From a virus: DNA of 64,000 nt. Of the stretch, positions 1 to 64,000 are shown one piece after another (position 1 is the stretch's first letter; the number at the start of each line of letters is the position of its first letter). The stretch lies in IMG/VR virus record IMGVR_UViG_3300044619_001118, positions 10,284 to 74,283 of that record. One strand, given 5' to 3'. The position numbers were made by a program, and so were the translations under genes. The notes beneath the pieces were generated by a model. It had not been told where the DNA came from, made no database searches, and saw only the letters and a program-made list of their open reading frames with translations.

Positions 1-1
1 A

Positions 2-3000
2 TTAGAATTTGCAGACGGACGTGGAGTACCAGTTGATATAGTTGGTGAGGTTCCTGCAAATGTTCAAGGTAATGATAAGTATTTTTCATGGACAAAGGAT
101 GCACCTGGTAACTTTATAGAACCAGATTTTAAAGACCTTTCTAAAAAAATGAGAGATGTAGTCGATAACTATATAATTCATAAGAAAAAGGCACTGGATG
201 ACTCAGATGAAATTCGTGAAATCTTTACTTGGGAGAATGCTGCAAAGATTGCAAATAAAATTCTACAAGAATTTATGAATGAAGATAGTGGATTTGATGA
301 TTCTGTTGCTATTGTTCTTGCTCATGCAAATACTCCGCGTAGAAGACAATTACTAAAAGATTGCTTATCATCTATAAAAATGAAAACTATACTTTCAACA
401 AATTACACTGTTGATGAAGAAACTCAAAAAATGGCTGATTGGGTTGTTTACTCGAAAGAAAATCCAATTCTGTTAAAACATGAATTTCAAAAATATGGTG
501 TTGCTTATTTCAGATGGTGGAACGATGAAAATGGAAATAGAGTAACAGCCCCTTTCGAGTATGAACATGGTTATGCTGCATATGAACTGACAAAAAAAGG
601 TATTCAATATGCAAAACTACTTGGTAAAAAAAGAGTTCATATCATAAACTATGATTATATAATATCATCATCAACGTTGAATCAAAACGAAAAATTATTA
701 GACGAAAATGATATAGTTCTTTATAAGCATGGGGATTGGGACTTTGAACAAACTGCGTATTGTAGTGCTTTCTTTTCTGCTAAGATTGATATTGCTTCAT
801 CGTATTTCACAAAATATAAATCCAAAGAAGATTATTATCGTTCAATGAGTGGTTTCAATATTTTGGAAATTAATATGGCTAATCATTTTAAAGATTCCCC
901 CTATCGTATTTTTGAATCATCTATAAATGACCTTAAAATTGAAAACAAAGTAAATCAAGAACAGGCGGATAACATTACCACCCCATATGTGGAATATGAC
1001 ACGGAATTAAAACAAGATAAAAGTATAAAGGAGACAAAAATGGCACACAGAGAGCAACAAGAATATTGTAGTAAAATAAAAGATATATTCCCAGAATATT
1101 TTAAGGGAAAACGTGTTTTAGATATTGGCTCATTGGATATTAATGGGAACAATAAATACCTTTTTGATGGTTGTGATTATTTTGGATTGGATGTTGGTGA
1201 AGGAGAAAATGTTGATATTGTTTCTGTTGGTCATATATACGATGCACCAAATGAAACGTTCGATACTATTATTTCAACAGAAGTATTTGAACACGATATG
1301 TTTTATGAAGAAACTGTGAAAAACATTATGCGGATGTTGAAACCCGGTGGTTCATTTATTTTTACTTGTGCATCCACCGGCCGACCAGAACATGGGACAC
1401 GTAAGTCGGATGGGAGTTTTGCTGCACCACTACTTATACAAATATCGGAAAAATGGTCAGATTATTACAAGAATATTACAGAAAACGATATTCGTATTAT
1501 AGATGGATTCAATGAGGCATTTCCAGATGGTGTTTTTGAATATAACTCCGTTTCGGGAGATTTATATTTTTTTGGTGTCAAAGGTGGTATCGAATCCTTA
1601 AAAAAACAAATCTCTATAAAAAATGTATCTGATGTAGAGGTTTATTTGACCATAGACAGTGCGGATGATTTATTTCTAAATATTGACTCCAAATCAATCG
1701 TGAAAAAAGACCAAGAAATTATAATCGATATAACTTATGGTGGAGATATTTTATCACATACCGTAAAAACAAATCAACATGAATCAATAAGTCTTGGAAA
1801 ATACAAACGAGGACATACTGTTCGTGTTAGTGAATCTAATATAGAAATTTTTTCAAAATTCTTAGAAAAAACACCAGAATCATTTAGACGACGTAATAGA
1901 TTATTCGGTCTTGGTGTGGATGCAGGTGATGAGAATAAAATCTTTATGAATTTTGTAAACGGCCCATTTATAGAAATAAAAGGAAGTCAAGAATCTACAT
2001 ATATCGTTAAATTTATTGATGACGATAGTGAAAAGATTATTTATCAGACCACTATTAAAAATAATCAATGGGCTATGTGTAATAGAAAATGGTTTGTTAA
2101 TTGGAGAATAAGGATTGAGTATGAAAACGGTAAATTTTATGATTATAAAATCGATTTAAAAAATAGACGAGTATTTATCGTTTTTGAATCATCATCACTC
2201 GGTGACACAATTGCATGGATACCTTACGTTGAAGAGTTCAGAAAGAAACATGGATGTAATGTAATTGTTTCCACGTTCCATAATGAACTATTCCAATTAC
2301 AATATCCTGAAATTGAATTTGTAAAACCAGGGACAACTGTAAATAATTTGTATGGACTTTATCGTCTTGGATGGTTCCATGATGGAAATAATCCAAATTA
2401 TTCTATGAATAAATCTGACTTCACAAAGATACCGCTTCAACAAACAGCAACAGACATTCTTGGTTTAGATTTTGAAGAAATACGTCCTCGTATGAAATCA
2501 ATCGAACCGATGAAATCAGATAAACCATACATTTGTATTGCAAATCATTCGACTGCTCAATCGAAGTATTGGAACAATCCAACAGGTTGGCAAGAGTTAG
2601 TTGATTATGTCAAAGAACTTGGTTATGATGTCTATCTTCTATCCAAAGAAGAAGACGGTTACATGGGTAATAAAAATCCAAAGGGTGTAATAAAAGTTGA
2701 CGGAAAAACATTAGAAGAGATTGGTTCTATTCTTCTTGGTAGTAAAGGATTCATTGGACTTGGAAGTGGATTGTCATGGTTCTCTTGGGCTTTGGAGGTT
2801 CCAACCATTCTCATAAGTGGTTTCTCCGAGACATATCAAGAAATGAAGTCGGTATATCGAATAATAAATGAGTCTGTTTGTCATGGATGTTTTGCTCGTC
2901 ATACATTCGATAAGGGTGATTGGAATTGGTGCCCAGACCATAAAAATACAGATAGACAATTTGAATGTACAAAAGAAATATCGTTTGAAATGATTAAGCC

Positions 3001-3034
3001 AAATGTAAACAAAATATTAGGACTAAATAGATAA
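2..3034 (+). CDS. Multidomain glycosyltransferase, 5'-truncated: GT4-like C-terminus, unknown domain, class I SAM methyltransferase, AAH/TibC-family O-heptosyltransferase
   Basis: Frame is open from base 2, upstream of the ORF-track start at 149 (LEFADGRG...EPDF...FTWENAA, typical GT4 end). VLDIGSLDING is a SAM motif. The C-terminal part has SSSLGDTIAWIPY, STAQSKYWNNP.GW, FIGLGSGLSW, ISGFS and the four-Cys set CHGC...WCP...FEC characteristic of AAH/TibC. Confidence 0.85.
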   Translation, partial: LEFADGRGVPVDIVGEVPANVQGNDKYFSWTKDAPGNFIEPDFKDLSKKMRDVVDNYIIHKKKALDDSDEIREIFTWENAAKIANKILQEFMNEDSGFDDSVAIVLAHANTPRRRQLLKDCLSSIKMKTILSTNYTVDEETQKMADWVVYSKENPILLKHEFQKYGVAYFRWWNDENGNRVTAPFEYEHGYAAYELTKKGIQYAKLLGKKRVHIINYDYIISSSTLNQNEKLLDENDIVLYKHGDWDFEQTAYCSAFFSAKIDIASSYFTKYKSKEDYYRSMSGFNILEINMANHFKDSPYRIFESSINDLKIENKVNQEQADNITTPYVEYDTELKQDKSIKETKMAHREQQEYCSKIKDIFPEYFKGKRVLDIGSLDINGNNKYLFDGCDYFGLDVGEGENVDIVSVGHIYDAPNETFDTIISTEVFEHDMFYEETVKNIMRMLKPGGSFIFTCASTGRPEHGTRKSDGSFAAPLLIQISEKWSDYYKNITENDIRIIDGFNEAFPDGVFEYNSVSGDLYFFGVKGGIESLKKQISIKNVSDVEVYLTIDSADDLFLNIDSKSIVKKDQEIIIDITYGGDILSHTVKTNQHESISLGKYKRGHTVRVSESNIEIFSKFLEKTPESFRRRNRLFGLGVDAGDENKIFMNFVNGPFIEIKGSQESTYIVKFIDDDSEKIIYQTTIKNNQWAMCNRKWFVNWRIRIEYENGKFYDYKIDLKNRRVFIVFESSSLGDTIAWIPYVEEFRKKHGCNVIVSTFHNELFQLQYPEIEFVKPGTTVNNLYGLYRLGWFHDGNNPNYSMNKSDFTKIPLQQTATDILGLDFEEIRPRMKSIEPMKSDKPYICIANHSTAQSKYWNNPTGWQELVDYVKELGYDVYLLSKEEDGYMGNKNPKGVIKVDGKTLEEIGSILLGSKGFIGLGSGLSWFSWALEVPTILISGFSETYQEMKSVYRIINESVCHGCFARHTFDKGDWNWCPDHKNTDRQFECTKEISFEMIKPNVNKILGLNR

Positions 3035-3038
3035 CTTC

Positions 3039-3047
3039 ATATTTATA
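3039..3047 (+). promoter_or_regulatory. Putative late promoter motif ATATTTATA
   Basis: First copy of a motif found in about 18 intergenic gaps upstream of + strand genes (see findings). Confidence 0.7.
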
Positions 3048-3073
3048 GATATATTAATCTTATCATGGAGTAG

Positions 3074-4327
3074 TTGTTGGCAACATGGAATAAAATACTA
3101 GTTAGTGGGAGTAACGCAGAACTATCTGCGATTACTTCTTCGGCAGGTATATTAAGTTCTGGGTCTATAAGACTATCAAGTGGTAGTGAGTTATTAGGAA
3201 CTGCCTCATACGCTAGAAATTCAGCTATTAAATATCTAACTAGTAGTGTTCAAGATTTAACTAGTATAGAAGTAGCCGACTATGATAACAATATTGCAGT
3301 CACATTTATAAATGGTAGTTTAAAATTTATTTTTGGAACACCAACCGTTCCGTCTAGTATTGTACTTTCAACGAGTGGATTTAATGCAAACCGATTCAAT
3401 TTAGAAAATGATAATTACGATGTTAACGGCACTTGGAATAATGGTGGATATACAATACTATCTGCCTCATTATATACTGGTTCTGTATTGTTAACAGAAG
3501 TTTATAGTGGAACATCTTTGACTTCAAATTTAACAACAAGTGGTTCCCAATCGTATAGATTGCAATATACCGCAAGTTCTCCACTTGACGGTAGTATATA
3601 CTCCGGCTCAGCTACTGCGACTGGAACACTTTCAAAAACGAATCCAACCAGTCCTGTTCAAACAGAAACTGGAACTATTCAATTGGGTGTCACTTCAAAT
3701 CAAATTGAACAAGGTGCAACTGGAAGTATTGCAATATCATCAGTAACAAGTTCAGCTAATAGTTGGACTATAACTTCATTCGTTGCAACTGGTTCATTTG
3801 CATCAACAACAATACCTTTGTTTGGAAATTCAAATGGTGTGCAAGCAACTGGAACAGTTTTTGTAACAGGTTCAGCAACCGGTTCATCTGCTATAACGAT
3901 AACAACAACCGCAAATTATAACTCCGGTATATTAAATAATCCAGTTGTAACTACATCTGTAACCGATACTATTACTTATTCTAAAATTCGTAGTTTACGT
4001 TCTGGTGCATCTCCGTCATCAAGTTTTTCATCATCGGAATTGGAAACATTATCTTTGTGGGATACTACACTTGGTGGAAATGTTGGAACGATTTCAAAAG
4101 GAACAACGACTGCATCTGGTCAAAGTGTGACAATAACATGGACAGGTGATAAATATCATTACATTGTGTTTAATTCATCACTTTCAAACTTGACAAATAT
4201 TACAACTGCTGGATTCGGTGTATTATCTTCATTTACACTGAGTACGGTTGGTAGCTATAAAGTTTATAGAACAAATACATTACAAGCCGGTGGTGCCGGA
4301 ACATCAATAACATATGTCTTAACCTAA
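3074..4327 (+). CDS. Ser/Thr-rich virion structural protein (fibre or decoration)
   Basis: 417 aa, beta-rich and S/T/G-rich, about 14 [ST][GA]S motifs. GGAG at 3067 favours a TTG start at 3074 or 3077. Confidence 0.6.
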   Translation: MLATWNKILVSGSNAELSAITSSAGILSSGSIRLSSGSELLGTASYARNSAIKYLTSSVQDLTSIEVADYDNNIAVTFINGSLKFIFGTPTVPSSIVLSTSGFNANRFNLENDNYDVNGTWNNGGYTILSASLYTGSVLLTEVYSGTSLTSNLTTSGSQSYRLQYTASSPLDGSIYSGSATATGTLSKTNPTSPVQTETGTIQLGVTSNQIEQGATGSIAISSVTSSANSWTITSFVATGSFASTTIPLFGNSNGVQATGTVFVTGSATGSSAITITTTANYNSGILNNPVVTTSVTDTITYSKIRSLRSGASPSSSFSSSELETLSLWDTTLGGNVGTISKGTTTASGQSVTITWTGDKYHYIVFNSSLSNLTNITTAGFGVLSSFTLSTVGSYKVYRTNTLQAGGAGTSITYVLT

Positions 4328-4338
4328 AGAGATAATAA

Positions 4339-7300
4339 ATGCCAATTATATTACCTAGTGGATTTCAGATAACCAACAACGAGCCTGCGGATTCGAGGTA
4401 CTCCGTTGCTAACTCTGCATCTCGTTTAGGATTTTCTGCCGCAAATGTTTATGAGGGATTGACGGTATATCAAAGAGATACAAACAAATATTACATATTA
4501 ATTGATACGGGTAGTTATAATTCTGAATCTGGTTGGCAGGAAGTTGGAAGTGTTATGCAAACTGGTTCGTTTGCAACAACTGGTTCAAATATTTTTATAG
4601 GAACCGAAACTATAAGTGGGTCTTTGAACATATCTGGTTCATTGACGATAAACGGAACATCATACACTGCAGCAACTTCAGGGACATCTGGCACATCGGG
4701 AACTTCAGGAAGTTCAGGAACATCTGGCACTTCTGGTTCTTCAGGAACATCAGGTTCATCTGGTACTTCTGGTTCATCGGGGAGTTCAGGAACTTCAGGT
4801 TCATCTGGTACTTCTGGTTCTTCAGGAACATCAGGAACGTCTGGTTCATCAGGAACGTCTGGTTCATCAGGAACATCAGGTTCATCTGGTACTTCTGGTT
4901 CATCAGGAACGTCGGGCTCATCAGGAACTTCTGGTTCTTCAGGAACATCGGGTTCTTCAGGAACATCGGGTTCTTCAGGAACATCTGGTACATCTGGCTC
5001 CTCAGGAACATCTGGCACATCTGGCTCCTCAGGAACATCTGGTTCATCTGGAACTTCAGGTTCATCAGGAACATCTGGTACTTCTGGTTCTTCAGGAACT
5101 TCCGGTTCATCGGGAACATCTGGTTCAAGTGGTACATCGGGAACTGGATTTAACACAATATCAAATCCGTCCGATAACAGAGTTTTAACATCAGATGGAA
5201 CTACAAATGCAGCTTCGGCAGAATCTAATCTAACATTTGATGGGACAACTTTAACAGTTACTGGCGATGCAGTTGTTACTGGTAAACTGACTGTACAAGA
5301 ATTTTATACAGAATTAGTATCATCTTCAATAATTTTTGAAAGTGGTTCGACTAAGTTTGGTAATTCATTCGATGATACACACCAATTTACAGGTTCACTT
5401 CTTACATCTGGGTCGAATGTATTTATCGGTATTCAAACTGTAACTGGTTCTTTACGCACAAGTGGTTCTAATACTCTTATTGGTAATACCGAACTCACCG
5501 GTTCATTTAATGTAAGTGGTAGTCAAGCTTTTGTTGGCACTCAAACTGTAACTGGTTCACTTCTCACATCTGGCTCCAGTGTTCTTGTTGGTAACACTCA
5601 ACTTACAGGTTCATTTGATTTGACGGGTAGTCAAAATACAACTGGATATATCGGTTTCCTTCCAGTTGGGGCATTACCAATTCGAACAGACCAAACTGCT
5701 TCTTATATCTACACAAGTGGCTCAACGAATGACCTTTACTTTACACAACAACAAGGACCATTTACAAACACTACTCGTCTTCGTTGGCTGGAAGGTAATC
5801 TATATACTGGTCTGTTACACGGTGGTAGAATAACATCCGCATCCGCAACAACATTTAATGTTAGTTCTGGTAGTGGTATAATTGTTAATCTAAACGCTTC
5901 ACTTACAGATGACCCGTACCCAACTATTAAGTTTTTAAGATGGGACACATTCCAAAGTCAATCACTGATAAATCTAACATCAAGTATTCAAACATTCTTA
6001 GGTATAGATTCAAATGCACAAATAATCCAACAAACTGTACCGTGGAACAATGGCGAATATAACACTTCTCTTCAACTTGGGACAGTTCTTCACCAAAATT
6101 TATCAACTATAAATGGAACAATTTCTTACCCAAATGTTGCATACGGATACAAACAAAGAACTTATGACTTCATAAAGGCATTCGGTCCACTAAAACTTTC
6201 TGGATATACAATTGTACCAAGTTCTTCTCTTGGTCTTAATGTTGGTAGTGGAACTGCATTTGCAGATGGTAGAAATTATCAAACAGATCCAAATAATCCA
6301 AGTTATATAGTTGATCCTGGAACTGCGGTATCTAAAATATTTAGATATTACCAATCTGGTTCTGGATTCGTTCAAGATACAAACGGTGGTCTCGGTTACA
6401 CGGTAATTGATCCGGCTAATTATAATCTTAATGGTACACTAACCGCTGTACCGGGTGGTGGCTCGAACAGACAATGGTCTATACAGAGAGTTTTCTGGTA
6501 TCCGAATTCAGCAACAAAAGGTATTGTTGTTTATTATGGAAACGCAACATATGAATCCGCAACAGTTGCTATTGCAAATCTTCCATTTGAAACATTTAAT
6601 GAAGTAGAAAATACAAAACAAAATGCCATTTATTTAGGTGCAATGGCACTTAGAAATAATGCCGATTTTACAGATTCAACTTCCTATGTAATTTTACCTG
6701 GTGGTATATTCCGTTCCGTTGGTGGTCAAGGTGGTGGTGGAAATGTTCCAACAACAAGATTAACAGACTTATCTGACGTTGAAACAATTGGTGTTTTAGA
6801 CGGTGATGTATTAGTTTACGATGGTAATGCTAATATTTGGAGACATAATAAAACATTAACCGGAAATTATGCAGTAACTGGTTCTATTAATATAAGTGGT
6901 TCACTTGTAATAAATGGAACGTCATATATGGCAGCAACCTCTGGAACATCAGGAACATCTGGTATAAATGGCACATCTGGCTCTTCTGGAACGTCGGGAA
7001 GTTCAGGAACTTCTGGTTCATCGGGAACATCAGGTACTTCTGGTTCCTCTGGAACTTCTGGTTCTTCAGGTACTTCTGGTTCAAGTGGCACATCTGGTGA
7101 ATCAGGCACATCAGGAAGTTCAGGGACTTCAGGTTCATCGGGAACCTCTGGTTCTTCTGGAACATCAGGAACCTCTGGTGAATCAGGAACGTCAGGTTCA
7201 TCAGGAACGTCAGGTTCATCAGGAACGTCAGGTTCATCAGGAACATCTGGTTCTTCTGGAACATCTGGAACAGGATTTGATACAATAAACAATCCATCAA

Positions 7301-9330
7301 ACGGTAGAGTTTTACTTTCCGATGGTACAACAAATGCAGCTACTGCGTCTTCAAATATAACATTTATTGGTAATACATTTAATGTTACCGGTGATGCTAT
7401 TATTAGCGGAAAACTAACAGCACAAGAATTTTATACGGAATACGTTTCTTCTTCTATTATTTTTGAAAGTGGGTCTACCAAATTTGGAGATTCTCTCGAT
7501 GATATACATGATATAACGGGAAGTTTAAAAATTACTGGTAGTGTTTCTGTACGAGATTTGTCATTAAACAATTTATCTAAATTTGTTGTTTATGACGATA
7601 TAACTGGTCAATTCTATTACAACAATGCTGGTGCCGCCGGTTCAAGTGGAACATCTGGAACATCTGGGACATCTGGTCAAACTGGTACATCTGGAACTTC
7701 TGGTGTAAATGGAACATCGGGGTCATCTGGTAACTCAGGAACCTCAGGTTCATCAGGAACATCAGGTTCTTCAGGAACATCAGGTTCTTCAGGAACATCA
7801 GGTTCATCTGGTGAATCGGGAACCTCAGGTTCATCAGGAACTTCAGGTTCATCTGGTAATTCAGGAACATCAGGTTCATCAGGAACTTCAGGTTCATCGG
7901 GTAACTCAGGAACCTCAGGTTCATCAGGAACATCTGGTTCATCGGGTAATTCAGGAACATCTGGGTCTTCTGGGACATCTGGTTCATCTGGTAATTCAGG
8001 AACATCAGGTTCGTCTGGAACCTCAGGTTCATCTGGTAATTCTGGAACGTCTGGGTCTTCTGGAACATCAGGAAATTCAGGAACTTCAGGTTCATCGGGT
8101 AATTCAGGAACATCTGGTTCGTCTGGAACTTCTGGTGTAAATGGAACATCAGGTTCATCAGGAACTTCCGGCTCATCGGGTAATTCAGGAACTTCGGGTT
8201 CATCGGGAACTTCTGGCTCATCGGGTAATTCAGGAACATCTGGAAGTTCGGGAACTTCTGGTGTAAATGGAACATCTGGAAGTTCGGGAACTTCTGGTGT
8301 AAATGGAACATCTGGAAGTTCTGGAACTTCTGGTGTAAATGGGACATCGGGTTCATCAGGCACTTCTGGTATATCTGGTGCATCGGGAACTTCAGGTTCA
8401 TCAGGAACATCAGGTTCATCTGGTAATTCAGGAACTTCAGGTTCATCAGGAACATCAGGTTCATCTGGTAATTCAGGAACTTCAGGTTCATCAGGAACAT
8501 CAGGAACATCAGGAAATTCAGGAACTTCTGGTTCATCGGGTAATTCAGGAACTTCAGGTTCATCAGGAACATCGGGTTCTTCTGGTAATTCAGGAACATC
8601 AGGAAGTTCAGGAACTTCTGGTGTAAATGGAACATCAGGTTCTTCTGGTAATTCAGGAACGTCTGGGTCTTCAGGTACATCCGGTGCAGGGTTCAACACG
8701 ATAAACAACGCTGGTACTTTCCGTGTTCTACTATCGGATGGTACAACAAATGCAGCTACTGCCTCATCGAATCTATCTATAAACGGTACTGCTTTATCAC
8801 TCACAGGTTCAGCCACAATTTCAAGTTCCGCCAACTCACAACTTACTCTTATTGGTTCAGGTTCATCTAACCCAATCTTTAAGGTACAAGGTTCTCTTGG
8901 TGAATTGTTTGCGGTAACAGATTCAATGTCAGGTTCCCTTTTCTCCGTCAATGATATTTCAGGTCTTCCAATACTTGAAGTATTCTCGGATAATAGAATC
9001 CTTATGGGTGATATACAAGCCCCATCACTTTATACAACAAAGAGAAACTCACTTTCAACGGGTGTAACAACACTTTATAGTGTACCGACGGGTTCTTACA
9101 ATAGTGCTCACGTTGAGTATAATTGTGTGAGTGCCTCCAACGGAAGAGCTGGTACATTTACTGCATTTTGGATTGGTAGTACACTACAATTCAACGAAGT
9201 TTCAACAGTGGATGTTGGAAACTCAACAACACTAACTCTTTCAGGTAGTATATCGGGTGGAAACTTTAACTTACAGGCTTCTGCTTCAAGTGCATCATGG
9301 GTACTAAAGACAATTATTAGAGGTGTGTAA
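4339..9330 (+). CDS. Long fibre protein with three Gly-every-third (SGT/SGS) repeat tracts
   Basis: 1663 aa with three repeat blocks, each followed by a GF.TI.N....RVL.SDGTTNAA.A.SN module. The SSSIIFESGSTKFG module is duplicated, and there is an LTDLSDV...DGDVLVYD fibre motif. Confidence 0.75.
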   Translation: MPIILPSGFQITNNEPADSRYSVANSASRLGFSAANVYEGLTVYQRDTNKYYILIDTGSYNSESGWQEVGSVMQTGSFATTGSNIFIGTETISGSLNISGSLTINGTSYTAATSGTSGTSGTSGSSGTSGTSGSSGTSGSSGTSGSSGSSGTSGSSGTSGSSGTSGTSGSSGTSGSSGTSGSSGTSGSSGTSGSSGTSGSSGTSGSSGTSGSSGTSGTSGSSGTSGTSGSSGTSGSSGTSGSSGTSGTSGSSGTSGSSGTSGSSGTSGTGFNTISNPSDNRVLTSDGTTNAASAESNLTFDGTTLTVTGDAVVTGKLTVQEFYTELVSSSIIFESGSTKFGNSFDDTHQFTGSLLTSGSNVFIGIQTVTGSLRTSGSNTLIGNTELTGSFNVSGSQAFVGTQTVTGSLLTSGSSVLVGNTQLTGSFDLTGSQNTTGYIGFLPVGALPIRTDQTASYIYTSGSTNDLYFTQQQGPFTNTTRLRWLEGNLYTGLLHGGRITSASATTFNVSSGSGIIVNLNASLTDDPYPTIKFLRWDTFQSQSLINLTSSIQTFLGIDSNAQIIQQTVPWNNGEYNTSLQLGTVLHQNLSTINGTISYPNVAYGYKQRTYDFIKAFGPLKLSGYTIVPSSSLGLNVGSGTAFADGRNYQTDPNNPSYIVDPGTAVSKIFRYYQSGSGFVQDTNGGLGYTVIDPANYNLNGTLTAVPGGGSNRQWSIQRVFWYPNSATKGIVVYYGNATYESATVAIANLPFETFNEVENTKQNAIYLGAMALRNNADFTDSTSYVILPGGIFRSVGGQGGGGNVPTTRLTDLSDVETIGVLDGDVLVYDGNANIWRHNKTLTGNYAVTGSINISGSLVINGTSYMAATSGTSGTSGINGTSGSSGTSGSSGTSGSSGTSGTSGSSGTSGSSGTSGSSGTSGESGTSGSSGTSGSSGTSGSSGTSGTSGESGTSGSSGTSGSSGTSGSSGTSGSSGTSGTGFDTINNPSNGRVLLSDGTTNAATASSNITFIGNTFNVTGDAIISGKLTAQEFYTEYVSSSIIFESGSTKFGDSLDDIHDITGSLKITGSVSVRDLSLNNLSKFVVYDDITGQFYYNNAGAAGSSGTSGTSGTSGQTGTSGTSGVNGTSGSSGNSGTSGSSGTSGSSGTSGSSGTSGSSGESGTSGSSGTSGSSGNSGTSGSSGTSGSSGNSGTSGSSGTSGSSGNSGTSGSSGTSGSSGNSGTSGSSGTSGSSGNSGTSGSSGTSGNSGTSGSSGNSGTSGSSGTSGVNGTSGSSGTSGSSGNSGTSGSSGTSGSSGNSGTSGSSGTSGVNGTSGSSGTSGVNGTSGSSGTSGVNGTSGSSGTSGISGASGTSGSSGTSGSSGNSGTSGSSGTSGSSGNSGTSGSSGTSGTSGNSGTSGSSGNSGTSGSSGTSGSSGNSGTSGSSGTSGVNGTSGSSGNSGTSGSSGTSGAGFNTINNAGTFRVLLSDGTTNAATASSNLSINGTALSLTGSATISSSANSQLTLIGSGSSNPIFKVQGSLGELFAVTDSMSGSLFSVNDISGLPILEVFSDNRILMGDIQAPSLYTTKRNSLSTGVTTLYSVPTGSYNSAHVEYNCVSASNGRAGTFTAFWIGSTLQFNEVSTVDVGNSTTLTLSGSISGGNFNLQASASSASWVLKTIIRGV
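4678..5148 (+). repeat. Coding tandem repeat (SGT/SGS)n, block 1
   Basis: 9-nt period TCN-GGN-(A/T)CN, about 157 codons. Confidence 0.95.
6940..7275 (+). repeat. Coding tandem repeat (SGT/SGS/SGE)n, block 2
   Basis: Same period, about 112 codons. Confidence 0.95.
7639..8691 (+). repeat. Coding tandem repeat (SGT/SGS/SGN/VNG)n, block 3
   Basis: Same period, about 350 codons. Confidence 0.95.
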
Positions 9331-10118
9331 TGGCTTTTAGTTTTGGTAAAATGAATGACCCAGATGCAACATTATTCATTCAGGTGTCTGAAATAACGGG
9401 TTCTACACAACGTGGTGCCATCGTTGACCTTGTAAAAGATTTGAAATCAAATAATTTGTGGTCAAAAATGAAAGCCATTTATCCGTTCGTCGGTGGAACT
9501 ACCACAACTCATAAATGGAATCTAAAAGACCCACGAGATGTTGATGATGCGTTTCGTTTGACATTTAGTGGTGGATGGACTCATAGAAGTACAGGTGCTC
9601 TGGGTAACGGTAGTAACGCTTGGGCAAATACTAATCTAAACATTTTTAATAATTTAACGAATGGCGATTTTTCTATTTCGGCATACGTTGTCACTGGTAG
9701 CGTAAATAACCAACAATATACTGGAGAGCTAAATTGCAATGCTAACCCATACAACCCTGCCGGTTTGATAGGATTGAGAGTATTCAACAGGACGATAGGA
9801 AGTGCTCAATTTAATGGTGGCGATGACCGCACGGAAAGTGCCGCGGCTTCGTCTACTACAATGGGATATGCTATTGGTAGTGAAACATCTAATTCAAATA
9901 GAAAATTTTACAAGAATAATTCTTTACTCGATACTAATACAGTAAATTCCACGACGGCGTTACAAAATGGTAATCTATGGCTTTTGTGGGGTGGTTTTGA
10001 ATATGCCTTATCTGAATTAGCTTTTGTACATATTGGTTCCGGTCTAACAGATGCTGAAGCCAGTTCACTCTACACAATAGTCCAAAAATATCAAACAACA
10101 TTAGGAAGACAAGTATGA
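9330..10118 (+). CDS. Putative fibre-tip or receptor-binding beta-sandwich protein, paralog A
   Basis: 262 aa with LWSKMKAIYPFVGG...HKWNLKDPRD at the N-terminus and YQTTLGRQV at the C-terminus. Translationally coupled to the fibre gene. Confidence 0.55.
   Translation: MAFSFGKMNDPDATLFIQVSEITGSTQRGAIVDLVKDLKSNNLWSKMKAIYPFVGGTTTTHKWNLKDPRDVDDAFRLTFSGGWTHRSTGALGNGSNAWANTNLNIFNNLTNGDFSISAYVVTGSVNNQQYTGELNCNANPYNPAGLIGLRVFNRTIGSAQFNGGDDRTESAAASSTTMGYAIGSETSNSNRKFYKNNSLLDTNTVNSTTALQNGNLWLLWGGFEYALSELAFVHIGSGLTDAEASSLYTIVQKYQTTLGRQV
9437..9484 (+). repeat. 48-nt exact direct repeat (second copy 10752-10799)
   Basis: AGATTTGAAATCAAATAATTTGTGGTCAAAAATGAAAGCCATTTATCC is present in both paralogs. Confidence 0.9.
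10072..10116 (+). repeat. 45-nt exact direct repeat (second copy 11432-11476)
   Basis: ACACAATAGTCCAAAAATATCAAACAACATTAGGAAGACAAGTAT is at the 3' end of both paralogs. Confidence 0.9.
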
Positions 10119-10369
10119 AACTAACAGACATATCACAAGAACAATGGTCAACCTACGTCGGTATTCTAACCGAAGAACAAAAAGATTCCATAGTTGGTCA
10201 ACAATTTACTACCGATAGTTTCTTCAATCCTATTCACGATAAGAATGATAATTGGATTATATCGGTAGAAGAAATGGCTTATTGTACAAATTCAACCTTC
10301 TTATGGGTAAAAGACCTTGACCTTATTCCTTACGAACCAAAAGAATATCCATCACCATTCGGAATATAA
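10115..10369 (+). CDS. Small acidic hypothetical protein (possible fibre chaperone)
   Basis: 84 aa, ATGA overlap with the upstream gene. Confidence 0.6.
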   Translation: MKLTDISQEQWSTYVGILTEEQKDSIVGQQFTTDSFFNPIHDKNDNWIISVEEMAYCTNSTFLWVKDLDLIPYEPKEYPSPFGI

Positions 10370-10386
10370 AAACGGAGGTACATTAA

Positions 10387-10641
10387 ATGCAAGAAAGAAC
10401 ATTTCTTATTATACCCGTCTCGGAATTGAGTAAAGTAGATTTTACACAAGTCCTAGAAACATCACCCGATACCGTTCGTAAATCAGTTGACGGAACGAAA
10501 ACATTCATCAAGTGGGAAGGGGAAACACCCCTTTTCATCAGTGAAATCGTTGGTTCTGAAGGGCCATACACGTATGATGGGATATTAGAAATACTAGCAA
10601 CACCGGAATGGAACAATCCAAATCCGTTTGGTATGGAGTAA
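10387..10641 (+). CDS. Small acidic hypothetical protein (possible fibre chaperone)
   Basis: 84 aa, GGAGG RBS, VDFTQVLETS..TVRKS.DG.KTFIKW motif. Ends in PFG like the preceding small gene. Confidence 0.65.
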   Translation: MQERTFLIIPVSELSKVDFTQVLETSPDTVRKSVDGTKTFIKWEGETPLFISEIVGSEGPYTYDGILEILATPEWNNPNPFGME

Positions 10642-10644
10642 AAA

Positions 10645-11478
10645 ATGTCAGGTCGTGTTGGTAAAAAAGGTGATGAAGATGCAGAATCATTTCTTACTGC
10701 AGCTGGTATTACAGACAATATTGAATATTGGGCTGTAATAAAATTAACAAGAGATTTGAAATCAAATAATTTGTGGTCAAAAATGAAAGCCATTTATCCC
10801 TTCGTTGGTGGAACTGCAAGTACACATAAATGGAATCTAAAAGACCCAAGAGATGTTGATGCTGCGTTTCGTCTTAGTTTTCAAGGCGGATGGACTCATA
10901 GTATCACAGGTGCAGACCCAAATGGAACTAATGCTTATGCTAATACGTTTTTTACACCCAATGGTCAATTGGCATTATTTGACGGACATCTGAGCTATTA
11001 TGCAAGGGAAAACATAACTGTTACAGGAAGTACACAATCTGTAATAGGTGTTGGTTCTAATAGTGGTGGTTGGAATGGTAGAGAGGCATGGTTTATAGAG
11101 TTTGCATCTAATAATGCAAATTACTCCCATCATTCCACAAATGCTACAACCGATAGAGGTTATGTAACACCAACTATATCTATGCAGGGTTATAGTATAG
11201 GAACAAGAAGAACTAGCGACCCGACTACACTAAAATTCTTCAAAAACAACATTCTAATATCGTCAGCATCTACTTCTGTTGCCGGTCAGGCATTGAACAT
11301 ATATCCGGTTTATATTGCATCTTTTAGGAATCAGACAACTAGTTCTCCATTTGCATCAAATTACACTTCTAATGAGTGTGCTTTTGCCACAATTGGAAAC
11401 GGTCTCACAGACTCGGAAGTCAGCTCACTCCACACAATAGTCCAAAAATATCAAACAACATTAGGAAGACAAGTATAA
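10645..11478 (+). CDS. Putative fibre-tip or receptor-binding beta-sandwich protein, paralog B
   Basis: 277 aa, same conserved ends as 9330..10118 with a divergent core. Confidence 0.55.
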   Translation: MSGRVGKKGDEDAESFLTAAGITDNIEYWAVIKLTRDLKSNNLWSKMKAIYPFVGGTASTHKWNLKDPRDVDAAFRLSFQGGWTHSITGADPNGTNAYANTFFTPNGQLALFDGHLSYYARENITVTGSTQSVIGVGSNSGGWNGREAWFIEFASNNANYSHHSTNATTDRGYVTPTISMQGYSIGTRRTSDPTTLKFFKNNILISSASTSVAGQALNIYPVYIASFRNQTTSSPFASNYTSNECAFATIGNGLTDSEVSSLHTIVQKYQTTLGRQV

Positions 11479-11556
11479 CATAATTCCATCGGTATCTCAT
11501 ATTTATATCTATACACAAAACTACACCACTAATCTTGGATAGGGAAAAGATATAGT

Positions 11557-12399
11557 ATGCCTAATGAGTTTGTAATTAAGAATGGGTTTTTCTCACAAGG
11601 AAACTCAAACGTCACCGGTTCATTTACCGTAACAGGTTCAATGACAGTAATTGGTCCTGAAATTGTAGCCGGAGACCTTACTGTCCGAGGCAATCTAATC
11701 GCCTCATCAAGTACGTCAACTACGAATGCTTCTGTTCGAAATCTAAACATCATAAACAACACAACAGGAACTGCAACACAAAGTCTTGGTGTTGGTATTG
11801 AATTTGAATCAGAAACAAGTACAACAGAAAATACAACCGTCGGTTTCCTTGATTATGTATGGACAGACCATACTAATGGAACCGAATGGGGTCAATCAGA
11901 AATAACTCTGAAAGATACAGGAACTTCTGTTCGGTCTCATTTGTTTGCACCAGGTGTTATTGGTTCGTTTAATGGTGGACTTATAGCCGCAACACCACAA
12001 CTTGGTGACTTCACAGGAGCATATCCAGAATATAAAGTATATGCATCGGGTAGTACAACAGATGGAACGCAAACATCACTTTCATTCAATGTGTGGAATA
12101 ACCCAGCTGGATTGGCTGTTCCAAACGATACAACTTGGATGTTTACTTCGTATATTGTTGCAAGAAGAACTGATGCTGATAATGAAAGTGCGGCATACTG
12201 GTTACAAGGTGCCATAGATAATAATGCAGGAACAGTTGCTCTTGTTGGTGCCGTTCAAATCACGGCAATAGAAGATACACCGGCATGGGCAGCAACTGCG
12301 GTTGCAATTGGTGGTAGATTAGTCTTACGAGTGACTGGTGAAGCTGCAAAAACTATTCGATGGAACGCAGTAACTCATATTGTCCAAGTTAGTGGATAA
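11557..12399 (+). CDS. Fibre-related structural protein
   Basis: 280 aa, starts MPNEFVIKNG followed by VTGS fibre-shaft motifs. Preceded by the late motif at 11499-11507. Confidence 0.55.
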   Translation: MPNEFVIKNGFFSQGNSNVTGSFTVTGSMTVIGPEIVAGDLTVRGNLIASSSTSTTNASVRNLNIINNTTGTATQSLGVGIEFESETSTTENTTVGFLDYVWTDHTNGTEWGQSEITLKDTGTSVRSHLFAPGVIGSFNGGLIAATPQLGDFTGAYPEYKVYASGSTTDGTQTSLSFNVWNNPAGLAVPNDTTWMFTSYIVARRTDADNESAAYWLQGAIDNNAGTVALVGAVQITAIEDTPAWAATAVAIGGRLVLRVTGEAAKTIRWNAVTHIVQVSG

Positions 12400-12424
12400 T
12401 TATAAGTAAAAGGAGTAATGAAGT

Positions 12425-12790
12425 ATGTCAAATTGGTCAAGAAGTCTTGCTGGAGTACAAACTCTTTCGGAAGTAAGTGCAAGTGCTGCAATTAGTGGTG
12501 GTACACTTACATTAGATTTGAGTACCGCTGGTATTTTTTACGTCAATTTAAATGCAAATGTAACTACCTTGACAATATCAAATACTCAAACAATCGGTGC
12601 AAGTGCTTTTACATTGATATTTATTGCTGATGGAACACCTCGTTCAGTTACATGGGGTGCAAGTATTTTATGGCCAGGTGGAACTGCACCAACACTTACT
12701 TCAACAAACGGTAAAGATGATATATTTTCATTTGTAACGATAGACGGTGGTACAACTTGGTATGGATTCAACGGAGGTCAGAATTTATAA
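12425..12790 (+). CDS. Tail-fibre C-terminal-like domain protein
   Basis: TLDLS...FTLI....GTPRSVTW...ILWPGGTAPTLT....DIFSF.T.DGGTTWYG, a common phage fibre domain. AAGGAG RBS. Confidence 0.65.
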   Translation: MSNWSRSLAGVQTLSEVSASAAISGGTLTLDLSTAGIFYVNLNANVTTLTISNTQTIGASAFTLIFIADGTPRSVTWGASILWPGGTAPTLTSTNGKDDIFSFVTIDGGTTWYGFNGGQNL

Positions 12791-12793
12791 GTT

Positions 12794-15700
12794 ATGCCTT
12801 TTATTAAAAACATAGTAGTACAGAAAACAAAGACTCTAGCGGCACCAGTTATACAATACTCACTTTGGGGTTGGGGGGATGGCACTGTTGGTCAAACGGA
12901 TAATGATATACTTACTTACGTTCCATATCCAGTAGATAATGGAACAACATGGGTGAGTGGGAGTGGTGGTGCCTCACATACAATGGCTATAAAAACAGAC
13001 GGAACTCTATGGGGTTGGGGTGCTAATGCATTCGGTCAACTTGGTGACCGTACTGTGATAAATAGAAGTTCTCCAGTTCAAATAGGAACTCTTACAAACT
13101 GGTTAAAAATTTCTCGCGCCGGTAATACTACATTGTCTATAAAAACAGACGGAGCACTTTGGGCATGGGGTTCAAATGCGTCGGGTCAATTAGGTGATGG
13201 TACTGTCATAAATAGAAGTTCTCCTGTTCAAATTGGAACTCTTACAAACTGGGCATCTGTCTCTGGTACAGTTTCACATACAATGGCTATAAAAACCGAT
13301 GGAACTCTTTGGGGTTGGGGACTTGGTTCATCTGGACAGATTGGTGACGGTACTATTATTTCAAGGTCTTCACCTGTTCAAATTGGAACTCTAACAAATT
13401 GGGCATCTGTTTCTGCTAATAGTCTTTACTCAATGGCTATAAAAACTGACGGAACTCTTTGGGGTTGGGGACTTGGTACATCTGGACAATTAGGTGATAA
13501 TACTGCTTTATCTAGAAGTTCTCCTGTTCAAATAGGAACTCTTACAAACTGGGCATCTGTCACTGGTGGTTCTGGTCATACAATGGCCATAAAAACAGAC
13601 GGAACACTTTGGGGTTGGGGTGCAAACACAAGCGGACAGATTGGTGACGGTACTACTACAACAAAGTTTTCACCTGTTCAAATTGGAACTCTAACAAACT
13701 GGGCATCTGTTATTGCTAGTGGTAATCCCGGCGGTAATCATACAATATCCATAAAAACCGATGGAACTCTGTGGGTTTGGGGTAATTCTACTTCTGGTCA
13801 ATTAGGTGACGGTACTACTAATGATAGAAGTTCTCCTGTTCAAATAGGAACTCTTACAAACTGGGCATCTGTTTCTGCTGGGTCATCCCATACAATAGCC
13901 ATAAAAACAGACGGAACAATATATACATGGGGAGCTGCATTATCTGGACAACTTGGATATACGATGCAACGTTCCTCACCTGTTCAAATTGGTGATGGTT
14001 ATTCTTGGTCAAACATTGATGCAGGCCGAATCGGCACCAGTGCAGGACTTCACACAATGGGTGTTAAAACCAATGGAACTCTATGGGGTTGGGGTGGAAA
14101 TCCATCTGGTCAACTAGGTGACGGTACTTTGATATTTAGAAGTTCACCTGTTCAAATAGGAACTCTTACAAACTGGTCATCTGTTGAATGTGGTACTGAT
14201 TCTTCATTTGGTTTGAAAACGGATAATACCTTATGGGGTTGGGGATACAACGTAAATTTTGAACTCGGAGACGGCACATCTACATCTAAGAGCTCCCCCG
14301 TTCAGATTGGAAGTTTATCATGGAAAAAAGTTTCAGCTGGTGCTGCGTTTACAGTTGCTATTTCATCTGATGATAAATTGCAATCATGGGGGTCTACTTC
14401 TGCTGGTAAACTTGGATTTGGATTTAATAACAGTCCTGTTCAATTAAATTCCACATATGATTGGTCAAGTGCAGCTGCATCTGCCGGAAGTATTATTGGA
14501 TTAAAAACAAACGGAACTCTGTGGTCATGGGGAAGTAATACACAAGGTGAACTCGGTTTAAATGATACAATAACTAGGTCATCACCCGTCCAAATAGGAA
14601 CAGATGTAAACTGGTATTCAATTGATATGGGATTCGAAATAGGCTCAACATCGGTCGGCGCGATAAAAACAGATGGTACACTTTGGACATGGGGGAACGG
14701 TGGTAGTGGACAGTTAGGTCATTCAAATACGGCAAATCGAAGTTCACCTGTTCAAGTTGGAACTTTAACAAGTTGGTCTAAAATCTCTGTTGGAACCGCA
14801 TGGATGATGGCATCAAGAACAGATGGAACTCTTTGGGTATGGGGTGGTTCTCCTAATTTTGGACAACTTGGTCAAAATAACACAAGTACCTTTAGTTCTC
14901 CTGTTCAAATAGGAACACTAAATACATGGTCACAAATTGCAGCAGGTCGATATAGCGCATTTGCTATAAAAACAGATGGAACATTATGGTCTTGGGGATT
15001 AAATACAAGTGGTGAACTTGGAGACGGAACAGTAATTAATAGAAGTTCTCCTGTTCAAATAGGAACTCTTACAAACTGGTCAAAAATATATGCCGGTGGT
15101 GATTCAACATCTGCTGGTTCAACGATAGCTATAAAAACAGATGGTACTCTTTGGATGTGGGGCCGATATGCATCCGATGGTACAACAGTTTCACGAAGTT
15201 CTCCTGTTCAAATAGGAACACTCACGAATTGGTTATCTGCGTCCTCTGGAGGAAATGTTTCGAACTTTGCAATAAAAACCAACGGAACTTTATGGACTCT
15301 AACTTCCTTTAGTAATGGAGATACTGGAGATGGAACTTATAATGGTAGAAGTTCTCCTGTTCAAATTGGTACTTTAACGTCATGGTCTTTTGCATTAGCG
15401 ACTAGTTCAACTGGTTATGCCATAAAAACTGATGGTTCTTTGTGGGGATGGGGTGGCAATGTATTGGCATACTATCCAAAAGTAATTCATGCTCAAAACA
15501 CTTCAAATATTATAAGACCCTGTATAATAGATGTGGATAATTGGGGTGAAGTTTCTGCTGGAGCTAGTTATTCTATGGCCATAAAAACAGACGGAACACT
15601 TTGGGGTTGGGGTAGAAACGGCAACGGTCAGTTGGGTGATAATACGACCACAACACGGTCTCAACTTGTTCAAATAGGCAATCTCACTGATTGGTCAAAA

Positions 15701-18196
15701 GTTTCTGCTGGTGATTCACACACGATGGCTATCAAAACCGACGGAACTCTATGGTCTTGGGGAACGGGAACTAGTGGTCAGTTGGGATTAGAATCAACAA
15801 CACCATCGTGGACTATTGACAGAGGAACTAACTGGGCAACAATTTCTGGAGGTGCTACATATACATTAGCCGTAAAAACAGATGGAACACTATGGTCTTG
15901 GGGGAATGGTCTTCTAGGCCGATTAGGCACCGGTAATACTACAAGTAGAAGTTCACCTACTCAAATTGGAACCCTCACAAACTGGTCATCTGTTTCTGCT
16001 GGTTTTGGTAATAATTTAGCCCTAAAAACTGATGGAACTATGTGGGGATGGGGACAAAATGCAAATGGAGAAATCGGAGATTTTACTTTAACTTCCAGAA
16101 GTTCTCCTGTTCAAGTTGGACTTAATGCAAGTAATTGGTTATCTGTTTCTATGGGTTCAAATCATGGAGTCGGAATCAAAACCGATTACACAATTTGGTC
16201 ATGGGGCGTTAATAGTTCAGGTCAACTTGGTGATGGCACCACAACTTCAACTAGTTTTCCTGCTCAAATTGGAACTGGCACAGACTGGTCAAAAGTTTCT
16301 TGTGGTCAAAATCACACAATTGCCATAAAAACAGATGGAACTCTTTGGGCATGGGGTGGAAATTCCGTTGGACAATTAGGTGATAATAATAGTCCATTTG
16401 GCAAAAGTTCACCTGTTCAAATTGGGACTCTTACAAATTGGTCATCTGTTTCCGCTGGTTCTAATAATTCACTTGCTATAAAATCGGATGGAACTTTATG
16501 GGCATGGGGCTCGAATACTAATGGACGATTGGGAATAACAACACCAGTTTTACCAATAAAATTGGATAGTGGTGCTAATTGGTCAACTGCTGGTTTATCT
16601 TCACATTCTATGGTTGTAAAAACCGATGGAACTCTATGGGGATGGGGATTAAATTCAAACGGACAATTAGGACTTAATGATACAATAAATAGATCGTCAC
16701 CTGTACAAATCGGCACAGACACTAATTGGTCAACTGTTGCTGCTAATTCTGGATTTACACTTGCTATAAAAACAGATGGAACACTTTGGTCATGGGGACA
16801 AAATTCAAATGGTCAACTTGGTCAGACTATATCAACTGGTATAAATCGTTCTTCACCCGTTCAAGTTGGTACTTTAACAAATTGGTCAAAAATATCAATA
16901 GGACCAAATTTTGCAACTTCTATTAAAACAGACGGTACTTTATGGGTGTGGGGTAGTAATGGAAACGCTCAACTCGGTTTAAATAATTTTACTCAACATT
17001 CTTCTCCTGTGCAAGTCGGCACAGACACTAATTGGTCTTCCATATCTGCCGGCGGTAACGCATTTTGTGTTGCTATTAAAACAGATGGAACACTATGGTC
17101 TTGGGGTAATAATACAAATGCTGAACTTGGACAAAATAATACCATATCTAGAAGTTCTCCTGTTCAAATAGGAACAGATGTAAACTGGTCAAGAATATCA
17201 GCCGGCGCATCTGTTACATTAGCTATAAAAACAGACGGAACTCTATGGGGATGGGGCGCCAATGCAGCATATTCTCAAATAGGTGATGGGACATCTACAA
17301 CTAGAAGTTCCCCTGTTCAAGTTGGTACGCTAACAAATTGGTCTTCCATATCTGTTGGTGGTCAAACATCCACTGCATTAAAAACAGATGGGACTCTATG
17401 GACATGGGGTGGCGGTTCAAATGGTGAATTTGGCGACGGAACTTTTACTTCCCCAAGAAATTCCCCAGTTCAAGTCGGCACTCGCACAGATTGGAAATCT
17501 GTATTTGCTGCTGGTTCAGTGCCAACCAGTATTTACCATGTAATGGCAATCGATACATCGAATAACTTATATGGGTGGGGAATAAATACCACAGGACAAC
17601 TTGGTTTAAATAATGTAGTATCATACAATTCAACTGGATATTCATCGCCAATTCAAGTGGGTACTCTTACAAATTGGGCATCTGTTTCTGCTAACGGTGG
17701 TAGTGGTGGTTCACATACAATTGCTGTAAAAACCGATGGAACTCTATGGGGTTGGGGTGGAAATCCATCTGCTCAATTAGGTGACGGTACTCTTGTAACT
17801 AGAAGTTCTCCTGTTCAAATAGGAACTCTTACAAATTGGTCGAGAATTTCTGCTGGTGGTGGACATTCAATATCAATAAAGACAGATGGTACACTACGTG
17901 CATGGGGTGGAAACACAAATGGCGAATTGGGTAGAGGATTCATAGCCGGCCCAGTTTCCCGTTCTTCACCTGTTCAATTGGGCGAAGACCAATGGACATC
18001 GGTTTATGCCGAAAATTCAAATACAATGGCAATCCGCTCAGATGGAACTCTTTGGGGGTGGGGTCTAAATACAGCCGGTTATATTGGAGATGGAACGGTA
18101 ATTTCTCGTTCATACCCCGTACAAATTGGTACATACTCTAAATGGAAACAAGTTTCTTCTGGTGCTTCTCATACCGTTGCTATTCGTGAAGAATAA
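12794..18196 (+). CDS. RCC1/BLIP-II repeat protein, 35 repeats (five 7-bladed beta-propellers), probable adhesin or receptor-binding protein
   Basis: Repeat AIKTDGTLWxWGxNxxGQLGDxTxxxRSSPVQIGTLTNW, counted 35 times by eye. Confidence 0.9.
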   Translation: MPFIKNIVVQKTKTLAAPVIQYSLWGWGDGTVGQTDNDILTYVPYPVDNGTTWVSGSGGASHTMAIKTDGTLWGWGANAFGQLGDRTVINRSSPVQIGTLTNWLKISRAGNTTLSIKTDGALWAWGSNASGQLGDGTVINRSSPVQIGTLTNWASVSGTVSHTMAIKTDGTLWGWGLGSSGQIGDGTIISRSSPVQIGTLTNWASVSANSLYSMAIKTDGTLWGWGLGTSGQLGDNTALSRSSPVQIGTLTNWASVTGGSGHTMAIKTDGTLWGWGANTSGQIGDGTTTTKFSPVQIGTLTNWASVIASGNPGGNHTISIKTDGTLWVWGNSTSGQLGDGTTNDRSSPVQIGTLTNWASVSAGSSHTIAIKTDGTIYTWGAALSGQLGYTMQRSSPVQIGDGYSWSNIDAGRIGTSAGLHTMGVKTNGTLWGWGGNPSGQLGDGTLIFRSSPVQIGTLTNWSSVECGTDSSFGLKTDNTLWGWGYNVNFELGDGTSTSKSSPVQIGSLSWKKVSAGAAFTVAISSDDKLQSWGSTSAGKLGFGFNNSPVQLNSTYDWSSAAASAGSIIGLKTNGTLWSWGSNTQGELGLNDTITRSSPVQIGTDVNWYSIDMGFEIGSTSVGAIKTDGTLWTWGNGGSGQLGHSNTANRSSPVQVGTLTSWSKISVGTAWMMASRTDGTLWVWGGSPNFGQLGQNNTSTFSSPVQIGTLNTWSQIAAGRYSAFAIKTDGTLWSWGLNTSGELGDGTVINRSSPVQIGTLTNWSKIYAGGDSTSAGSTIAIKTDGTLWMWGRYASDGTTVSRSSPVQIGTLTNWLSASSGGNVSNFAIKTNGTLWTLTSFSNGDTGDGTYNGRSSPVQIGTLTSWSFALATSSTGYAIKTDGSLWGWGGNVLAYYPKVIHAQNTSNIIRPCIIDVDNWGEVSAGASYSMAIKTDGTLWGWGRNGNGQLGDNTTTTRSQLVQIGNLTDWSKVSAGDSHTMAIKTDGTLWSWGTGTSGQLGLESTTPSWTIDRGTNWATISGGATYTLAVKTDGTLWSWGNGLLGRLGTGNTTSRSSPTQIGTLTNWSSVSAGFGNNLALKTDGTMWGWGQNANGEIGDFTLTSRSSPVQVGLNASNWLSVSMGSNHGVGIKTDYTIWSWGVNSSGQLGDGTTTSTSFPAQIGTGTDWSKVSCGQNHTIAIKTDGTLWAWGGNSVGQLGDNNSPFGKSSPVQIGTLTNWSSVSAGSNNSLAIKSDGTLWAWGSNTNGRLGITTPVLPIKLDSGANWSTAGLSSHSMVVKTDGTLWGWGLNSNGQLGLNDTINRSSPVQIGTDTNWSTVAANSGFTLAIKTDGTLWSWGQNSNGQLGQTISTGINRSSPVQVGTLTNWSKISIGPNFATSIKTDGTLWVWGSNGNAQLGLNNFTQHSSPVQVGTDTNWSSISAGGNAFCVAIKTDGTLWSWGNNTNAELGQNNTISRSSPVQIGTDVNWSRISAGASVTLAIKTDGTLWGWGANAAYSQIGDGTSTTRSSPVQVGTLTNWSSISVGGQTSTALKTDGTLWTWGGGSNGEFGDGTFTSPRNSPVQVGTRTDWKSVFAAGSVPTSIYHVMAIDTSNNLYGWGINTTGQLGLNNVVSYNSTGYSSPIQVGTLTNWASVSANGGSGGSHTIAVKTDGTLWGWGGNPSAQLGDGTLVTRSSPVQIGTLTNWSRISAGGGHSISIKTDGTLRAWGGNTNGELGRGFIAGPVSRSSPVQLGEDQWTSVYAENSNTMAIRSDGTLWGWGLNTAGYIGDGTVISRSYPVQIGTYSKWKQVSSGASHTVAIREE

Positions 18197-18201
18197 TCCA
18201 C

Positions 18202-18230
18202 TTGGTATTTAAAAGAAAAATTACTATATT
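18202..18230 (+). promoter_or_regulatory. Sigma70-like promoter TTGGTA-N17-TATATT
   Basis: Exact 17-nt spacer, same architecture as the sites at 61592 and 63345. Confidence 0.55.
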
Positions 18231-18289
18231 CATACCATTCCATAGTTATAGTAATAAAAATGTTATGTTTAAGATAAAAGGTTATGTAA

Positions 18290-19315
18290 ATGAAAAACCG
18301 AGCAGATAAAATAGTACCGGGTCAAATGCACCCACTTGATATTGCACTCCAAGCCAGCATTAACGGTCATCCTGAAATTAGTGAAGATATTTTACGTTCT
18401 CAACCACAAGATGACCTTCGAGTTCTTTTCAATCTTGGTTGGCACGAAATGAGACATGGTAATCTCAAAAAGGCAATGGAACACTTTAACTACGGTCGGT
18501 ATATCGACGTATTTGGACTACCACCACTTCCAGGAAAAATTTGGAAGGATGAACCACTCGAAGGAAAAACACTTCTTTTCAGATGTGAAGGTGGTTATGG
18601 AGACCAAATTCTTAACTTTCGTTTTGCAAAACATTTTGTAGAAAAAGGTGCAAGAGTTCTTGTCTCTTGTGCACCAGAATTAAAAGAAATATTTTCTCGT
18701 CACGGATATATTTGTATTGACAATGAAGTTGCAATGGGTGCTCATTACGATTATTGGGTTCCAGCTATGTCAGCGGCATTTATCTTGGATATGGAATACG
18801 AAGACCTTGACGGTTCTCCATTTCTAAAACCAAAAGAACCAAGAACACTTTTCGCAAAGAAAGGAACTTTAAAGGTTGGTGTTCGTTGGTCTGGTAGTCC
18901 TGACTTTGAAGATGAACAACATCGTAGATTTGACCCAAATCTTATGATTGACCTTCACGATATTCCAAATACAACATTCTATTCACTTCAACGTGATGAA
19001 AATCTTGTTGATGGTTTGCCATTTGGTGATATGAGAGAACAAATGAAATCATGGGAAGATACTGCAAACATCATGGCAGATTGTGACATTATCATTAGTT
19101 CTTGTACCGCAACTGCACACCTTGCCGCGGCAATGGGTAAACCAACTTGGGTTCTAACTCCTATTATGCCTTACTATACTTGGGCAGTTCCTGGTGATGG
19201 TTCAAGGTGGTATGATTCGGTAAAGTTGTATCGTCAAGTAAAATATGGTGAATGGGATGTTCCATTCCAAAAGATTCGTGAAGACCTAACAAAGTTAGCG
19301 GAAAACCACAAATGA
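18290..19315 (+). CDS. GT9-like glycosyltransferase with short TPR-like N-terminus
   Basis: EGGYGDQI.NFRF, KVGVRWSGSP, FYSLQ, DTANIMADCDIIISSCTATAHLAAAMGKPTWVL, RWYDSVKLYRQ. Confidence 0.8.
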   Translation: MKNRADKIVPGQMHPLDIALQASINGHPEISEDILRSQPQDDLRVLFNLGWHEMRHGNLKKAMEHFNYGRYIDVFGLPPLPGKIWKDEPLEGKTLLFRCEGGYGDQILNFRFAKHFVEKGARVLVSCAPELKEIFSRHGYICIDNEVAMGAHYDYWVPAMSAAFILDMEYEDLDGSPFLKPKEPRTLFAKKGTLKVGVRWSGSPDFEDEQHRRFDPNLMIDLHDIPNTTFYSLQRDENLVDGLPFGDMREQMKSWEDTANIMADCDIIISSCTATAHLAAAMGKPTWVLTPIMPYYTWAVPGDGSRWYDSVKLYRQVKYGEWDVPFQKIREDLTKLAENHK

Positions 19316-20085
19316 AATTAGATGTAATTTTACGAACTCATGATAAACGAGAAATACACATTTCAAAATCACTTCGTTATTGTGGTGTCAATAAAACGAC
19401 GGTAGTAAAAAAATGTGTAAAGTCTCTTATAGAATCGTGTAATAATTCAGAACACGATATAACCTATTGGTGGTATGATGACCACTCTTCTGAAGAAACA
19501 ATACAAGAATTACACGAATTTTTTAGTAAGTCAAAACACCCATACAACTTTATTCCACTGGAAGAAGAAGGTTGGCGGTCAAGTGGTTTAGCTCAATTTG
19601 AACGTGGTAGAGATTCTGATGCTGATTTAGTTTACTTTGTAGAAGATGATTATCTTCATTATCCATCCGCAATCGATGAGATGGTTGATGCTTATACTAC
19701 GTTCAAGAAAAATTTGGGTAAAGAAATTTCAATCCATCCATTTGATGACCCAGATAATTACCTTCCGGTTTGGATTGAACCTTGCCGTATTGTTTACGGA
19801 AAAAATCGTCATTGGAGAACAAATCTACATACAACATTTACATTTCTCTGTAATCCAGAATTGGTTCGTGCAAATTGGCACATCTTCTATACCATGGCAA
19901 CTGAGTATGGTACTGTTTGGGGTGAGATGAATTACGTCAACGAATCAACGATGGTCAATAAACTGTGGAGAGATGACGTAACTTTGTTTACACCGATTCC
20001 GTCAGTAGCTTTACACATGGCATATGAAACACAGAAAGACCCTTATTTGGATTGGAAAGAACTTTGGGATAGGTTTGAAATATGA
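19312..20085 (+). CDS. GT-A fold (GT2-like) glycosyltransferase
   Basis: YDDHSS and LVYFVEDDYLH (DxD-type) motifs. ATGA overlap with the upstream gene. Confidence 0.65.
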   Translation: MKLDVILRTHDKREIHISKSLRYCGVNKTTVVKKCVKSLIESCNNSEHDITYWWYDDHSSEETIQELHEFFSKSKHPYNFIPLEEEGWRSSGLAQFERGRDSDADLVYFVEDDYLHYPSAIDEMVDAYTTFKKNLGKEISIHPFDDPDNYLPVWIEPCRIVYGKNRHWRTNLHTTFTFLCNPELVRANWHIFYTMATEYGTVWGEMNYVNESTMVNKLWRDDVTLFTPIPSVALHMAYETQKDPYLDWKELWDRFEI

Positions 20086-20693
20086 ATAAAAGAGACGATT
20101 TAAAATATGACTATGATTGGTTTAGTAAGAATTTAGCAGAAATTCTTTTTTCGGTAAAACCAACAATAAAAGAAATTAAAAATCCAAAAATACTTGAAAT
20201 CGGTGGATTTGAAGGACGGTCTACTAGATGGTTTATCGAAAACTTTCTAAACGATGGCGGAGAATTGCATTGTATTGATACATGGGAAGGTAGTTTGGAA
20301 CACGATGAAATGGACATGGATTTCTCCAGTATCTACGATGTGTTTTCTCACAACCTTCGAGAATATATTGATGACGGAACTTGTATAGTTCATCGTGGTA
20401 TGTCAAAAGATATTTTACCAAAACTTTTATCAGAAGGACATCAATTTGATTTTATCTATGTTGACGGAAGTCACCTTGCATCGGATGTTATTATTGATGG
20501 AGTTCTTTCTTATCTATTATTAAAAACGGGTGGTATTCTTGCTTTTGACGATTATATGTATGGGTACACGGATAAAAGACCGTATGATATACCACACCAT
20601 GCAATAAACTTCTTTGATTCTGCATTTAGAGACAGAGGAAGAATTGAACTTCTCGGTTTAAATTTAATGGCAACTTATAAAAAGTTAGAATAA
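20082..20693 (+). CDS. Class I SAM methyltransferase (Methyltransf_24-like)
   Basis: ILEIGGFEGRST, CIDTWEGS, FDFIYVDGSH, LLKTGGILAFDDY. Confidence 0.85.
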   Translation: MNKRDDLKYDYDWFSKNLAEILFSVKPTIKEIKNPKILEIGGFEGRSTRWFIENFLNDGGELHCIDTWEGSLEHDEMDMDFSSIYDVFSHNLREYIDDGTCIVHRGMSKDILPKLLSEGHQFDFIYVDGSHLASDVIIDGVLSYLLLKTGGILAFDDYMYGYTDKRPYDIPHHAINFFDSAFRDRGRIELLGLNLMATYKKLE

Positions 20694-20737
20694 CATCATA
20701 CCATCATATTTATATTTATTAGTAGAATGGAGTAAAT

Positions 20738-21187
20738 ATGAGATACGTGTATGTCCAAGACGAACAAGTAATAGAAGGGCCGGTAATGTTACCAATAAAT
20801 TGGAATAACATTTCCAATTTTAATGTATTAGATAACATTACTCTTAAATCATATGGGTGGTATCCACACAGATTTTTAGAGATACCATTGAACGATGATG
20901 AAGTGTATGATGGTAGTTATTATGTTATAGAAGAAAATGAAGTCGTTGAGTATCAAAGAAAACGCCAAAAGACACAGGAAGAAATCCAAAGTGAAATTAA
21001 TGGTAGATGGGATAACATTAGGTCACGGAGAAATATATTACTCGGAGAATCTGATTGGACACAACTTGCAGATGTTTCATTGTCAGATGAAAAAAAAGAA
21101 GAATGGAAATTGTATCGCCAATCACTAAGAGACATAACAAATTTCGATAGTCCAGACCACGTAATATGGCCAAATAAGCCGGAGTAA
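20738..21187 (+). CDS. Tail fibre assembly chaperone
   Basis: W..IRS.RN.LL.ESDWTQL.D...W..YRQ.LRDI....V.WP.KP. Preceded by a double late motif at 20706-20720. Confidence 0.8.
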   Translation: MRYVYVQDEQVIEGPVMLPINWNNISNFNVLDNITLKSYGWYPHRFLEIPLNDDEVYDGSYYVIEENEVVEYQRKRQKTQEEIQSEINGRWDNIRSRRNILLGESDWTQLADVSLSDEKKEEWKLYRQSLRDITNFDSPDHVIWPNKPE

Positions 21188-21190
21188 TGA

Positions 21191-23455
21191 ATGCAAAAAC
21201 TTGTTGAAGAAATAGTAAACGAACTTAAACTGCAACTTTTTAATGAGGAAGATAAAGGTGATAAAACTATCATTGCAATTTATCCTGGCCGTTTTCAACC
21301 GATGGGTTCCCATCATAAAGCTGCTTATGACTGGTTGGCTAAACAATTCGGTGAAAAGAATACTTACATTGTTACTTCCGATAAAACAGACCCTCAAAGG
21401 TCTCCTTTTTCTTTTGCAGAAAAGAAGAAAATCATAAATAAACACGGTATTAAAAACGTTGTAAAAGTAGTTAGTCCTTATAATCCACAAGAATTACTTC
21501 AAAAATTTGACCCAAAGAAAACGGTTATCGTTTACATGATTGGTGAAAAAGATTCTGGTAGATTATCTGGATATAAACGTCTTATGAAGTATAATAAGAC
21601 AACTGCAATTCCGTATAAAGATATAAGTAATCCATATGCGTACTATGTTTATGCGCCTCATATTTCAATGAATATACCAAGTTTTGGTGAAATGTCAGGC
21701 ACAAATATTCGTAAGGCACTTAGTGATAGAGCTGCAAAATTATCTGAGTTAAAATCGAGATTTAAATCGATTATGGGTTGGTTTGATGCAGACATCTTCA
21801 ATATGGTAATTGGTAAGATGAATACAAATCGTGGTAATTTGGAAGAATCTGTTGGAAACTGGATTACTAACTTACATAATATGTCTGCGGAACAATCAAA
21901 AAAATTCTTGAGTATCCTGAAGAAAGAATACAATGATACAAAAGATTTGATTCCTATCTTCAGAAAATATATGAGAACAAAGTCTCTTACTCAAAAAGAA
22001 CGTGAGACAATAGTTACTCAATTAAGAGATATTGCAAAAATTATGGGACTTGGTGCGATTGCAATTGCACCGATACCCGGTAGTGAATTTCTGATACCAC
22101 CAATTATTTCTCTCGGTAGAAAGTATGGTGTAAACTTACTACCTGAAAACGAAGAAAAGAAATCGGAATCTCTTCCAATTGTAAAGAGAGAATTTTGGGA
22201 CAAGGTGTTCGAAGAAGTTTTGAACGAAGAAACACTCATTGCAGAAGGTGGAGTTGCAGGTCACATGACTCACCCATTTGAAGATATGGGTCTTACATTT
22301 GGTGATATGAAAGAAATGTTCCGACTTGGATTATCTGGTGAAATAACAACAACAGGTGCACCATCTGAAAAGTTAGATGGACAAAATCTGTTTGTTACGT
22401 TCAAGAAAGGTAAACTATATGCTGCAAGAAATAAGGGTGACATTAAATCCGGTGGTATGGATTACAAATCTATAAAGACAAAATTTGCAGGACGTGGAGA
22501 AATAGAACGAGCCTTCACTTATGCATTCAGAGACTTAGAACAAGCAATCCAAAATCTAACTGAAAAACAACAACAAAAGATTTTCAAAAACGGAACTGCG
22601 TGGATGAATCTTGAAGTTATGTACCCTGAAAGTGCAAACGTTATAAACTATGACGGTGCATACATTGTTTTTCACGGAAGTTCTTTGTATAATAAAGAAG
22701 GTATAAAAGTAGAAGATTATCCAGAGTATGCGAATATTCTTGCTGGTATGATTAAACAAGTAAATGCCGATACACAAAAAACATTCAGTATTTCCAAACC
22801 AAAGAAACTTACGATTGCAAAATCAAAGAATTTCAAACAAAAACTTCAATATTTTACAGACCAACTTACTAAACTTCAAAATGAAATGAATTGCAAAGAT
22901 TCAGATACTCTTGGTATGTGGCATCAACGTTGGTGGGAAAATTATATTAAGACTAACTCAAAGAGATTGAATGTTAAAGTTGATGAAAAAACAATGCAAG
23001 GTCTTGTTAAAAGATGGGCTTTTTATGATAAGTCATTTGTTTTGAATACTGCAAATATTCCAAATGCAGAACTTTTAGGTTGGGCAAAGGAAGTTGATAA
23101 AACAAAACTTCAAGAACAACAAAAGAAAAACATCAAACCATTCGAACTTCTTGTTTTGAAATTTGGTGCTGAAGTTCTTAAAAATGTTAGTGATGTAATG
23201 GCACTAAACCCAGAAAAAACAACACAAAAGATACGGAAGGACGTTGAAGACGCAATCCAAACACTTTCAAATTCAACAGACGTGAATGATTTGAAAGTTT
23301 TGAAAACACAACTTTCTCGTATTAAAGCTGCTGGTGGAATGAATTCAATCGTCCCACTCGAAGGTATCGTATTTAACTTTAATGGTAAGTCATATAAGTT
23401 AACAGGTGCATTTGCACCAGTAAATCAATTACTTGGTTATTTTAAATTTGGTTGA
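21191..23455 (+). CDS. Fusion of a cytidylyltransferase-like (HIGH) nucleotidyltransferase, a helical insert and a ligase-like KxDG nucleotidyltransferase domain
   Basis: IYPGRFQPMGSHH...SPFSF.EK...MSGTNIR, then GGVAGHMTHPFED, EKLDGQN, ARNKG, LEGIVF...YKLTGAFAPVNQLLG. Confidence 0.7.
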   Translation: MQKLVEEIVNELKLQLFNEEDKGDKTIIAIYPGRFQPMGSHHKAAYDWLAKQFGEKNTYIVTSDKTDPQRSPFSFAEKKKIINKHGIKNVVKVVSPYNPQELLQKFDPKKTVIVYMIGEKDSGRLSGYKRLMKYNKTTAIPYKDISNPYAYYVYAPHISMNIPSFGEMSGTNIRKALSDRAAKLSELKSRFKSIMGWFDADIFNMVIGKMNTNRGNLEESVGNWITNLHNMSAEQSKKFLSILKKEYNDTKDLIPIFRKYMRTKSLTQKERETIVTQLRDIAKIMGLGAIAIAPIPGSEFLIPPIISLGRKYGVNLLPENEEKKSESLPIVKREFWDKVFEEVLNEETLIAEGGVAGHMTHPFEDMGLTFGDMKEMFRLGLSGEITTTGAPSEKLDGQNLFVTFKKGKLYAARNKGDIKSGGMDYKSIKTKFAGRGEIERAFTYAFRDLEQAIQNLTEKQQQKIFKNGTAWMNLEVMYPESANVINYDGAYIVFHGSSLYNKEGIKVEDYPEYANILAGMIKQVNADTQKTFSISKPKKLTIAKSKNFKQKLQYFTDQLTKLQNEMNCKDSDTLGMWHQRWWENYIKTNSKRLNVKVDEKTMQGLVKRWAFYDKSFVLNTANIPNAELLGWAKEVDKTKLQEQQKKNIKPFELLVLKFGAEVLKNVSDVMALNPEKTTQKIRKDVEDAIQTLSNSTDVNDLKVLKTQLSRIKAAGGMNSIVPLEGIVFNFNGKSYKLTGAFAPVNQLLGYFKFG

Positions 23456-23494
23456 TATTTATAGAATATAGTTTCATTCTAATTTTGGTGGTAT

Positions 23495-24109
23495 ATGGCG
23501 GACATAAAAATTGACAACATACAAGACGTTAAAAAACTTTTACGAGGAGAACATCAATCTCAAAATACCATACAGGTTGGTTACAAACCAACTGAAGAAC
23601 CGAAGGTTACAAGAGAAATCGGTGATAGATGGTTTGATTCAGATGGTAATGAATGGGAACAAAAGAATGGGTATATTGCAAAACTTGGTAAAGAATGGCA
23701 ACAAGATTTGCACAAGTATCTCAATGAGTTTCCAAATTGTCCAAAAGAAAGTTGTACCTGTGGTGTCCCTAAAAGATTAGATGATAAGATGAAGAAAATA
23801 CACGGTATGTGTTTTGATTGTGTGGTTGACATGGAACATCAAATTAGATTAGATGGTAAATGGGAAGAATACGAACGTGAAAAGGTAAAATTAAACGCAC
23901 TTGCTTGGCTACAAGAAGCAGAGAAGGATAAAAATTTAATAGCAGAGGAACTTTCAAAAGTAGAATTTGCAAATAGTTTCGGTGATGCCGAGAAATGGGA
24001 TACTGGCACCACAAAGGAACAAATTCTTCAAAAGATAGAAGATGAGTTTCAAAAGTTTCGTGAAGATTTTATTCAGAAATTGGAGAACCCGGATGATGGA
24101 ACAACTTAA
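23495..24109 (+). CDS. Hypothetical protein with Cys cluster (probable Zn finger)
   Basis: CPKESCTC...GMCFDC. Late motif at 23455-23463. Confidence 0.65.
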   Translation: MADIKIDNIQDVKKLLRGEHQSQNTIQVGYKPTEEPKVTREIGDRWFDSDGNEWEQKNGYIAKLGKEWQQDLHKYLNEFPNCPKESCTCGVPKRLDDKMKKIHGMCFDCVVDMEHQIRLDGKWEEYEREKVKLNALAWLQEAEKDKNLIAEELSKVEFANSFGDAEKWDTGTTKEQILQKIEDEFQKFREDFIQKLENPDDGTT

Positions 24110-24326
24110 AGCTGGATTATCGTCAATGATTTCAGACGTTGATGGTTCAGTATCTTCTAAAAGAGTTGTAACGTTTTTGTGTGTAGCCGCTATGTTGATA
24201 ACATGGTGTGCAAATCTTTTTTGGGGATTTCAAATCACAGAGTTTATCTTTGAAGGTTTGATGTATATCATCATCGTTGGTCTTGGTGTTGCAACGGCTG
24301 AGAAGTTCACACGAAAAGGGCAATAA
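24093..24326 (+). CDS. Small two-TM membrane protein, holin-like
   Basis: SSKRVVTFL followed by two hydrophobic helices and a basic tail. GGAG at 24082 supports an ATG at 24093/24096 rather than 24042. Confidence 0.55.
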   Translation: MMEQLKAGLSSMISDVDGSVSSKRVVTFLCVAAMLITWCANLFWGFQITEFIFEGLMYIIIVGLGVATAEKFTRKGQ

Positions 24327-24328
24327 GT

Positions 24329-24904
24329 ATGGCAAAAGAGATTGTTATAGAACGCAATGTGCCTACTAACAAGAAATTGTATAGTAGTGTAAAGTCACGT
24401 ATTAAGAAGAAATTTAAAGTATGGCCGAGTGCGTATGCCTCGGCCGCACTTGTTAAAGCATACAAAGCCGCCGGTGGTGGTTATCGTAAAGTAAAAGAAA
24501 CAATTCAAAACCCAGAGTATCGTTTGGAATCATATAAAACAAACGAATGTGGTAAAATCGTAGAATTAAATTTTGCAATTCAAGAAGGTAAAGATTTTCT
24601 TGGTGAAGCTGAATATCGTGGACGTAAAGTCTCTCTTGGTAAACCTTTCAGAACACCATCCGGCCCAAAGAAATTTTCTGTATATGTGAAAAACCCAAAG
24701 GGTAATATTGTAAAAGTAAACTTTGGTCATTTGGGTACTGGTGGTAAAAAGACGATGAAGATAAAGAAGTCAGACCCACAACGTCGTAAATCATTCCGTG
24801 CAAGACATAATTGTGATACTCCAGGTCCTCGTCATAAAGCACGTTACTGGAGTTGCCGATTCGGATGGCCTTCATCTGGTAAGGGTTCTATTGATAAGAC
24901 ATAA
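24329..24904 (+). CDS. Basic two-domain hypothetical protein (probable internal head protein)
   Basis: KFKVWPSAYAS..LVK.YK..GG domain plus a KKFSVYV...VNFG...RRKSFRARHNC...ARYWSC domain. Confidence 0.7.
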   Translation: MAKEIVIERNVPTNKKLYSSVKSRIKKKFKVWPSAYASAALVKAYKAAGGGYRKVKETIQNPEYRLESYKTNECGKIVELNFAIQEGKDFLGEAEYRGRKVSLGKPFRTPSGPKKFSVYVKNPKGNIVKVNFGHLGTGGKKTMKIKKSDPQRRKSFRARHNCDTPGPRHKARYWSCRFGWPSSGKGSIDKT

Positions 24905-24907
24905 GTT

Positions 24908-25759
24908 ATGAATGCTGCAACATTCAATCTTCTCTTAACACCTTACTTTGAATCTCACTTACCACAAAGTAGGTCAGATGCCGCCGATGCAATTGCAACT
25001 GCATACCATCTATCGAACATAGGTCAAACAACAACAATGTTTGGTGCACCTCTGATAAATGCAGATAAGACGGTATTAAAAACTTTTATCGAATTATCAC
25101 TTGATATAAATTTCTACGGGTCACAAACAAAAGCAATATTAAGTTCAATTATAGCCAGTATAACATCTACGATAAAAGAATTACAAGCTGGTTCTAAAAC
25201 GGCTCTAAGAGACGCACAACAATTCATATCGGTTCAAATAAATTCATTAGTTTCCTCATTACCTGCACCACTTGCATTTTTAGGTGGGATTATATCTGGA
25301 CTGATTGACTCTATAATAGGTCAACTCGTTTCTCAATTAAACGCCGGTATAGATAAAATATCAGAGGAAATCTATAACAAGTTAAGAAAACTACAAGGTA
25401 TAATTGATTCTTTGGATGTTTCTGGTATTGCATACACAGTAATGGCATCTGGATTTTCTTTGTATTGGTTGACTGCGGTTATGTCTCCTATGCCACCTAT
25501 GCCGCCTTGTATTGCACCAACTGGCGGTACTACCATACTTTTTCCAGGTTCACCAATACCCTTGAATAAAGATTTAAAAGAAACATTCAAATCTGCACAA
25601 TCAACTCCCGAAGCAATTGTAAAATTGTATAATTCTTTGATTGGTCATCAATTAACAGTGGCAGGAATATACACAGGAATAATACCTTTATTTCCATCAC
25701 CTGTTCCGGGACCACCTATTCCGTGGTTTGGTTTATTGAATATACCTTTACCAAATTAA
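24908..25759 (+). CDS. Hypothetical protein
   Basis: 283-aa ORF in operon context, Pro-rich C-terminus. Confidence 0.6.
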   Translation: MNAATFNLLLTPYFESHLPQSRSDAADAIATAYHLSNIGQTTTMFGAPLINADKTVLKTFIELSLDINFYGSQTKAILSSIIASITSTIKELQAGSKTALRDAQQFISVQINSLVSSLPAPLAFLGGIISGLIDSIIGQLVSQLNAGIDKISEEIYNKLRKLQGIIDSLDVSGIAYTVMASGFSLYWLTAVMSPMPPMPPCIAPTGGTTILFPGSPIPLNKDLKETFKSAQSTPEAIVKLYNSLIGHQLTVAGIYTGIIPLFPSPVPGPPIPWFGLLNIPLPN

Positions 25760-25784
25760 AAATAAATTGTGTATATTTATTCTT

Positions 25785-26129
25785 ATGACACAGTGTCAAG
25801 AACATATCGCAAAATTAGTTATCCGTGAATACGTGAAGGAATATCTCATGGAAGGAAAGAAACCTTCTGGTGGATTAACCAAATGGTTCAGGGAAAAATG
25901 GGTGGATATTTCTCGAAAAACAAAATCGGGTGGTCATCCTCCATGTGGTGCATCCGCTGGTTCAAAGCAGAGAAAAGGTGGTAAGAGAGCTTATCCAAAA
26001 TGTGTTCCTGTTAGTAAAGCATCTGGTATGTCATCCAAACAGAAGAAAAGTGCGGTATCACGTAAACGTAAACATGGTTCAACTGGACGTGGTAAAGCAA
26101 AATTTGTATCAACGAATCCGAGTAAGTAA
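25785..26129 (+). CDS. Basic hypothetical protein (GGL.KWF.EKWVD...YPKCVP type)
   Basis: ATG at 25785 lies just after the late motif at 25773-25781. Confidence 0.65.
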   Translation: MTQCQEHIAKLVIREYVKEYLMEGKKPSGGLTKWFREKWVDISRKTKSGGHPPCGASAGSKQRKGGKRAYPKCVPVSKASGMSSKQKKSAVSRKRKHGSTGRGKAKFVSTNPSK

Positions 26130-26450
26130 ATGATAAAGAACATTATTATGAACATTCTAATACCAATAATCGCCATCGGTGGTGTTGGTATGGCTATTTA
26201 TTCTTCTATGATGCAAGATGAACGAGTAACGGAGAATATGAGAATTGCCGATTCACTTCGTGCAGAAGTAGACAAATATCATCAAAAGTATGACAGTATT
26301 CTTGTTGTTGCACAATTATTAGATTCTGCCGTTACCCATCAAGAAGAAACGGTAAAGATAGTAAAACAAACATTTGTAAAATACAAAACACCACCAATCA
26401 ATCATTCAGATTCGGCGGTAAAATTTTTAGAAGAATTCATCGAGGAGTGA
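26130..26450 (+). CDS. N-anchored membrane coiled-coil protein, possible i-spanin-like
   Basis: N-terminal TM helix followed by a helical domain. Confidence 0.4.
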   Translation: MIKNIIMNILIPIIAIGGVGMAIYSSMMQDERVTENMRIADSLRAEVDKYHQKYDSILVVAQLLDSAVTHQEETVKIVKQTFVKYKTPPINHSDSAVKFLEEFIEE

Positions 26451-26451
26451 T

Positions 26452-26829
26452 ATGAAATGGACATTACCAATTTTATTTCTGCTTGCGGTTATTACATCAA
26501 ATGGGCAATCACAAGATTCAGTAGTTTGTTTGCCAAAAAGTAACATACTTACTCTTGCTAACAAAATCCAATTATTAAAAGACACTATCCGTTGGCAAAA
26601 AGATATAATCATTGCACAAGATACTCTTGTTAGTACACAAAAACAACGAGCACTTGTTTACGAAAGTCAATTAGAAAACCGTCAGACTGTAATCAATTTG
26701 ATGGAACAGGAAAATAAGAAACTCCGTGAGACTATTGATATTATGATGCCAAAGTGGTATGATAATAAATGGTTGTGGCTAGGTGGTGGTGCAACGGTTG
26801 CAACAATCATTTTGGGCGTGATATTGTAA
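26452..26829 (+). CDS. Signal-peptide coiled-coil protein with C-terminal TM, possible spanin-like
   Basis: MKWTLPILFLLAV signal, coiled coil, then KWYDNKWLWLGGGATVATIILGVIL. Confidence 0.45.
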   Translation: MKWTLPILFLLAVITSNGQSQDSVVCLPKSNILTLANKIQLLKDTIRWQKDIIIAQDTLVSTQKQRALVYESQLENRQTVINLMEQENKKLRETIDIMMPKWYDNKWLWLGGGATVATIILGVIL

Positions 26830-28427
26830 TGATTCAACAAAACAAAACGTTACGTGATATAATCAAAGAAGAGTATGTAAAATGTGCCGCTAATCCGGTA
26901 TATTTTATGAAAAAATACGCCAAGATTCAACACCCTGTACGTGGTAAAATTCTATTTGAACTGTGGGACTTTCAGGAGGATGTTCTTCGTGATTTTCAAA
27001 ACCACAGATATAACATCTGTTTGAAATCCCGTCAGTTGGGTATCTCAACTCTTATAGCTGGTTATTCTCTTTGGTTGATGTTATTTCAAACTGACCAAAA
27101 TATTCTCGTTATTGCCACGAAACAAGAGACTGCTAAGAACCTTGTAACAAAGGTTCGAGTCATGTATGATAATCTTCCATCTTGGTTGAAGACCTCTGTA
27201 ATCGAAGACAACAAATTGTCACTTCGTTTCAAGAATGGTTCGCAAATAAAGGCTGTATCTGCCGCCGCTGATGCAGCTCGTTCTGAAGCTCTATCTCTTC
27301 TTATTATTGACGAGGGAGCGTTCATTGATAACATCGAGGAAATTTGGGCCTCTGCACAGTCTACAATCAACACTGGCGGTTCTGCAATTATCAACTCGAC
27401 TCCTAACGGGGTTGGTAATTTTTATCACAAACAGTGGGTTAATGCAAAGACTGGTAGAAGTGCATTTAATCCAATCTTCCTACACTGGACTGTTCACCCT
27501 GAACGTGACCAAGCTTGGAGAGACCAACAAGACATCATTCTTGGCCCAGCACTTGCTGCCCAAGAGTGTGATGGTGACTTCCTTTCATCGGGTAACTCTG
27601 TTGTTGACGGTAATATCATCGACTGGTATCAGAAAACGTATATAACAGAACCAAAAGAAAGAAGAGGTGCAGAAGACGCACTTTGGATATGGGATTATCC
27701 TGACCCAAATAAATCTTACATGATTTCTGCGGACGTTGCTCGTGGTGATGGAAAAGACTATTCTGCCTTTCATATCATTGACATTGAAAACGTAGAGCAA
27801 GTTGCGGAGTATCAAGGTAAGTTAGACACCAAATCATTTGGCAATCTTCTTGTATCTCTTGCAACTGAATACAATGATGCCTTACTTGTAGTTGAAAATG
27901 CTAATATTGGTTGGGCAGTAATCCAACAAATAATTGACCGTGGTTATCCAAATCTTTACTACACGTATAAAGAAGATGGTTATACCGACCCATCGGTTCA
28001 CATACCGAAGGGATATGACCTCAAGGATAAATCACAGATGGTTCCTGGATTTACAAACAGTTCAAAGACAAGACCACTTATCGTTTCGAAGTATGAGATG
28101 TATTTCAGAGAAAGAGTGCCAATTATTAAGTCGAATCGTCTTGCAGAAGAAATGTTCGTGTTTATTTGGAACGGTGGTAGAGCAGAAGCCCAAACGGGAT
28201 ATAATGATGACTTAGTAATGTCATTCGCTATCGGAATGTGGGTCAGAGATACTGCTTTGAAACTTCGTCAAGAGGGTTTGATGAAAACAAAATTGAGTTT
28301 GGAATATATGAAAAAGTCAACACAGGTTTATAATCCGGCTATGAGAAACGATATGAAGAAAGATTCTGGCTGGGCAATGGATGTTGGTGATAATAAACCA
28401 AGTGAAGATTTGACGTGGTTAATGTAA
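26829..28427 (+). CDS. terL: Terminase large subunit (T4 gp17-like)
   Basis: LKSRQLGIST (Walker A), LLIIDEGAF (Walker B), NSTPNG coupling motif, ADVARGDGKDYS and DDLVMS nuclease motifs. Start taken at the coupled TAATG. Confidence 0.95.
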   Translation: MIQQNKTLRDIIKEEYVKCAANPVYFMKKYAKIQHPVRGKILFELWDFQEDVLRDFQNHRYNICLKSRQLGISTLIAGYSLWLMLFQTDQNILVIATKQETAKNLVTKVRVMYDNLPSWLKTSVIEDNKLSLRFKNGSQIKAVSAAADAARSEALSLLIIDEGAFIDNIEEIWASAQSTINTGGSAIINSTPNGVGNFYHKQWVNAKTGRSAFNPIFLHWTVHPERDQAWRDQQDIILGPALAAQECDGDFLSSGNSVVDGNIIDWYQKTYITEPKERRGAEDALWIWDYPDPNKSYMISADVARGDGKDYSAFHIIDIENVEQVAEYQGKLDTKSFGNLLVSLATEYNDALLVVENANIGWAVIQQIIDRGYPNLYYTYKEDGYTDPSVHIPKGYDLKDKSQMVPGFTNSSKTRPLIVSKYEMYFRERVPIIKSNRLAEEMFVFIWNGGRAEAQTGYNDDLVMSFAIGMWVRDTALKLRQEGLMKTKLSLEYMKKSTQVYNPAMRNDMKKDSGWAMDVGDNKPSEDLTWLM

Positions 28428-28490
28428 AAGTGTATTAAAAAATACTTCCGTATATTTATATGTATGAATTCATAATTAAACAGGTAACAA

Positions 28491-30377
28491 ATGGCACAAA
28501 AATCATTATTTGACCGACTTAAAACACTTTTCTCAACAAACGTTGTTGTGAGAAACGTCGGTGGTAAGAAATTAAAAGTAATCGATACTGCTCGTTATCA
28601 AGCCGATGGTAATCCACACACATCAAAAGTAATTGATAGATACGGTAGGTTACATGGAACTCGCGGAACTCCTATCTCCGTTTACAATCAGTATAACTCA
28701 TTCTCTGCAACAAAGATTGACCTTTACACAGACTATGAGGCAATGGACACTGATGCCATCATTTGTTCTGCACTTGACATTTATGCAGATGAATCAACAC
28801 TGAAAAATGATACTGGTGATGTTCTTACAATCAAAACGGATAATGATAACATTCGTAAAATTCTTCATAATTTGTTCTATGATGTTTTGAATGTTGAATA
28901 TAATCTATGGCCGTGGATTCGTAATCTTTGTAAGTATGGTGACAATTATCTTTACCTCGATGTAAAAGAAGGTCTTGGTGTTACAAACGTTGTTCCACTT
29001 TCACCGTATGAAATGCAACGTGATGAAGGAACAGACCCCGAACACATCTATATGACCAAGTTTATTTACGAAGGTCCACTTGGTAAAGGTGAATTTCAGA
29101 ATTATGAAATTGCTCACTTCCGTCTTTTGGGTGATACAAACTTCTTACCGTATGGTAAGTCAATGTTGGAAGGTGCTCGTAAACTTTACAAGCAACTTGT
29201 TCTCATGGAAGATGCGATGTTGATTCACCGTATCATGAGAGCTCCTGAAAAGCGTATCTTTAAGATTGATATTGGTAACATCCCACCAGCGGAAGTTGAC
29301 CAGTATATGCAAAACATCATGAATCAAATGAAGAAAACACCTGTGGTAAATGAACAAACAGGACAGTACAATCTTCGTTATAATATGCAAAACATCTTGG
29401 AAGACTTCTATCTTCCTGTTCGTGGTGGTCAAGCTGGAACTGCAATCGAAACACTACCTGGACTTCAATATCAAGCAATCGAAGACGTTGAATATCTGAA
29501 GGGTAAGATATTTGCTGCTCTCAAGGTTCCAAAGGCATATCTTGGATTTGATGAATCTCTTGAGGGTAAGGCAACTCTTGCCACACTTGATATTCGATTT
29601 GCAAGAACAATCGAACGTATTCAACGTATTGTTGTTTCTGAGTTAACAAAGATTGCGATTGTACACCTTTATTCACAGGGTTATGAAAATGCAGACCTTG
29701 TTAATTTTGAAATATCTCTTACCGGCCCATCTATCATTTATGAGCAAGAGAAGATTGCTCTGATGAAAGAAAAGGTAGACCTTGCTGGTTCACTCATCGA
29801 AAAGAAATTACTTTCCATGAACTACATCTATTCAAATATCTTCAATCTATCAGAAGATGAAGCAGAATTTGAAAAGAATCAAATCATCGAAGATATTAAA
29901 CTTCAATTCCGCCAAAAGCAAATTGAAAGCGAAGGTAATGACCCAGCAATCACGAAGGAATCCTTCGGTACTCCACACGACTTGGCTACTATGAATATTT
30001 TTGGTGGTAAAAATGTCAGACAAATAAATGACATTGAAGTACCAGACGGAGGATGGCCGGGTGCAGGCAGACCACCTGAACATCGTTCAACATATGGAAC
30101 AGATGCTAGTTCTTTTGGTAGAGACCCACTTGGTAAAAAAGATATTAGTAAAACTCTTAATGTTAATAGGTCGCCGAAACATAATTATAAAGGTGGGTCA
30201 CCGTTGACAACAGAAGGTCAGGAATTATCAAAAGAATTTTCAAACTTGTTAGACAGTATGTCTGGAATGAAAATGAAAACGAAATCTATTATTTCTGAAA
30301 GTTTGAAGCCATCTGCACAAAATGAAAATAATGAGCCAAATCTTTTAGATGAGTCGAATTTATTGGAAGAAATGTAA
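28491..30377 (+). CDS. gp20: Portal protein (T4 gp20-like)
   Basis: PYGKSMLE.AR, LMEDAMLIHRIMRAPEKRIFKIDIGN, EDFYLPVRG, ALKVPK. Confidence 0.95.
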   Translation: MAQKSLFDRLKTLFSTNVVVRNVGGKKLKVIDTARYQADGNPHTSKVIDRYGRLHGTRGTPISVYNQYNSFSATKIDLYTDYEAMDTDAIICSALDIYADESTLKNDTGDVLTIKTDNDNIRKILHNLFYDVLNVEYNLWPWIRNLCKYGDNYLYLDVKEGLGVTNVVPLSPYEMQRDEGTDPEHIYMTKFIYEGPLGKGEFQNYEIAHFRLLGDTNFLPYGKSMLEGARKLYKQLVLMEDAMLIHRIMRAPEKRIFKIDIGNIPPAEVDQYMQNIMNQMKKTPVVNEQTGQYNLRYNMQNILEDFYLPVRGGQAGTAIETLPGLQYQAIEDVEYLKGKIFAALKVPKAYLGFDESLEGKATLATLDIRFARTIERIQRIVVSELTKIAIVHLYSQGYENADLVNFEISLTGPSIIYEQEKIALMKEKVDLAGSLIEKKLLSMNYIYSNIFNLSEDEAEFEKNQIIEDIKLQFRQKQIESEGNDPAITKESFGTPHDLATMNIFGGKNVRQINDIEVPDGGWPGAGRPPEHRSTYGTDASSFGRDPLGKKDISKTLNVNRSPKHNYKGGSPLTTEGQELSKEFSNLLDSMSGMKMKTKSIISESLKPSAQNENNEPNLLDESNLLEEM

Positions 30378-30425
30378 TTACGGATATATTTATTTAATGA
30401 ACATAATACTCATGGGTAAACATAA

Positions 30426-31256
30426 ATGAAGAAGGTTAAACACTCAAAATTTAAAAATACTGGTATGTTATTTGAGCTTTTAGCAAGACAGATAACATCG
30501 GACATCATATCTACAAACGAGTCCGTAGCCACAAATATTCTCAAGAAGTTCTTTGGTAAAAATAGTGAACTTTTAAAGGAGTATGGTCTTTATAAAACAT
30601 TGTGTGATGAAAAATTTTCTTCGGATTCAAAGGCAACAATGCTCATCGAAGCAGTATTGAAGGCAAGAAAGAAATTGGATAAAACGAAATTGAGAGAAGA
30701 AAAATATCAATTGATTAAATCGATTAATGAAAATTTCAATATCAATTCATTCTTTCAAACGAAAGTTGGGAATTACAAACTTCTTGCTTCTATTTACAAA
30801 ATCTTTGAATATAGTGAGATAGAAAATCCAACGGAAATAACACGTTCAAAGATAACGATTATCGAAAATATGACATCGGAAAATCGTAGTAGATTAACAG
30901 AAGATGTTGCTGGTATTAGAAACGAGCCAAAAGAAATTCGTTTATTATCATATAAGATACTCGTCGAGAAGTTCAATCAGAAATATGGTGAACTCTCCCA
31001 AGAACAAAAAGCAGTTCTTCGTGAATATATCGGAAACGTAAGTAATACGAATAATTTAAAAGAGTTCTTGAAGACAGAAGCTATTAGAGTTCAAGATGTC
31101 TTAACGAAAAAAGTAAAGAACGTTAAAGACAAATCTTTGAAGATAAAATTGGCAGAGGTTATTAATCTTCTTAATGAATATAAGACGATAAAGAACGTAG
31201 AAGAAAATCACGTATCTGCTCTATTAAGATATTATAGTTTAATTGACGATTTATAA
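30426..31256 (+). CDS. Head-module hypothetical protein
   Basis: KHSKFKNTGMLFELLARQITSD start, helical. Late motif at 30386-30394. Confidence 0.7.
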   Translation: MKKVKHSKFKNTGMLFELLARQITSDIISTNESVATNILKKFFGKNSELLKEYGLYKTLCDEKFSSDSKATMLIEAVLKARKKLDKTKLREEKYQLIKSINENFNINSFFQTKVGNYKLLASIYKIFEYSEIENPTEITRSKITIIENMTSENRSRLTEDVAGIRNEPKEIRLLSYKILVEKFNQKYGELSQEQKAVLREYIGNVSNTNNLKEFLKTEAIRVQDVLTKKVKNVKDKSLKIKLAEVINLLNEYKTIKNVEENHVSALLRYYSLIDDL

Positions 31257-31268
31257 GTGGAGTAAATA

Positions 31269-31589
31269 ATGCCAGATGTAAATGAAATACATCCGTATAA
31301 CTATGGTTCAAACCAAGCATCGGACTTCGAAAGAAAAGGACACCCAGGAAAATTTTTATTCTCGATTACTTGTACTTCCGGTACAACTAATTTTACTGGC
31401 TCCAATTATGGCGTTGGTGGGGTAATTGTCCCTGCTGGAACAATCGGAACAGCTTCACTTTCAGCCGGCGGTGTGATACCACTTTCGATTCTTACTGGTA
31501 GTATCGGTGTAGTTGAACTTTCACTTTCAAGTGTTAAAGTTGATTCTGGAACAGTATATGCTTTAATTCGTAATCAAATGATTAGGTAA
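31269..31589 (+). CDS. Small structural protein (possible head decoration)
   Basis: 106 aa, beta-rich, TGS/TAS motifs, GGAG RBS. Confidence 0.5.
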   Translation: MPDVNEIHPYNYGSNQASDFERKGHPGKFLFSITCTSGTTNFTGSNYGVGGVIVPAGTIGTASLSAGGVIPLSILTGSIGVVELSLSSVKVDSGTVYALIRNQMIR

Positions 31590-31593
31590 TCAT

Positions 31594-32091
31594 ATGAACA
31601 TAAAAGAATTCATACAGAAACTTAAAGAATCCGAAGATTATAAAAAGTTTAAAGGCGAAATGTCTGAAATGAGTGTGACAGGTGCCGTTGCTGGTTATGA
31701 TACTCCAAAAGCATTTGCACCTTCTGAAAAGGAATTTGAGGCTCATAGTAAAGAAACAGCCGAAGTTTATGGATATACAGTTGTACCTAAACAGAAAAAG
31801 AAAAATTTCGAATCAACATATGTCCAAGCAATAAAGTCATTGACAGAGGCATCATACAAATCATATAAGACAGATGAAACACGCACTGTTAACGCAAAAA
31901 TTAATCAGTCAATTAAAGAAATAAACCGTGCGATTTATGAAATTGAACGTGTTGTTAATCATGCTTCGAGATTAAAAACAGAAATGGCAGTTGACCAACG
32001 TACTCTTTGGTCATCTTCACATTCACGTCTTCATAAAATTGGTGAACGTTTAAATAGAATTGGTAAAAAAATAAACGAATTAGGTGCTTAA
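31594..32091 (+). CDS. Head-module hypothetical protein
   Basis: GYDTPKAF motif and a coiled-coil C-terminus. Confidence 0.65.
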   Translation: MNIKEFIQKLKESEDYKKFKGEMSEMSVTGAVAGYDTPKAFAPSEKEFEAHSKETAEVYGYTVVPKQKKKNFESTYVQAIKSLTEASYKSYKTDETRTVNAKINQSIKEINRAIYEIERVVNHASRLKTEMAVDQRTLWSSSHSRLHKIGERLNRIGKKINELGA

Positions 32092-32092
32092 A

Positions 32093-32767
32093 ATGAAACA
32101 ATTACTCATAGATACAATACTTTTTAACGTTGACCCAAAACAACTAAACGAGTCTTCACGGGAAAACAATGGAAAGGTTATTGTAACTGGTGTTTTACAA
32201 AGAGCGGAAGCTAAAAATCAAAATGGTCGTGTTTATCCAAAACAAATTTTGATGCGTGAAGTTACAAAGTATCAAAATAATCAAGTAAAAGAAAACAGAG
32301 CTCTCGGTGAACTTGACCACCCAGATTCATCAGTTGTAAACCTCCGTAACGTTTCACATAATGTGTTGGAATGTTATTGGAAGGGAAATGATGTTATGGG
32401 TAAAGTTGAGATTTTACCAACACCATCGGGTAACATTCTTAAAAACCTTCTTCAAGCCGGTATTCGTCTTGGTATCTCATCAAGAGGACTTGGTTCGGTA
32501 AAAGAGATAAATGAAAACACAGTAGAAGTTCAAGATGATTTTGAATTAATTGGATGGGATTTTGTTTCGAATCCATCAACACAAGGTGCATTTATGTACC
32601 CAGCCGGTGGTGGTGAAGTTGTTGGTGAGGGTCTTATCAAAGAAGGTGTCAGTATGAACACTATTAAAAAAATTGACCCAAAAATCAAACGTATAAACGA
32701 GAATATAACAAATATCATCTGTGAAATTGGTAATGTATGTGAATGTATATTCGATGGAGATAAATAA
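32093..32767 (+). CDS. gp21: Prohead core protease (T4 gp21-like)
   Basis: KNQNGRVYP, ALGELDHP, VSH, GISSRGLGS, WDFVSNPS. Confidence 0.93.
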   Translation: MKQLLIDTILFNVDPKQLNESSRENNGKVIVTGVLQRAEAKNQNGRVYPKQILMREVTKYQNNQVKENRALGELDHPDSSVVNLRNVSHNVLECYWKGNDVMGKVEILPTPSGNILKNLLQAGIRLGISSRGLGSVKEINENTVEVQDDFELIGWDFVSNPSTQGAFMYPAGGGEVVGEGLIKEGVSMNTIKKIDPKIKRINENITNIICEIGNVCECIFDGDK

Positions 32768-33384
32768 TGCCAGCAGTATCGCAACAACAGCAAAAAATTA
32801 TGGGACTTGCTCTTGCTTATAAGAGAGGTCAAGTTCCTGCATCAAAAGTTAGTGCTCAAGTAAAGCAAATTGCAAAATCGATGACTGAAAAAGAACTTGA
32901 AAAATATGCCGGCACAGAACACAAAGGTCTTCCAAAGAAGGTCGGTGAAAACAAGAAAGCCATGACTGAACTTAAAAAGATGATTGCAAAGGCAGTAAAC
33001 GAAGTTATCAAAGAAGGTATTTCACAAGACCCACCAAAAGACCCGATTCTAACACCAGAACAAAAGAAGAGATATATTGAATCGATTGCAAAATTCAATG
33101 AGTATGGTGATTCGATTTATCGTGGTGGTGATTTGAAAAAAGTTTACAAGGAAATTAAAGAAGCAGTTTCTTTTGCTTCAAAAAACATAGTCGAAGAATC
33201 AGGTGATTGGTTTGACCAAGTAACTCTCGGAAGACATTCTAAAAAACTATCAGAATCCCTTAAAATATTTGAAAAGACGATAACAGAGGCAATTAAATTA
33301 CAACAACGTCTTGAATCGGTATATGAAGATATGGGACAAACTCTGAACAAGTATTACGAAATCAAAGATATTAAAAAGAAATAA
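32767..33384 (+). CDS. Hypothetical protein with DUF3008-like N-terminus
   Basis: MPAVSQQQQKIMGLALAYKRG...MTEKELEKYA.T.HKGLPKKV. Confidence 0.6.
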   Translation: MPAVSQQQQKIMGLALAYKRGQVPASKVSAQVKQIAKSMTEKELEKYAGTEHKGLPKKVGENKKAMTELKKMIAKAVNEVIKEGISQDPPKDPILTPEQKKRYIESIAKFNEYGDSIYRGGDLKKVYKEIKEAVSFASKNIVEESGDWFDQVTLGRHSKKLSESLKIFEKTITEAIKLQQRLESVYEDMGQTLNKYYEIKDIKKK

Positions 33385-33399
33385 AAAAGGAAAAAGGTT

Positions 33400-33627
33400 A
33401 TGGGTGATTATTACAGTGCTAATCCAAAGACGGCACACGTCAAGGTTAAAGGAAATGGAATGAATATCGACCTTATGTTAAAGATATTCAAAAGAAAGGT
33501 GAAGGAAAGTGGTATTCTCGAAGAGTATAAGAGTAGAACAGAATACATCAAACCTTCTGAAAAAAAGAAAGATAAACGAAACGCCTCTCGGAAGAGACAA
33601 AGAAAGCTTGACCGAGAACAAGAATAA
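33400..33627 (+). CDS. rpsU: Phage-encoded ribosomal protein bS21
   Basis: 75-aa basic protein: VKV....NID.MLK.FKRKVKESGILEEYKSR.EYIKPSEKK...R. Confidence 0.88.
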   Translation: MGDYYSANPKTAHVKVKGNGMNIDLMLKIFKRKVKESGILEEYKSRTEYIKPSEKKKDKRNASRKRQRKLDREQE

Positions 33628-33641
33628 CTAACTCGGTTAAT

Positions 33642-34790
33642 ATGATACGACTAAAAAACATACTACTGGAAGAACCAAAATCGCCAAGTGAAGACCCCGA
33701 TAAAATGCTTGTGAAGAACAAGGAAAGCGGGAAGTCGTATTATATTAGTAAAGCAAGTTTCGACCCTTCGATTCACGAAAAACCAGAAGAAAAAAAGAAA
33801 AAGAAAAAAGAAGAACCTTCCACACCTAAAAAAGAAAAAGGTGGTGGTGGTGGTTTAATGGATAAATTAAAGGCCGAGAAGGAAAAATCTTCATCTGGTG
33901 AAGAAGAAGAAAAGCCGGAAGAGAAAAAAGAAACACCGTCTCAAAAGTTAGAAAAGAAACTCGGTTCTTTTGTCTTTGTTGATGAAAAAGAAAAAGAGGA
34001 AATTGCCGACGATGCTCGGAGTATGAGACCCGACCTCAAAGAAAAACTATTGAAATTCGATTTCACATCATTTTTCAGAGAGTATGATTCTTTAATGGAC
34101 ACACTCGGTGACCAACAGGATAAGAAAGATAACGAAGGTGCAAAAGAAACTGTTATCGCAATAAGAAAAGCTGCTAAGAGGATTCAAGGTGTTGCCATTG
34201 CAAAATTGGCAGCACTTTCTACATTCAAAAATGACCCCGAAGTAATAACTGCTTCAAAATATTATCATAATGATTCTACAAGTATAAATGAATTCTTACG
34301 CCAAGGTGGTGAAATAAATTGGTCTTTGGAGGATTTGAAGAAGACATTAGATACACCAAATGCAAAAGAAAAATTTCCACTAAAATATAAGATGTATAAT
34401 GTCCTAACTTTGGATAATCATTTTAAAACAGATGGTGCTAAACTACAAAACGATACTGTTGTTTATCGTGGTGTAAAGGATGATATTTTGAAAAAATTTG
34501 TTGAATCTGGTGAGTGGGTTGATAATGGATTTGTTTCAACTTCACTTAATCCACTTATTGCCGAAGATTTTACAGATAGAAATTTGACAACGGGTAACAG
34601 AAAAGCAAGAACACCGATATTCAAAATAAACTTAAAACGAGGAAACCCCGTACTTATGTTACCTTGTTCAGAAGATGAATTTTGTATTGAATCAGAAATA
34701 ACACTTCCTCGTGGTTGTAAATTTACAATAACGGGTAAAGACGAAGAAAAGAACATTTACGATATATCAGTGGAGTTTCCAAATGCCTGA
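33642..34790 (+). CDS. R-S-E class ADP-ribosyltransferase (VIP2/Alt-like)
   Basis: IN..LR helix, VVYRGV (R), GFVSTSL (STS), ESEITLPRG (ExE). Confidence 0.85.
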   Translation: MIRLKNILLEEPKSPSEDPDKMLVKNKESGKSYYISKASFDPSIHEKPEEKKKKKKEEPSTPKKEKGGGGGLMDKLKAEKEKSSSGEEEEKPEEKKETPSQKLEKKLGSFVFVDEKEKEEIADDARSMRPDLKEKLLKFDFTSFFREYDSLMDTLGDQQDKKDNEGAKETVIAIRKAAKRIQGVAIAKLAALSTFKNDPEVITASKYYHNDSTSINEFLRQGGEINWSLEDLKKTLDTPNAKEKFPLKYKMYNVLTLDNHFKTDGAKLQNDTVVYRGVKDDILKKFVESGEWVDNGFVSTSLNPLIAEDFTDRNLTTGNRKARTPIFKINLKRGNPVLMLPCSEDEFCIESEITLPRGCKFTITGKDEEKNIYDISVEFPNA

Positions 34791-34956
34791 TAACAAACAA
34801 GAAGAAAAACCAAAACGTGTAGAAAGATTCATCTATTCAGAAGATGATGTTAATCACATTTTTAAGTTGGGAAAAACTGGTGGTGTATTTGATAAAGAAA
34901 AATCAAATATTTTACTAAAAAACTTAGTTCCAACCACAAAAAAATCGAATAAATAA
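34783..34956 (+). CDS. Small hypothetical protein, 57 aa (absent from the ORF track)
   Basis: MPDNKQEEKPKRVERFIYSEDDVNHIFKLGKTGG...ILLKNLVPTTKKSNK. GGAG upstream, overlaps the ART stop (ATGCCTGA). Confidence 0.55.
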   Translation: MPDNKQEEKPKRVERFIYSEDDVNHIFKLGKTGGVFDKEKSNILLKNLVPTTKKSNK

Positions 34957-35064
34957 TTCTGTTACTTATATTTATTTATACAATACTCTATCTCTTATAG
35001 AGTCAATTATTATTTTTACTGTTGATTAGAGTTCTTAATAACTTTAAAATTGTTGGAGATTTTT

Positions 35065-36075
35065 ATGACAGACCTATTGAAAGAAGCAATCGCAGATGCA
35101 AAGGCAGTACGTGAAGTCGCACTTGCTAATGCTAAGCTTGCTTTGGAAGAAGCTTTCACTCCACGTTTACAATCAATGATTGCATCTAAACTTTCAGAAG
35201 AAGCCGAAGAGGAAGAAATGGAAGAAGGTGAATCACACGATGAAGAAACAATGGAAGAAGGAGACGAAGAAGAGGCACCTGAAATGGAAGAAGGTGAATC
35301 AGAAGAAGAAACGGTAGAAGAAGAATTTGGTGATGATTGGTTTGAAGAAGAGCCAGGTTCTATGGCAGAAGCCGAAGAAGAAGAAGAGTCACCAAAGATG
35401 GAAGAAGGTGAAGATGAAGAAGAGCCAATGGACGAAGATTTGATGGAAATTATCCGTCAACTCGAAGAAGATATGGATTCATCTGAAATCGGAACTGGCG
35501 ATAACAAGCAACCATCAAAGTATGCTTCTGATGATTCAACAGAAGACAAGAAAGAAAAACTTGTTCAGATGGTTGAAGGTGAAGACGCTCCTGCTGAAGA
35601 AAAGCCAGCCGAAGTAGAAGAAGAGTTTGATATTCAAGAAATTCTCCGTGCTCTTCGTGAAGAAGAAGGTGAAGAAGAAAAGGTTGAAGAAGGTGAAGAA
35701 GGTGAAGAAGAAAAGGAAATGGCAGAATCTAAGCTTCAAGAAGCATATGCTGTTATTCAATTCCTTCGTGAAAAGATTAATGAAGTTAATCTTCTTAATT
35801 CAAAGCTTCTTTTCTCTAACAAGCTTTTCCGCTCACACGCACTTACTGAATCACAAAAGATGACGGTTATTGAGAATTTCGATCGTGCAAAGAGCTTACG
35901 TGAAGTCAAGTTGGTTTATGCAACACTTGCTGAATCATTAAAGACATCAAAGGTTAAGCAGCTTAAAGAGTCATTTGCTAGCAAGCCAATTGCAAGCACA
36001 CGTCCATCAAAGGCTATTCTTAGTGAAGGCAATGAGATGGCATCAAGATTAAGAAAATTAGCAGGTTTAAAGTAA
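35065..36075 (+). CDS. Prohead scaffold (T4 gp22-like position)
   Basis: MTDLLKEAIADAKAVR start, very Glu-rich middle, NEVNLLNSKLL, ends RLRKLAGLK. Directly upstream of the capsid gene. Confidence 0.8.
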   Translation: MTDLLKEAIADAKAVREVALANAKLALEEAFTPRLQSMIASKLSEEAEEEEMEEGESHDEETMEEGDEEEAPEMEEGESEEETVEEEFGDDWFEEEPGSMAEAEEEEESPKMEEGEDEEEPMDEDLMEIIRQLEEDMDSSEIGTGDNKQPSKYASDDSTEDKKEKLVQMVEGEDAPAEEKPAEVEEEFDIQEILRALREEEGEEEKVEEGEEGEEEKEMAESKLQEAYAVIQFLREKINEVNLLNSKLLFSNKLFRSHALTESQKMTVIENFDRAKSLREVKLVYATLAESLKTSKVKQLKESFASKPIASTRPSKAILSEGNEMASRLRKLAGLK

Positions 36076-36098
36076 CAATTTTTATTGGAGATATATAA

Positions 36099-37733
36099 AT
36101 GAGTATTCAACAACTTTTAGGTGCTTCTGCGAATCCGCACAAGCGTCTTATTGAAGAAAACCGTGGCACAGTTAAGAAGTGGGAAAAGACAGGACTTCTT
36201 GACGGCATCGGTAGCGACTATGAAAAGAACTCGATTGCAGTTCTTCTCGAAAACCAAGCAAAGCAACTTATCGACGAATCATCACGTACAGGTACATCAG
36301 CAGGTTCAGAAGAATGGGCTGGCGTTGCTCTCCCACTCGTTCGTCGTATTTTCTCTGAAATCGCAGCAAAGGATTTCGTTTCTGTTCAACCTATGAACCT
36401 TCCTTCAGGTCTCGTGTTCTTCCTTGACTTCAAGTACGGAACAGCACAACCTGGTTTCACAACTGGTGCTGGTAAGGATTCACAAACTGACTCTGTATTC
36501 GGTGTAACTGGTAAAGAAGCTAAGGGTGTTGACCCATCTGGTGGTCTTTACGGTGCAGGTCGATTTGGTTATTCTATCAACGAAGCTCAAGTTGTTCTCT
36601 CAAAGGCAACTGCACTTTCTGCAACAGAATTCGTAACAGGTTCGGTAACACACGCAACACCAACACTTTGGCAGAATGACACACGTTTCCAAAACACATA
36701 CTCAGCATCACTTGCTGCTGGAAACATCATGTCTATCACAGTTTCTTCTGGGTCTCTCTTAAACGAAGATGTTGAAGCAATTCGTGCATTCAAGGTTTCT
36801 GGTTCAACAATTCTTGGTTACTTCCCACAGTTCACATACGCAAATGCAAATGATTCACAAATCACATTTATCGTATCGGCTTCTGCTGCTCCTGCAACAG
36901 TTGGTGTTGCTTACGAAAAGCAACCAACATCAACAACTCGTGGTGACTTCGAAGACACAACAGGTGCAGACGTAAACATTCCAGAAATCAACCTTGAACT
37001 TCGTTCTGAGTCAATCGTGGCTAAGACACGCAAGTTGAAGGCTGTATGGACACCGGAATTCGCACAAGACTTGAACGCTTACCACTCAATCGATGCTGAA
37101 GCAGAATTGACATCGATGCTTTCTGAGTACATTTCACAAGAAATTGACCTCGAAATCCTCGATATGCTTATCAAGAACGCTCAGACAACAGAAAGATGGT
37201 CAGCTCGTATCGGTCGCACATATGATGGTAACACAAACACATTCGGTGACTACGCAACAAACCAAGCTGCAGCTTCGGCATTCAACCAACAAACATGGTT
37301 CCAAACACTTGGTACCAAGATTCAAAAGGTATCGAATGCTATCCACCAGAAGACACTTCGCGGTGGTGCTAACTTCCTCGTTTGTTCACCACAAGTTGCT
37401 ACAATCCTTGAATCAATTCCTGGATATGCAGTTGACGGTGAAGGTATGAAGTTTGCCATGGGTGTTCAGAAGGTTGGTCAACTTAACGGTCGTATCACAG
37501 TTTACAAGAACCCATATATGCTCGAAAATCAAATCCTTGTTGGTTTCCGTGGTAGCCAGTTCCTTGAAACAGGTGCGGTATATGCTCCTTACATCCCACT
37601 CGTGATGACACCGCTGGTCTATGACCCAACGAACTTCACACCACGTAAGGGTGTAATGACTCGCTACGCTAAGAAGATTGTCCGTCCAGAATTCTACGGT
37701 CTCATCCAAGTAGATTCTCTCGGTGACATATAA
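36099..37733 (+). CDS. gp23: Major capsid protein (T4 gp23-like)
   Basis: LLENQ, LPLVRR, VSVQPM..PSGLVF, AKTRKLKA.WT.E.AQDL.AYH.IDAE.EL, YAPYIPL, FTPRKGVMTRY. Confidence 0.97.
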   Translation: MSIQQLLGASANPHKRLIEENRGTVKKWEKTGLLDGIGSDYEKNSIAVLLENQAKQLIDESSRTGTSAGSEEWAGVALPLVRRIFSEIAAKDFVSVQPMNLPSGLVFFLDFKYGTAQPGFTTGAGKDSQTDSVFGVTGKEAKGVDPSGGLYGAGRFGYSINEAQVVLSKATALSATEFVTGSVTHATPTLWQNDTRFQNTYSASLAAGNIMSITVSSGSLLNEDVEAIRAFKVSGSTILGYFPQFTYANANDSQITFIVSASAAPATVGVAYEKQPTSTTRGDFEDTTGADVNIPEINLELRSESIVAKTRKLKAVWTPEFAQDLNAYHSIDAEAELTSMLSEYISQEIDLEILDMLIKNAQTTERWSARIGRTYDGNTNTFGDYATNQAAASAFNQQTWFQTLGTKIQKVSNAIHQKTLRGGANFLVCSPQVATILESIPGYAVDGEGMKFAMGVQKVGQLNGRITVYKNPYMLENQILVGFRGSQFLETGAVYAPYIPLVMTPLVYDPTNFTPRKGVMTRYAKKIVRPEFYGLIQVDSLGDI

Positions 37734-37760
37734 TCTATCTAACAAGATAGAAGTAATTTG

Positions 37761-37796
37761 AAAAAAGGAGTGAGAAATCACTCCTTTTTTCTTTTG
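37761..37796 (+). terminator. Rho-independent terminator after the capsid gene
   Basis: A6-GGAGTGA-GAAA-TCACTCC-T6. Confidence 0.9.
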
Positions 37797-37849
37797 TTAC
37801 TACATATTTATTTATAGTTAACTAAAACTATTATCATGGAGATTATCAT

Positions 37850-38593
37850 ATGTCAAGTTCAATACGTTTAAAAAATTTAGTTAAAGAAAATTCAATGCAG
37901 GCAGTTTTAAAAGAAACTCTGCAAAGATTGAATGAAGAAGATGTTGACCCGAAGGTTGAGGACGAAGTAGAAAAGGCATTTAAAGACGCAATGAATAAGG
38001 CAATGACTGATTTTTCTGCAGCTGGAAAAGAAGCTGAAAAGAAAACAGACGACGAAAATGCGGTTAAAGCTGCTCTTAAAAAGACACCGGAACTTGAAAA
38101 GGTAGCAAATGAATCACTTCGTAGACGTAATAAGGCGCTAATGGAAGGAAACATCAAAGAGCAACAAATAAATGAAATTGGTGTTCTTTTTGCAGTTTCT
38201 CTTGCAGTTGCAATACCACGTATAGTTGAACTTGTTGGTAAAGCTGTAAAAGTAATAACAATTGCTATGGGTGGAAAGGGGTCTGTTGGTGATAAACTCG
38301 AAAAGGCAGGACATAAGTGGCACGATGTTATCATCAAAATGCTCATGAAAGGTTTAACACTTATTCCTGGTTTTAAGGAATTACCACCCGATAAGCAAGA
38401 AAAGATTGCAAAAATCGCCCATACAGTTATTGTTGCTGGTTTGGCTGTTTATTCTGGTACACAAGCTGTTGACGCAGTTATACAAGGTAAATCAGCACTA
38501 GCTGGTGTAGAGGGAGCTCTCGCAGCAGTAAAAGCAGGAGAGTTGGGTATTACAAAATTTATTTCTGCCGCTATTGCAAAAATCTTAGGTTGA
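37850..38593 (+). CDS. Hypothetical protein with hydrophobic helices (possible internal or ejection protein)
   Basis: IRLKNLVKE N-terminus. Has its own late motif (37804-37812) and terminator. Confidence 0.6.
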   Translation: MSSSIRLKNLVKENSMQAVLKETLQRLNEEDVDPKVEDEVEKAFKDAMNKAMTDFSAAGKEAEKKTDDENAVKAALKKTPELEKVANESLRRRNKALMEGNIKEQQINEIGVLFAVSLAVAIPRIVELVGKAVKVITIAMGGKGSVGDKLEKAGHKWHDVIIKMLMKGLTLIPGFKELPPDKQEKIAKIAHTVIVAGLAVYSGTQAVDAVIQGKSALAGVEGALAAVKAGELGITKFISAAIAKILG

Positions 38594-38619
38594 TTATACT
38601 TAAAAATAATATACAAAAC

Positions 38620-38648
38620 AGGGTGGCTTCGGTCACCCTTTTTGTTTT
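38620..38648 (+). terminator. Rho-independent terminator with C(UUCG)G tetraloop
   Basis: AGGGTGGC-TTCG-GTCACCCT followed by a T tract. Confidence 0.9.
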
Positions 38649-38668
38649 AAGATAACTATTTATAGAAT

Positions 38669-39262
38669 ATGGAACTAGCAATCAACTACATACAGTTAAT
38701 CATATCGAGCACCGTTACACTCATCGGTGTGTTTCTCTCGTGGTTCCTAAAATACAAGTATGGCGAATATAAGCACAAAAAGATTAATCGTGAAATTTCT
38801 CAATCAAAACTTGTCCAAACAATTATAGAACAACAACTTGATGAATATGGTGCCCAACGTGCCTTTATTTTACAGCGTCACAACGGTGGTAAATATGGCA
38901 GTGGTCGTTCTATGAACAAACTATCCACAACATTTGAAGCACTAGAAGAAGGTGTGAGTACCGAATTTAAAGAATATCAAAATTTACCGATTTCACTTTA
39001 CTCTAATTTTATAGATACCGTTCAAAATGAACGTGCCATATTTCCAACTGTGGAATCCATAGATGATATTTTGACACGAGCATTTTTCATCCAACGAGGA
39101 ACTAAATCAGCTATCGTTTATCCTATATTAAAAGGTGTAGAATTAATCGGTATAGTTGGTTTTGAGTGGACACATAAAGTAGAAAAGAATATAGAACAAT
39201 CATATGTTCAGTATAAACAAGGCGGCAAAGTTATAGGAGAAACCCTTTCCAAATTATTGTAG
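38669..39262 (+). CDS. Single-TM protein with GAF-like domain, T4 holin T-like
   Basis: N-terminal TM, then RAFILQ.HNGG...SM.K.S..FE...GVS...QNLPISL...LIGIVGFEW. Confidence 0.55.
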   Translation: MELAINYIQLIISSTVTLIGVFLSWFLKYKYGEYKHKKINREISQSKLVQTIIEQQLDEYGAQRAFILQRHNGGKYGSGRSMNKLSTTFEALEEGVSTEFKEYQNLPISLYSNFIDTVQNERAIFPTVESIDDILTRAFFIQRGTKSAIVYPILKGVELIGIVGFEWTHKVEKNIEQSYVQYKQGGKVIGETLSKLL

Positions 39263-39270
39263 GAGTTTTT

Positions 39271-39990
39271 ATGATAAATGAAAATACAGAAGAGTACATT
39301 GATGAAGAAGTCGGCGGTATCGAAGTTTCTGGTATAAAGAAAGGGCGGAAACAAATAAAAAACAAGATACATTTCAACTTATCGTTGAATGCAGAACAAA
39401 AAGAAGTAAAGGCAAATATACTCAGAGACACCATCTCTGTTTTAACAGGAAAAGCTGGCTCTGGTAAAACACTTCTTGCAACACAAATTGCTCTTGAACA
39501 TCTATTCTATCGTGAAGTTGAAAGAATTATCATCACACGACCAACAGTTTCTAATGAAGATATTGGATTCTTACCGGGTGATATAAAGGAAAAGATGAAT
39601 CCGTGGGTTGCTCCAATCCATGCAAATATGTATATGTTATATGGTAAGCCAAAGATTGAAAAACTCATAAACGAAAACATAATTGAAATTGCACCGATTT
39701 CATTCCTTCGTGGTAGAACATTCGTAAATGCGTGTGTTATCGTCGATGAAGCACAGAACGTAACGAAATCACAGATGGAGATGATTCTTTCTCGTCTCGG
39801 TACAAATTCGAAGATGTTAATTTGTGGTGATGTTACACAAACTGATTTAAAGAATAAGAAAGACAGTGGTTTCCCATATTTATTTAATATGGTCAACTCT
39901 GTTCCTGGTCTTGGTGTATATGAATTAAAAACAAATCACCGCCATCCAATAGTTGACAATATATTGAATTATTTTGAAGAACAGAAATAA
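39271..39990 (+). CDS. phoH: PhoH-family ATPase
   Basis: GKAGSGKT, IGFLPGD..EKM.PW, FLRGRTF, DEAQN, GDVTQTD, HRHP. Confidence 0.95.
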   Translation: MINENTEEYIDEEVGGIEVSGIKKGRKQIKNKIHFNLSLNAEQKEVKANILRDTISVLTGKAGSGKTLLATQIALEHLFYREVERIIITRPTVSNEDIGFLPGDIKEKMNPWVAPIHANMYMLYGKPKIEKLINENIIEIAPISFLRGRTFVNACVIVDEAQNVTKSQMEMILSRLGTNSKMLICGDVTQTDLKNKKDSGFPYLFNMVNSVPGLGVYELKTNHRHPIVDNILNYFEEQK

Positions 39991-39999
39991 GAGAAATAA

Positions 40000-41130
40000 A
40001 TGGTAGAAATTCCTATATGGCCTGGTAGTTCAAGTTTCTCAACAGGTAGTACACCGTTCGGATTCTTTGATACCGATGCCACATTTCAAACCGATGCAGA
40101 TAACGTCGCAGATTGGTGTGCGAAACGTCTTGGTTATCCACTTGTAGACATAGAACTTCAGGCCGGTAACTTTTATGCTTGTTTTGAAGAAGCCATATCT
40201 GAATATTCAAACCATGTAAATCAGTTTAATATCCAACAAAATATGTTGAGTATCATGGGAACACCGACCACAAATGAGTTGACCCATAGAAATATCTCAA
40301 CAAACATGGGTGGTCTTGTTCAATTAGCAACTGAATATGGTTCAGAAACATTTACGAACGGTAATGTTAATTTTTATACTGCATCTATTTCAATTGCAAC
40401 TGGTGTTCAACTTTATAATCTTGATAAATTGATTCGTGATATAAAGTCACCAACTGGTTCTATTGAAATTAAACGAGTACACCATTATGCTCCACCTGCA
40501 TCTATTCGTTTCTATGACCCATACTTGGGTAATCAGGCGATGTTAGATACGTTCGGCTTCGGTGCATATTCAACAGGTGTATCATTCATGTTGATGCCTA
40601 TGTATGCAGACTTACTTCGTATTCAGGCAATTGAGTTTAATGATTTGATGAGAAAGTCATCTTATGGATTTGAACTTATAAACAATCAATTAAGAATACA
40701 TCCTATTCCTGTAAAAGATTTTACACTTTGGATAGAATACATTGTAAAAGAAGAACGTGCAAATCCGTTGAAATATCCGGGTGGAACAGTATCGGATATA
40801 TCAAATGCGCCATACTCAAGAATGCAATATGGTAACATCAATTCCGTTGGTCGTCAATGGATTTATCGTTACACACTTGCTCTTGTAAAGGAAAACTTGG
40901 GATATATTCGTGGTAAGTACGGAACAATTCCAATTCCAAATGGTGAAACAACTTTGAATGCGGCAGACCTATTAACTGCTGCAAGTGCAGAAAAAACACA
41001 GTTGATTGAAGAATTGAGAACAATGTTAGATACAATGACTCGTTCAAAACTTCTTGAAGCAAAACGTGCAGAGACAGAACATTTAAATGTTGCTCTGAAC
41101 GGAACTCCTTTAAAGATTTATGTGGGATAA
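40000..41130 (+). CDS. Neck / head-tail adaptor (T4 gp13-like)
   Basis: RLGYPLVDIEL...EA...Y, WI..Y..AL.KE.LG.IRGKY..IPIP....LN. Confidence 0.8.
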   Translation: MVEIPIWPGSSSFSTGSTPFGFFDTDATFQTDADNVADWCAKRLGYPLVDIELQAGNFYACFEEAISEYSNHVNQFNIQQNMLSIMGTPTTNELTHRNISTNMGGLVQLATEYGSETFTNGNVNFYTASISIATGVQLYNLDKLIRDIKSPTGSIEIKRVHHYAPPASIRFYDPYLGNQAMLDTFGFGAYSTGVSFMLMPMYADLLRIQAIEFNDLMRKSSYGFELINNQLRIHPIPVKDFTLWIEYIVKEERANPLKYPGGTVSDISNAPYSRMQYGNINSVGRQWIYRYTLALVKENLGYIRGKYGTIPIPNGETTLNAADLLTAASAEKTQLIEELRTMLDTMTRSKLLEAKRAETEHLNVALNGTPLKIYVG

Positions 41131-41133
41131 TAG

Positions 41134-41658
41134 ATGCCATTATTTCACGGACAAAGGGATGCTGGTTTAGTCCATCGATTCAATACAGAATTGATAGTGG
41201 ATATAATTGACACGGAAGTTGGACTTTATAAACTTTCGTTGGTAGATACAAAAAGTAATATCTATGATGAGTCAGACAAAAAGGTTTATCAATTACCGAT
41301 AAAACTACCAGCACTTATCAATCGTCAGCCACAGACATTTGAAGGAACGGAGTTTGGACAAGATTATACACAGCCCTGTGACTTTGGATTCATCCGTGAA
41401 TATCTGAAGAAGGTGAATACTTACATTGAAGTTGGTGACGTAATAGAATACAACGGGGAATACTGGGAAGTCGATGGTATTCTTGAAAATCAATACTTCG
41501 GTGGTAAGAATCCTGATTATTCTTTTGCAACGGAAAGATGGGGACATAACGTCTCTATTATAGCTAACACACACTTGACAAGACGTTCTCGTATCCATGT
41601 GGAAGAAGTTCGTTCTGCTCCAAGAATGGATAACAACGATTTACCGGATAACATCTAA
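41134..41658 (+). CDS. Neck / head closure protein (T4 gp14-like)
   Basis: Position after the adaptor, NIYDES, EVGDVI.YN..YWEV. Confidence 0.65.
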   Translation: MPLFHGQRDAGLVHRFNTELIVDIIDTEVGLYKLSLVDTKSNIYDESDKKVYQLPIKLPALINRQPQTFEGTEFGQDYTQPCDFGFIREYLKKVNTYIEVGDVIEYNGEYWEVDGILENQYFGGKNPDYSFATERWGHNVSIIANTHLTRRSRIHVEEVRSAPRMDNNDLPDNI

Positions 41659-42656
41659 TGAAAAACTCATCCCCATACCGTAAAGCACCGATAAAAAGAA
41701 CAAGAGATTCTTTCATAGATGATAAAAATTCAGTTGAAAATCCAAGAACAGATTTTGGTCAAGCACGTCATAGAGAAGTTCGTCGGGATAAAGACAAAGT
41801 TAAAAGCTTAGGTATAACACTCTATGATGTTGATTTTGCGGTCAAATCGTATATTGACCAAACAATGCAACTTAAAGTTGAAGACAATGGTGAATTCATA
41901 CCCGTACCAACTTTATATGCAAACTCAGAAAAATGGGCATCAATACAAAAGAACGGTTATCTAAAAGATAAAAAAGGAAAGACACTCGTTCCTCTTATCA
42001 CATTTAGACGTTCTGCCGTTAACATGAAACAAGAGTTAAGACGTAATAAGGTTGCAACAACAAACCAACTTGGTTACGTTATGCAACAAAAATACAGTAA
42101 GATGGCACCATATGATAAGTTCTCAACATTATATGGGTCAAAGAAACCACAGGAATATTATGTAACACCAATTCCAGATTATGTTGATGTGACATATGAC
42201 TTTATTCTTTGGTGTGAATATCAAACTCAGCTGAACCACGTAATAGAAAATTTTGTATATTATGCAGGTAAATCTTTTGGTGAAAAAAATTTCTTCAAAT
42301 TTTCTACAAACATAGATTCTATAACGATGGAGGATAATAATACAACTGGTCAAGATAGGGTTGTTCGTGCTACCTTTCAAATAACTGTACACGCATATCT
42401 TCTACCAAAAGATGTTGCTGGTGAGGTTACAACAAAACGAGTGGTATCTCCTAATAAGATAAGTTTTGTATCTGAGGCATTTGCAGATATTAATACTGCC
42501 TTTGCACAAAATGATAGACTATACAATAGTCAAAACTTTAAATCTCTTAATAGGGACGAACAAGAAAAGTTGGAAGATTTACAAAGAAGGCTAAATGACT
42601 TTACTGATAAATCTCTAAACAAGAGTCCAGATGTATATCCAACGGAATTAGATTAA
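41658..42656 (+). CDS. Tail terminator / sheath stabiliser (T4 gp15-like)
   Basis: VP..YA..EKW, PLITF.R, PDYVDVTYDFILW. Position upstream of the sheath gene. Confidence 0.65.
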   Translation: MKNSSPYRKAPIKRTRDSFIDDKNSVENPRTDFGQARHREVRRDKDKVKSLGITLYDVDFAVKSYIDQTMQLKVEDNGEFIPVPTLYANSEKWASIQKNGYLKDKKGKTLVPLITFRRSAVNMKQELRRNKVATTNQLGYVMQQKYSKMAPYDKFSTLYGSKKPQEYYVTPIPDYVDVTYDFILWCEYQTQLNHVIENFVYYAGKSFGEKNFFKFSTNIDSITMEDNNTTGQDRVVRATFQITVHAYLLPKDVAGEVTTKRVVSPNKISFVSEAFADINTAFAQNDRLYNSQNFKSLNRDEQEKLEDLQRRLNDFTDKSLNKSPDVYPTELD

Positions 42657-42695
42657 TATTTATATTTATAATGTTTCATTTACGATGAGGTTTTT

Positions 42696-42980
42696 ATGTC
42701 AGAACAAGTTGGACAAGAATTTGCAGCGGAGGATATTGAAGCTGTGAAAAATTTACAATCAAACTATGCAACCAATACAGCACAGATTGGACAAGTTGAA
42801 GTTGAGTTGCATCTTTTGAATAAACGTTTAGAACAAATTCAAGAGTTACGAACGAATTTGTTTCAAACATATGAAGATTTACAAACTAAAGAAAAAGAAC
42901 TCGTAGAGCAACTAAACCAAAAATATGGCGATGGTGTTCTTGATTTGGATTCTGGAAGATTTATTCCATCTGCTTCGTAA
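42696..42980 (+). CDS. Small coiled-coil hypothetical protein
   Basis: GAGG RBS, ends KYGDG.LDLDSG.F. Confidence 0.7.
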   Translation: MSEQVGQEFAAEDIEAVKNLQSNYATNTAQIGQVEVELHLLNKRLEQIQELRTNLFQTYEDLQTKEKELVEQLNQKYGDGVLDLDSGRFIPSAS

Positions 42981-43044
42981 TTTAGATTTTTTTATCTATA
43001 TTTATAGAAGAGATAATTACATCAATTTTTTTTGGAGATAAATA

Positions 43045-45483
43045 GTGGCTAATGAAAGAATTGTAAGTCCTGGTGTGTTTACGATAGAAAAGGACCTTTC
43101 ATTCTTACCACAAGGTATTGGACAAATTGGAGCTGCCCTCGTCGGACCAACGATGAAAGGCCCTGCATTTGTTCCTACTGTGGTTGAAGGGTACAACGAT
43201 TTCGTAACTCAATTCGGTGGCACATATGAGCAATCATACTTGCCTTATACAGCAAAAAGTTATCTGAACAACGCCGGTAGTGCAACTATCGTTCGCGTAC
43301 TAGGTTCAGGTGGATATACACTTAAACACCCCCTTGCACTCGTTGCAACAGGTAGTTGGGGTAAAAAGTTAATATCTGTTCTTCACCCAACATTTGTTGT
43401 TTCAAGTGATGATTCAACATCATTGTTTGCACAATCAACATTGGGTTCTAACAATAGTGGTTCGTTTGTTCTTACAGTTTCTGGTGCTTTTGCAACAGAT
43501 ACATCGGCATTTACAAACGCAATAAATGAAAACGGAATACCATACAGTGCTTCTATTAATCCAGAATCAACTGCATTCGTTGGTGACCTTTATGGATATA
43601 ACCCATACGGCACACACGCTGTTTACAACTATGTAAACTTCAAATGGCAGGCATCTGCTTCACTTGCTTCTGACGGTGCAACAAGAATATTGATTGAAAC
43701 TGGTTCAGCATCATCGCCATGGGATTTCAGTGATGATTATCTCGAAGCATATACTCCGTATGTGACTTCACAAAAAGTCGGTGGATTGGCAACAAATCTC
43801 TTCCGTTTTGCAACACTTTCACACGGTATTCACGCTAACTATGAAGTTAAAGTCGGTATCGCAAACATTCGTCCAGCTGGCACAATCGCTGGTTCTGAAT
43901 ACGGTGACTTTGATGTTGTAATTCGTTATGTAGACCAATCAAAGGTTCCACAAACACCATTCACAACAGAAGACGATGACCTTCGTCCAAATGTAGTAGA
44001 GCAGTTCAAGGTTAACCTTGACCCTAACTCTCCAAAGTATATCTCCCGTGTTATCGGCGATAGATATATCACAGTAACATCTGAAGGTAAAGTTGTTGTA
44101 AACGGTGATTATTCGAACAAGTCAAAGTATGTCCGTGTTGAAGTAACGGACGCAGTTAATAACGGTGGTATTTCACCAACATTGGTTCCTTTCGGATTCC
44201 GTGCACCGGTATCTCCAATTCCAATCGGATTTACTGCACCTCCTGCGGCATCTTATGTTGCTTCTCAAACAGCTGGTGGTGCTTATAATCGTCGAGTATA
44301 TTGGGGATTCAGCTATGATTTCTCAAATACAGACAACTTCAACTACCTCCGTCCACTTCCAGTATCTGTAAATCAAACAACTGGTTCAAATGTTGACTTC
44401 TATCTTGGCGATTACAATCAACCAGCTGGTGCAAACTTCCCAAGTTCTGCTGGCGGATATAGCTCTTCGATTGACTTAACAACAAATACTGCACTTGACA
44501 CACGTAAGTTTATGATTCCGTTCCAAGGCGGATTTGATGGACACAAGCCACATCTTCAAAAGAAGACAGGTACATACATCGAAGCTGGTAACACACAAGG
44601 TTTTGATATTTCTTCAACAGGCGCTGATGGTTATACATCATATAAGAAGGGTCTTGACGCAATATCTAACTCTGATGAATTTGACATCAACATGATTGTA
44701 ACTCCTGGTGTTCTTCACTCGTTGCACTCACCAATCACAACATACGCAAAGGATGTTTGTGAAGACCGTGGTGACGCTTTCTATGTGATGGACGGTAACG
44801 CTATCGCTGACAATATCGCAACAGCTGTTTCAACTGTTGAAGGTCTTGACACAAACTATGCGGCTACATACTATCCGTGGGTTAAGATTCTTGACTTCGA
44901 TAGAAACAAGCCAATTTGGGTTCCACCGTCTGTTGTTCTTCCGGGTGTTATTGCATTCAACGACCGTGTTTCTGCTGAATGGTTCGCTCCTGCTGGTCTG
45001 AACCGTGGTGGTCTCACAGAAGTTCTTGAAGTTAAGACACGTCTTACACACTCAGAGCGTGACACACTTTATGAAGGTCGTATCAACCCAATCGCAGTAT
45101 TCCCATCAACAGGAGTATGTGTATGGGGTCAGAAGACACTTCAAGGTCGTCCATCTGCTCTTGACCGTATCAACGTCCGTCGTCTCTTGATTGCAGCTAA
45201 GAAGTTCATCGCTTCGTCTACACGTTACCTTGTATTCGAACAAAATACAACACAAACACGTACACGATTCCTGAACATCGTAACTCCTTACTTGGAGTCG
45301 ATTCAACAACGTCAAGGTTTGTATGCATTCCGTGTTATCATGGATGAGTCAAACAATACACCTGACATCATCGACCGTAACATTCTTTATGGTCAATTGT
45401 TCTTACAACCTGCGAAGACTGCTGAATTCATCATTCTTGACTTCAACATTCAATCAACAGGTGCGGCATTCCCAGGTGCTTAA
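43045..45483 (+). CDS. gp18: Contractile tail sheath (T4 gp18-like)
   Basis: SPGVFTIEKD, GP..KGPAFVP, WFAPAGLNRG, VWGQKTLQ...SALDRINVRRL, P.KTAEFI. GTG start. Confidence 0.96.
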   Translation: MANERIVSPGVFTIEKDLSFLPQGIGQIGAALVGPTMKGPAFVPTVVEGYNDFVTQFGGTYEQSYLPYTAKSYLNNAGSATIVRVLGSGGYTLKHPLALVATGSWGKKLISVLHPTFVVSSDDSTSLFAQSTLGSNNSGSFVLTVSGAFATDTSAFTNAINENGIPYSASINPESTAFVGDLYGYNPYGTHAVYNYVNFKWQASASLASDGATRILIETGSASSPWDFSDDYLEAYTPYVTSQKVGGLATNLFRFATLSHGIHANYEVKVGIANIRPAGTIAGSEYGDFDVVIRYVDQSKVPQTPFTTEDDDLRPNVVEQFKVNLDPNSPKYISRVIGDRYITVTSEGKVVVNGDYSNKSKYVRVEVTDAVNNGGISPTLVPFGFRAPVSPIPIGFTAPPAASYVASQTAGGAYNRRVYWGFSYDFSNTDNFNYLRPLPVSVNQTTGSNVDFYLGDYNQPAGANFPSSAGGYSSSIDLTTNTALDTRKFMIPFQGGFDGHKPHLQKKTGTYIEAGNTQGFDISSTGADGYTSYKKGLDAISNSDEFDINMIVTPGVLHSLHSPITTYAKDVCEDRGDAFYVMDGNAIADNIATAVSTVEGLDTNYAATYYPWVKILDFDRNKPIWVPPSVVLPGVIAFNDRVSAEWFAPAGLNRGGLTEVLEVKTRLTHSERDTLYEGRINPIAVFPSTGVCVWGQKTLQGRPSALDRINVRRLLIAAKKFIASSTRYLVFEQNTTQTRTRFLNIVTPYLESIQQRQGLYAFRVIMDESNNTPDIIDRNILYGQLFLQPAKTAEFIILDFNIQSTGAAFPGA

Positions 45484-45493
45484 TGAAATAATA

Positions 45494-45525
45494 GGGGGAG
45501 TTGAAATATACTCCCCCAATTTTTT
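45494..45525 (+). terminator. Rho-independent terminator after the sheath gene
   Basis: GGGGGAGT-loop-ACTCCCCC-AATTTTTT. Confidence 0.8.
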
Positions 45526-45573
45526 AAAAGCATCATATTTATATGAAAGAGATTTTTAAACTTGGAGAAATAA

Positions 45574-46062
45574 ATGGCTGAATTACTGGATCCTACCGAA
45601 GTATTTTTTACCCCATATGAACCGAAACTTGCTAACCGGTTTATTATGTACATCGAAGGTGTTCCTGCTTATCTCATCAAAGGTGCAAGTAGACCAAACA
45701 TTAACTTTAACCCTATCACACTTGACCACATCAATGTGAAGCGTAAGGTTAAGGGTAAAGGTGAATGGCAGGATGTCACTATCAAGCTATATGACCCAAT
45801 CGTTCCATCAGCTGCACAGGCAGTCATGGAGTGGGTTCGTCTATCACACGAGTCTGTAACAGGTCGTGATGGTTATTCTGACTTCTATAAGAAGGACATT
45901 ACATTCAACGTTCTTGGTCCAGTTGGTGACAAGGTTGAAGAATGGACTTTGAAGGGTGCGTTTATCACAGCAACAACATTTGGTGATATGGATTGGTCAA
46001 CAGATAACTTTGTTGAAATTTCCCTCACACTTGCTTACGATTACGCAATCCTCCAATACTAA
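45574..46062 (+). CDS. gp19: Tail tube protein (T4 gp19-like)
   Basis: EPKLANRF, W.D.TI.LYDPI, YKKDI....LGPVGD.VEEW.LKGAF, L.YDYA. Confidence 0.92.
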   Translation: MAELLDPTEVFFTPYEPKLANRFIMYIEGVPAYLIKGASRPNINFNPITLDHINVKRKVKGKGEWQDVTIKLYDPIVPSAAQAVMEWVRLSHESVTGRDGYSDFYKKDITFNVLGPVGDKVEEWTLKGAFITATTFGDMDWSTDNFVEISLTLAYDYAILQY

Positions 46063-46083
46063 AATTTAGTAAGGAAAACTTTG

Positions 46084-46121
46084 TGGGTATCTCGAATTTT
46101 TTCGGGATACCCATATTTATT
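46084..46121 (+). terminator. Hairpin (probable terminator) abutting a late motif
   Basis: TGGGTATCTCGAA-TTTT-TTCGGGATACCCA, then ATATTTATT (46113-46121). Confidence 0.6.
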
Positions 46122-46162
46122 TATACGAACAATATTGTTTAATTTAGTTACAGGATTATGTT

Positions 46163-47032
46163 ATGGCACAGTTACCAACTGGTTATGAAGCCCCAAAAAA
46201 TGCTATGGAAATGAGTGACGAAGAACTCAAAGCCAATTTGATGGCAGATTTCAAGCAAACTTCAGTCAAGAAATCAAACTTTCCAACAGAAATTGTCCCA
46301 CTCCCGTCCAAAGGTTTACTTTACCCAGAGGGACATCCACTTGCAGACGGTACTATCGAAATGAAGTATATGACTGCAAAGGAAGAAGATATTCTCACAT
46401 CACAGAACCTTATTAAACAAGGCGTGGTATTAGATAAATTGTTTGAGTCACTCATTGTTACTCCAATTAATTATGGTGACCTTTACGTCGGTGATAAGAA
46501 CGCAATCATGGTTGCAGCAAGAATTTTAGGTTATGGCAAAGATTATGTAGTAGAAATTGACGACCCGTTTTCACCAGGTACTAAACAAAAAGTTACAATT
46601 GATTTGACTCAAATAGAGCACAAGGAGGTGGATTATTCTCTATTCGAGCACAGGAAGAATGAGTTCGACTTCCAACTGCCTCAGTCGAAACGGGTCGTCA
46701 CATTTCGTTTGATGACTCATGAATTGGAAAAACAAATTCAAACAGAAATAAAGAGTATGAACAAAACACAAGTTCGTACTGGAATTGATAGAGAATTAAC
46801 AACAAGATTGAAAAATATCATTGTTGCTATTGATGGTGAATCTGGTAGGGCAACTGTAAATAATTTTGTTGATAACGAATTGTTTGCGGTTGATTCACGA
46901 GCTCTTCGTGCTCATATCAAGGATATGTCACCTGACCTTGATATGGGATTCACATTTATTTCAGATACTACTGGTGACGTAAAGGAGATGGAAATCCCTA
47001 TGGGAGTTTCATTTTTTTGGCCTGGGAATTGA
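46163..47032 (+). CDS. Tail / baseplate-hub assembly chaperone (T4 gp26-like)
   Basis: VPLPSKGLLYP, MTAKEEDIL, GDKNAI...ARILGYG, ends SFFWP. Sits between the tube and tape measure genes. Confidence 0.8.
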   Translation: MAQLPTGYEAPKNAMEMSDEELKANLMADFKQTSVKKSNFPTEIVPLPSKGLLYPEGHPLADGTIEMKYMTAKEEDILTSQNLIKQGVVLDKLFESLIVTPINYGDLYVGDKNAIMVAARILGYGKDYVVEIDDPFSPGTKQKVTIDLTQIEHKEVDYSLFEHRKNEFDFQLPQSKRVVTFRLMTHELEKQIQTEIKSMNKTQVRTGIDRELTTRLKNIIVAIDGESGRATVNNFVDNELFAVDSRALRAHIKDMSPDLDMGFTFISDTTGDVKEMEIPMGVSFFWPGN

Positions 47033-47246
47033 TTATAAATTAGCATTACACGAGGAGATATTCTCTTTATGTTATCATGGTCAAGGTGGGTTCACTTGGG
47101 ATGAAGTTTATGGATTGCCTATACATTTGCGAAGATTCTATATTAAAAAGATTATAGATACAGTCGAGGCAAAAAACAAGGCACAATCAGAATCACAAAG
47201 AACATCAACTTCAAAATCAAAACCACCAAGTTTTAGACCTAAATAG
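47012..47246 (+). CDS. Frameshift extension of the tail chaperone (absent from the ORF track)
   Basis: The +1 frame after the T7 run reads GLGIDYKLALHEEIFSLCYHGQGGFTWDEVYGLPIHLRRFYIKKI... to TAG at 47244-47246 and contains no ATG. Confidence 0.7.
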
Positions 47247-47250
47247 TTTT

Positions 47251-47288
47251 TGGTTCACATATTTATATGTATGTGGACCATTTTTTTA
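47251..47288 (+). terminator. Terminator hairpin overlapping a late motif
   Basis: TGGTTCACATA-loop-TATGTGGACCA-T8, with ATATTTATA at 47259-47267. Confidence 0.7.
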
Positions 47289-47301
47289 TATGGAGTTTAT
47301 T

Positions 47302-47502
47302 ATGGAATTGAAAGAGGCACTATCTAAAACAATCGTAGATTATATTTCAAAAGGAAAAATTGGAAGCTTAGAACGTGCATTTAAACAAGACGCTGTTTTA
47401 AGTAGTTATATCCAAGATTATTGGAATTCTCATAATGATTTTATGAAAAGAATAGATATGTGGTGCAAAAAATACCCAGAATCCTGTAAGAAAAAAGTTT
47501 AA
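47302..47502 (+). CDS. Small hypothetical protein
   Basis: GGAG at 47292 favours the ATG at 47302. Confidence 0.55.
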   Translation: MELKEALSKTIVDYISKGKIGSLERAFKQDAVLSSYIQDYWNSHNDFMKRIDMWCKKYPESCKKKV

Positions 47503-47514
47503 CTGGATTTATAA

Positions 47515-50500
47515 ATGGCAAAAGAAACACAAAATAATAAGAATGATGGTGAACTTATAAAACTTCGTCGTCAAGAACTTGGTGTAACACAAGAGATAAT
47601 GAATCTTCGTAAGAAATTAGAATCATTATCCGCTCGTGATTTATCAAACATCAAAGAAATTGAAAAGTTAAAAAAGAGTATTTTAAATCTTGAAACAAAA
47701 AAATCGGAAATATCTAAGAAGCTGATTGATTCTGATGAAAAAGTAAAAAAGATTAAAGAAGATACTTTAGATACTGTTGAAAAAACGGCAAAAAAGGAAA
47801 AAGAACAAGTTGATTTGACAAAAGAACATCAAAAGCAACTTCGTGAAAATAAAAAGATATTGAACGATGTTCAAGATACAAGTGCCGATATTCAAAATTT
47901 AACTAAACAATTACTTAAAGATGATAAATCGAGAAATGACCTTGTAGACAGATTAAATGGTGCGTACCAAGTAAGTCAAGGATTAGTACAATCAATACAA
48001 TCGGGTGTAAAAGATACATCCGAAGAGTATAAGAATTTTGTCTCAATCGGTAAAGATGTACAAAGTTTACTCTTATCATCGGTAAATCTAGAAGCACAGA
48101 TAAATGAATCCAGAAAAATGGCATCTCAAGGTATGTACGACGAAGTAGATGTCAGAGAACAAGAAAGTTTATTAAGAAAGATAAATATAGAACTTGAAGA
48201 TGAAGACGTAAAACTTACAAAAGAAAAACGAGAACAACTTGAAATGGCAAGGGATATTGCAATGGAATCAATAGATATTGCCAAGAAACAAAATGAAATA
48301 AATGAAGAGGCCGCGAAAATAGCAGAGGGTCATAACAAATCCATATCCAATTCAAGTGAATTACTTGGTGGATTATTTGATAAAACAGAAGGTCTTGTTA
48401 GTAAATTACCGGGTGGTGATAAATTACTCAAGGTTTTTGGATTCGAAAAGATGAAATCTCAAATAAATGAAAATCTTGGCGGAACTTTAACAAATGTAAT
48501 CAATGGATTTAAAGAAGGTGGTGTATCTGGATTCAAAGCACTTGGACAAGGTGCAATGCAATTTGGGAAAACATTGTTGATGGGCCCACAGGCTGCAATA
48601 TTTGGAATACTTGCGGCAGTTGCACTTGTTGTTGATATGTTTATGGATTTAGATGGTGCTGTATCTGAAGTACAAAAAGAACTTGGTGGAACAAAAAAGG
48701 AAGCCCTTGCTGCTCATGAAGCGGCACATGATATGGCGCACGAGATGAATCTCGTCGGTGTTAATACGAAAGAAGTTGTAAAGGGTATGTCAACTGTCTC
48801 TGAAATTATGGGCGGTATAGACGTTAAGAATATGATGCAGGCACCTGGAATGAAAGAGATGGTAAAGGATGCAACTCTTCTTTCAGAAAAATTTGGTATG
48901 TCAAAAGAAGAAATCGAGAACGTACATACTCTTTCTACAATAACTGGCAAATCAATGTCAACACTTGCAGGAGAAGCTATTCAAGTTGCAGGTGGTGTAA
49001 TGAAAACAAAGGATGCTGTTAAACTTCTTGGTGGTATATCAAAAGATGTTGCTATTTCATTTAAGGGCGGTACAAAAGAACTTATAGCCGCGGCAGCAAA
49101 GGCAAAATTACTTGGTACTGATTTAAAGAAAGTTAAAGATATTGGTATGGGTATGTTGGATATTGAAACGTCTCTTGAAAAGGAGATGGAAGCCCGTGCC
49201 ATACTTGGTAGAGATATTAATTTAGATAGGGCAAGAGAAGCTGCATTAAGCGGAGACGTTGCAACACTCCAAGACGAATTATTAACACAGGCTGGTTCAC
49301 TTAAACAATTTCAAGATGGTGGTCCTCTAAAACAAAAAGCACTTGCCGATGCTATGGGAATGACGGTCGAAGAAATGACCGATATGTTGACTAAGGCCGA
49401 GGAAATGAATAAACTCGGATTAGACAAACAACTTCAAGAAAAATTAGCAAATGCAACTGCCGAAGAAAAAGCTGCAATTTACAAAAAACAAGCAGAAACT
49501 CTACAAGGAGAAGCGAGAGATTTGGCACTTCGTAAAGCCGCCGAAGAAGAATCCGCATCAACGGCTGAAAAGTTCGGCGATATAATGACCAAGATAAAAG
49601 AAACTGCCATGAAATTGGTAACTCCAATTCTTGATATGGTTCATGGTTTAATGGATGGTGCCACACAGGGCGGTGGACTGTTAGACGTTTTTGATGGAAT
49701 AATATCAACACTTAAACCAATAATGGAAATCATCTTCGGTATAGGTAAGATAATATTTCAGAGTTTGATATTTCCATTCAAACTTGTCTTTTCGATTGTT
49801 TCGCCTATAATAGATGCGGTAAAAGAAGTCTTCTCTGCATTCAGTTCTGGTGAAAAAGATGCAACCAGTATTTCAGATATATTCGATGGTATAGCTGGTG
49901 TGATGTCTACAATACAAGATGTAGTTGGTGGTATAGTTAAAGTATTTATCGGTGGTTTAATAGAACCGGGTAAAATACTTTGGAAATCAATTATAACACC
50001 ATTGTGGGAAACATTTAAGGGAATATATGATACACTTTCAAAGGCATTCGAACCTTTGTTTGCTGCAACCGGAGAAGGTGAAAAAACCGCAGGAGTTATG
50101 GAAACTATAAAAAAAGTTATTAGTTCACTTTCACCTGTACTTGAAGTGATAGGTGGATTAATCGCTGGTGTAATCATGAAGCCATTTGAAATGTTCGCCA
50201 ATTTAATACAAATTGTGATTAAATTGTTTACAGGTGACATGACAGGTGCCGTTGATAAATTAGGAGAGTATCTCTTTGATTACTTTCTTGGTATCCCAGA
50301 AATGGTAATCACTGCTGTCTCAAAAATAATAGATGGTATTTTTGGAACAAATCTAACGGCAGGTGTTACTGACTTTTTTGCATTTATAAAAGATGGGTTT
50401 AAGTCTATTGCCGGATTAATTGAACCTATATTTGGATTTATCAAGAAAATTGGTGGACTCATTATTGACAACATAATGGCACCATTTAAATTTGTATGGG

Positions 50501-51159
50501 GGATACTTGGTGGAATTGGTAAAATGTTTACCGGTGATTTCATGGGAGGACTAAAACAAATCGGTAGTGCAATTACTGAATACATAATGACACCTATTAA
50601 TTTTGTTAAAGGTTTATTTGAAGGATTTGTTGGTCTGTTTACGGGTATAGCAGATAAGATAAAAGGAGTAATCAAAGATTTACTACCAGGATGGGCATTG
50701 GATATATTAGGATTGGGTGAAGAGTCTGCACCAGCAACATCTGGTGGTAGCAAATCAGAGTCAGTTCAAGTTGCAGCTGCGGCGAAGGGTGGTGAAGTTG
50801 CAAAGGGTGGTATGATGTTAGTTGGTGAAAAAGGACCGGAGATTGTTACATTACCACAAGGTGCCTCTGTTGCATCCACCAGTGCAGGAGAACAAACTGG
50901 TGGAATATTAAGTGCAATGGGTGTTGACGATATGGGTGGCACATCTGGTGGAATCGCCACATCAGGAAACGGTGGTGGTAATAATATGTCAAATGTAGAA
51001 AAGAAACTGGACACACTTATTACATTATTCTCACAAGCTGCAAACCAACCAACAGTTATCAAGTTTGGTGATAAGACCGTGGAAGAAATTAAAGGTCAAC
51101 TAAACTTCAAAAAAGCATATACGATAGGAACGGATAATAGTTATGGTCGTTCAATCTAA
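47515..51159 (+). CDS. Tape measure protein
   Basis: 1214 aa: coiled-coil N-terminus, helical TMP core, amphipathic I/F/G/P repeats, AKGG.V....VGEKGPEIV C-terminal motif. Position after the tube and chaperone genes. Confidence 0.85.
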   Translation: MAKETQNNKNDGELIKLRRQELGVTQEIMNLRKKLESLSARDLSNIKEIEKLKKSILNLETKKSEISKKLIDSDEKVKKIKEDTLDTVEKTAKKEKEQVDLTKEHQKQLRENKKILNDVQDTSADIQNLTKQLLKDDKSRNDLVDRLNGAYQVSQGLVQSIQSGVKDTSEEYKNFVSIGKDVQSLLLSSVNLEAQINESRKMASQGMYDEVDVREQESLLRKINIELEDEDVKLTKEKREQLEMARDIAMESIDIAKKQNEINEEAAKIAEGHNKSISNSSELLGGLFDKTEGLVSKLPGGDKLLKVFGFEKMKSQINENLGGTLTNVINGFKEGGVSGFKALGQGAMQFGKTLLMGPQAAIFGILAAVALVVDMFMDLDGAVSEVQKELGGTKKEALAAHEAAHDMAHEMNLVGVNTKEVVKGMSTVSEIMGGIDVKNMMQAPGMKEMVKDATLLSEKFGMSKEEIENVHTLSTITGKSMSTLAGEAIQVAGGVMKTKDAVKLLGGISKDVAISFKGGTKELIAAAAKAKLLGTDLKKVKDIGMGMLDIETSLEKEMEARAILGRDINLDRAREAALSGDVATLQDELLTQAGSLKQFQDGGPLKQKALADAMGMTVEEMTDMLTKAEEMNKLGLDKQLQEKLANATAEEKAAIYKKQAETLQGEARDLALRKAAEEESASTAEKFGDIMTKIKETAMKLVTPILDMVHGLMDGATQGGGLLDVFDGIISTLKPIMEIIFGIGKIIFQSLIFPFKLVFSIVSPIIDAVKEVFSAFSSGEKDATSISDIFDGIAGVMSTIQDVVGGIVKVFIGGLIEPGKILWKSIITPLWETFKGIYDTLSKAFEPLFAATGEGEKTAGVMETIKKVISSLSPVLEVIGGLIAGVIMKPFEMFANLIQIVIKLFTGDMTGAVDKLGEYLFDYFLGIPEMVITAVSKIIDGIFGTNLTAGVTDFFAFIKDGFKSIAGLIEPIFGFIKKIGGLIIDNIMAPFKFVWGILGGIGKMFTGDFMGGLKQIGSAITEYIMTPINFVKGLFEGFVGLFTGIADKIKGVIKDLLPGWALDILGLGEESAPATSGGSKSESVQVAAAAKGGEVAKGGMMLVGEKGPEIVTLPQGASVASTSAGEQTGGILSAMGVDDMGGTSGGIATSGNGGGNNMSNVEKKLDTLITLFSQAANQPTVIKFGDKTVEEIKGQLNFKKAYTIGTDNSYGRSI

Positions 51160-51203
51160 TAATCCAACGTTTTAGATATTTATTGTAAATAACAGGTATC
51201 AAA

Positions 51204-54200
51204 ATGGCATTATTAGATTTATCATCCGACTTATCAAGATTTCGTTCCGAAACTTCAAAAGAGGCAAAAAATACTCCTGAAGCTTCGAAGGCAACGAACA
51301 ATAAGAATTTTGCAACGATGCAACCTATAACTCAAAAGTTGTCATCGTTCTCCCCTACAATCAATAAGGTTGAAACCAAAAAGTTAGAAGACAATCTTGG
51401 TTCCACCCGATTGGATGATATACGTAAATTTGCGATGGAGAACCTCCTAATAAATTCTGTATCCAGATTCTCAGATGTAAATCTTGCCTTTAAAGAAGAA
51501 AGTTTAGGACAGATTTCAACAGAACAAGTTGCATCCAGATACAACAAATTGCAACAAGGTGGATTTGTTAGTCGCCTTGATAAATCAAATACTCTTGTTG
51601 TAAAGACAACACAAGGAACAAACAATCTAACTTCTCCAATTGATATAGTTGTAAATAAGAATGATGCATCGGATAACATTCAAAATCCGAATATAAACAT
51701 CACACCGTCTAAACTTACATTTGACCGAGCAAACACAACTCCAAATATCAAACCAGTTGTTGGTGATGCCACAGATAATATCACGAATCCAAACATTGAT
51801 ATAATTCCGGGTCAACTTACATTTGATAGAAGTAACTCAAGTCCAAATATTTCGGTAAACAAAAATGATGCATCCGATAATATTACAAACCCAGATGTTG
51901 TAATCAACAATGTTCCTTTAACATTTGATAGAACAAAGTCCAGTCCAAATTTAGTTATCAAACAAGATGATGCAATTGACAATATCACAAATCCAAATGT
52001 TGATATAGTAAAGAAGGCACTTTCATTTGATAGAACAAAACAATCTGTAAACATTAATACTGATTTGGTTTCTCCGATTAACAACATCGTTGACCCAAAG
52101 ATTGCACTGGAAACAACAACACTTGTTTTTGATAGAAAGAATGAAACACCAAACATAATAACCGATACAATAAAAGAAGGTTTGGTTACTGACCCTAATA
52201 CAAAAACATTCAAAGTCGAGAATGGTAAATTCCATTTGACAGATGAAAGTAGATTGAATCCTGATGGTATGCCAATTAAATTTGTTGTATCATCAAAACT
52301 TGTAAACAAAAGACCACAACAAGATGTGGATGTAAAAGTTTACAATCAACAATCACAACAACTAAAGGACAACAGTCGTTTAAATGTTGATAAGGTAGAA
52401 AAAACAATACCATCTGGTAGAAATGAAGACCCAAACAAATCAAAGTTTGCAATAATTGGAACTCAAAGTGTAAACTTCTTCCCAGATACAAACGGAAGTG
52501 GATTTACAACAAAACCACAAAAAGGTGTTTCTCTTTATACAGACAGTTCTGAATATAGTTGGAAAGGTAGTAGAAACGATGCACCTTCAACGAATTTCAT
52601 TACAGATGTAAATGGAGTTGGTTTCAATACATTTGTTAAGAACAATGAAACTCTTTACAAAAATGAAACATCCATTTATGGTTTCACTAAGATACCAGAA
52701 ACTAATTTCTTTGATGTTAATCAAAACTATACAAGTGAAGGATTTAAATCTTTTGTAAGTCAATTGAAATCGGTGTTTCAAAAAGACTCCTCATCTTACA
52801 CATTTAAAGGTAGTCCACAAAATGCACCTGAAACAAACTTCTTTGATGTTTCTGGTAACAACACATCAAAAGGGTTTGAAAAGTTTACACAGCAACTTGT
52901 AAGTAGATACATTAAAGATTCATCAAGATTTGATTTTGATGGTTCAAACCAAAATGCACCTGAAACAAACTTCTTTGATGTTAATGGAACATATACAACA
53001 AAGGGATTTGAAAAATTTACTCAAAAATTACAAAGTAAGTATGTAAGAGATGTTTCTGCATTTGGATTTGCTGGTTCAAAACAAAGTGCACCAACTACGG
53101 ATTTTTTTGATAATTCAAAGGCAAGTGGATTTACAAAGTTTCCACAAAAAATGCAATCGGAGTATTCAAGAGATTCTTCCGAATTTATATTTAAGGGAAC
53201 AACACCGAAAGCTGTAAATTTCTTTGATAATACATCGGCAGATGGATTCACGAATAAGATTGGTAAACTTGAAAGTAAATATAAGAAAGACATTTCTGGT
53301 TTTACATTTAAGGGGACTCTACCAAAACCAGTTGATTTCTTCCAAAATACAAATGCAGTTGGATTTGAAAACAAGATACAACAAAATGTAACAAAATACA
53401 AAAAGGATAGTTCCAATTTTACATTTAAGGGAACAACTCCAAAATCAGTTGACTTTTTTGATAATTCAAATGCAACTGGATTCACTAATAAAATCGCTAA
53501 GAATGAAACGAAATACATTCCAGATTCAAGTGAGTTTACATTTAAAGGTTCTTCGCAAAATGCACTGACGGTAAATTACATACCAGATACATTCAATGCT
53601 GGATTTACGAAGTTTCCAAAGTCATTAGAATCGGAATATATAACAGATGTTTCAAGATATGGATTCAAAGGAACTCGTGCAACTGCACCGAATGCAGATT
53701 TCCTAACAAATACAAATGGAAAGGGATTTACAAATTTAGTACAATCATTAGAAACAGATTACGATGTAAAATCAAGTAAGTTCACTTGGGTAGGAAGTAG
53801 ACAACAAGCACCTGCCGTTGATTTCTTCAAGATACCCGGTAACAATCCAAATGGAATTAGTGGATTTGATACATTATTTGATGATAAAACAAAAACAAAA
53901 TACTCAGATAGTTTATCATCACTTTCAATAGAAAGTTCAAATAACAAATCAACCGTTAGAAATGTTCCGTTTACAACGTTCTTTGGTTACAGACCCGCCG
54001 AACGTTCTGGATTTATGGTAAACATGAGTACATTTGATGGTACGTTATATCCTATAATAGAACCAAAATTAAAATATAGCGATAGTCAAGGAACAAGATT
54101 TTCCGTTGCATCTGCACGGTCTGTTTCTGGTGGATTATCGAGTGTTGATTTAGAAACATATGCACCACTTTCTCTTGGTAAAAGACCGTGGGCAAATGGA

Positions 54201-56711
54201 ACATTGTTTTCAACACTTGACACACAAGTACCGAATATAAAGACAAAGGGAATTGCAGGTTCATACTCAAACAAATACGAACGTGGTGTAAAAGATAACA
54301 CAGAACGCCAAGGGTATCTTACAAAATGGGCAACCACAAGAAATTCACCATCTCCTTTAGATGAGCAGTATCTTAAATATAAGCTTCAAAACGAATCCGT
54401 AAATAGAGAAGTTGCTGCATTTAATCAACCATATGTTGTTCGTGGAATTCAACGAGATGGTGCAGTTGAAAATCAACGTTGGGGATTTGGTGTAACATTT
54501 GACGATGGGATAGTTCGAGGTGGTGCGGTAACACAAGCGGAAAGAATACTTCAAGATGTATTTCGTATAGGTAAATTCACTGCAAGTGTTAAAGGCGGAT
54601 TATTCGTAGTAAAACAACTTGGATTACAGGCAATGAATCCGGCCGTTGATGTTGACCCTAAAACTCCAACGAGTGGATTGTTTGGAGTATCTGCAACATT
54701 AGGATATAATCCATTAACGATGTTGGCAAACGTGGCAACTGCAAGAGGTGGTGTTCATTTAGCAAGACATGGTTTGTTCCCATTTGACTCGGACTACTTA
54801 AACAAATACGGAAAAGCAACTTCAAATAGAGAATTAAATCAGAGATTTATAGACCCTGCATATAAAGCATTTGAAAATTTAGCAACACCAAATGAAGCAC
54901 TAAGAGACCCCGGTGGTTATAGTAGATTGATTGGATTGATGAAAGAACTTTTACCAAATTCATTCAAACCTACTAATAAAGAAAAATCACCAAGTATGGC
55001 ACAACAACTAAAAGAATTGGTTGGTATATCTTCTATTGCAAGAATATCCAGTACATTTGGTGGTGCCCAATCTTATTTTGGAATCGGTGGTACATCTATT
55101 CGTCGTGCAGGTCACCCATATTTGACAAATTACACAACATCCCCAACATTGGAGAAATCTGTTTCTGGCGGTACAGCCGAAGATATTTTAAACGCAGTAT
55201 CACAGACACAACCGCAATATTTGGATTCTGCAAAAAGAGATACATATTATGCAGCAACAAAAGTATATGGACAACAGGATGTTGGTAATATTGGTGAAAA
55301 GGACTTAAAACAACTTACTTATACTTTGGGTGGAGCAAAAATATCCGGTGAAGAAAGTAATAATGGTGATAGAAATAAGATTGGAATCCAGTCAGAAATA
55401 ATTGATGGTATAGAAAAATATAATCCATTCACCCCAAAATATCCTGTTCCTGCCGATAAGTTTAAGAAAAAAACAGGAAACACTTTTAAAGAAACTTTAA
55501 ATGATGGACCCAATCCATATGATGTGGATTCATCAAATCTAATAAAACAGTATAGAACGGTATCTTATGGTAAACTTCAAAAAGCAAAGAAAGGTGTTGC
55601 AGGCAGGTCTAACACATTTAATGATTTTAGACATGATTTGACATTAAGTGGCTCAGAGTCGTTTATAACAAATCCAAGCGTCGCAAGATATGATTCTCGT
55701 AATTTAGAAGATTACTTTGGTCTTGGTAAACAAGGGAAAGTTGGTGCTCAAAGAAATTTGCCTTTCGTCACAAACATAGAATATAGAGCTGGTTCTACAC
55801 AACCAATTGTAAAATCAAACCAAGAGTTTAGAGGCGATAGAATCAATATAATAGATTATAAACGTCATGATAAGCCTCTATCAAAAGATTTGGTATATGA
55901 AAAAGGAACTTATAATAATGCGGCACTACCAGGTGCGGAAGATTTCGTCGAATTTTATTTCAGCTCCATTACATTAAATGGTAGCAAAAATAATCCAGCA
56001 GAGGCAATAGTATTCCGTGCAACATTTGATAGTATAACAGATAATCATAAACCAAGCTGGAGCTCCGTTAAATACATGGGACGGGCAGACCCACTTTATG
56101 TTTATCAAGGATATGAGCGTTCTATTTCATTTGGATTTACCGTTCACATCGGTTCTCGTGACGAAATGAAGGCATCTTGGAGAAAGTTAAATTATCTTGC
56201 GTCTTGGACTGCACCTGAATATACAAAGGCCGGTTTTATTAAAGGGCCGATGATTAGATTGAACATAGGTAATTTATACAGAAAAATGCCTGGTTATTTG
56301 GCAAATCTTACATATACTTTCGATAATACACAGACAAATTGGGAAACCGCAAAGTTGGTGGAAGACCAAAAACTATCAGGACAAAATTCATCATTATCAA
56401 TGCCTGGTGTTTTACAATTACCAAAAACTATTCAAGTTTCTTGTGAGTTTGTCCCAGTTGGTGTATATCGACCAGAATATGGTGGAACTATGTATTCTCT
56501 ATTTGATGATACAACTGGTGGTGGTATAGAGAATGGATTGATGCCCACTGAAAAGGGTAAGGTAAATTATTTTAAAACGTTTGATAATGATACTCTCGAT
56601 AGTAGTGACAATACTGCATATTTACCAATACCACCTGGTAAAGAAACAGAAATACCAACTCAAACTGGTAACGTTGACAAATTATTTGATGTAAGTGGAA
56701 GCTCAGTATAA
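51204..56711 (+). CDS. Large baseplate / tube-initiator protein with repeat-rich N-terminus
   Basis: C-terminal FRA....ITD.....W....YMGRADP.Y.YQGYERSISF.F...LNYLAS...P.IRL.IG..Y...PG (tube-like fold), preceded by two repeat families. Confidence 0.7.
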   Translation: MALLDLSSDLSRFRSETSKEAKNTPEASKATNNKNFATMQPITQKLSSFSPTINKVETKKLEDNLGSTRLDDIRKFAMENLLINSVSRFSDVNLAFKEESLGQISTEQVASRYNKLQQGGFVSRLDKSNTLVVKTTQGTNNLTSPIDIVVNKNDASDNIQNPNINITPSKLTFDRANTTPNIKPVVGDATDNITNPNIDIIPGQLTFDRSNSSPNISVNKNDASDNITNPDVVINNVPLTFDRTKSSPNLVIKQDDAIDNITNPNVDIVKKALSFDRTKQSVNINTDLVSPINNIVDPKIALETTTLVFDRKNETPNIITDTIKEGLVTDPNTKTFKVENGKFHLTDESRLNPDGMPIKFVVSSKLVNKRPQQDVDVKVYNQQSQQLKDNSRLNVDKVEKTIPSGRNEDPNKSKFAIIGTQSVNFFPDTNGSGFTTKPQKGVSLYTDSSEYSWKGSRNDAPSTNFITDVNGVGFNTFVKNNETLYKNETSIYGFTKIPETNFFDVNQNYTSEGFKSFVSQLKSVFQKDSSSYTFKGSPQNAPETNFFDVSGNNTSKGFEKFTQQLVSRYIKDSSRFDFDGSNQNAPETNFFDVNGTYTTKGFEKFTQKLQSKYVRDVSAFGFAGSKQSAPTTDFFDNSKASGFTKFPQKMQSEYSRDSSEFIFKGTTPKAVNFFDNTSADGFTNKIGKLESKYKKDISGFTFKGTLPKPVDFFQNTNAVGFENKIQQNVTKYKKDSSNFTFKGTTPKSVDFFDNSNATGFTNKIAKNETKYIPDSSEFTFKGSSQNALTVNYIPDTFNAGFTKFPKSLESEYITDVSRYGFKGTRATAPNADFLTNTNGKGFTNLVQSLETDYDVKSSKFTWVGSRQQAPAVDFFKIPGNNPNGISGFDTLFDDKTKTKYSDSLSSLSIESSNNKSTVRNVPFTTFFGYRPAERSGFMVNMSTFDGTLYPIIEPKLKYSDSQGTRFSVASARSVSGGLSSVDLETYAPLSLGKRPWANGTLFSTLDTQVPNIKTKGIAGSYSNKYERGVKDNTERQGYLTKWATTRNSPSPLDEQYLKYKLQNESVNREVAAFNQPYVVRGIQRDGAVENQRWGFGVTFDDGIVRGGAVTQAERILQDVFRIGKFTASVKGGLFVVKQLGLQAMNPAVDVDPKTPTSGLFGVSATLGYNPLTMLANVATARGGVHLARHGLFPFDSDYLNKYGKATSNRELNQRFIDPAYKAFENLATPNEALRDPGGYSRLIGLMKELLPNSFKPTNKEKSPSMAQQLKELVGISSIARISSTFGGAQSYFGIGGTSIRRAGHPYLTNYTTSPTLEKSVSGGTAEDILNAVSQTQPQYLDSAKRDTYYAATKVYGQQDVGNIGEKDLKQLTYTLGGAKISGEESNNGDRNKIGIQSEIIDGIEKYNPFTPKYPVPADKFKKKTGNTFKETLNDGPNPYDVDSSNLIKQYRTVSYGKLQKAKKGVAGRSNTFNDFRHDLTLSGSESFITNPSVARYDSRNLEDYFGLGKQGKVGAQRNLPFVTNIEYRAGSTQPIVKSNQEFRGDRINIIDYKRHDKPLSKDLVYEKGTYNNAALPGAEDFVEFYFSSITLNGSKNNPAEAIVFRATFDSITDNHKPSWSSVKYMGRADPLYVYQGYERSISFGFTVHIGSRDEMKASWRKLNYLASWTAPEYTKAGFIKGPMIRLNIGNLYRKMPGYLANLTYTFDNTQTNWETAKLVEDQKLSGQNSSLSMPGVLQLPKTIQVSCEFVPVGVYRPEYGGTMYSLFDDTTGGGIENGLMPTEKGKVNYFKTFDNDTLDSSDNTAYLPIPPGKETEIPTQTGNVDKLFDVSGSSV
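51664..52170 (+). repeat. Five 34-aa coding repeats (DA.DNI.NP...LTFDR....PNI)
   Basis: Read from the translation. Confidence 0.8.
52464..53880 (+). repeat. About twelve 37-44-aa coding repeats (NFFD....GF......S.Y..D.S.F.FKG)
   Basis: Read from the translation. Confidence 0.8.
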
Positions 56712-56726
56712 ATAAGGATTTAAAAA

Positions 56727-57062
56727 ATGTCAAACAGATATGAAAAATCGTATTTAATACCAAATGCTAGGAAAGTAGAATCTGACGGAAATGTAAAAAC
56801 TGTCCGTAGAATCTCCACAGTAATGTACCCCAATTTTAATACACCTGAAGATACACAAATAGTTTCACAGGAAGGTGATAGATTAGACCTCCTAGCGAAA
56901 GAATATTACGGTGATGAAAGTTTATGGTTTACAATTGCTCGTGCAAATGGTTTAGGTAAGGGCAGTATGATGGTCCCAGCTGGGAAAATAATTAGAATAC
57001 CATTCTATCAAGATTTTACAGGTATAAGTGCACTGTTAAATAGTTTCAATGAGGATAGATAA
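56727..57062 (+). CDS. LysM-like baseplate wedge protein (gp53 / tail X-like)
   Basis: EGDRLDLLAKEYYGDESLWFTIARAN...G..IRIP. Confidence 0.85.
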   Translation: MSNRYEKSYLIPNARKVESDGNVKTVRRISTVMYPNFNTPEDTQIVSQEGDRLDLLAKEYYGDESLWFTIARANGLGKGSMMVPAGKIIRIPFYQDFTGISALLNSFNEDR

Positions 57063-59083
57063 TGCCAAAAATTGGTGAGAAATATGTAAATCCATTTTAC
57101 CAACAGGTGGATGGTTTTGTTAGAAATGAATTAAATACCCGTGCCTCCTATTACGGTAGAAGAGTACGGAGTGCTGGTCAATCTGTTCCTAAAAATCTTC
57201 TTTGGTCATATGAAAAAGTTGCATGGGGACACGTTATTTCGGTCGATTATCCAAATATTAAACTTGGATTTCCTGGGTCAAAGGTGATGTCAGATAAAGA
57301 GGGTAATTTGACACTATATAGTTCACAACGCAACGTTCCTAAAAAACCACTTTTGACAGGAATAGAAATATCAAACGAAGGAACTATGGGTTCTCTTTTA
57401 AAAGGTAAATTTACCTTTACAGTTTTTCCAGTATTGACTTCAAATGGATTTGATTTAGGAACACTTGAAAAGGCATTTTTTACACCAGGTAAAGAAGTTG
57501 AAGTTTCTTGGGGATGGAGTGTTGCTGCAAATAATCAACAAGCTTGTTCTCAACAATTTACTGGTATCATTTATAATTTCAACTGGACGTTTAATAATGA
57601 TATGTCTATAACTGCCGATGTTTCTATTGTATCTGCTGCAAGTATAGCAATGGGTCAATCGGGTGACCAATCCGTCCTTAAAAAAGAGGAAGGACAAGAA
57701 GGTTCTGACCCAGCTGGTAAGGCATTAAACCCCGGACAAAATCTTATTAAAGTAATTGACAATGATTTGGCACAACTCACGGGTTCAAATATTCTGACAA
57801 AAGGACAATCAAAATACATAGGTGTAAAAGATACCACTTCAAAATATTTGGATTATATTGTAATAGGACTACCATTTCAAGAATCGGCCGATAGTCAAAC
57901 TAATCCTAATCAAAAAACTCCACCGGTAGATAAAACTTTTTGGTATGTATCACTCGGTCGGATTGCTGAATTTGCACAAAAATTAATATCGGATACGGAG
58001 TTTGCCCGAATATACTCAATACAATGTGTTAATAATGAAACTGATTATAACAAGGATATAAAGTCCGCATATCCAATTGACGTTTATTTTCCAGATAATG
58101 AAATGGGTTCATACGGAGACCTACAACCATTTCCAGATTCTGGAAATTCTCAATTAAGAACATTTTTTAACGATTCTGGTGTTGGTAGTGTTCAAGAAAA
58201 TGTAATCAATATAGGAAATATCTTACTTGGAGTTGATTATGTTAAAAAAACATATGGAGAGTTTGTAGTAGATAATGCAACAAATATACCTTATAAGAAT
58301 ATAACAAATTTCTTTGATACTCTTATAAAAAAAATAAATGTGGCGAGTGGTGACATTTATCAATTAACTCCACAAATGTACGAACCAAGACCACCGTCTG
58401 GAAAAATAAATTCAACTGCTGAAAAAATTGGTTCAACGGACTCACCCAAAGCGATTCTTTCAATAGAAGATTCGAATCTATCAAAAAAACATACTGAAAC
58501 AGTGATTCCATACAAATTTGAAGGCACTATATTTAAACCACTAATCAAAAACATACAAATTTCATCAAAACCACCAGGACCTCTCGCAACAGCAGCATTC
58601 GTACAGGCTAGAGACGGGAAGGCAACTCCTGTTAATAGTGATGTTTCAACATCAAGAAAGTCTGACAAAGAACTTTCTAAATTCACCGAAGAGTATAAAA
58701 AAACTGAAGATGAAATTAAAAATAGTGTAAAAGATGCATATGCCACTGGTTTTAATGATGCTTGGTCAGAGGGTTATCGTGGGAATCTTGTAAAGATAAA
58801 AAAATTAAAAACTGAACCTAATGGTAAAAATGGCGCACACTGGTTGAATCAGGCAATTTATCCAGTTGATTTATCCATAACAATAGACGGTATATCTGGA
58901 TTTAAATTTGGTGATGTTATTACCACAACTCTAATTCCAAAAGAATATTATGAAAAATACAAAATGGTTTTTACTGTCACTAAAATAACACATAGTATAA
59001 AAGATGGAACATGGGAAACAACACTAAGTACAAAATCTCGAATCAGTATGGATGGTACAGAAGGTAATCAGAACATGGGATAA
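57062..59083 (+). CDS. Putative baseplate hub protein
   Basis: G..GSL.K..F.F.V, PG..V.V.WGWS, NFNW.FN.D, P..LSITIDGISG.K.G, F.VT.I.H.I....WET. Confidence 0.65.
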   Translation: MPKIGEKYVNPFYQQVDGFVRNELNTRASYYGRRVRSAGQSVPKNLLWSYEKVAWGHVISVDYPNIKLGFPGSKVMSDKEGNLTLYSSQRNVPKKPLLTGIEISNEGTMGSLLKGKFTFTVFPVLTSNGFDLGTLEKAFFTPGKEVEVSWGWSVAANNQQACSQQFTGIIYNFNWTFNNDMSITADVSIVSAASIAMGQSGDQSVLKKEEGQEGSDPAGKALNPGQNLIKVIDNDLAQLTGSNILTKGQSKYIGVKDTTSKYLDYIVIGLPFQESADSQTNPNQKTPPVDKTFWYVSLGRIAEFAQKLISDTEFARIYSIQCVNNETDYNKDIKSAYPIDVYFPDNEMGSYGDLQPFPDSGNSQLRTFFNDSGVGSVQENVINIGNILLGVDYVKKTYGEFVVDNATNIPYKNITNFFDTLIKKINVASGDIYQLTPQMYEPRPPSGKINSTAEKIGSTDSPKAILSIEDSNLSKKHTETVIPYKFEGTIFKPLIKNIQISSKPPGPLATAAFVQARDGKATPVNSDVSTSRKSDKELSKFTEEYKKTEDEIKNSVKDAYATGFNDAWSEGYRGNLVKIKKLKTEPNGKNGAHWLNQAIYPVDLSITIDGISGFKFGDVITTTLIPKEYYEKYKMVFTVTKITHSIKDGTWETTLSTKSRISMDGTEGNQNMG

Positions 59084-59086
59084 ATT

Positions 59087-59743
59087 ATGGCATTTCGTAA
59101 AAAAATATATTACCCCGAAAATCAAATTGAGAGAAATCTTTTCACAAAAGGAAAAGAGTGGATGACTCTTGACGATTGGAAAGAATACAATGGGTTTTAT
59201 CACCAGTATGCAACTGGTGAAGTTTTTACAGAAAAAGACTGGGACCCAATACGTTCAAAGGCATTAGTTCGATATAGGGATAAACAAGAATCTTATTTTA
59301 AATACTTAGACTTAAAACATTATACTGTTGTTGGTGGTGAGAAGAAATTGATAATCGGTGGTGGTGGAAATCAATTTTATAGATATGTTGCACCTCGTGC
59401 AGTTAAAAGATTGCCAACCGAAGTCGAAAAACAAGACGGAGTAATGACTCGTTATTTTGTTTACAAGAGAAATGAACCAAATCGTGTGTTTTTTGAAGTA
59501 GATAAAGACCAGACAGACGATTATGAAAGAGACCATACAGGTATTAATCAGTATTTATATGGGTTGGTCGAAGTGCCTTGGAAAATAGATGGACCAGAGA
59601 AAGATGTTTATAAAAACGGTTTAGTCATAACGCCCGGTGTTATAGATACAAATCTAAGAATTGTTGATAGATTCTCGGAAAAATTTCCTATATTAAGGAA
59701 ACTTTTAAATAACCCACGAGAATTTACAAAATACGATAAGTAG
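59087..59743 (+). CDS. Hypothetical protein (baseplate region)
   Basis: YYP..QI..NL.T.G.E, Y.G.YH, G...RYF, W.I.GP. Confidence 0.65.
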   Translation: MAFRKKIYYPENQIERNLFTKGKEWMTLDDWKEYNGFYHQYATGEVFTEKDWDPIRSKALVRYRDKQESYFKYLDLKHYTVVGGEKKLIIGGGGNQFYRYVAPRAVKRLPTEVEKQDGVMTRYFVYKRNEPNRVFFEVDKDQTDDYERDHTGINQYLYGLVEVPWKIDGPEKDVYKNGLVITPGVIDTNLRIVDRFSEKFPILRKLLNNPREFTKYDK

Positions 59744-59747
59744 AGTT

Positions 59748-60962
59748 ATGTTTCAAGATACCCCAAGTATCTGTATTCCATTCTTTTCAAACAACAATCT
59801 ACATCCATCCCAAACGGAAGTAGTCGGTTTGTATTTATACTTTACTAATGGAACAACACGTTTAATAAACTTCACCCATCCAGATTCACTTTCATCTGAG
59901 TATGACCTGTCCAATATAAAACTCCACAGAAATTCACTTGTTCTAAACAAAAAAAGTATGTTATATCATACTTTTGAAGAAGGTATAGACCTAAATTCAT
60001 ATCTTCATTATTATATCCATGACCACATCAATATACAAGAATATTATCCAACTGTCATGGAGAATTTCTATTCTAGATTTTATGAATCAAACAAGCTAAC
60101 TAAAATCATACCACTTTCAAAATTGATTGAGTTTGCAGAGAACATCATTCTATTCGTACTTCCGTATTATAAACCAGAAAAGATTTCACAGGAATGTATC
60201 GATTACTGTGAGGAATTTACATACAACTTTAAAAAGATAGAGGACGAAGAAATACCATTTGGTGACGATATGAAAAAGCAAAACTATATGTGGTACACCG
60301 CAACTTCACGTCCAAGTAACTCATGGAACAACTTTAACTTCTCTGCCCTGAATAAAAATGATGGTACACGTAATAAGATTCATTCTAGATTTGAAAACGG
60401 GAAGATAGTTCAGTTTGACTATGATGCTTTTCACATCAAACTACTGGCAAAGATTCTTGATTATAAGTTCACCAAACATCCATATGAAGAAATAAAAGAA
60501 GAGTTGGGACTGGATATTCCATATGACGAAGTAAAGTCAAGGGTATTCCAAAACATCTATGGAACAATTACAGACCAATTCTTACAACACCCATTCTTCC
60601 AAAGAGTTCAAGCAATGATTGATGAACTATATCAAGAGTATGTTGAAAAGGGATATACGGAGTCATATTTCTATCATAAGAGATTCCGTGAAATAGAAGA
60701 CCCAACACCAAATAAGGTCTTCAATTACTTCTTACAATCATTAGAGACGGAATATAACGTTCGTAAATTAAAAACCGTTCTACCGATGTTACAAGACCAA
60801 AGAACGGTATTGTGTATGTACCTCTACGATGCCTTTGTATTTGATGTTCCATCTGATGAAATGGAATTTATACCACAACTTAAACGAGTATTTGAAACGG
60901 ATGGTATGACTACTAAATGCTCTATCGGTGAGAATTTTGGTAGTATTAAAGAATTTAATTGA
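59748..60962 (+). CDS. Compact family-A DNA polymerase-like protein
   Basis: TATSRPSN...NF.AL, motif A FDYDAFH, motif B K...FQ.IYG, NY.LQ, motif C variant YLYDAFVFD. Confidence 0.7.
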   Translation: MFQDTPSICIPFFSNNNLHPSQTEVVGLYLYFTNGTTRLINFTHPDSLSSEYDLSNIKLHRNSLVLNKKSMLYHTFEEGIDLNSYLHYYIHDHINIQEYYPTVMENFYSRFYESNKLTKIIPLSKLIEFAENIILFVLPYYKPEKISQECIDYCEEFTYNFKKIEDEEIPFGDDMKKQNYMWYTATSRPSNSWNNFNFSALNKNDGTRNKIHSRFENGKIVQFDYDAFHIKLLAKILDYKFTKHPYEEIKEELGLDIPYDEVKSRVFQNIYGTITDQFLQHPFFQRVQAMIDELYQEYVEKGYTESYFYHKRFREIEDPTPNKVFNYFLQSLETEYNVRKLKTVLPMLQDQRTVLCMYLYDAFVFDVPSDEMEFIPQLKRVFETDGMTTKCSIGENFGSIKEFN

Positions 60963-61000
60963 TATTTATATGTATCCAAAACTATATGTAAAGGTGATTT

Positions 61001-61171
61001 ATGAATGAGGTAATAGACGAAATAGTGAATGAATGGTCAAAAAGAATACCGTCTGGTATAATCGATATGAACAATCAAAATCATTTAGAAGAACTATTTC
61101 GTGTTATGGAGAGTTACATTGGAGACACGCAAATCATTCAGGAGTGGATAGATAATATGAAGAGGTTCTAA
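61001..61171 (+). CDS. Small hypothetical protein, 56 aa (absent from the ORF track)
   Basis: MNEVIDEIVNEWSKRIPSGIIDMNNQNHLEEL... AGGTG RBS, late motif at 60962-60970. Confidence 0.6.
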   Translation: MNEVIDEIVNEWSKRIPSGIIDMNNQNHLEELFRVMESYIGDTQIIQEWIDNMKRF

Positions 61172-61198
61172 TTTTGTATTACAAATGAGAGAGAGGTA

Positions 61199-61588
61199 TT
61201 GAAGACACAATTGGTATGTACGTTCGTAAAAAAGCATCAGATAGAAAATACAATAGATGATATAGTTGATAACTTTTCGGTATTAAATAATAAAGTATTC
61301 TTACTGAGGTCAACCACAGTTCAGAATGAACTTATATTATCATATAATGTTATATTGGATTCACACAAAAACTTTTTACCTGGCTCGATACTCGTTCATC
61401 GTAAAAAAGAAACAAATACAATTTACACGATTAATGCACTGAACGAGTTGATTATGAATTTAAACAATGGTGTCCTTGATAAATCATTCCCAATAGAATG
61501 GGATAGATACAAAGACACGATGTTGTTGAAAAAACCAGATGGTCTTAAAACCTTGCAAATAGAAGTAGTTAAGGTCTATTCCATATAA
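61199..61588 (+). CDS. Hypothetical protein
   Basis: TTG start with GAGG. QLVCTF...VHRKKETNTIYTINALN. Confidence 0.7.
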   Translation: MKTQLVCTFVKKHQIENTIDDIVDNFSVLNNKVFLLRSTTVQNELILSYNVILDSHKNFLPGSILVHRKKETNTIYTINALNELIMNLNNGVLDKSFPIEWDRYKDTMLLKKPDGLKTLQIEVVKVYSI

Positions 61589-61591
61589 AAT

Positions 61592-61620
61592 TTGGAATTG
61601 TCAGATATTTATTGTATATT
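61592..61620 (+). promoter_or_regulatory. Sigma70-like promoter TTGGAA-N17-TATATT with a late motif inside the spacer
   Basis: 17-nt spacer contains ATATTTATT at 61605-61613. Confidence 0.5.
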
Positions 61621-61636
61621 GGATAATGGAAATAAT

Positions 61637-61963
61637 ATGAAAATGGATAAATACGATAGTCTTATAGAAGAAACAAATTCTCTTTTAAAGTATATGAAAG
61701 AAAATTTCAACGTCGTCACCGAGGGTGAGGGTATTGATAATCTATTCAATGATTTAAAAGGTAAATTGCCGAACATATCAATGTTGCCAAACAACACAAT
61801 CAATGCCGGCAAATATCAAGAACACCAAATAGTTGATGTATTGAAAACACTTGGATATGAATACAAAAAACCTATGGGTAATAAACTCCATTTCTTCAAT
61901 AAGAAAACAAGTATAAGTATTTACATCGGCCAACAGAATAGATACATAACACTTCAACCGTAA
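61637..61963 (+). CDS. Hypothetical protein
   Basis: First ATG in frame. The ORF-track TTG start overlaps the promoter. Confidence 0.55.
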   Translation: MKMDKYDSLIEETNSLLKYMKENFNVVTEGEGIDNLFNDLKGKLPNISMLPNNTINAGKYQEHQIVDVLKTLGYEYKKPMGNKLHFFNKKTSISIYIGQQNRYITLQP

Positions 61964-61976
61964 TTTGGGGAATACA

Positions 61977-62648
61977 ATGAGTAATAAGAGAATGAAAATT
62001 AACGAAGATATTGCAGATACAATAGCTGCACCATTACGATATGCTGCATTTATTGATGCCGGTTCTTATGTTACTCGTGGTAACGGAATGTTAACGATGA
62101 TATTCCCAGAATTAGGCCCAGCTCAAATTTCAAAATGGTTTAGACAACTTGGAAGAACAGAGACATTTAAGAAGAATGAAAATGAATTCAAAAGTATTTC
62201 TTCTCGTTTTTCTTCAAGTCCTGCCCTTAAAGGACTTTATGTTACCTTGAAAAATTTGAAGAAGAAAGAAGTATCGGATGAAAATAAAGAATCACACGAA
62301 AGTGATTTACAACTCGTGATTAATAAGATTGGCAAGATAATCAGTAGTAAACTAACAGAAGAAGATTCTGCTTTATTTGATGCGGTATCTGCTGAATTAG
62401 ATGCAATATCCGAAACTATTGCTGCAAAGATAGATGGTTCCGTGGTATCAACTGAACCTGAAGAAAAACCTGAAGAACCAACGGAAGAACCAGCAGAAGA
62501 ACCTTCTGACGAAGAAACATCGGAACCTGAAGCCGATGATACAACGTCGGAGCCAACAGAGGATGATAAAAAAACATCAGAGTCACTTCAACGACGTGTC
62601 AAAAATATTGTTAGAGAAATTTTAAGAAAATCTGTAACCAAAAAGTAA
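61977..62648 (+). CDS. Hypothetical protein with acidic Pro/Glu linker
   Basis: EEP repeats, C-terminal VKNIVREIL helix. Confidence 0.6.
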   Translation: MSNKRMKINEDIADTIAAPLRYAAFIDAGSYVTRGNGMLTMIFPELGPAQISKWFRQLGRTETFKKNENEFKSISSRFSSSPALKGLYVTLKNLKKKEVSDENKESHESDLQLVINKIGKIISSKLTEEDSALFDAVSAELDAISETIAAKIDGSVVSTEPEEKPEEPTEEPAEEPSDEETSEPEADDTTSEPTEDDKKTSESLQRRVKNIVREILRKSVTKK

Positions 62649-62691
62649 TTGGTGGGTTCTTGATATACAACCATTTACAAAAGGAGTTTTT

Positions 62692-63309
62692 ATGAAGACA
62701 ATGTTACTTTCGATTATTACTGTTATTGGTCTTGTATCGGTTGCAGGTTGTTCAAACACAGAGACTGGCCCAACAGAACCGAACGCAATTTATACAACGA
62801 TGGTTGCTAATCCAGATGGAACGGTATCAGAACAAGTGATAGAAAGACCAAAGCCAGATAATGGTAAGAAGGTTGAGTCGAGTCCATTCGTTGACCTTCT
62901 TCGTCTTTTAAATCTTACACCAGAACAAAGACCATTTGTAGAAAGATTACTTAGACAACATAAACAATGCACACAATCTTGTATCGAAACACTCAAGACA
63001 GCTGAACGTGAAATTCTCATGAACGCAAGAATTGAAGAAAAGAAAATTAAGGATGGAGTAAAAGCCGGTACAATCACAAAAGAAGTCGCAAGACGTGAAT
63101 TGGCGCAACTCAAACAATCAACTCAAGAAAAACTAAAAGCACTTCCAAAAGATAAGGTTCGTGAATGTCTACAAGGGTGTGATACACAATTCCTAAATTC
63201 ACTCAAAGAAATTCTTACACCTGAACAGAAGATTATACTTGAAAAGTGGATTGCCTCTCGTCAAAAGAGAGGAACCACAGACGATAAGAATCCAAAGGGT
63301 CGGGGTTAA
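62692..63309 (+). CDS. Lipoprotein, Spy/CpxP-like (two LTPEQ motifs)
   Basis: Signal peptide with lipobox VAG-C, LNLTPEQ and ILTPEQ, AAGGAG RBS. Confidence 0.65.
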   Translation: MKTMLLSIITVIGLVSVAGCSNTETGPTEPNAIYTTMVANPDGTVSEQVIERPKPDNGKKVESSPFVDLLRLLNLTPEQRPFVERLLRQHKQCTQSCIETLKTAEREILMNARIEEKKIKDGVKAGTITKEVARRELAQLKQSTQEKLKALPKDKVRECLQGCDTQFLNSLKEILTPEQKIILEKWIASRQKRGTTDDKNPKGRG

Positions 63310-63333
63310 TTCCCTGACCCTTTTGGGTTTTTT
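63294..63333 (+). terminator. Rho-independent terminator overlapping the stop codon
   Basis: AAAGGGTCGGGG-TTAATT-CCCTGACCCTTT followed by a T-rich tail. Confidence 0.8.
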
Positions 63334-63344
63334 ATCAACACCTA

Positions 63345-63373
63345 TTGACTTTTAACATTTAATTTCGTATATT
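63345..63373 (+). promoter_or_regulatory. Sigma70-like promoter TTGACT-N17-TATATT
   Basis: Near-consensus -35 and -10 upstream of the SSB gene. Confidence 0.75.
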
Positions 63374-63445
63374 AGTATTTCAAATTAACAATTGACCTGA
63401 TAAATATCAGTTCACAATTATCATTTAACTTTTAGGAGTACCATC

Positions 63446-64000
63446 ATGGCAATCAATCTTGATGCTATCAAAAACCGTTTGAACAATCTGAAGAACGCGA
63501 ATAACCGCACTTCAAACATTTGGAAGCCAGAACCTGGCGAACACCAAATCCGAATTGTTCCGTATATCCACAACCGAGAAAATCCTTTCATCGAGTTGTT
63601 CTTCCATTACAATTTTGCAAACAAGAAGTCAATCCTCTCACCTGTATCATTTGGTCGTCCTGACCCAATTGCTGCTTTTGGAGAAAAGTTGAAGCAACAA
63701 GGTGACAAGGAAAGTTGGTTGATGGGACGTGGTTTGGAACCAAAGATGCGCACTTATGTCCCTATTCTCGTTCGTGGTCAAGAACATGAAGGTGTGAAGT
63801 TTTGGGGATTCGGAAAGGGTCTTTATCAAGAACTTCTTGGTTTTATCGCAGACCCTGACTACGGTGACATTACAGACTTGAAGGAAGGTCGTGATGTTGT
63901 AGTAACTGTAAAGTCGGCAGAAGAAGCCGGTAAGCAATATGCAGAAACAACAATCCGTATCAAGCCAAAGCAAACACCAGCAACAGAAAACGCAGACGTT
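63446..64000 (+). CDS. Single-stranded DNA-binding protein (T4 gp32-like), 3'-truncated (absent from the ORF track)
   Basis: AGGAG RBS. MAINLDAIKNRL...WKPEPG.HQIRIVP...PFIELFFHY...DPI...VKFWGFGK..YQ.LL....DPDYGDITD..EGRD. Confidence 0.85.
   Translation, partial: MAINLDAIKNRLNNLKNANNRTSNIWKPEPGEHQIRIVPYIHNRENPFIELFFHYNFANKKSILSPVSFGRPDPIAAFGEKLKQQGDKESWLMGRGLEPKMRTYVPILVRGQEHEGVKFWGFGKGLYQELLGFIADPDYGDITDLKEGRDVVVTVKSAEEAGKQYAETTIRIKPKQTPATENADV

Follow-up and report, generated by a model that had tools for sequence, protein, structure and literature searches.

Gene content of the locus

The stretch of DNA analysed here (64,000 nucleotides, hereafter the window) comes from a lake-type myovirus. 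Its edge cuts a large open reading frame (ORF) that occupies positions 9379-13317 of the source contig (G000) and encodes 1312 amino acids, with its start codon, at G000 9379, lying 905 nt upstream of the window. The genes of this region share one strand and are ordered as a fibre gene with 165 aa of Gly-X-Y sequence, a gene for a 695-aa fibre protein, the multi-enzyme ORF, a gene for a 417-aa Ser/Thr-rich protein and a fibre gene with 621 aa of Gly-X-Y sequence. A second Gly-X-Y fibre is encoded upstream of the enzyme, and all of these genes lie within a late virion module (Table 1). Megablast comparison of this region with GenBank phages gave no match.

Table 1. Features of the window, with window coordinates; residue numbers are those of the complete 1312-aa protein.
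Feature	Position	Strand	Basis and remarks
Multi-enzyme gene, 3' 1010 codons of 1312-aa ORF	2..3034	+	ORF call
GT4 (GT-B, Glycos_transf_1) domain, C-terminal end	2..265	+	Pfam PF00534/PF13692/PF13439, residues about 110-390; bulk of domain upstream of window
Probable GT-A-fold (nucleotide-diphospho-sugar transferase-like) domain	278..1039	+	Residues 395-648; AF2 and Foldseek
SAM-dependent methyltransferase domain	1040..1582	+	Residues 649-830; PF13489 E 2e-10; phrog_32762 E 3e-51
TibC/Aah-type protein O-glycosyltransferase domain	1919..3031	+	Residues 940-1307; TIGR04414, 4RAP, Foldseek
Ser/Thr-rich 417-aa protein, family without match	3074..4327	+	Ser+Thr 34%; TTG start preceded by GGAG
Collagen-like tail fibre, 1663 aa	4339..9330	+	Pfam Collagen E 3e-82; PHROG tail-fibre families
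Gly-X-Y tract 1, 52 triplets (X = Thr/Ser, Y = Ser)	4681..5148	+	Triplet scan
18-residue T-G-S...S-G-S beta-type repeats, 108-nt double unit	5433..5634	+	Alternative acceptor candidates
Gly-X-Y tract 2, 37 triplets	6943..7275	+	Triplet scan
Gly-X-Y tract 3, 118 triplets	7630..8691	+	Triplet scan
Separate GT2-family glycosyltransferase gene	19312..20085	+	PF00535 E 3e-5; same late block
Separate methyltransferase gene (Methyltransf_24)	20082..20693	+	PF13578 E 4e-15
Tail-fibre assembly chaperone	20738-21187		After methyltransferase gene; PF16778 E 2e-16

The initial annotation described a full AAH/TibC-like domain with four Cys residues, fused to GT4 and methyltransferase domains and followed directly by two Ser/Thr-rich structural genes. 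TIGR04414 and Pfam searches and the gene order confirm this observation. The GT4 domain is matched above the gathering score by both PF00534 (E 5.5e-10) and PF13692 (E 3.8e-10), and weakly by PF13439. An additional domain of probable GT-A fold, missed in that annotation, was recognised from an AF2 model (pLDDT 85). Foldseek relates it to 3cgx, glycogenin, SpsA and hyaluronan synthase (E about 1e-5) at TM values of only 0.4-0.5, and sugar nucleotidyltransferases match it equally well; the nearest named Atlas cluster, WavE (0.88), serves as a lead only. This domain carries an invariant Asp in a Y-D motif and lies directly N-terminal of the TibC-like domain in many other phages. Across loci, the partners fused to the TibC-like domain are GT4, GT-A and GT25 domains and members of four different methyltransferase families, and their order varies. 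The separate GT2-family gene represents a possible further glycan-building step.

Profile searches with the 417-aa Ser/Thr-rich protein yielded no family match, and the one homologue found resides in another phage that has both a Gly-X-Y tract and a TibC-like gene. The 1663-aa fibre (24% Ser, 14% Thr, 19% Gly) contains three tracts that sum to 207 strict collagen-type Gly-X-Y triplets, or 621 residues, exactly as implied by the 'about 620 residues' of repeat first counted. What had been read as (SGT/SGS)n repeat is indeed built from Ser, Gly and Thr, but it is not loose, because it keeps a strict collagen register. Position X is Thr or Ser (with a few Asn, Val and Glu), whereas Y is Ser in 195 of the 207 triplets. 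One conserved module (G-T-G-F-N/D-T-I...) comes after tract 1 and recurs after tract 2. The tracts show the long uninterrupted Gly-X-Y register of PF01391 proteins; they contain no Pro, and the stabilising Pro/Hyp or charged pairs of those proteins are absent. At the DNA level the repeats are degenerate (65-77% matches), which indicates that the pattern is held at the protein level and reflects neither recent expansion nor chance. The candidate acceptor is this collagen-like tract, which is neither mucin-like, as had been proposed for the fibre, nor of the AIDA-like strand-loop-strand type.

Enzyme family and donor sugar

The TibC-like domain scores 300.2 bits against TIGR04414 over model positions 11-374 of 374, where the curated equivalog cut-off is 200 bits, and aligns with PDB 4RAP over its whole length (residues 18-386, E 5e-70). 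Its AF2 model (pLDDT 90) comprises an N-terminal beta-barrel, a GT-B catalytic core and the four-Cys iron finger that is needed for TibC-type ring assembly. Foldseek superimposes the domain on 4RAP/4RB4 with a TM of 0.88 and an rmsd of 2.8 A, and the next-best structural matches are GT9 LPS heptosyltransferases at a TM of about 0.5. The comparison with TibC that the initial annotation had recommended is thus positive by both profile and fold.

The catalytic Asp (TibC D110, LGD motif) is encoded at positions 2204-2206. This residue together with T226, K230, W305 and the four Cys residues (339, 342, 358 and 370; TibC numbering) is kept both in the window enzyme and across 56 of 56 phage domains. 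Among 66 clade members with 44-63% identity, the catalytic Asp, the phosphate-binding Thr and Lys, the sugar-contacting Trp and the four Cys residues are invariant, which argues for purifying selection on activity. Judged by its sequence, modelled fold and catalytic residues, the window enzyme is a genuine protein O-glycosyltransferase of the TibC/Aah family.

A multi-enzyme protein of this kind might instead modify molecules of the infected host (LPS, capsule sugars or surface proteins, for instance), perhaps so as to exclude superinfecting phages, in which case its proximity to fibre genes would be incidental. Phage glycosyltransferases are usually proposed to modify the host surface or DNA, polysaccharide synthesis typically involves GT4, GT2 and methyltransferase domains, and the adenine pocket described below is unlike that of proven protein heptosyltransferases. 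However, it is the protein-specific BAHT model that fits the enzyme and not the LPS heptosyltransferases (300 versus 30 bits, with the TM values differing as given above), and both the TibC beta-barrel and the iron finger are retained. The gene also resides within the late virion block, and the tract association extends to bacteria that offer no phage context. We consider a host target improbable.

In TibC, Arg-286 is the only residue that contacts adenine (an N1 contact), and the R286A mutation abolishes or largely diminishes activity (PMC4358343). The equivalent residue is Ile in the window enzyme and V, I, L, A or T in all 66 members of the phage/GXY clade, whereas 69 of 69 classical members have Arg. 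These 69 also share an invariant adenine-pocket motif, D-x-T-G...P-L-x-E-R, that no member of the phage/GXY clade retains. Moreover, neither gmhA nor rfaE-II was found in the 44%-complete source contig, in a relative whose 183-kb genome is complete, or in Microcystis phage Mel-JY01, a cultured relative whose portal protein is 77% identical. Given the loss of Arg-286 and its surrounding motif and the lack of heptose pathway genes in these genomes, the heptosyltransferase identity assigned at first is unproven. On these sequence grounds ADP-heptose is doubtful as the donor, and the sugar may not be heptose.

Several candidate clues to the donor were considered. A GmhA-like gene in phage G002 was rejected as evidence for heptose, as it sits in a NeuB/DegT/CMP-transferase (nonulosonic-acid) cluster. 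A 754-aa CTP_transf_like protein (positions 21191-23455), considered as a heptose adenylyltransferase, has weak, NMN-adenylyltransferase-like matches and falls in virus-only clusters. The neighbours of the bacterial cassettes described below are housekeeping genes and were dropped as a donor clue.

Co-occurrence of the enzyme and Gly-X-Y tracts

When 80 IMG/VR loci were anchored on the TibC-like domain, 41 had a Ser/Thr-rich, Pro-free GXY ORF within 10 kb, and in about 25 of those 41 it lies immediately downstream of the TibC-like gene. Related, position-matched control loci anchored on a neighbouring SbcCD-like gene carry a tract in only 1 of 30 cases (Fisher p = 1.3e-6), with the caveat that the phage examples are related and the counts are not independent events. 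Allowing Gly at X and Y in a relaxed regular expression added one locus only. The reverse test found the enzyme in 6 of 80 arbitrary short stretches with the tract pattern, whereas 10 of 13 large contigs picked solely for a tract have a TIGR04414 match above the cut-off, and the enzyme is present in all four of the tract-picked contigs that are near-complete (at least 90%). By comparison, the domain occurs in only 4 of 50,697 GenBank phages. The association between domain and repeat anticipated in the initial annotation is therefore apparent from both starting points.

Exceptions to this pairing were also observed. No tract lies within 10 kb in roughly half of the loci anchored on TibC, which counts against the pairing, and one complete genome has its tract gene 35 kb from the enzyme. 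The TibC-like gene is present without a tract in LR756504, while Flavobacterium phage immuto and LR756508 have neither. Conversely, the enzyme is absent from the close relative G016 (a 30-kb fragment, in which the 789-aa protein after the fibre has no Pfam match) and from 3 of the 13 large tract contigs, all of which are fragments. Mel-JY01 was evaluated as an enzyme-without-tract exception and rejected, since an unannotated + strand frame at record positions 2-3049 constitutes a 1016-aa collagen-like fibre gene. Asp and Arg interrupt the tract of this frame, which a strict six-triplet pattern does not match, and no annotated CDS contains GXY sequence; this phage carries both enzyme and tract.

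The layout of an enzyme gene beside a candidate substrate gene, as first described, does recur among fibre genes, but the neighbour is not an autotransporter. Profile searches identified no autotransporter domain among the neighbours of the enzyme, which are collagen-like fibres and Ser/Thr-rich proteins.

Among prokaryote loci with at least 43% identity, 10 of 12 adjoin small signal-peptide or lipoprotein genes composed of (GTS/GTA/GTT)n, set amid housekeeping genes, versus only 2 of 67 classical loci (Fisher p = 2.9e-9). In a tree of the domains, all 56 of 56 phage sequences and eight of these bacterial loci fall on one side of a 99* branch with the classical BAHTs on the other, and only one origin is required for the phage/GXY clade. 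The co-occurrence of enzyme and tract is strong: it greatly exceeds background in phages and does so independently in bacteria.

Shared descent could in principle account for such counts if enzyme and tract were merely linked within the fibre module of one lineage, without an enzyme-substrate relation, and if the TibC-like domain were perhaps a decayed or repurposed fold. All phage domains belong to one clade, which makes many co-occurrences a matter of inheritance; there are exceptions in both directions, and the loss of Arg-286 fits such a fold. Linkage alone does not readily explain why the catalytic, donor-contact and Cys residues are invariant in 66 clade members, why the enzyme gene varies in placement relative to the tract gene (upstream, downstream, on the opposite strand or 35 kb away) or why the pairing is repeated in bacterial cassettes outside phages. 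We give this explanation little credence.

Another option is that the enzyme glycosylates fibres at Ser-rich beta-type repeats or junction modules (T-G-S...S-G-S 18-mers, I-S-S-S and S-G-S-T-K-F-G) rather than at the collagen-like tract. These motifs are nearer to the strand-loop-strand sites of TibC, whose natural acceptors are beta-helix loops, and copies of them occur in the fibre as well as in the 695-aa protein encoded immediately before the enzyme; the 'structural protein' directly preceding the enzyme of Mel-JY01 has them too. Long tracts are missing from the vicinity of half of the TibC-anchored loci, some of which have giant Ser/Thr-rich structural proteins. Yet the genome-level association was found with the tract alone, and the bacterial two-gene cassettes lack beta repeats of this kind, the Gly-Thr-Ser tract being all that they have in common with phage fibres. 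An acceptor of the beta type appears unlikely on this evidence, albeit somewhat less so than the two explanations considered above.

Proposed role and relation to known systems

We favour the reading, with a probability of roughly 60%, that the 1312-aa protein works in the cytoplasm as a machine that assembles glycans on the phage's own fibres. The C-terminal TibC-type domain would put the first sugar on Ser/Thr hydroxyls of the proline-free Gly-(Thr/Ser)-Ser tracts, in the cytoplasm, before or during fibre trimerisation. Such cytoplasmic hyperglycosylation of neighbouring substrates is known for TibC and Aah. The fused GT4 and GT-A-fold domains would then lengthen the glycan, and the methyltransferase domain would cap or decorate it. 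The expected product would be a densely O-glycosylated collagen-like rod, of which tract 3 alone would measure about 100 nm if triple-helical, and the glycan could replace proline/hydroxyproline in stiffening, hydrating or shielding the helix. We infer the identity of the Gly-X-Y tracts as acceptor, the order of the enzyme steps and the role of the glycan alike. The overall interpretation offered by the initial annotation is partly supported.

Besides the exceptions and the relatedness of the phage examples noted above, two observations run against this reading. TibC is a dodecameric ring that acts on a beta-helix, and a collagen-like chain and a 1312-aa fusion present a different geometry. 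Furthermore, Arg-286, which TibC needs, is missing.

The closest characterised systems are TibC-TibA and Aah-AIDA-I of E. coli (BAHT, TIGR04414; PDB 4RAP/4RB4; eLife 2014, PMC4358343), which have family and fold in common with the window enzyme; a genuine Aah-AIDA-I pair was retrieved as a contrast locus. TibC and the window enzyme share the catalytic Asp, the Thr/Lys/Trp donor contacts and the four-Cys iron finger. In both the TibC/Aah systems and the phage, the enzyme gene lies beside a highly repetitive Ser/Thr-rich substrate (a candidate substrate in the phage), and BAHT substrates are modified many times. In contrast, the neighbour is a Gly-X-Y fibre in the phage and a beta-helical autotransporter in TibC/Aah systems, and the phage enzyme is the last of four fused catalytic domains.

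BclA has a Gly-X-Thr rod with Pro-rich (GPT) repeats, and O-linked oligosaccharides ending in a methylated sugar, anthrose, are attached to its Thr residues. It belongs to the spore and not to a virion, and the glycosyltransferases that modify it are unrelated to TibC. Among prokaryotic collagens, this collagen-like glycoprotein of the Bacillus anthracis exosporium (PMC7793302, PMC10050317) nevertheless offers the closest precedent for glycosylation with methyl decoration. The fibre triplets of E. coli O157:H7 prophages are Pro- and charge-rich, not pure Thr/Ser. Collagen-type Gly-X-Y tracts are contained in these prophage tail fibres (PMC3368898). Unlike for the phage examined here, no paired TibC-like enzyme has been described for them. 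Documented self-glycosylation of virion proteins is confined to very few phages. In mycobacteriophage it reportedly affects the C-termini of capsid and tail-tube proteins rather than collagen-like fibres, through enzymes said not to belong to the TibC family. Modification of the phage's own virion proteins by phage-encoded glycosyltransferases was described there by Freeman et al. (2023, Cell Host Microbe 31:1216, PMC10527164), as that work is cited in PMC12801897. Literature searches on TibC or heptosyltransferases with phage, and on glycosylation of collagen-like tail fibres, returned nothing relevant, and no paper on the pairing was found.

More tentatively, the phage/GXY branch may be a sister clade of the adhesin heptosyltransferases in which both partners have changed. 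The acceptor would have shifted to proline-free Gly-(Thr/Ser)-Ser collagen-like chains, the donor, by way of the rebuilt adenine pocket, to a sugar nucleotide other than ADP-heptose, and extended, methylated O-glycans would hold the proline-free collagen helix together. We regard this extended proposal as possible, at well below even odds. Because Mel-JY01 is cultured and carries both enzyme and tract, the pairing is open to direct test.

If the sister-clade proposal is true, glycans would provide collagen stability in the fibres of hundreds to thousands of aquatic phages, and likewise in small proteins secreted by some freshwater bacteria. A fibre-glycosylation system in at least several hundred uncultured aquatic phages would in itself alter the view of fibre stiffness and host recognition, and of protease resistance and antigenicity, in environmental phages. 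The TibC/Aah family would gain a second substrate class and probably a second donor, and these fibres would provide a natural model of collagen helices stabilised by sugar instead of hydroxyproline.

Domain architecture of the 1312-residue enzyme

The window spans bases 10284-74283 of a single IMG/VR virus contig of 74,283 bp, which CheckV estimates to be 44% complete. Every long ORF lies on the plus strand, and together these ORFs make up the virion genes of a myovirus, with fibres, terminase, T4-type portal, major head protein, sheath and tape measure. Among isolated phages, Mel-JY01 of Microcystis is the closest (portal identity 77%), followed by Flavobacterium phage immuto (51%). The ORF ending at position 3034 is cut by the window edge and encodes 1312 amino acids in the whole contig. 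Its last 370 residues score 300 bits on the NCBIfam Aah/TibC equivalog model (TIGR04414, cut-off 200) and match the TibC crystal-structure sequence over the full length of TibC (E 5e-70). The initial annotation had proposed an AAH/TibC-type heptosyltransferase beside a Ser/Gly/Thr-repeat fibre, and the expected structural resemblance to TibC was found: a model of this domain (pLDDT 90) yields a Foldseek TM score of 0.88 to 4RAP/4RB4, compared with only about 0.5 for LPS heptosyltransferases.

Between the GT4 and methyltransferase domains, residues 395-648 gave no match in family searches. Foldseek neighbours of their AlphaFold2 model (pLDDT 85, from a 20-sequence alignment) suggest a GT-A / nucleotide-diphospho-sugar transferase fold, and the same domain immediately precedes the TibC-like one in numerous phage proteins besides this one. 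Fusions in other phages join the TibC-like domain to GT4, GT-A-fold or GT25 domains in varying order, and to four methyltransferase families (Methyltransf_23, _24/CmcI-like, _21/FkbM and _31). This recurrent independent fusion of priming and extending transferases with O-methyltransferases of the sugar type is in keeping with an O-glycan that is short and methylated.

Locations of the features discussed (L-numbers denote DNA stretches)
Feature	Location	Strand	Match or content
GT4 domain	near N-terminus of 1312-aa enzyme	+	Pfam
SAM methyltransferase domain	enzyme residues 649-830	+	Pfam, PHROG
Collagen-like fibre, 1663 aa	window:4339-9330	+	Pfam Collagen E 3e-82
RCC1-repeat protein, 1800 aa	window:12794-18196		28-29 Pfam repeat matches, nearly throughout
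Cytidylyltransferase-like protein, 754 aa	window:21191-23455		weak N-terminal domain match; virus-only clusters
SbcD-SbcC-type ORF, 1056 aa, upstream of window	L001:340-3510		Mre11/SbcD-type phosphoesterase domain joined to SbcC-type ATPase
Open frame of Mel-JY01, 1016 aa	L002:2-3049 (PP395634.1 2-3049)	+	rich in GSS/GTS/GTR/GTD collagen-like triplets
Giant S/T-rich structural protein (>2460 aa)	L066:3-7388		short Gly-Thr-Ala/Gly-Thr-Gly run only
Large terminase of relative G016, 912 aa	L377:12970-15705	-	weak Hint-domain match (E 9e-4)
Two-gene cassettes, stand-alone TibC-like gene and small (GTS/GTA/GTT)n protein	L213:3667-4152, L214:11211-11576, L217:11273-11686	-	
Two-gene cassettes, same type	L218:7240-8229, L220:8853-9815	+	
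Nonulosonic-acid-type sugar cluster of G002	L293:4162-12330		NeuB, DegT aminotransferase, SIS isomerase, epimerase/dehydratases, CMP-type cytidylyltransferase

Pairing of enzyme and tract in phages and bacteria

TibC-like domains occur in 4 of 50,697 GenBank phage records and in 398 IMG/VR contigs. Among the best 80 TibC-anchored loci of these 398 contigs, 41 have an S/T-rich, Pro-free collagen-like (GXY) ORF within 10 kb, and in about 25 of the 80 it is immediately downstream of the enzyme. A position-matched control was anchored on the neighbouring SbcCD-like nuclease; among 30 related loci extending at least 7 kb downstream, one carried a tract and none the enzyme (Fisher p = 1.3e-6 for tract frequency, 41/80 versus 1/30). 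The co-occurrence of the domain with repeat genes anticipated by the initial annotation is thus borne out in phages. Relatives of the SbcD-SbcC-type ORF upstream of the window are encoded in 576 viral contigs.

Reverse sampling drew arbitrary viral stretches that matched, at the DNA level, six Gly-(Ser/Thr-type)-(Ser/Thr-type) triplets. The enzyme was present in 6 of 80 short stretches selected in this way. When 13 larger contigs (97 kb or more) were selected by the pattern alone, 10 had a TIGR04414 match above cut-off, among them all four that are at least 90% complete. Mel-JY01 carries both enzyme and tract, and immuto and LR756508 carry neither. Exceptions are LR756504, with a stand-alone TibC-like gene but no tract, and a closer relative, whose available 30-kb fragment encodes a tract fibre and no enzyme. 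In one complete genome that lacks a tract near the enzyme, a giant tract gene lies 35 kb away.

Where Mel-JY01 has its open triplet-rich frame, the GenBank record annotates two minus-strand hypothetical CDSs (1-651 and 739-2298); the record appears to be linearised within this fibre gene. The giant protein of L066, whose gene lies 3 kb upstream of a TibC-like gene that stands alone, seems by eye to have an intein-like insert and a chaperone-like C-terminal end, and the Hint match in the G016 terminase suggests an intein insertion.

Among 79 prokaryote loci, 12 are closest to the phage domain (43-49% identity) and 67 are classical (29-39%); an adjacent S/T-rich tract gene is found in 10 of the former versus 2 of the latter (Fisher p = 2.9e-9). 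Partners in these cassettes (Polaromonas, Burkholderiaceae and Methylococcales MAGs) are small proteins with a signal peptide or lipobox preceding the repeats, set among housekeeping genes such as TctC, DEAD helicase and EamA. In a FastTree phylogeny of 135 domains, a 99* branch separates all phage sequences, together with eight tract-adjoining bacterial loci, from the classical BAHTs, among them the Aah that neighbours AIDA-I. Because the phage and tract-adjoining bacterial domains form one clade, the tract-enzyme association may reflect only a small number of independent events. Mere co-inheritance, with no enzyme-substrate relation, is improbable in our estimate. The tract is the sole element common to the bacterial cassettes and the phage fibres, which is the best single argument for its role as acceptor.

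Fibre tracts as candidate acceptors

In the 1663-aa fibre, 621 aa follow a strict Gly-X-Y pattern, divided among three tracts with 52, 37 and 118 triplets. Position X is taken by Thr or Ser; position Y is Ser in 195 of the 207 triplets, and the tracts lack proline. The DNA repeats encoding them are merely 65-77% alike, and selection therefore maintains the amino-acid pattern. One common module follows each of tracts 1 and 2, after which comes the motif S-S-S-I-I-x-x-S-G-S-T-K-F-G...D-D-x-H-x-F-T-G-S, repeated also in the 695-aa protein immediately upstream of the enzyme and in a Mel-JY01 'structural protein'. Ser-rich beta-type repeats could be the acceptors instead of the tracts, although we consider this unlikely.

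A second collagen-like fibre (1217 aa, with 165 aa of similar tract) is encoded farther upstream, so that fibres flank the enzyme gene on both sides; farther downstream come genes for a GT2 enzyme, a further methyltransferase and a chaperone of fibre assembly. There is, by our assessment, a small chance that the enzyme acts on host surface molecules. The fibre region also encodes the RCC1-repeat protein.

Donor pocket and proposed role

Residues were compared on the basis of the TibC paper (PMC4358343) and 56 phage domains. The enzyme and all 56 keep the catalytic Asp-110, both residues that contact the phosphates (Thr-226 and Lys-230), Trp-305, which contacts the heptose, and the four Cys of the iron finger. 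In TibC, Arg-286 is the sole adenine-base contact, its Ala mutant is inactive, and it is named as the basis of ADP specificity (PMC4358343). The equivalent is Ile in the enzyme and V/I/L/A/T in every phage-clade member, whereas Arg is present in 69/69 classical bacterial members; a D-x-T-G...P-L-x-E-R motif, invariant in the classical clade, is wholly replaced in the phage clade. WaaC/WaaF-type LPS heptosyltransferases are likewise not known to have an Arg-286 equivalent, so the change is a hint, but no proof, that the donor or the way it is bound differs.

Neither gmhA nor rfaE-domain-II genes were found in the contig (44% complete), a complete 183-kb relative or Mel-JY01, and the sole GmhA-like match, in another phage, is part of a nonulosonic-acid cluster. 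We regard heptose as a possible, if rather doubtful, identity for the transferred sugar. G002, the 219-kb phage contig with this cluster, also encodes a TibC-like fusion of 1535 aa and a giant fibre with the tract. The 754-aa protein of the window, conserved in Mel-JY01 as 'cytidylyltransferase like protein', could conceivably have a part in sugar activation.

In the most likely reading (probability about 0.6), the 1312-aa protein would build O-glycans on the Gly-(Thr/Ser)-Ser tracts of the fibres that the phage itself encodes. Priming, extension and methylation would all be carried out by this protein in the cytoplasm. Literature searches yielded no paper connecting TibC-like enzymes with phages or collagen-like proteins. 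The TibC/Aah principle of an enzyme encoded beside its substrate is already known; new here are the candidate class of substrate, the occurrence in a phage, the fusion of several enzymes and the change in the donor pocket.

Follow-up and report, generated by a model that had tools for sequence, protein, structure and literature searches.

How are the blades of a very long repeat protein connected when there are enough of them for five closed rings? This question is raised by a viral gene whose product is made almost entirely of RCC1 repeats. The gene lies in a stretch of 64,000 nucleotides, which is referred to here as the window. In the first-pass annotation, the protein was proposed to be a nested and branched assembly of five propellers, with a central ring that carries other rings in its loops, as opposed to a linear string of propellers. 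The two readings differ in the path of the chain, which would either finish each ring before starting the next one or leave a ring unfinished, build another and return to close the first.

The repeat protein and its genomic setting

The window was taken from a viral record of 74 kb, which is about 44% complete. From the sheath, tape measure, portal, capsid and terminase genes that are also present in the window, the virus is judged to be a large myovirus. The plus-strand reading frame from 12794 to 18196 is open, and its product has 1,800 amino acids (190 kDa) according to the ORF call and the translation. Pfam RCC1 (PF00415) matches this product across its full length, in 28 stretches with an E value of 1.6e-246, and Pfam RLD (PF25390) also spans it, scoring 1377 bits where the cut-off is 150; the protein thus belongs to the RCC1 repeat signature as described by PF00415, PF13540 and PF25390. 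When the repeats were delimited by anchoring on the '..LWxWG' C strand, exactly 35 of them were found, the number given by the first-pass annotation, each 46-59 residues in length and with starts at residues 25, 73, 123 and so on up to 1754. The chain begins with a leader of 21 residues, continues directly with a C strand and ends directly after a B strand; therefore, a blade is made of the A and B strands of one repeat and the C and D strands of the next. In such a scheme, the first C strand (residues 22-28) would join the C-terminal A and B strands and in this way finish the last central-ring blade. Within the protein, repeats 3-7 are the most similar to one another. Similarity plotted against repeat offset has no periodicity of 7 or 14 repeats, so nothing points to a recent duplication of whole rings.

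With regard to its neighbourhood, the gene is found within a tail-fibre module of the window. A small tail-fibre-tip gene directly precedes it, and a collagen-like tail fibre gene as well as genes for glycosyl- and methyltransferases belong to the same group. The position directly after small tail-fibre-tip genes is shared with the multi-RCC1 genes of two independent loci (L014 and L015), and in L014 the multi-RCC1 gene is also downstream of a tail-fibre assembly chaperone gene. Among the PHROGs matches of the 1,800-residue protein at E <= 1e-10, only RCC1 families were present and no tail-fibre family. Judged from the genes around it, the protein is most likely a tail-fibre-associated, putative multivalent binding body of the virion. 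The name 'regulator of chromosome condensation' would imply an intracellular role during infection, which appears very improbable. PHROGs does assign this family to its category of DNA, RNA and nucleotide metabolism; however, the PHROG name has been transferred from eukaryotic RCC1, and in three independent loci the gene sits between tail-fibre, tail-fibre-tip and glycosyltransferase genes. Furthermore, bacteria are not known to have a nucleotide-exchange partner. Neither bacteria nor phages are known to have Ran, so the Ran exchange or chromatin binding of the founding member RCC1 is not expected for the 35-repeat protein.

Irregular repeats and the path of the chain

When the 35 repeats are aligned, the region between the C and D strands is divergent or short in repeats 1, 8, 11, 18, 20, 25, 32 and 34, and the segments between these irregular repeats hold 7, 3, 7, 2, 5, 7, 2 and 2 repeats. 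Both the positions and the segment lengths agree with those claimed from the sequence in the first-pass annotation. The same is true for its four shared opening motifs (VDNGTTW at nucleotide 12929, LNSTYDW at 14444, IDRGTNW at 15815 and LDSGANW at 16559) and for the odd blade ends GDGYSW, GSLSW, DVDNW, GEDQW and GTYSKW, which correspond to repeats 8, 10, 18, 34 and 35 and all fall inside the 3+2+2 segments. In a profile of the C-D half, the seven lowest scores belong to repeats 18, 11, 1, 20, 25, 34 and 8, with repeat 18 the lowest of all; repeat 32 is only ninth or tenth in this ranking, tied with repeat 16 and behind repeat 17.

The eight irregular positions form balanced brackets, (1,8), (11,18) and (20,(25,32),34), in which every ring totals seven blades. 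Random sets of eight junctions among 35 repeats obey this sum-to-7 rule in about 3e-4 of trials, and the null climbs to about 0.013 when the eight junctions can be selected from the ten lowest-scoring repeats. The irregular repeats are not 7-periodic, and repeats 15, 22 and 29 are fully canonical, so a linear string would have no visible ring boundaries at these places.

Read in this manner, the brackets describe an arrangement (layout A) in which five seven-bladed RCC1 rings would be inserted into each other and not lined up. The central ring would be composed of blades 8-10, 18-19 and 34-35 and closed by the N-terminal C strand. Three blades of the central ring would each host a guest in their C-D loop, namely rings I (1-7), II (11-17) and III (20-24 and 32-33), and a C-D loop of ring III would in turn accommodate ring IV (25-31). 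At the start of an insertion, the chain would exit the host blade after its C strand and lay down, before anything else, the D strand with which the guest ring will be closed, followed by the guest blades; after the last guest C strand, it would return and supply the D strand of the host blade.

The motifs of the junction repeats seem to be in agreement with such a crossing. With the labels 'opening' and 'closing' taken from counting alone, the two kinds of junction repeats differ in both halves of the C-D region (Fisher p = 2e-4 and 2e-5). In opening repeats, the C strand begins with W (W.WG) in 70%, the D strand is canonical in 13%, and the C-D loops measure 11-13 residues against the usual 15. 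Conversely, closing repeats have a W at the start of the C strand in 13%, usually replaced by Y, and a canonical D strand in 78%, with loops of up to 20 residues. For ordinary repeats, the corresponding values are 97% and 90%. Each of the eight junction repeats of the 35-repeat protein has exactly one normal half, with the result that the C and D strands match within the repeat in 0/8 cases; when they are paired across the brackets of layout A, the pairing is consistent in 8/8 blades, which is the case for only 1.4% of all possible pairings. These patterns suggest that the chain switches rings in the C-D loop, where a host blade would combine the C strand of the opening repeat with the D strand of the closing repeat, and the closing blade of the guest would receive the C strand of the closing repeat and the D strand of the opening repeat. 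The divergence of whole blades appears to point the same way. Divergence extends to each of the four strands in blade 10 (A10, B10 and C11, with D18) and likewise in blade 31 (A31, B31 and C32, with D25), as may be expected from a crossing in the C-D loop under layout A. The features of the protein, with the two layouts marked where they disagree (layout B is set out in the next section), are collected in Table 1.

Table 1. Positions in the window of the 35-repeat gene, its predicted rings and loops, and two neighbouring genes.
Feature	Position	Strand	Basis
Gene of the 1,800-residue protein with 35 RCC1 repeats (P0001)	12794..18196	+	ORF, translation, Pfam RCC1/RLD, repeat anchor
N-terminal leader (21 aa) and first C strand (aa 22-28)	12794..12877	+	similar N termini in P0006, P0021, P0066 and P0110
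Opening loop, repeat 1 (13 aa; canonical 15)	12878..12916	+	loop comparison
Putative ring I, D of repeat 1 to C of repeat 8 (blades 1-7, contiguous)	12917..13933	+	bracket pair (1,8)
Closing loop, repeat 8 (C-D region short by four residues; C strand begins with Y)	13934..13972	+	alignment
Putative central ring, part 1 (blades 8-10)	13973..14392	+	positional orthologs P0006 r29-31; r8 and r9 top matches
Opening loop, repeat 11 (12 aa)	14393..14428	+	loop comparison
Putative ring II (blades 11-17, contiguous)	14429..15454	+	bracket pair (11,18); identical in layouts A and B
Closing loop, repeat 18 (20 aa, without GQLG motif)	15455..15514	+	alignment; lowest C-D score in the protein
Blades 18-19: central ring part 2 (layout A) or first two blades of ring 18-24 (layout B)	15515..15763	+	r19 is the top match of P0006 r40; AlphaFold model 1 groups 18-24
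Opening loop, repeat 20 (13 aa; pLDDT <50 and D strand unformed in model 1)	15764..15802	+	loop comparison, model 1
Putative ring III, part 1 (blades 20-24)	15803..16510	+	bracket pair (20,34); r20 similar to r41 and r32, opening repeats of P0006
Opening loop, repeat 25 (11 aa; pLDDT low in both models)	16511..16543	+	loop comparison, models
Putative ring IV (blades 25-31, contiguous; within ring III in layout A)	16544..17581	+	bracket pair (25,32); propeller arc begins at blade 25 in model 2
Closing loop, repeat 32 (20 aa, 8-aa insertion; C strand begins with Y)	17582..17641	+	alignment
Blades 32-33: ring III part 2 (layout A) or central ring (layout B)	17642..17908	+	counting rule 5+2 = 7
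Closing loop, repeat 34 (18 aa; C strand begins with R)	17909..17962	+	loop comparison; ortholog of P0006 r48
Putative central ring, part 3 (blade 34 and A-B strands of blade 35)	17963..18193	+	r34 and r35 are top matches of P0006 r48 and r49
Small upstream gene, tail-fibre C-terminal (tip) domain	12425..12790	+	phrog_9017, phrog_7760; arrangement recurs in L014 and L015
Collagen-like tail fibre gene of the same cluster	4339..9330	+	PHROG tail-fibre families, Pfam Collagen

Relatives, fragment models and competing layouts

The comparison with related proteins suggests that counting in sevens extends beyond the locus studied here. The number of repeats is a multiple of seven in 59 of 120 relatives, with about 17 expected and with peaks at 28, 35, 42, 49 and 56. 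Related loci encode RCC1 proteins of 56 and 91 repeats. The junction sets of several relatives were read by eye, and the sum-to-7 bracket rule fits the hand-read layouts of P0021 (28 repeats, 3|7|4|5|7|2), P0110 (28), P0066 (35), P0082 (21) and P0006 (49). The bracket layout of P0066 is four levels deep, and in P0006 there are 12 junctions among 49 repeats which obey the rule, with a null of about 1e-5.

Layouts can also be obtained without reading by eye. When the 2(k-1) lowest C-D scores were taken in an unsupervised manner, 7 of the 16 relatives with 28 repeats, the valid ones being mutually related and not independent cases, gave a valid layout (nulls 0 to 0.007). This automated C-D score recovered the layout of P0105, which had not been read by eye, and, with two spare candidates, also those of the 35-repeat protein and P0066 (nulls 0.007 to 0.013). 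Since some of the proteins with bracketed layouts are close kin, it is the five or six distinct layouts that count as independent evidence, and not the number of proteins. For proteins of at least 42 repeats, automated calling of junctions gave no valid result. In a 14-repeat protein from locus L001, clean opening and closing motifs were not found, and it was left out of the comparison.

The closest relative, P0006, has about 50% identity to the 35-repeat protein and has in common with it the termini and the junction motifs of the central ring. Of the 7 central repeats, 5 have their positional ortholog as the best match among the 49 repeats of P0006. The central ring of P0006 is likewise 3+2+2, and the three loops that hold its guests are those of the 35-repeat protein. 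Orthology blade by blade works only for the junction and central-ring repeats and fails for the canonical ones, because these are too alike. Three further rings are nested in ring I of P0006 and none in its ring III; therefore, the two proteins differ by whole rings at bracketed sites. A look for homologs that differ by multiples of seven repeats at the same junctions had been put forward as a check in the first-pass annotation, and P0006 behaves in this way, as it keeps the 3+2+2 centre and its junction motifs and varies by entire rings. Such proteins may have grown as units of seven repeats were duplicated or inserted in frame.

AlphaFold was run on two fragments, residues 912-1800 and 807-1800, each with an alignment of 15 rows made of non-overlapping segments from the window and from other loci. 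In the model of residues 912-1800 (model 1, pLDDT 78.7), blades 18-24 form a contiguous ring, and residues 1-348 of the model are predicted to be a seven-bladed propeller that superimposes on UVR8 (4dnv_A) with a Z score of 53.5 and an rmsd of 1.6 Å over 346 aligned residues. In this model, repeats 20 and 25 have an unformed D strand of low confidence. The ring 18-24 conflicts with layout A, where 18-19 pair with 34-35 and 20-24 pair with 32-33, even though the construct contained all the blades of ring III. The model of residues 807-1800 (model 2, pLDDT 70.9) has a distorted ring of blades 16-22 (Z 21, rmsd 3.5 Å), disordered blades 23-24 and a propeller arc that starts from blade 25 (tectonin matches, model residues 453-722). 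The junction at repeat 25 is respected by the fragment models and those at repeats 18 and 20 are not. Rings 18-24 and 16-22 came from different fragments; therefore, the models depend on where the construct starts, the first seven blades being closed in each case. With their thin alignments, these fragment models would carry no weight for or against nesting, nor for the choice between layouts A and B, and they appear neither to confirm nor to refute any of these. AlphaFold predictions on truncated repeat arrays, which close the first seven blades, represent a pitfall for domain parsing in such proteins.

In a different nested arrangement (layout B), one loop of the central ring would take up three consecutive guests, rings 11-17, 18-24 and 25-31. 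The centre itself would consist of blades 8-10 and 32-35, ring I would occupy the N terminus, and repeats 20 and 34 would be simply divergent. The counts of layout B also work (3+4 = 7 plus three runs of 7), the irregular repeats 11, 18, 25 and 32 are spaced 7 apart, repeat 18 is similar to opening-type repeats of P0006 in its D strand and connector, and model 1 has 18-24 as one good ring. Notwithstanding, this ring was not reproduced once the construct began two blades earlier, and layout B leaves unexplained repeats 20 and 34, which are clear opening and closing types and orthologs of r41 and r48 of P0006, exactly 7 apart. Applied to P0006, it would put a ring boundary at the fully canonical r46, which speaks for layout A in both proteins. 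In the 35-repeat protein, the C-D pairing of layout B is consistent in 4/8 blades, compared with all eight in layout A. Layout B seems unlikely. Similarity between individual blades, which had been put forward as a check on the arrangement, fails to separate the two nested layouts, with z values of 3.8 for A, 3.8 for B and 3.1 for a linear string.

The absence of nesting, with five contiguous rings in sequence and irregular repeats that are blades adapted to contacts between rings or to ligand binding, also appears improbable. It would be in line with every solved RCC1 structure, each of which is a single contiguous ring, and with the contiguous rings of both fragment models; moreover, the 7-spacing of irregular repeats could in part stem from a single ring position that was copied along with each duplicated ring. 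Nevertheless, irregular repeats at an equal position modulo 7 belong to opposite classes, and the boundaries that a string needs would fall at repeats 15, 22 and 29, where a linker is also missing. Neither the 3|7|4|5|7|2 layout of the P0021 group nor the consecutive openings at r5 and r6 of P0006 can be divided into contiguous sevens at the irregular repeats. A string gives no account of the complementary halves either, since pairing with no crossing is consistent in 0/8 blades.

Nested rings in some layout are thus a likely feature of the 35-repeat protein. The exact layout A is the best-supported arrangement, with a slightly better than even chance of being correct in every detail, and at the level of sequence it is the arrangement that appears to account for all eight irregular repeats. 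With regard to the nested five-propeller layout of the first-pass annotation, the bracket rule, the complete C-D pairing and the likeness to P0006 speak in its favour; the AlphaFold pairing it had predicted did not appear, as one fragment closed 18-24 in place of joining 18-19 to 34-35. The sequence speaks for a discontinuous, domain-inserted propeller, in which a ring would be assembled from segments split by a whole inserted domain, and the two fragment models contain only contiguous rings. The pairing in three dimensions, the crossing point, the growth by seven repeats and a multivalent binding to receptors may be proposed.

Known propellers and the place of the proposed nested rings

At the level of the family, it seems reasonably probable that phages and bacteria share a widespread family of recursively nested propellers, in which a ring is placed in the C-D loop of another ring through three or four levels and up to 13 rings (91 repeats), which gain seven repeats in frame and form branched, multivalent bodies on phage tails. 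As far as could be found, propellers have so far been described as single rings or as rings in sequence. If the nested reading is true, whole rings gained inside a ring would be a new route of growth for repeat proteins and a natural case of recursive domain insertion that is still able to fold. The sum-to-7 bracket rule would then allow the domain maps of thousands of large 'RCC1 repeat' proteins to be read, and the tail-fibre module would contain a compact and branched multivalent receptor-binding body. In addition, the database entry 'regulator of chromosome condensation', which is a misleading name, would be corrected.

The single-ring RCC1-like domains of known structure, such as RCC1 (1A12), UVR8 (4DNV), the HERC2 RLD (3KCI) and RPGR (4JHN), have the repeat signature and the seven-bladed fold in common with the 35-repeat protein, which matches such structures in sequence with E values that reach 7e-45. 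In these four proteins there is one contiguous ring of about 370-480 residues, closed by its own termini. In contrast, the phage protein has five rings per chain, and the spacing of its irregular repeats implies that rings would be built from separated segments. A search of the PDB for multi-ring RCC1 chains found none, only single rings.

RCC1 proteins are present in many isolated phages. Synechococcus phages S-SRM01 and BUCT-ZZ01, the Clostridioides phage phiCD211 and an uncultured phage (A0A6J5KPF3, 1,077 residues) also encode RCC1 repeats, some of them enough for two or three rings. These proteins have 22-43% identity to the 35-repeat protein and are labelled just 'RCC1' or 'hypothetical', and in the searchable records no description of their ring connectivity was found.

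Several propellers outside the RCC1 family offer partial parallels. DDB1, CPSF160 and SF3B3 have three seven-bladed propellers in one chain, which form a compact cluster. These differ in that they are WD40-like, with sequential propellers and only minor strand exchange, and they are not known to have recursive insertions. In the Vibrio cholerae adhesins Bap1 and RbmC, the loop of a propeller blade reportedly hosts a whole inserted domain, a beta-prism, and the integrin alpha propeller contains an inserted I-domain with the vWA fold. In both cases the guest is of another fold, whereas here the guest would itself be a propeller from the host's own family, with up to three or four levels of nesting in the relatives. 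Nested or inserted RCC1 propellers are not described in the papers found by literature searches, and in one candidate paper the term 'nested' has an unrelated meaning. The RCC1 units themselves are ordinary, and both propellers with foreign domains and clusters of several propellers are known; the recursive insertion of propellers of the same family into one another would be new.

Repeat likeness and ring closure

Within the RCC1 protein encoded at 12794-18196, the highest mutual likeness is found among repeats 3-7 (window 13244-13933) of ring I (blades 1-7), which share 74-78% protein identity and up to 81% DNA identity. Since these are the repeats most alike, their sequences suggest a recent amplification or homogenisation inside this ring. 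When truncated arrays with thin alignments were modelled by AlphaFold2, the ring closed over the first seven blades from the construct N terminus (fragment models m7a7dba48ca00 and m294834eecaf0), which were blades 18-24 in one model and 16-22 in the other. Such closure is a method artefact that needs to be guarded against.

A short MIKDII-like leader of about 21-25 aa (window 12794-12856) precedes the first C strand and is kept at the N termini of the RCC1-repeat relatives P0006, P0021, P0066 and P0110. This conserved leader could be a virion attachment peptide or a plug of the central ring.

RCC1 genes and their neighbourhood

A single 5,017-aa protein with 91 RCC1 repeats (13 x 7) is encoded on a viral/metagenome contig (L024:449-15499, a contig region that L013 also represents). 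A second contig (L003:7896-22442) carries five consecutive RCC1 genes, with products of 1826, 606, 471, 1285 and 723 aa.

Small genes immediately 5' of the multi-RCC1 gene encode a tail-fibre-tip domain in three loci; in L014 these are three tandem paralogs, accompanied by a tail-fibre assembly chaperone.

Small tail-fibre-tip genes upstream of multi-RCC1 genes
Feature	Location	PHROG
Tail-fibre-tip gene	window 12425-12790	phrog_9017/7760
Tail-fibre-tip gene(s)	L015:5576-6823	phrog_9017/7760
Tail-fibre-tip genes	L014:860-2510	phrog_9017/7760

The fibre and RCC1 genes of the window are bordered by glycosyltransferase (GT9-like, GT2) and methyltransferase genes (149-3034, 18290-20693), and a comparable set lies 5' of the RCC1 gene of L015. 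These flanking genes may be a sign that virion proteins are modified.

Database category

PHROGs files phage RCC1 proteins like that of the window under 'DNA, RNA and nucleotide metabolism', a category at odds with their tail-module neighbourhood and which looks like a transferred name.
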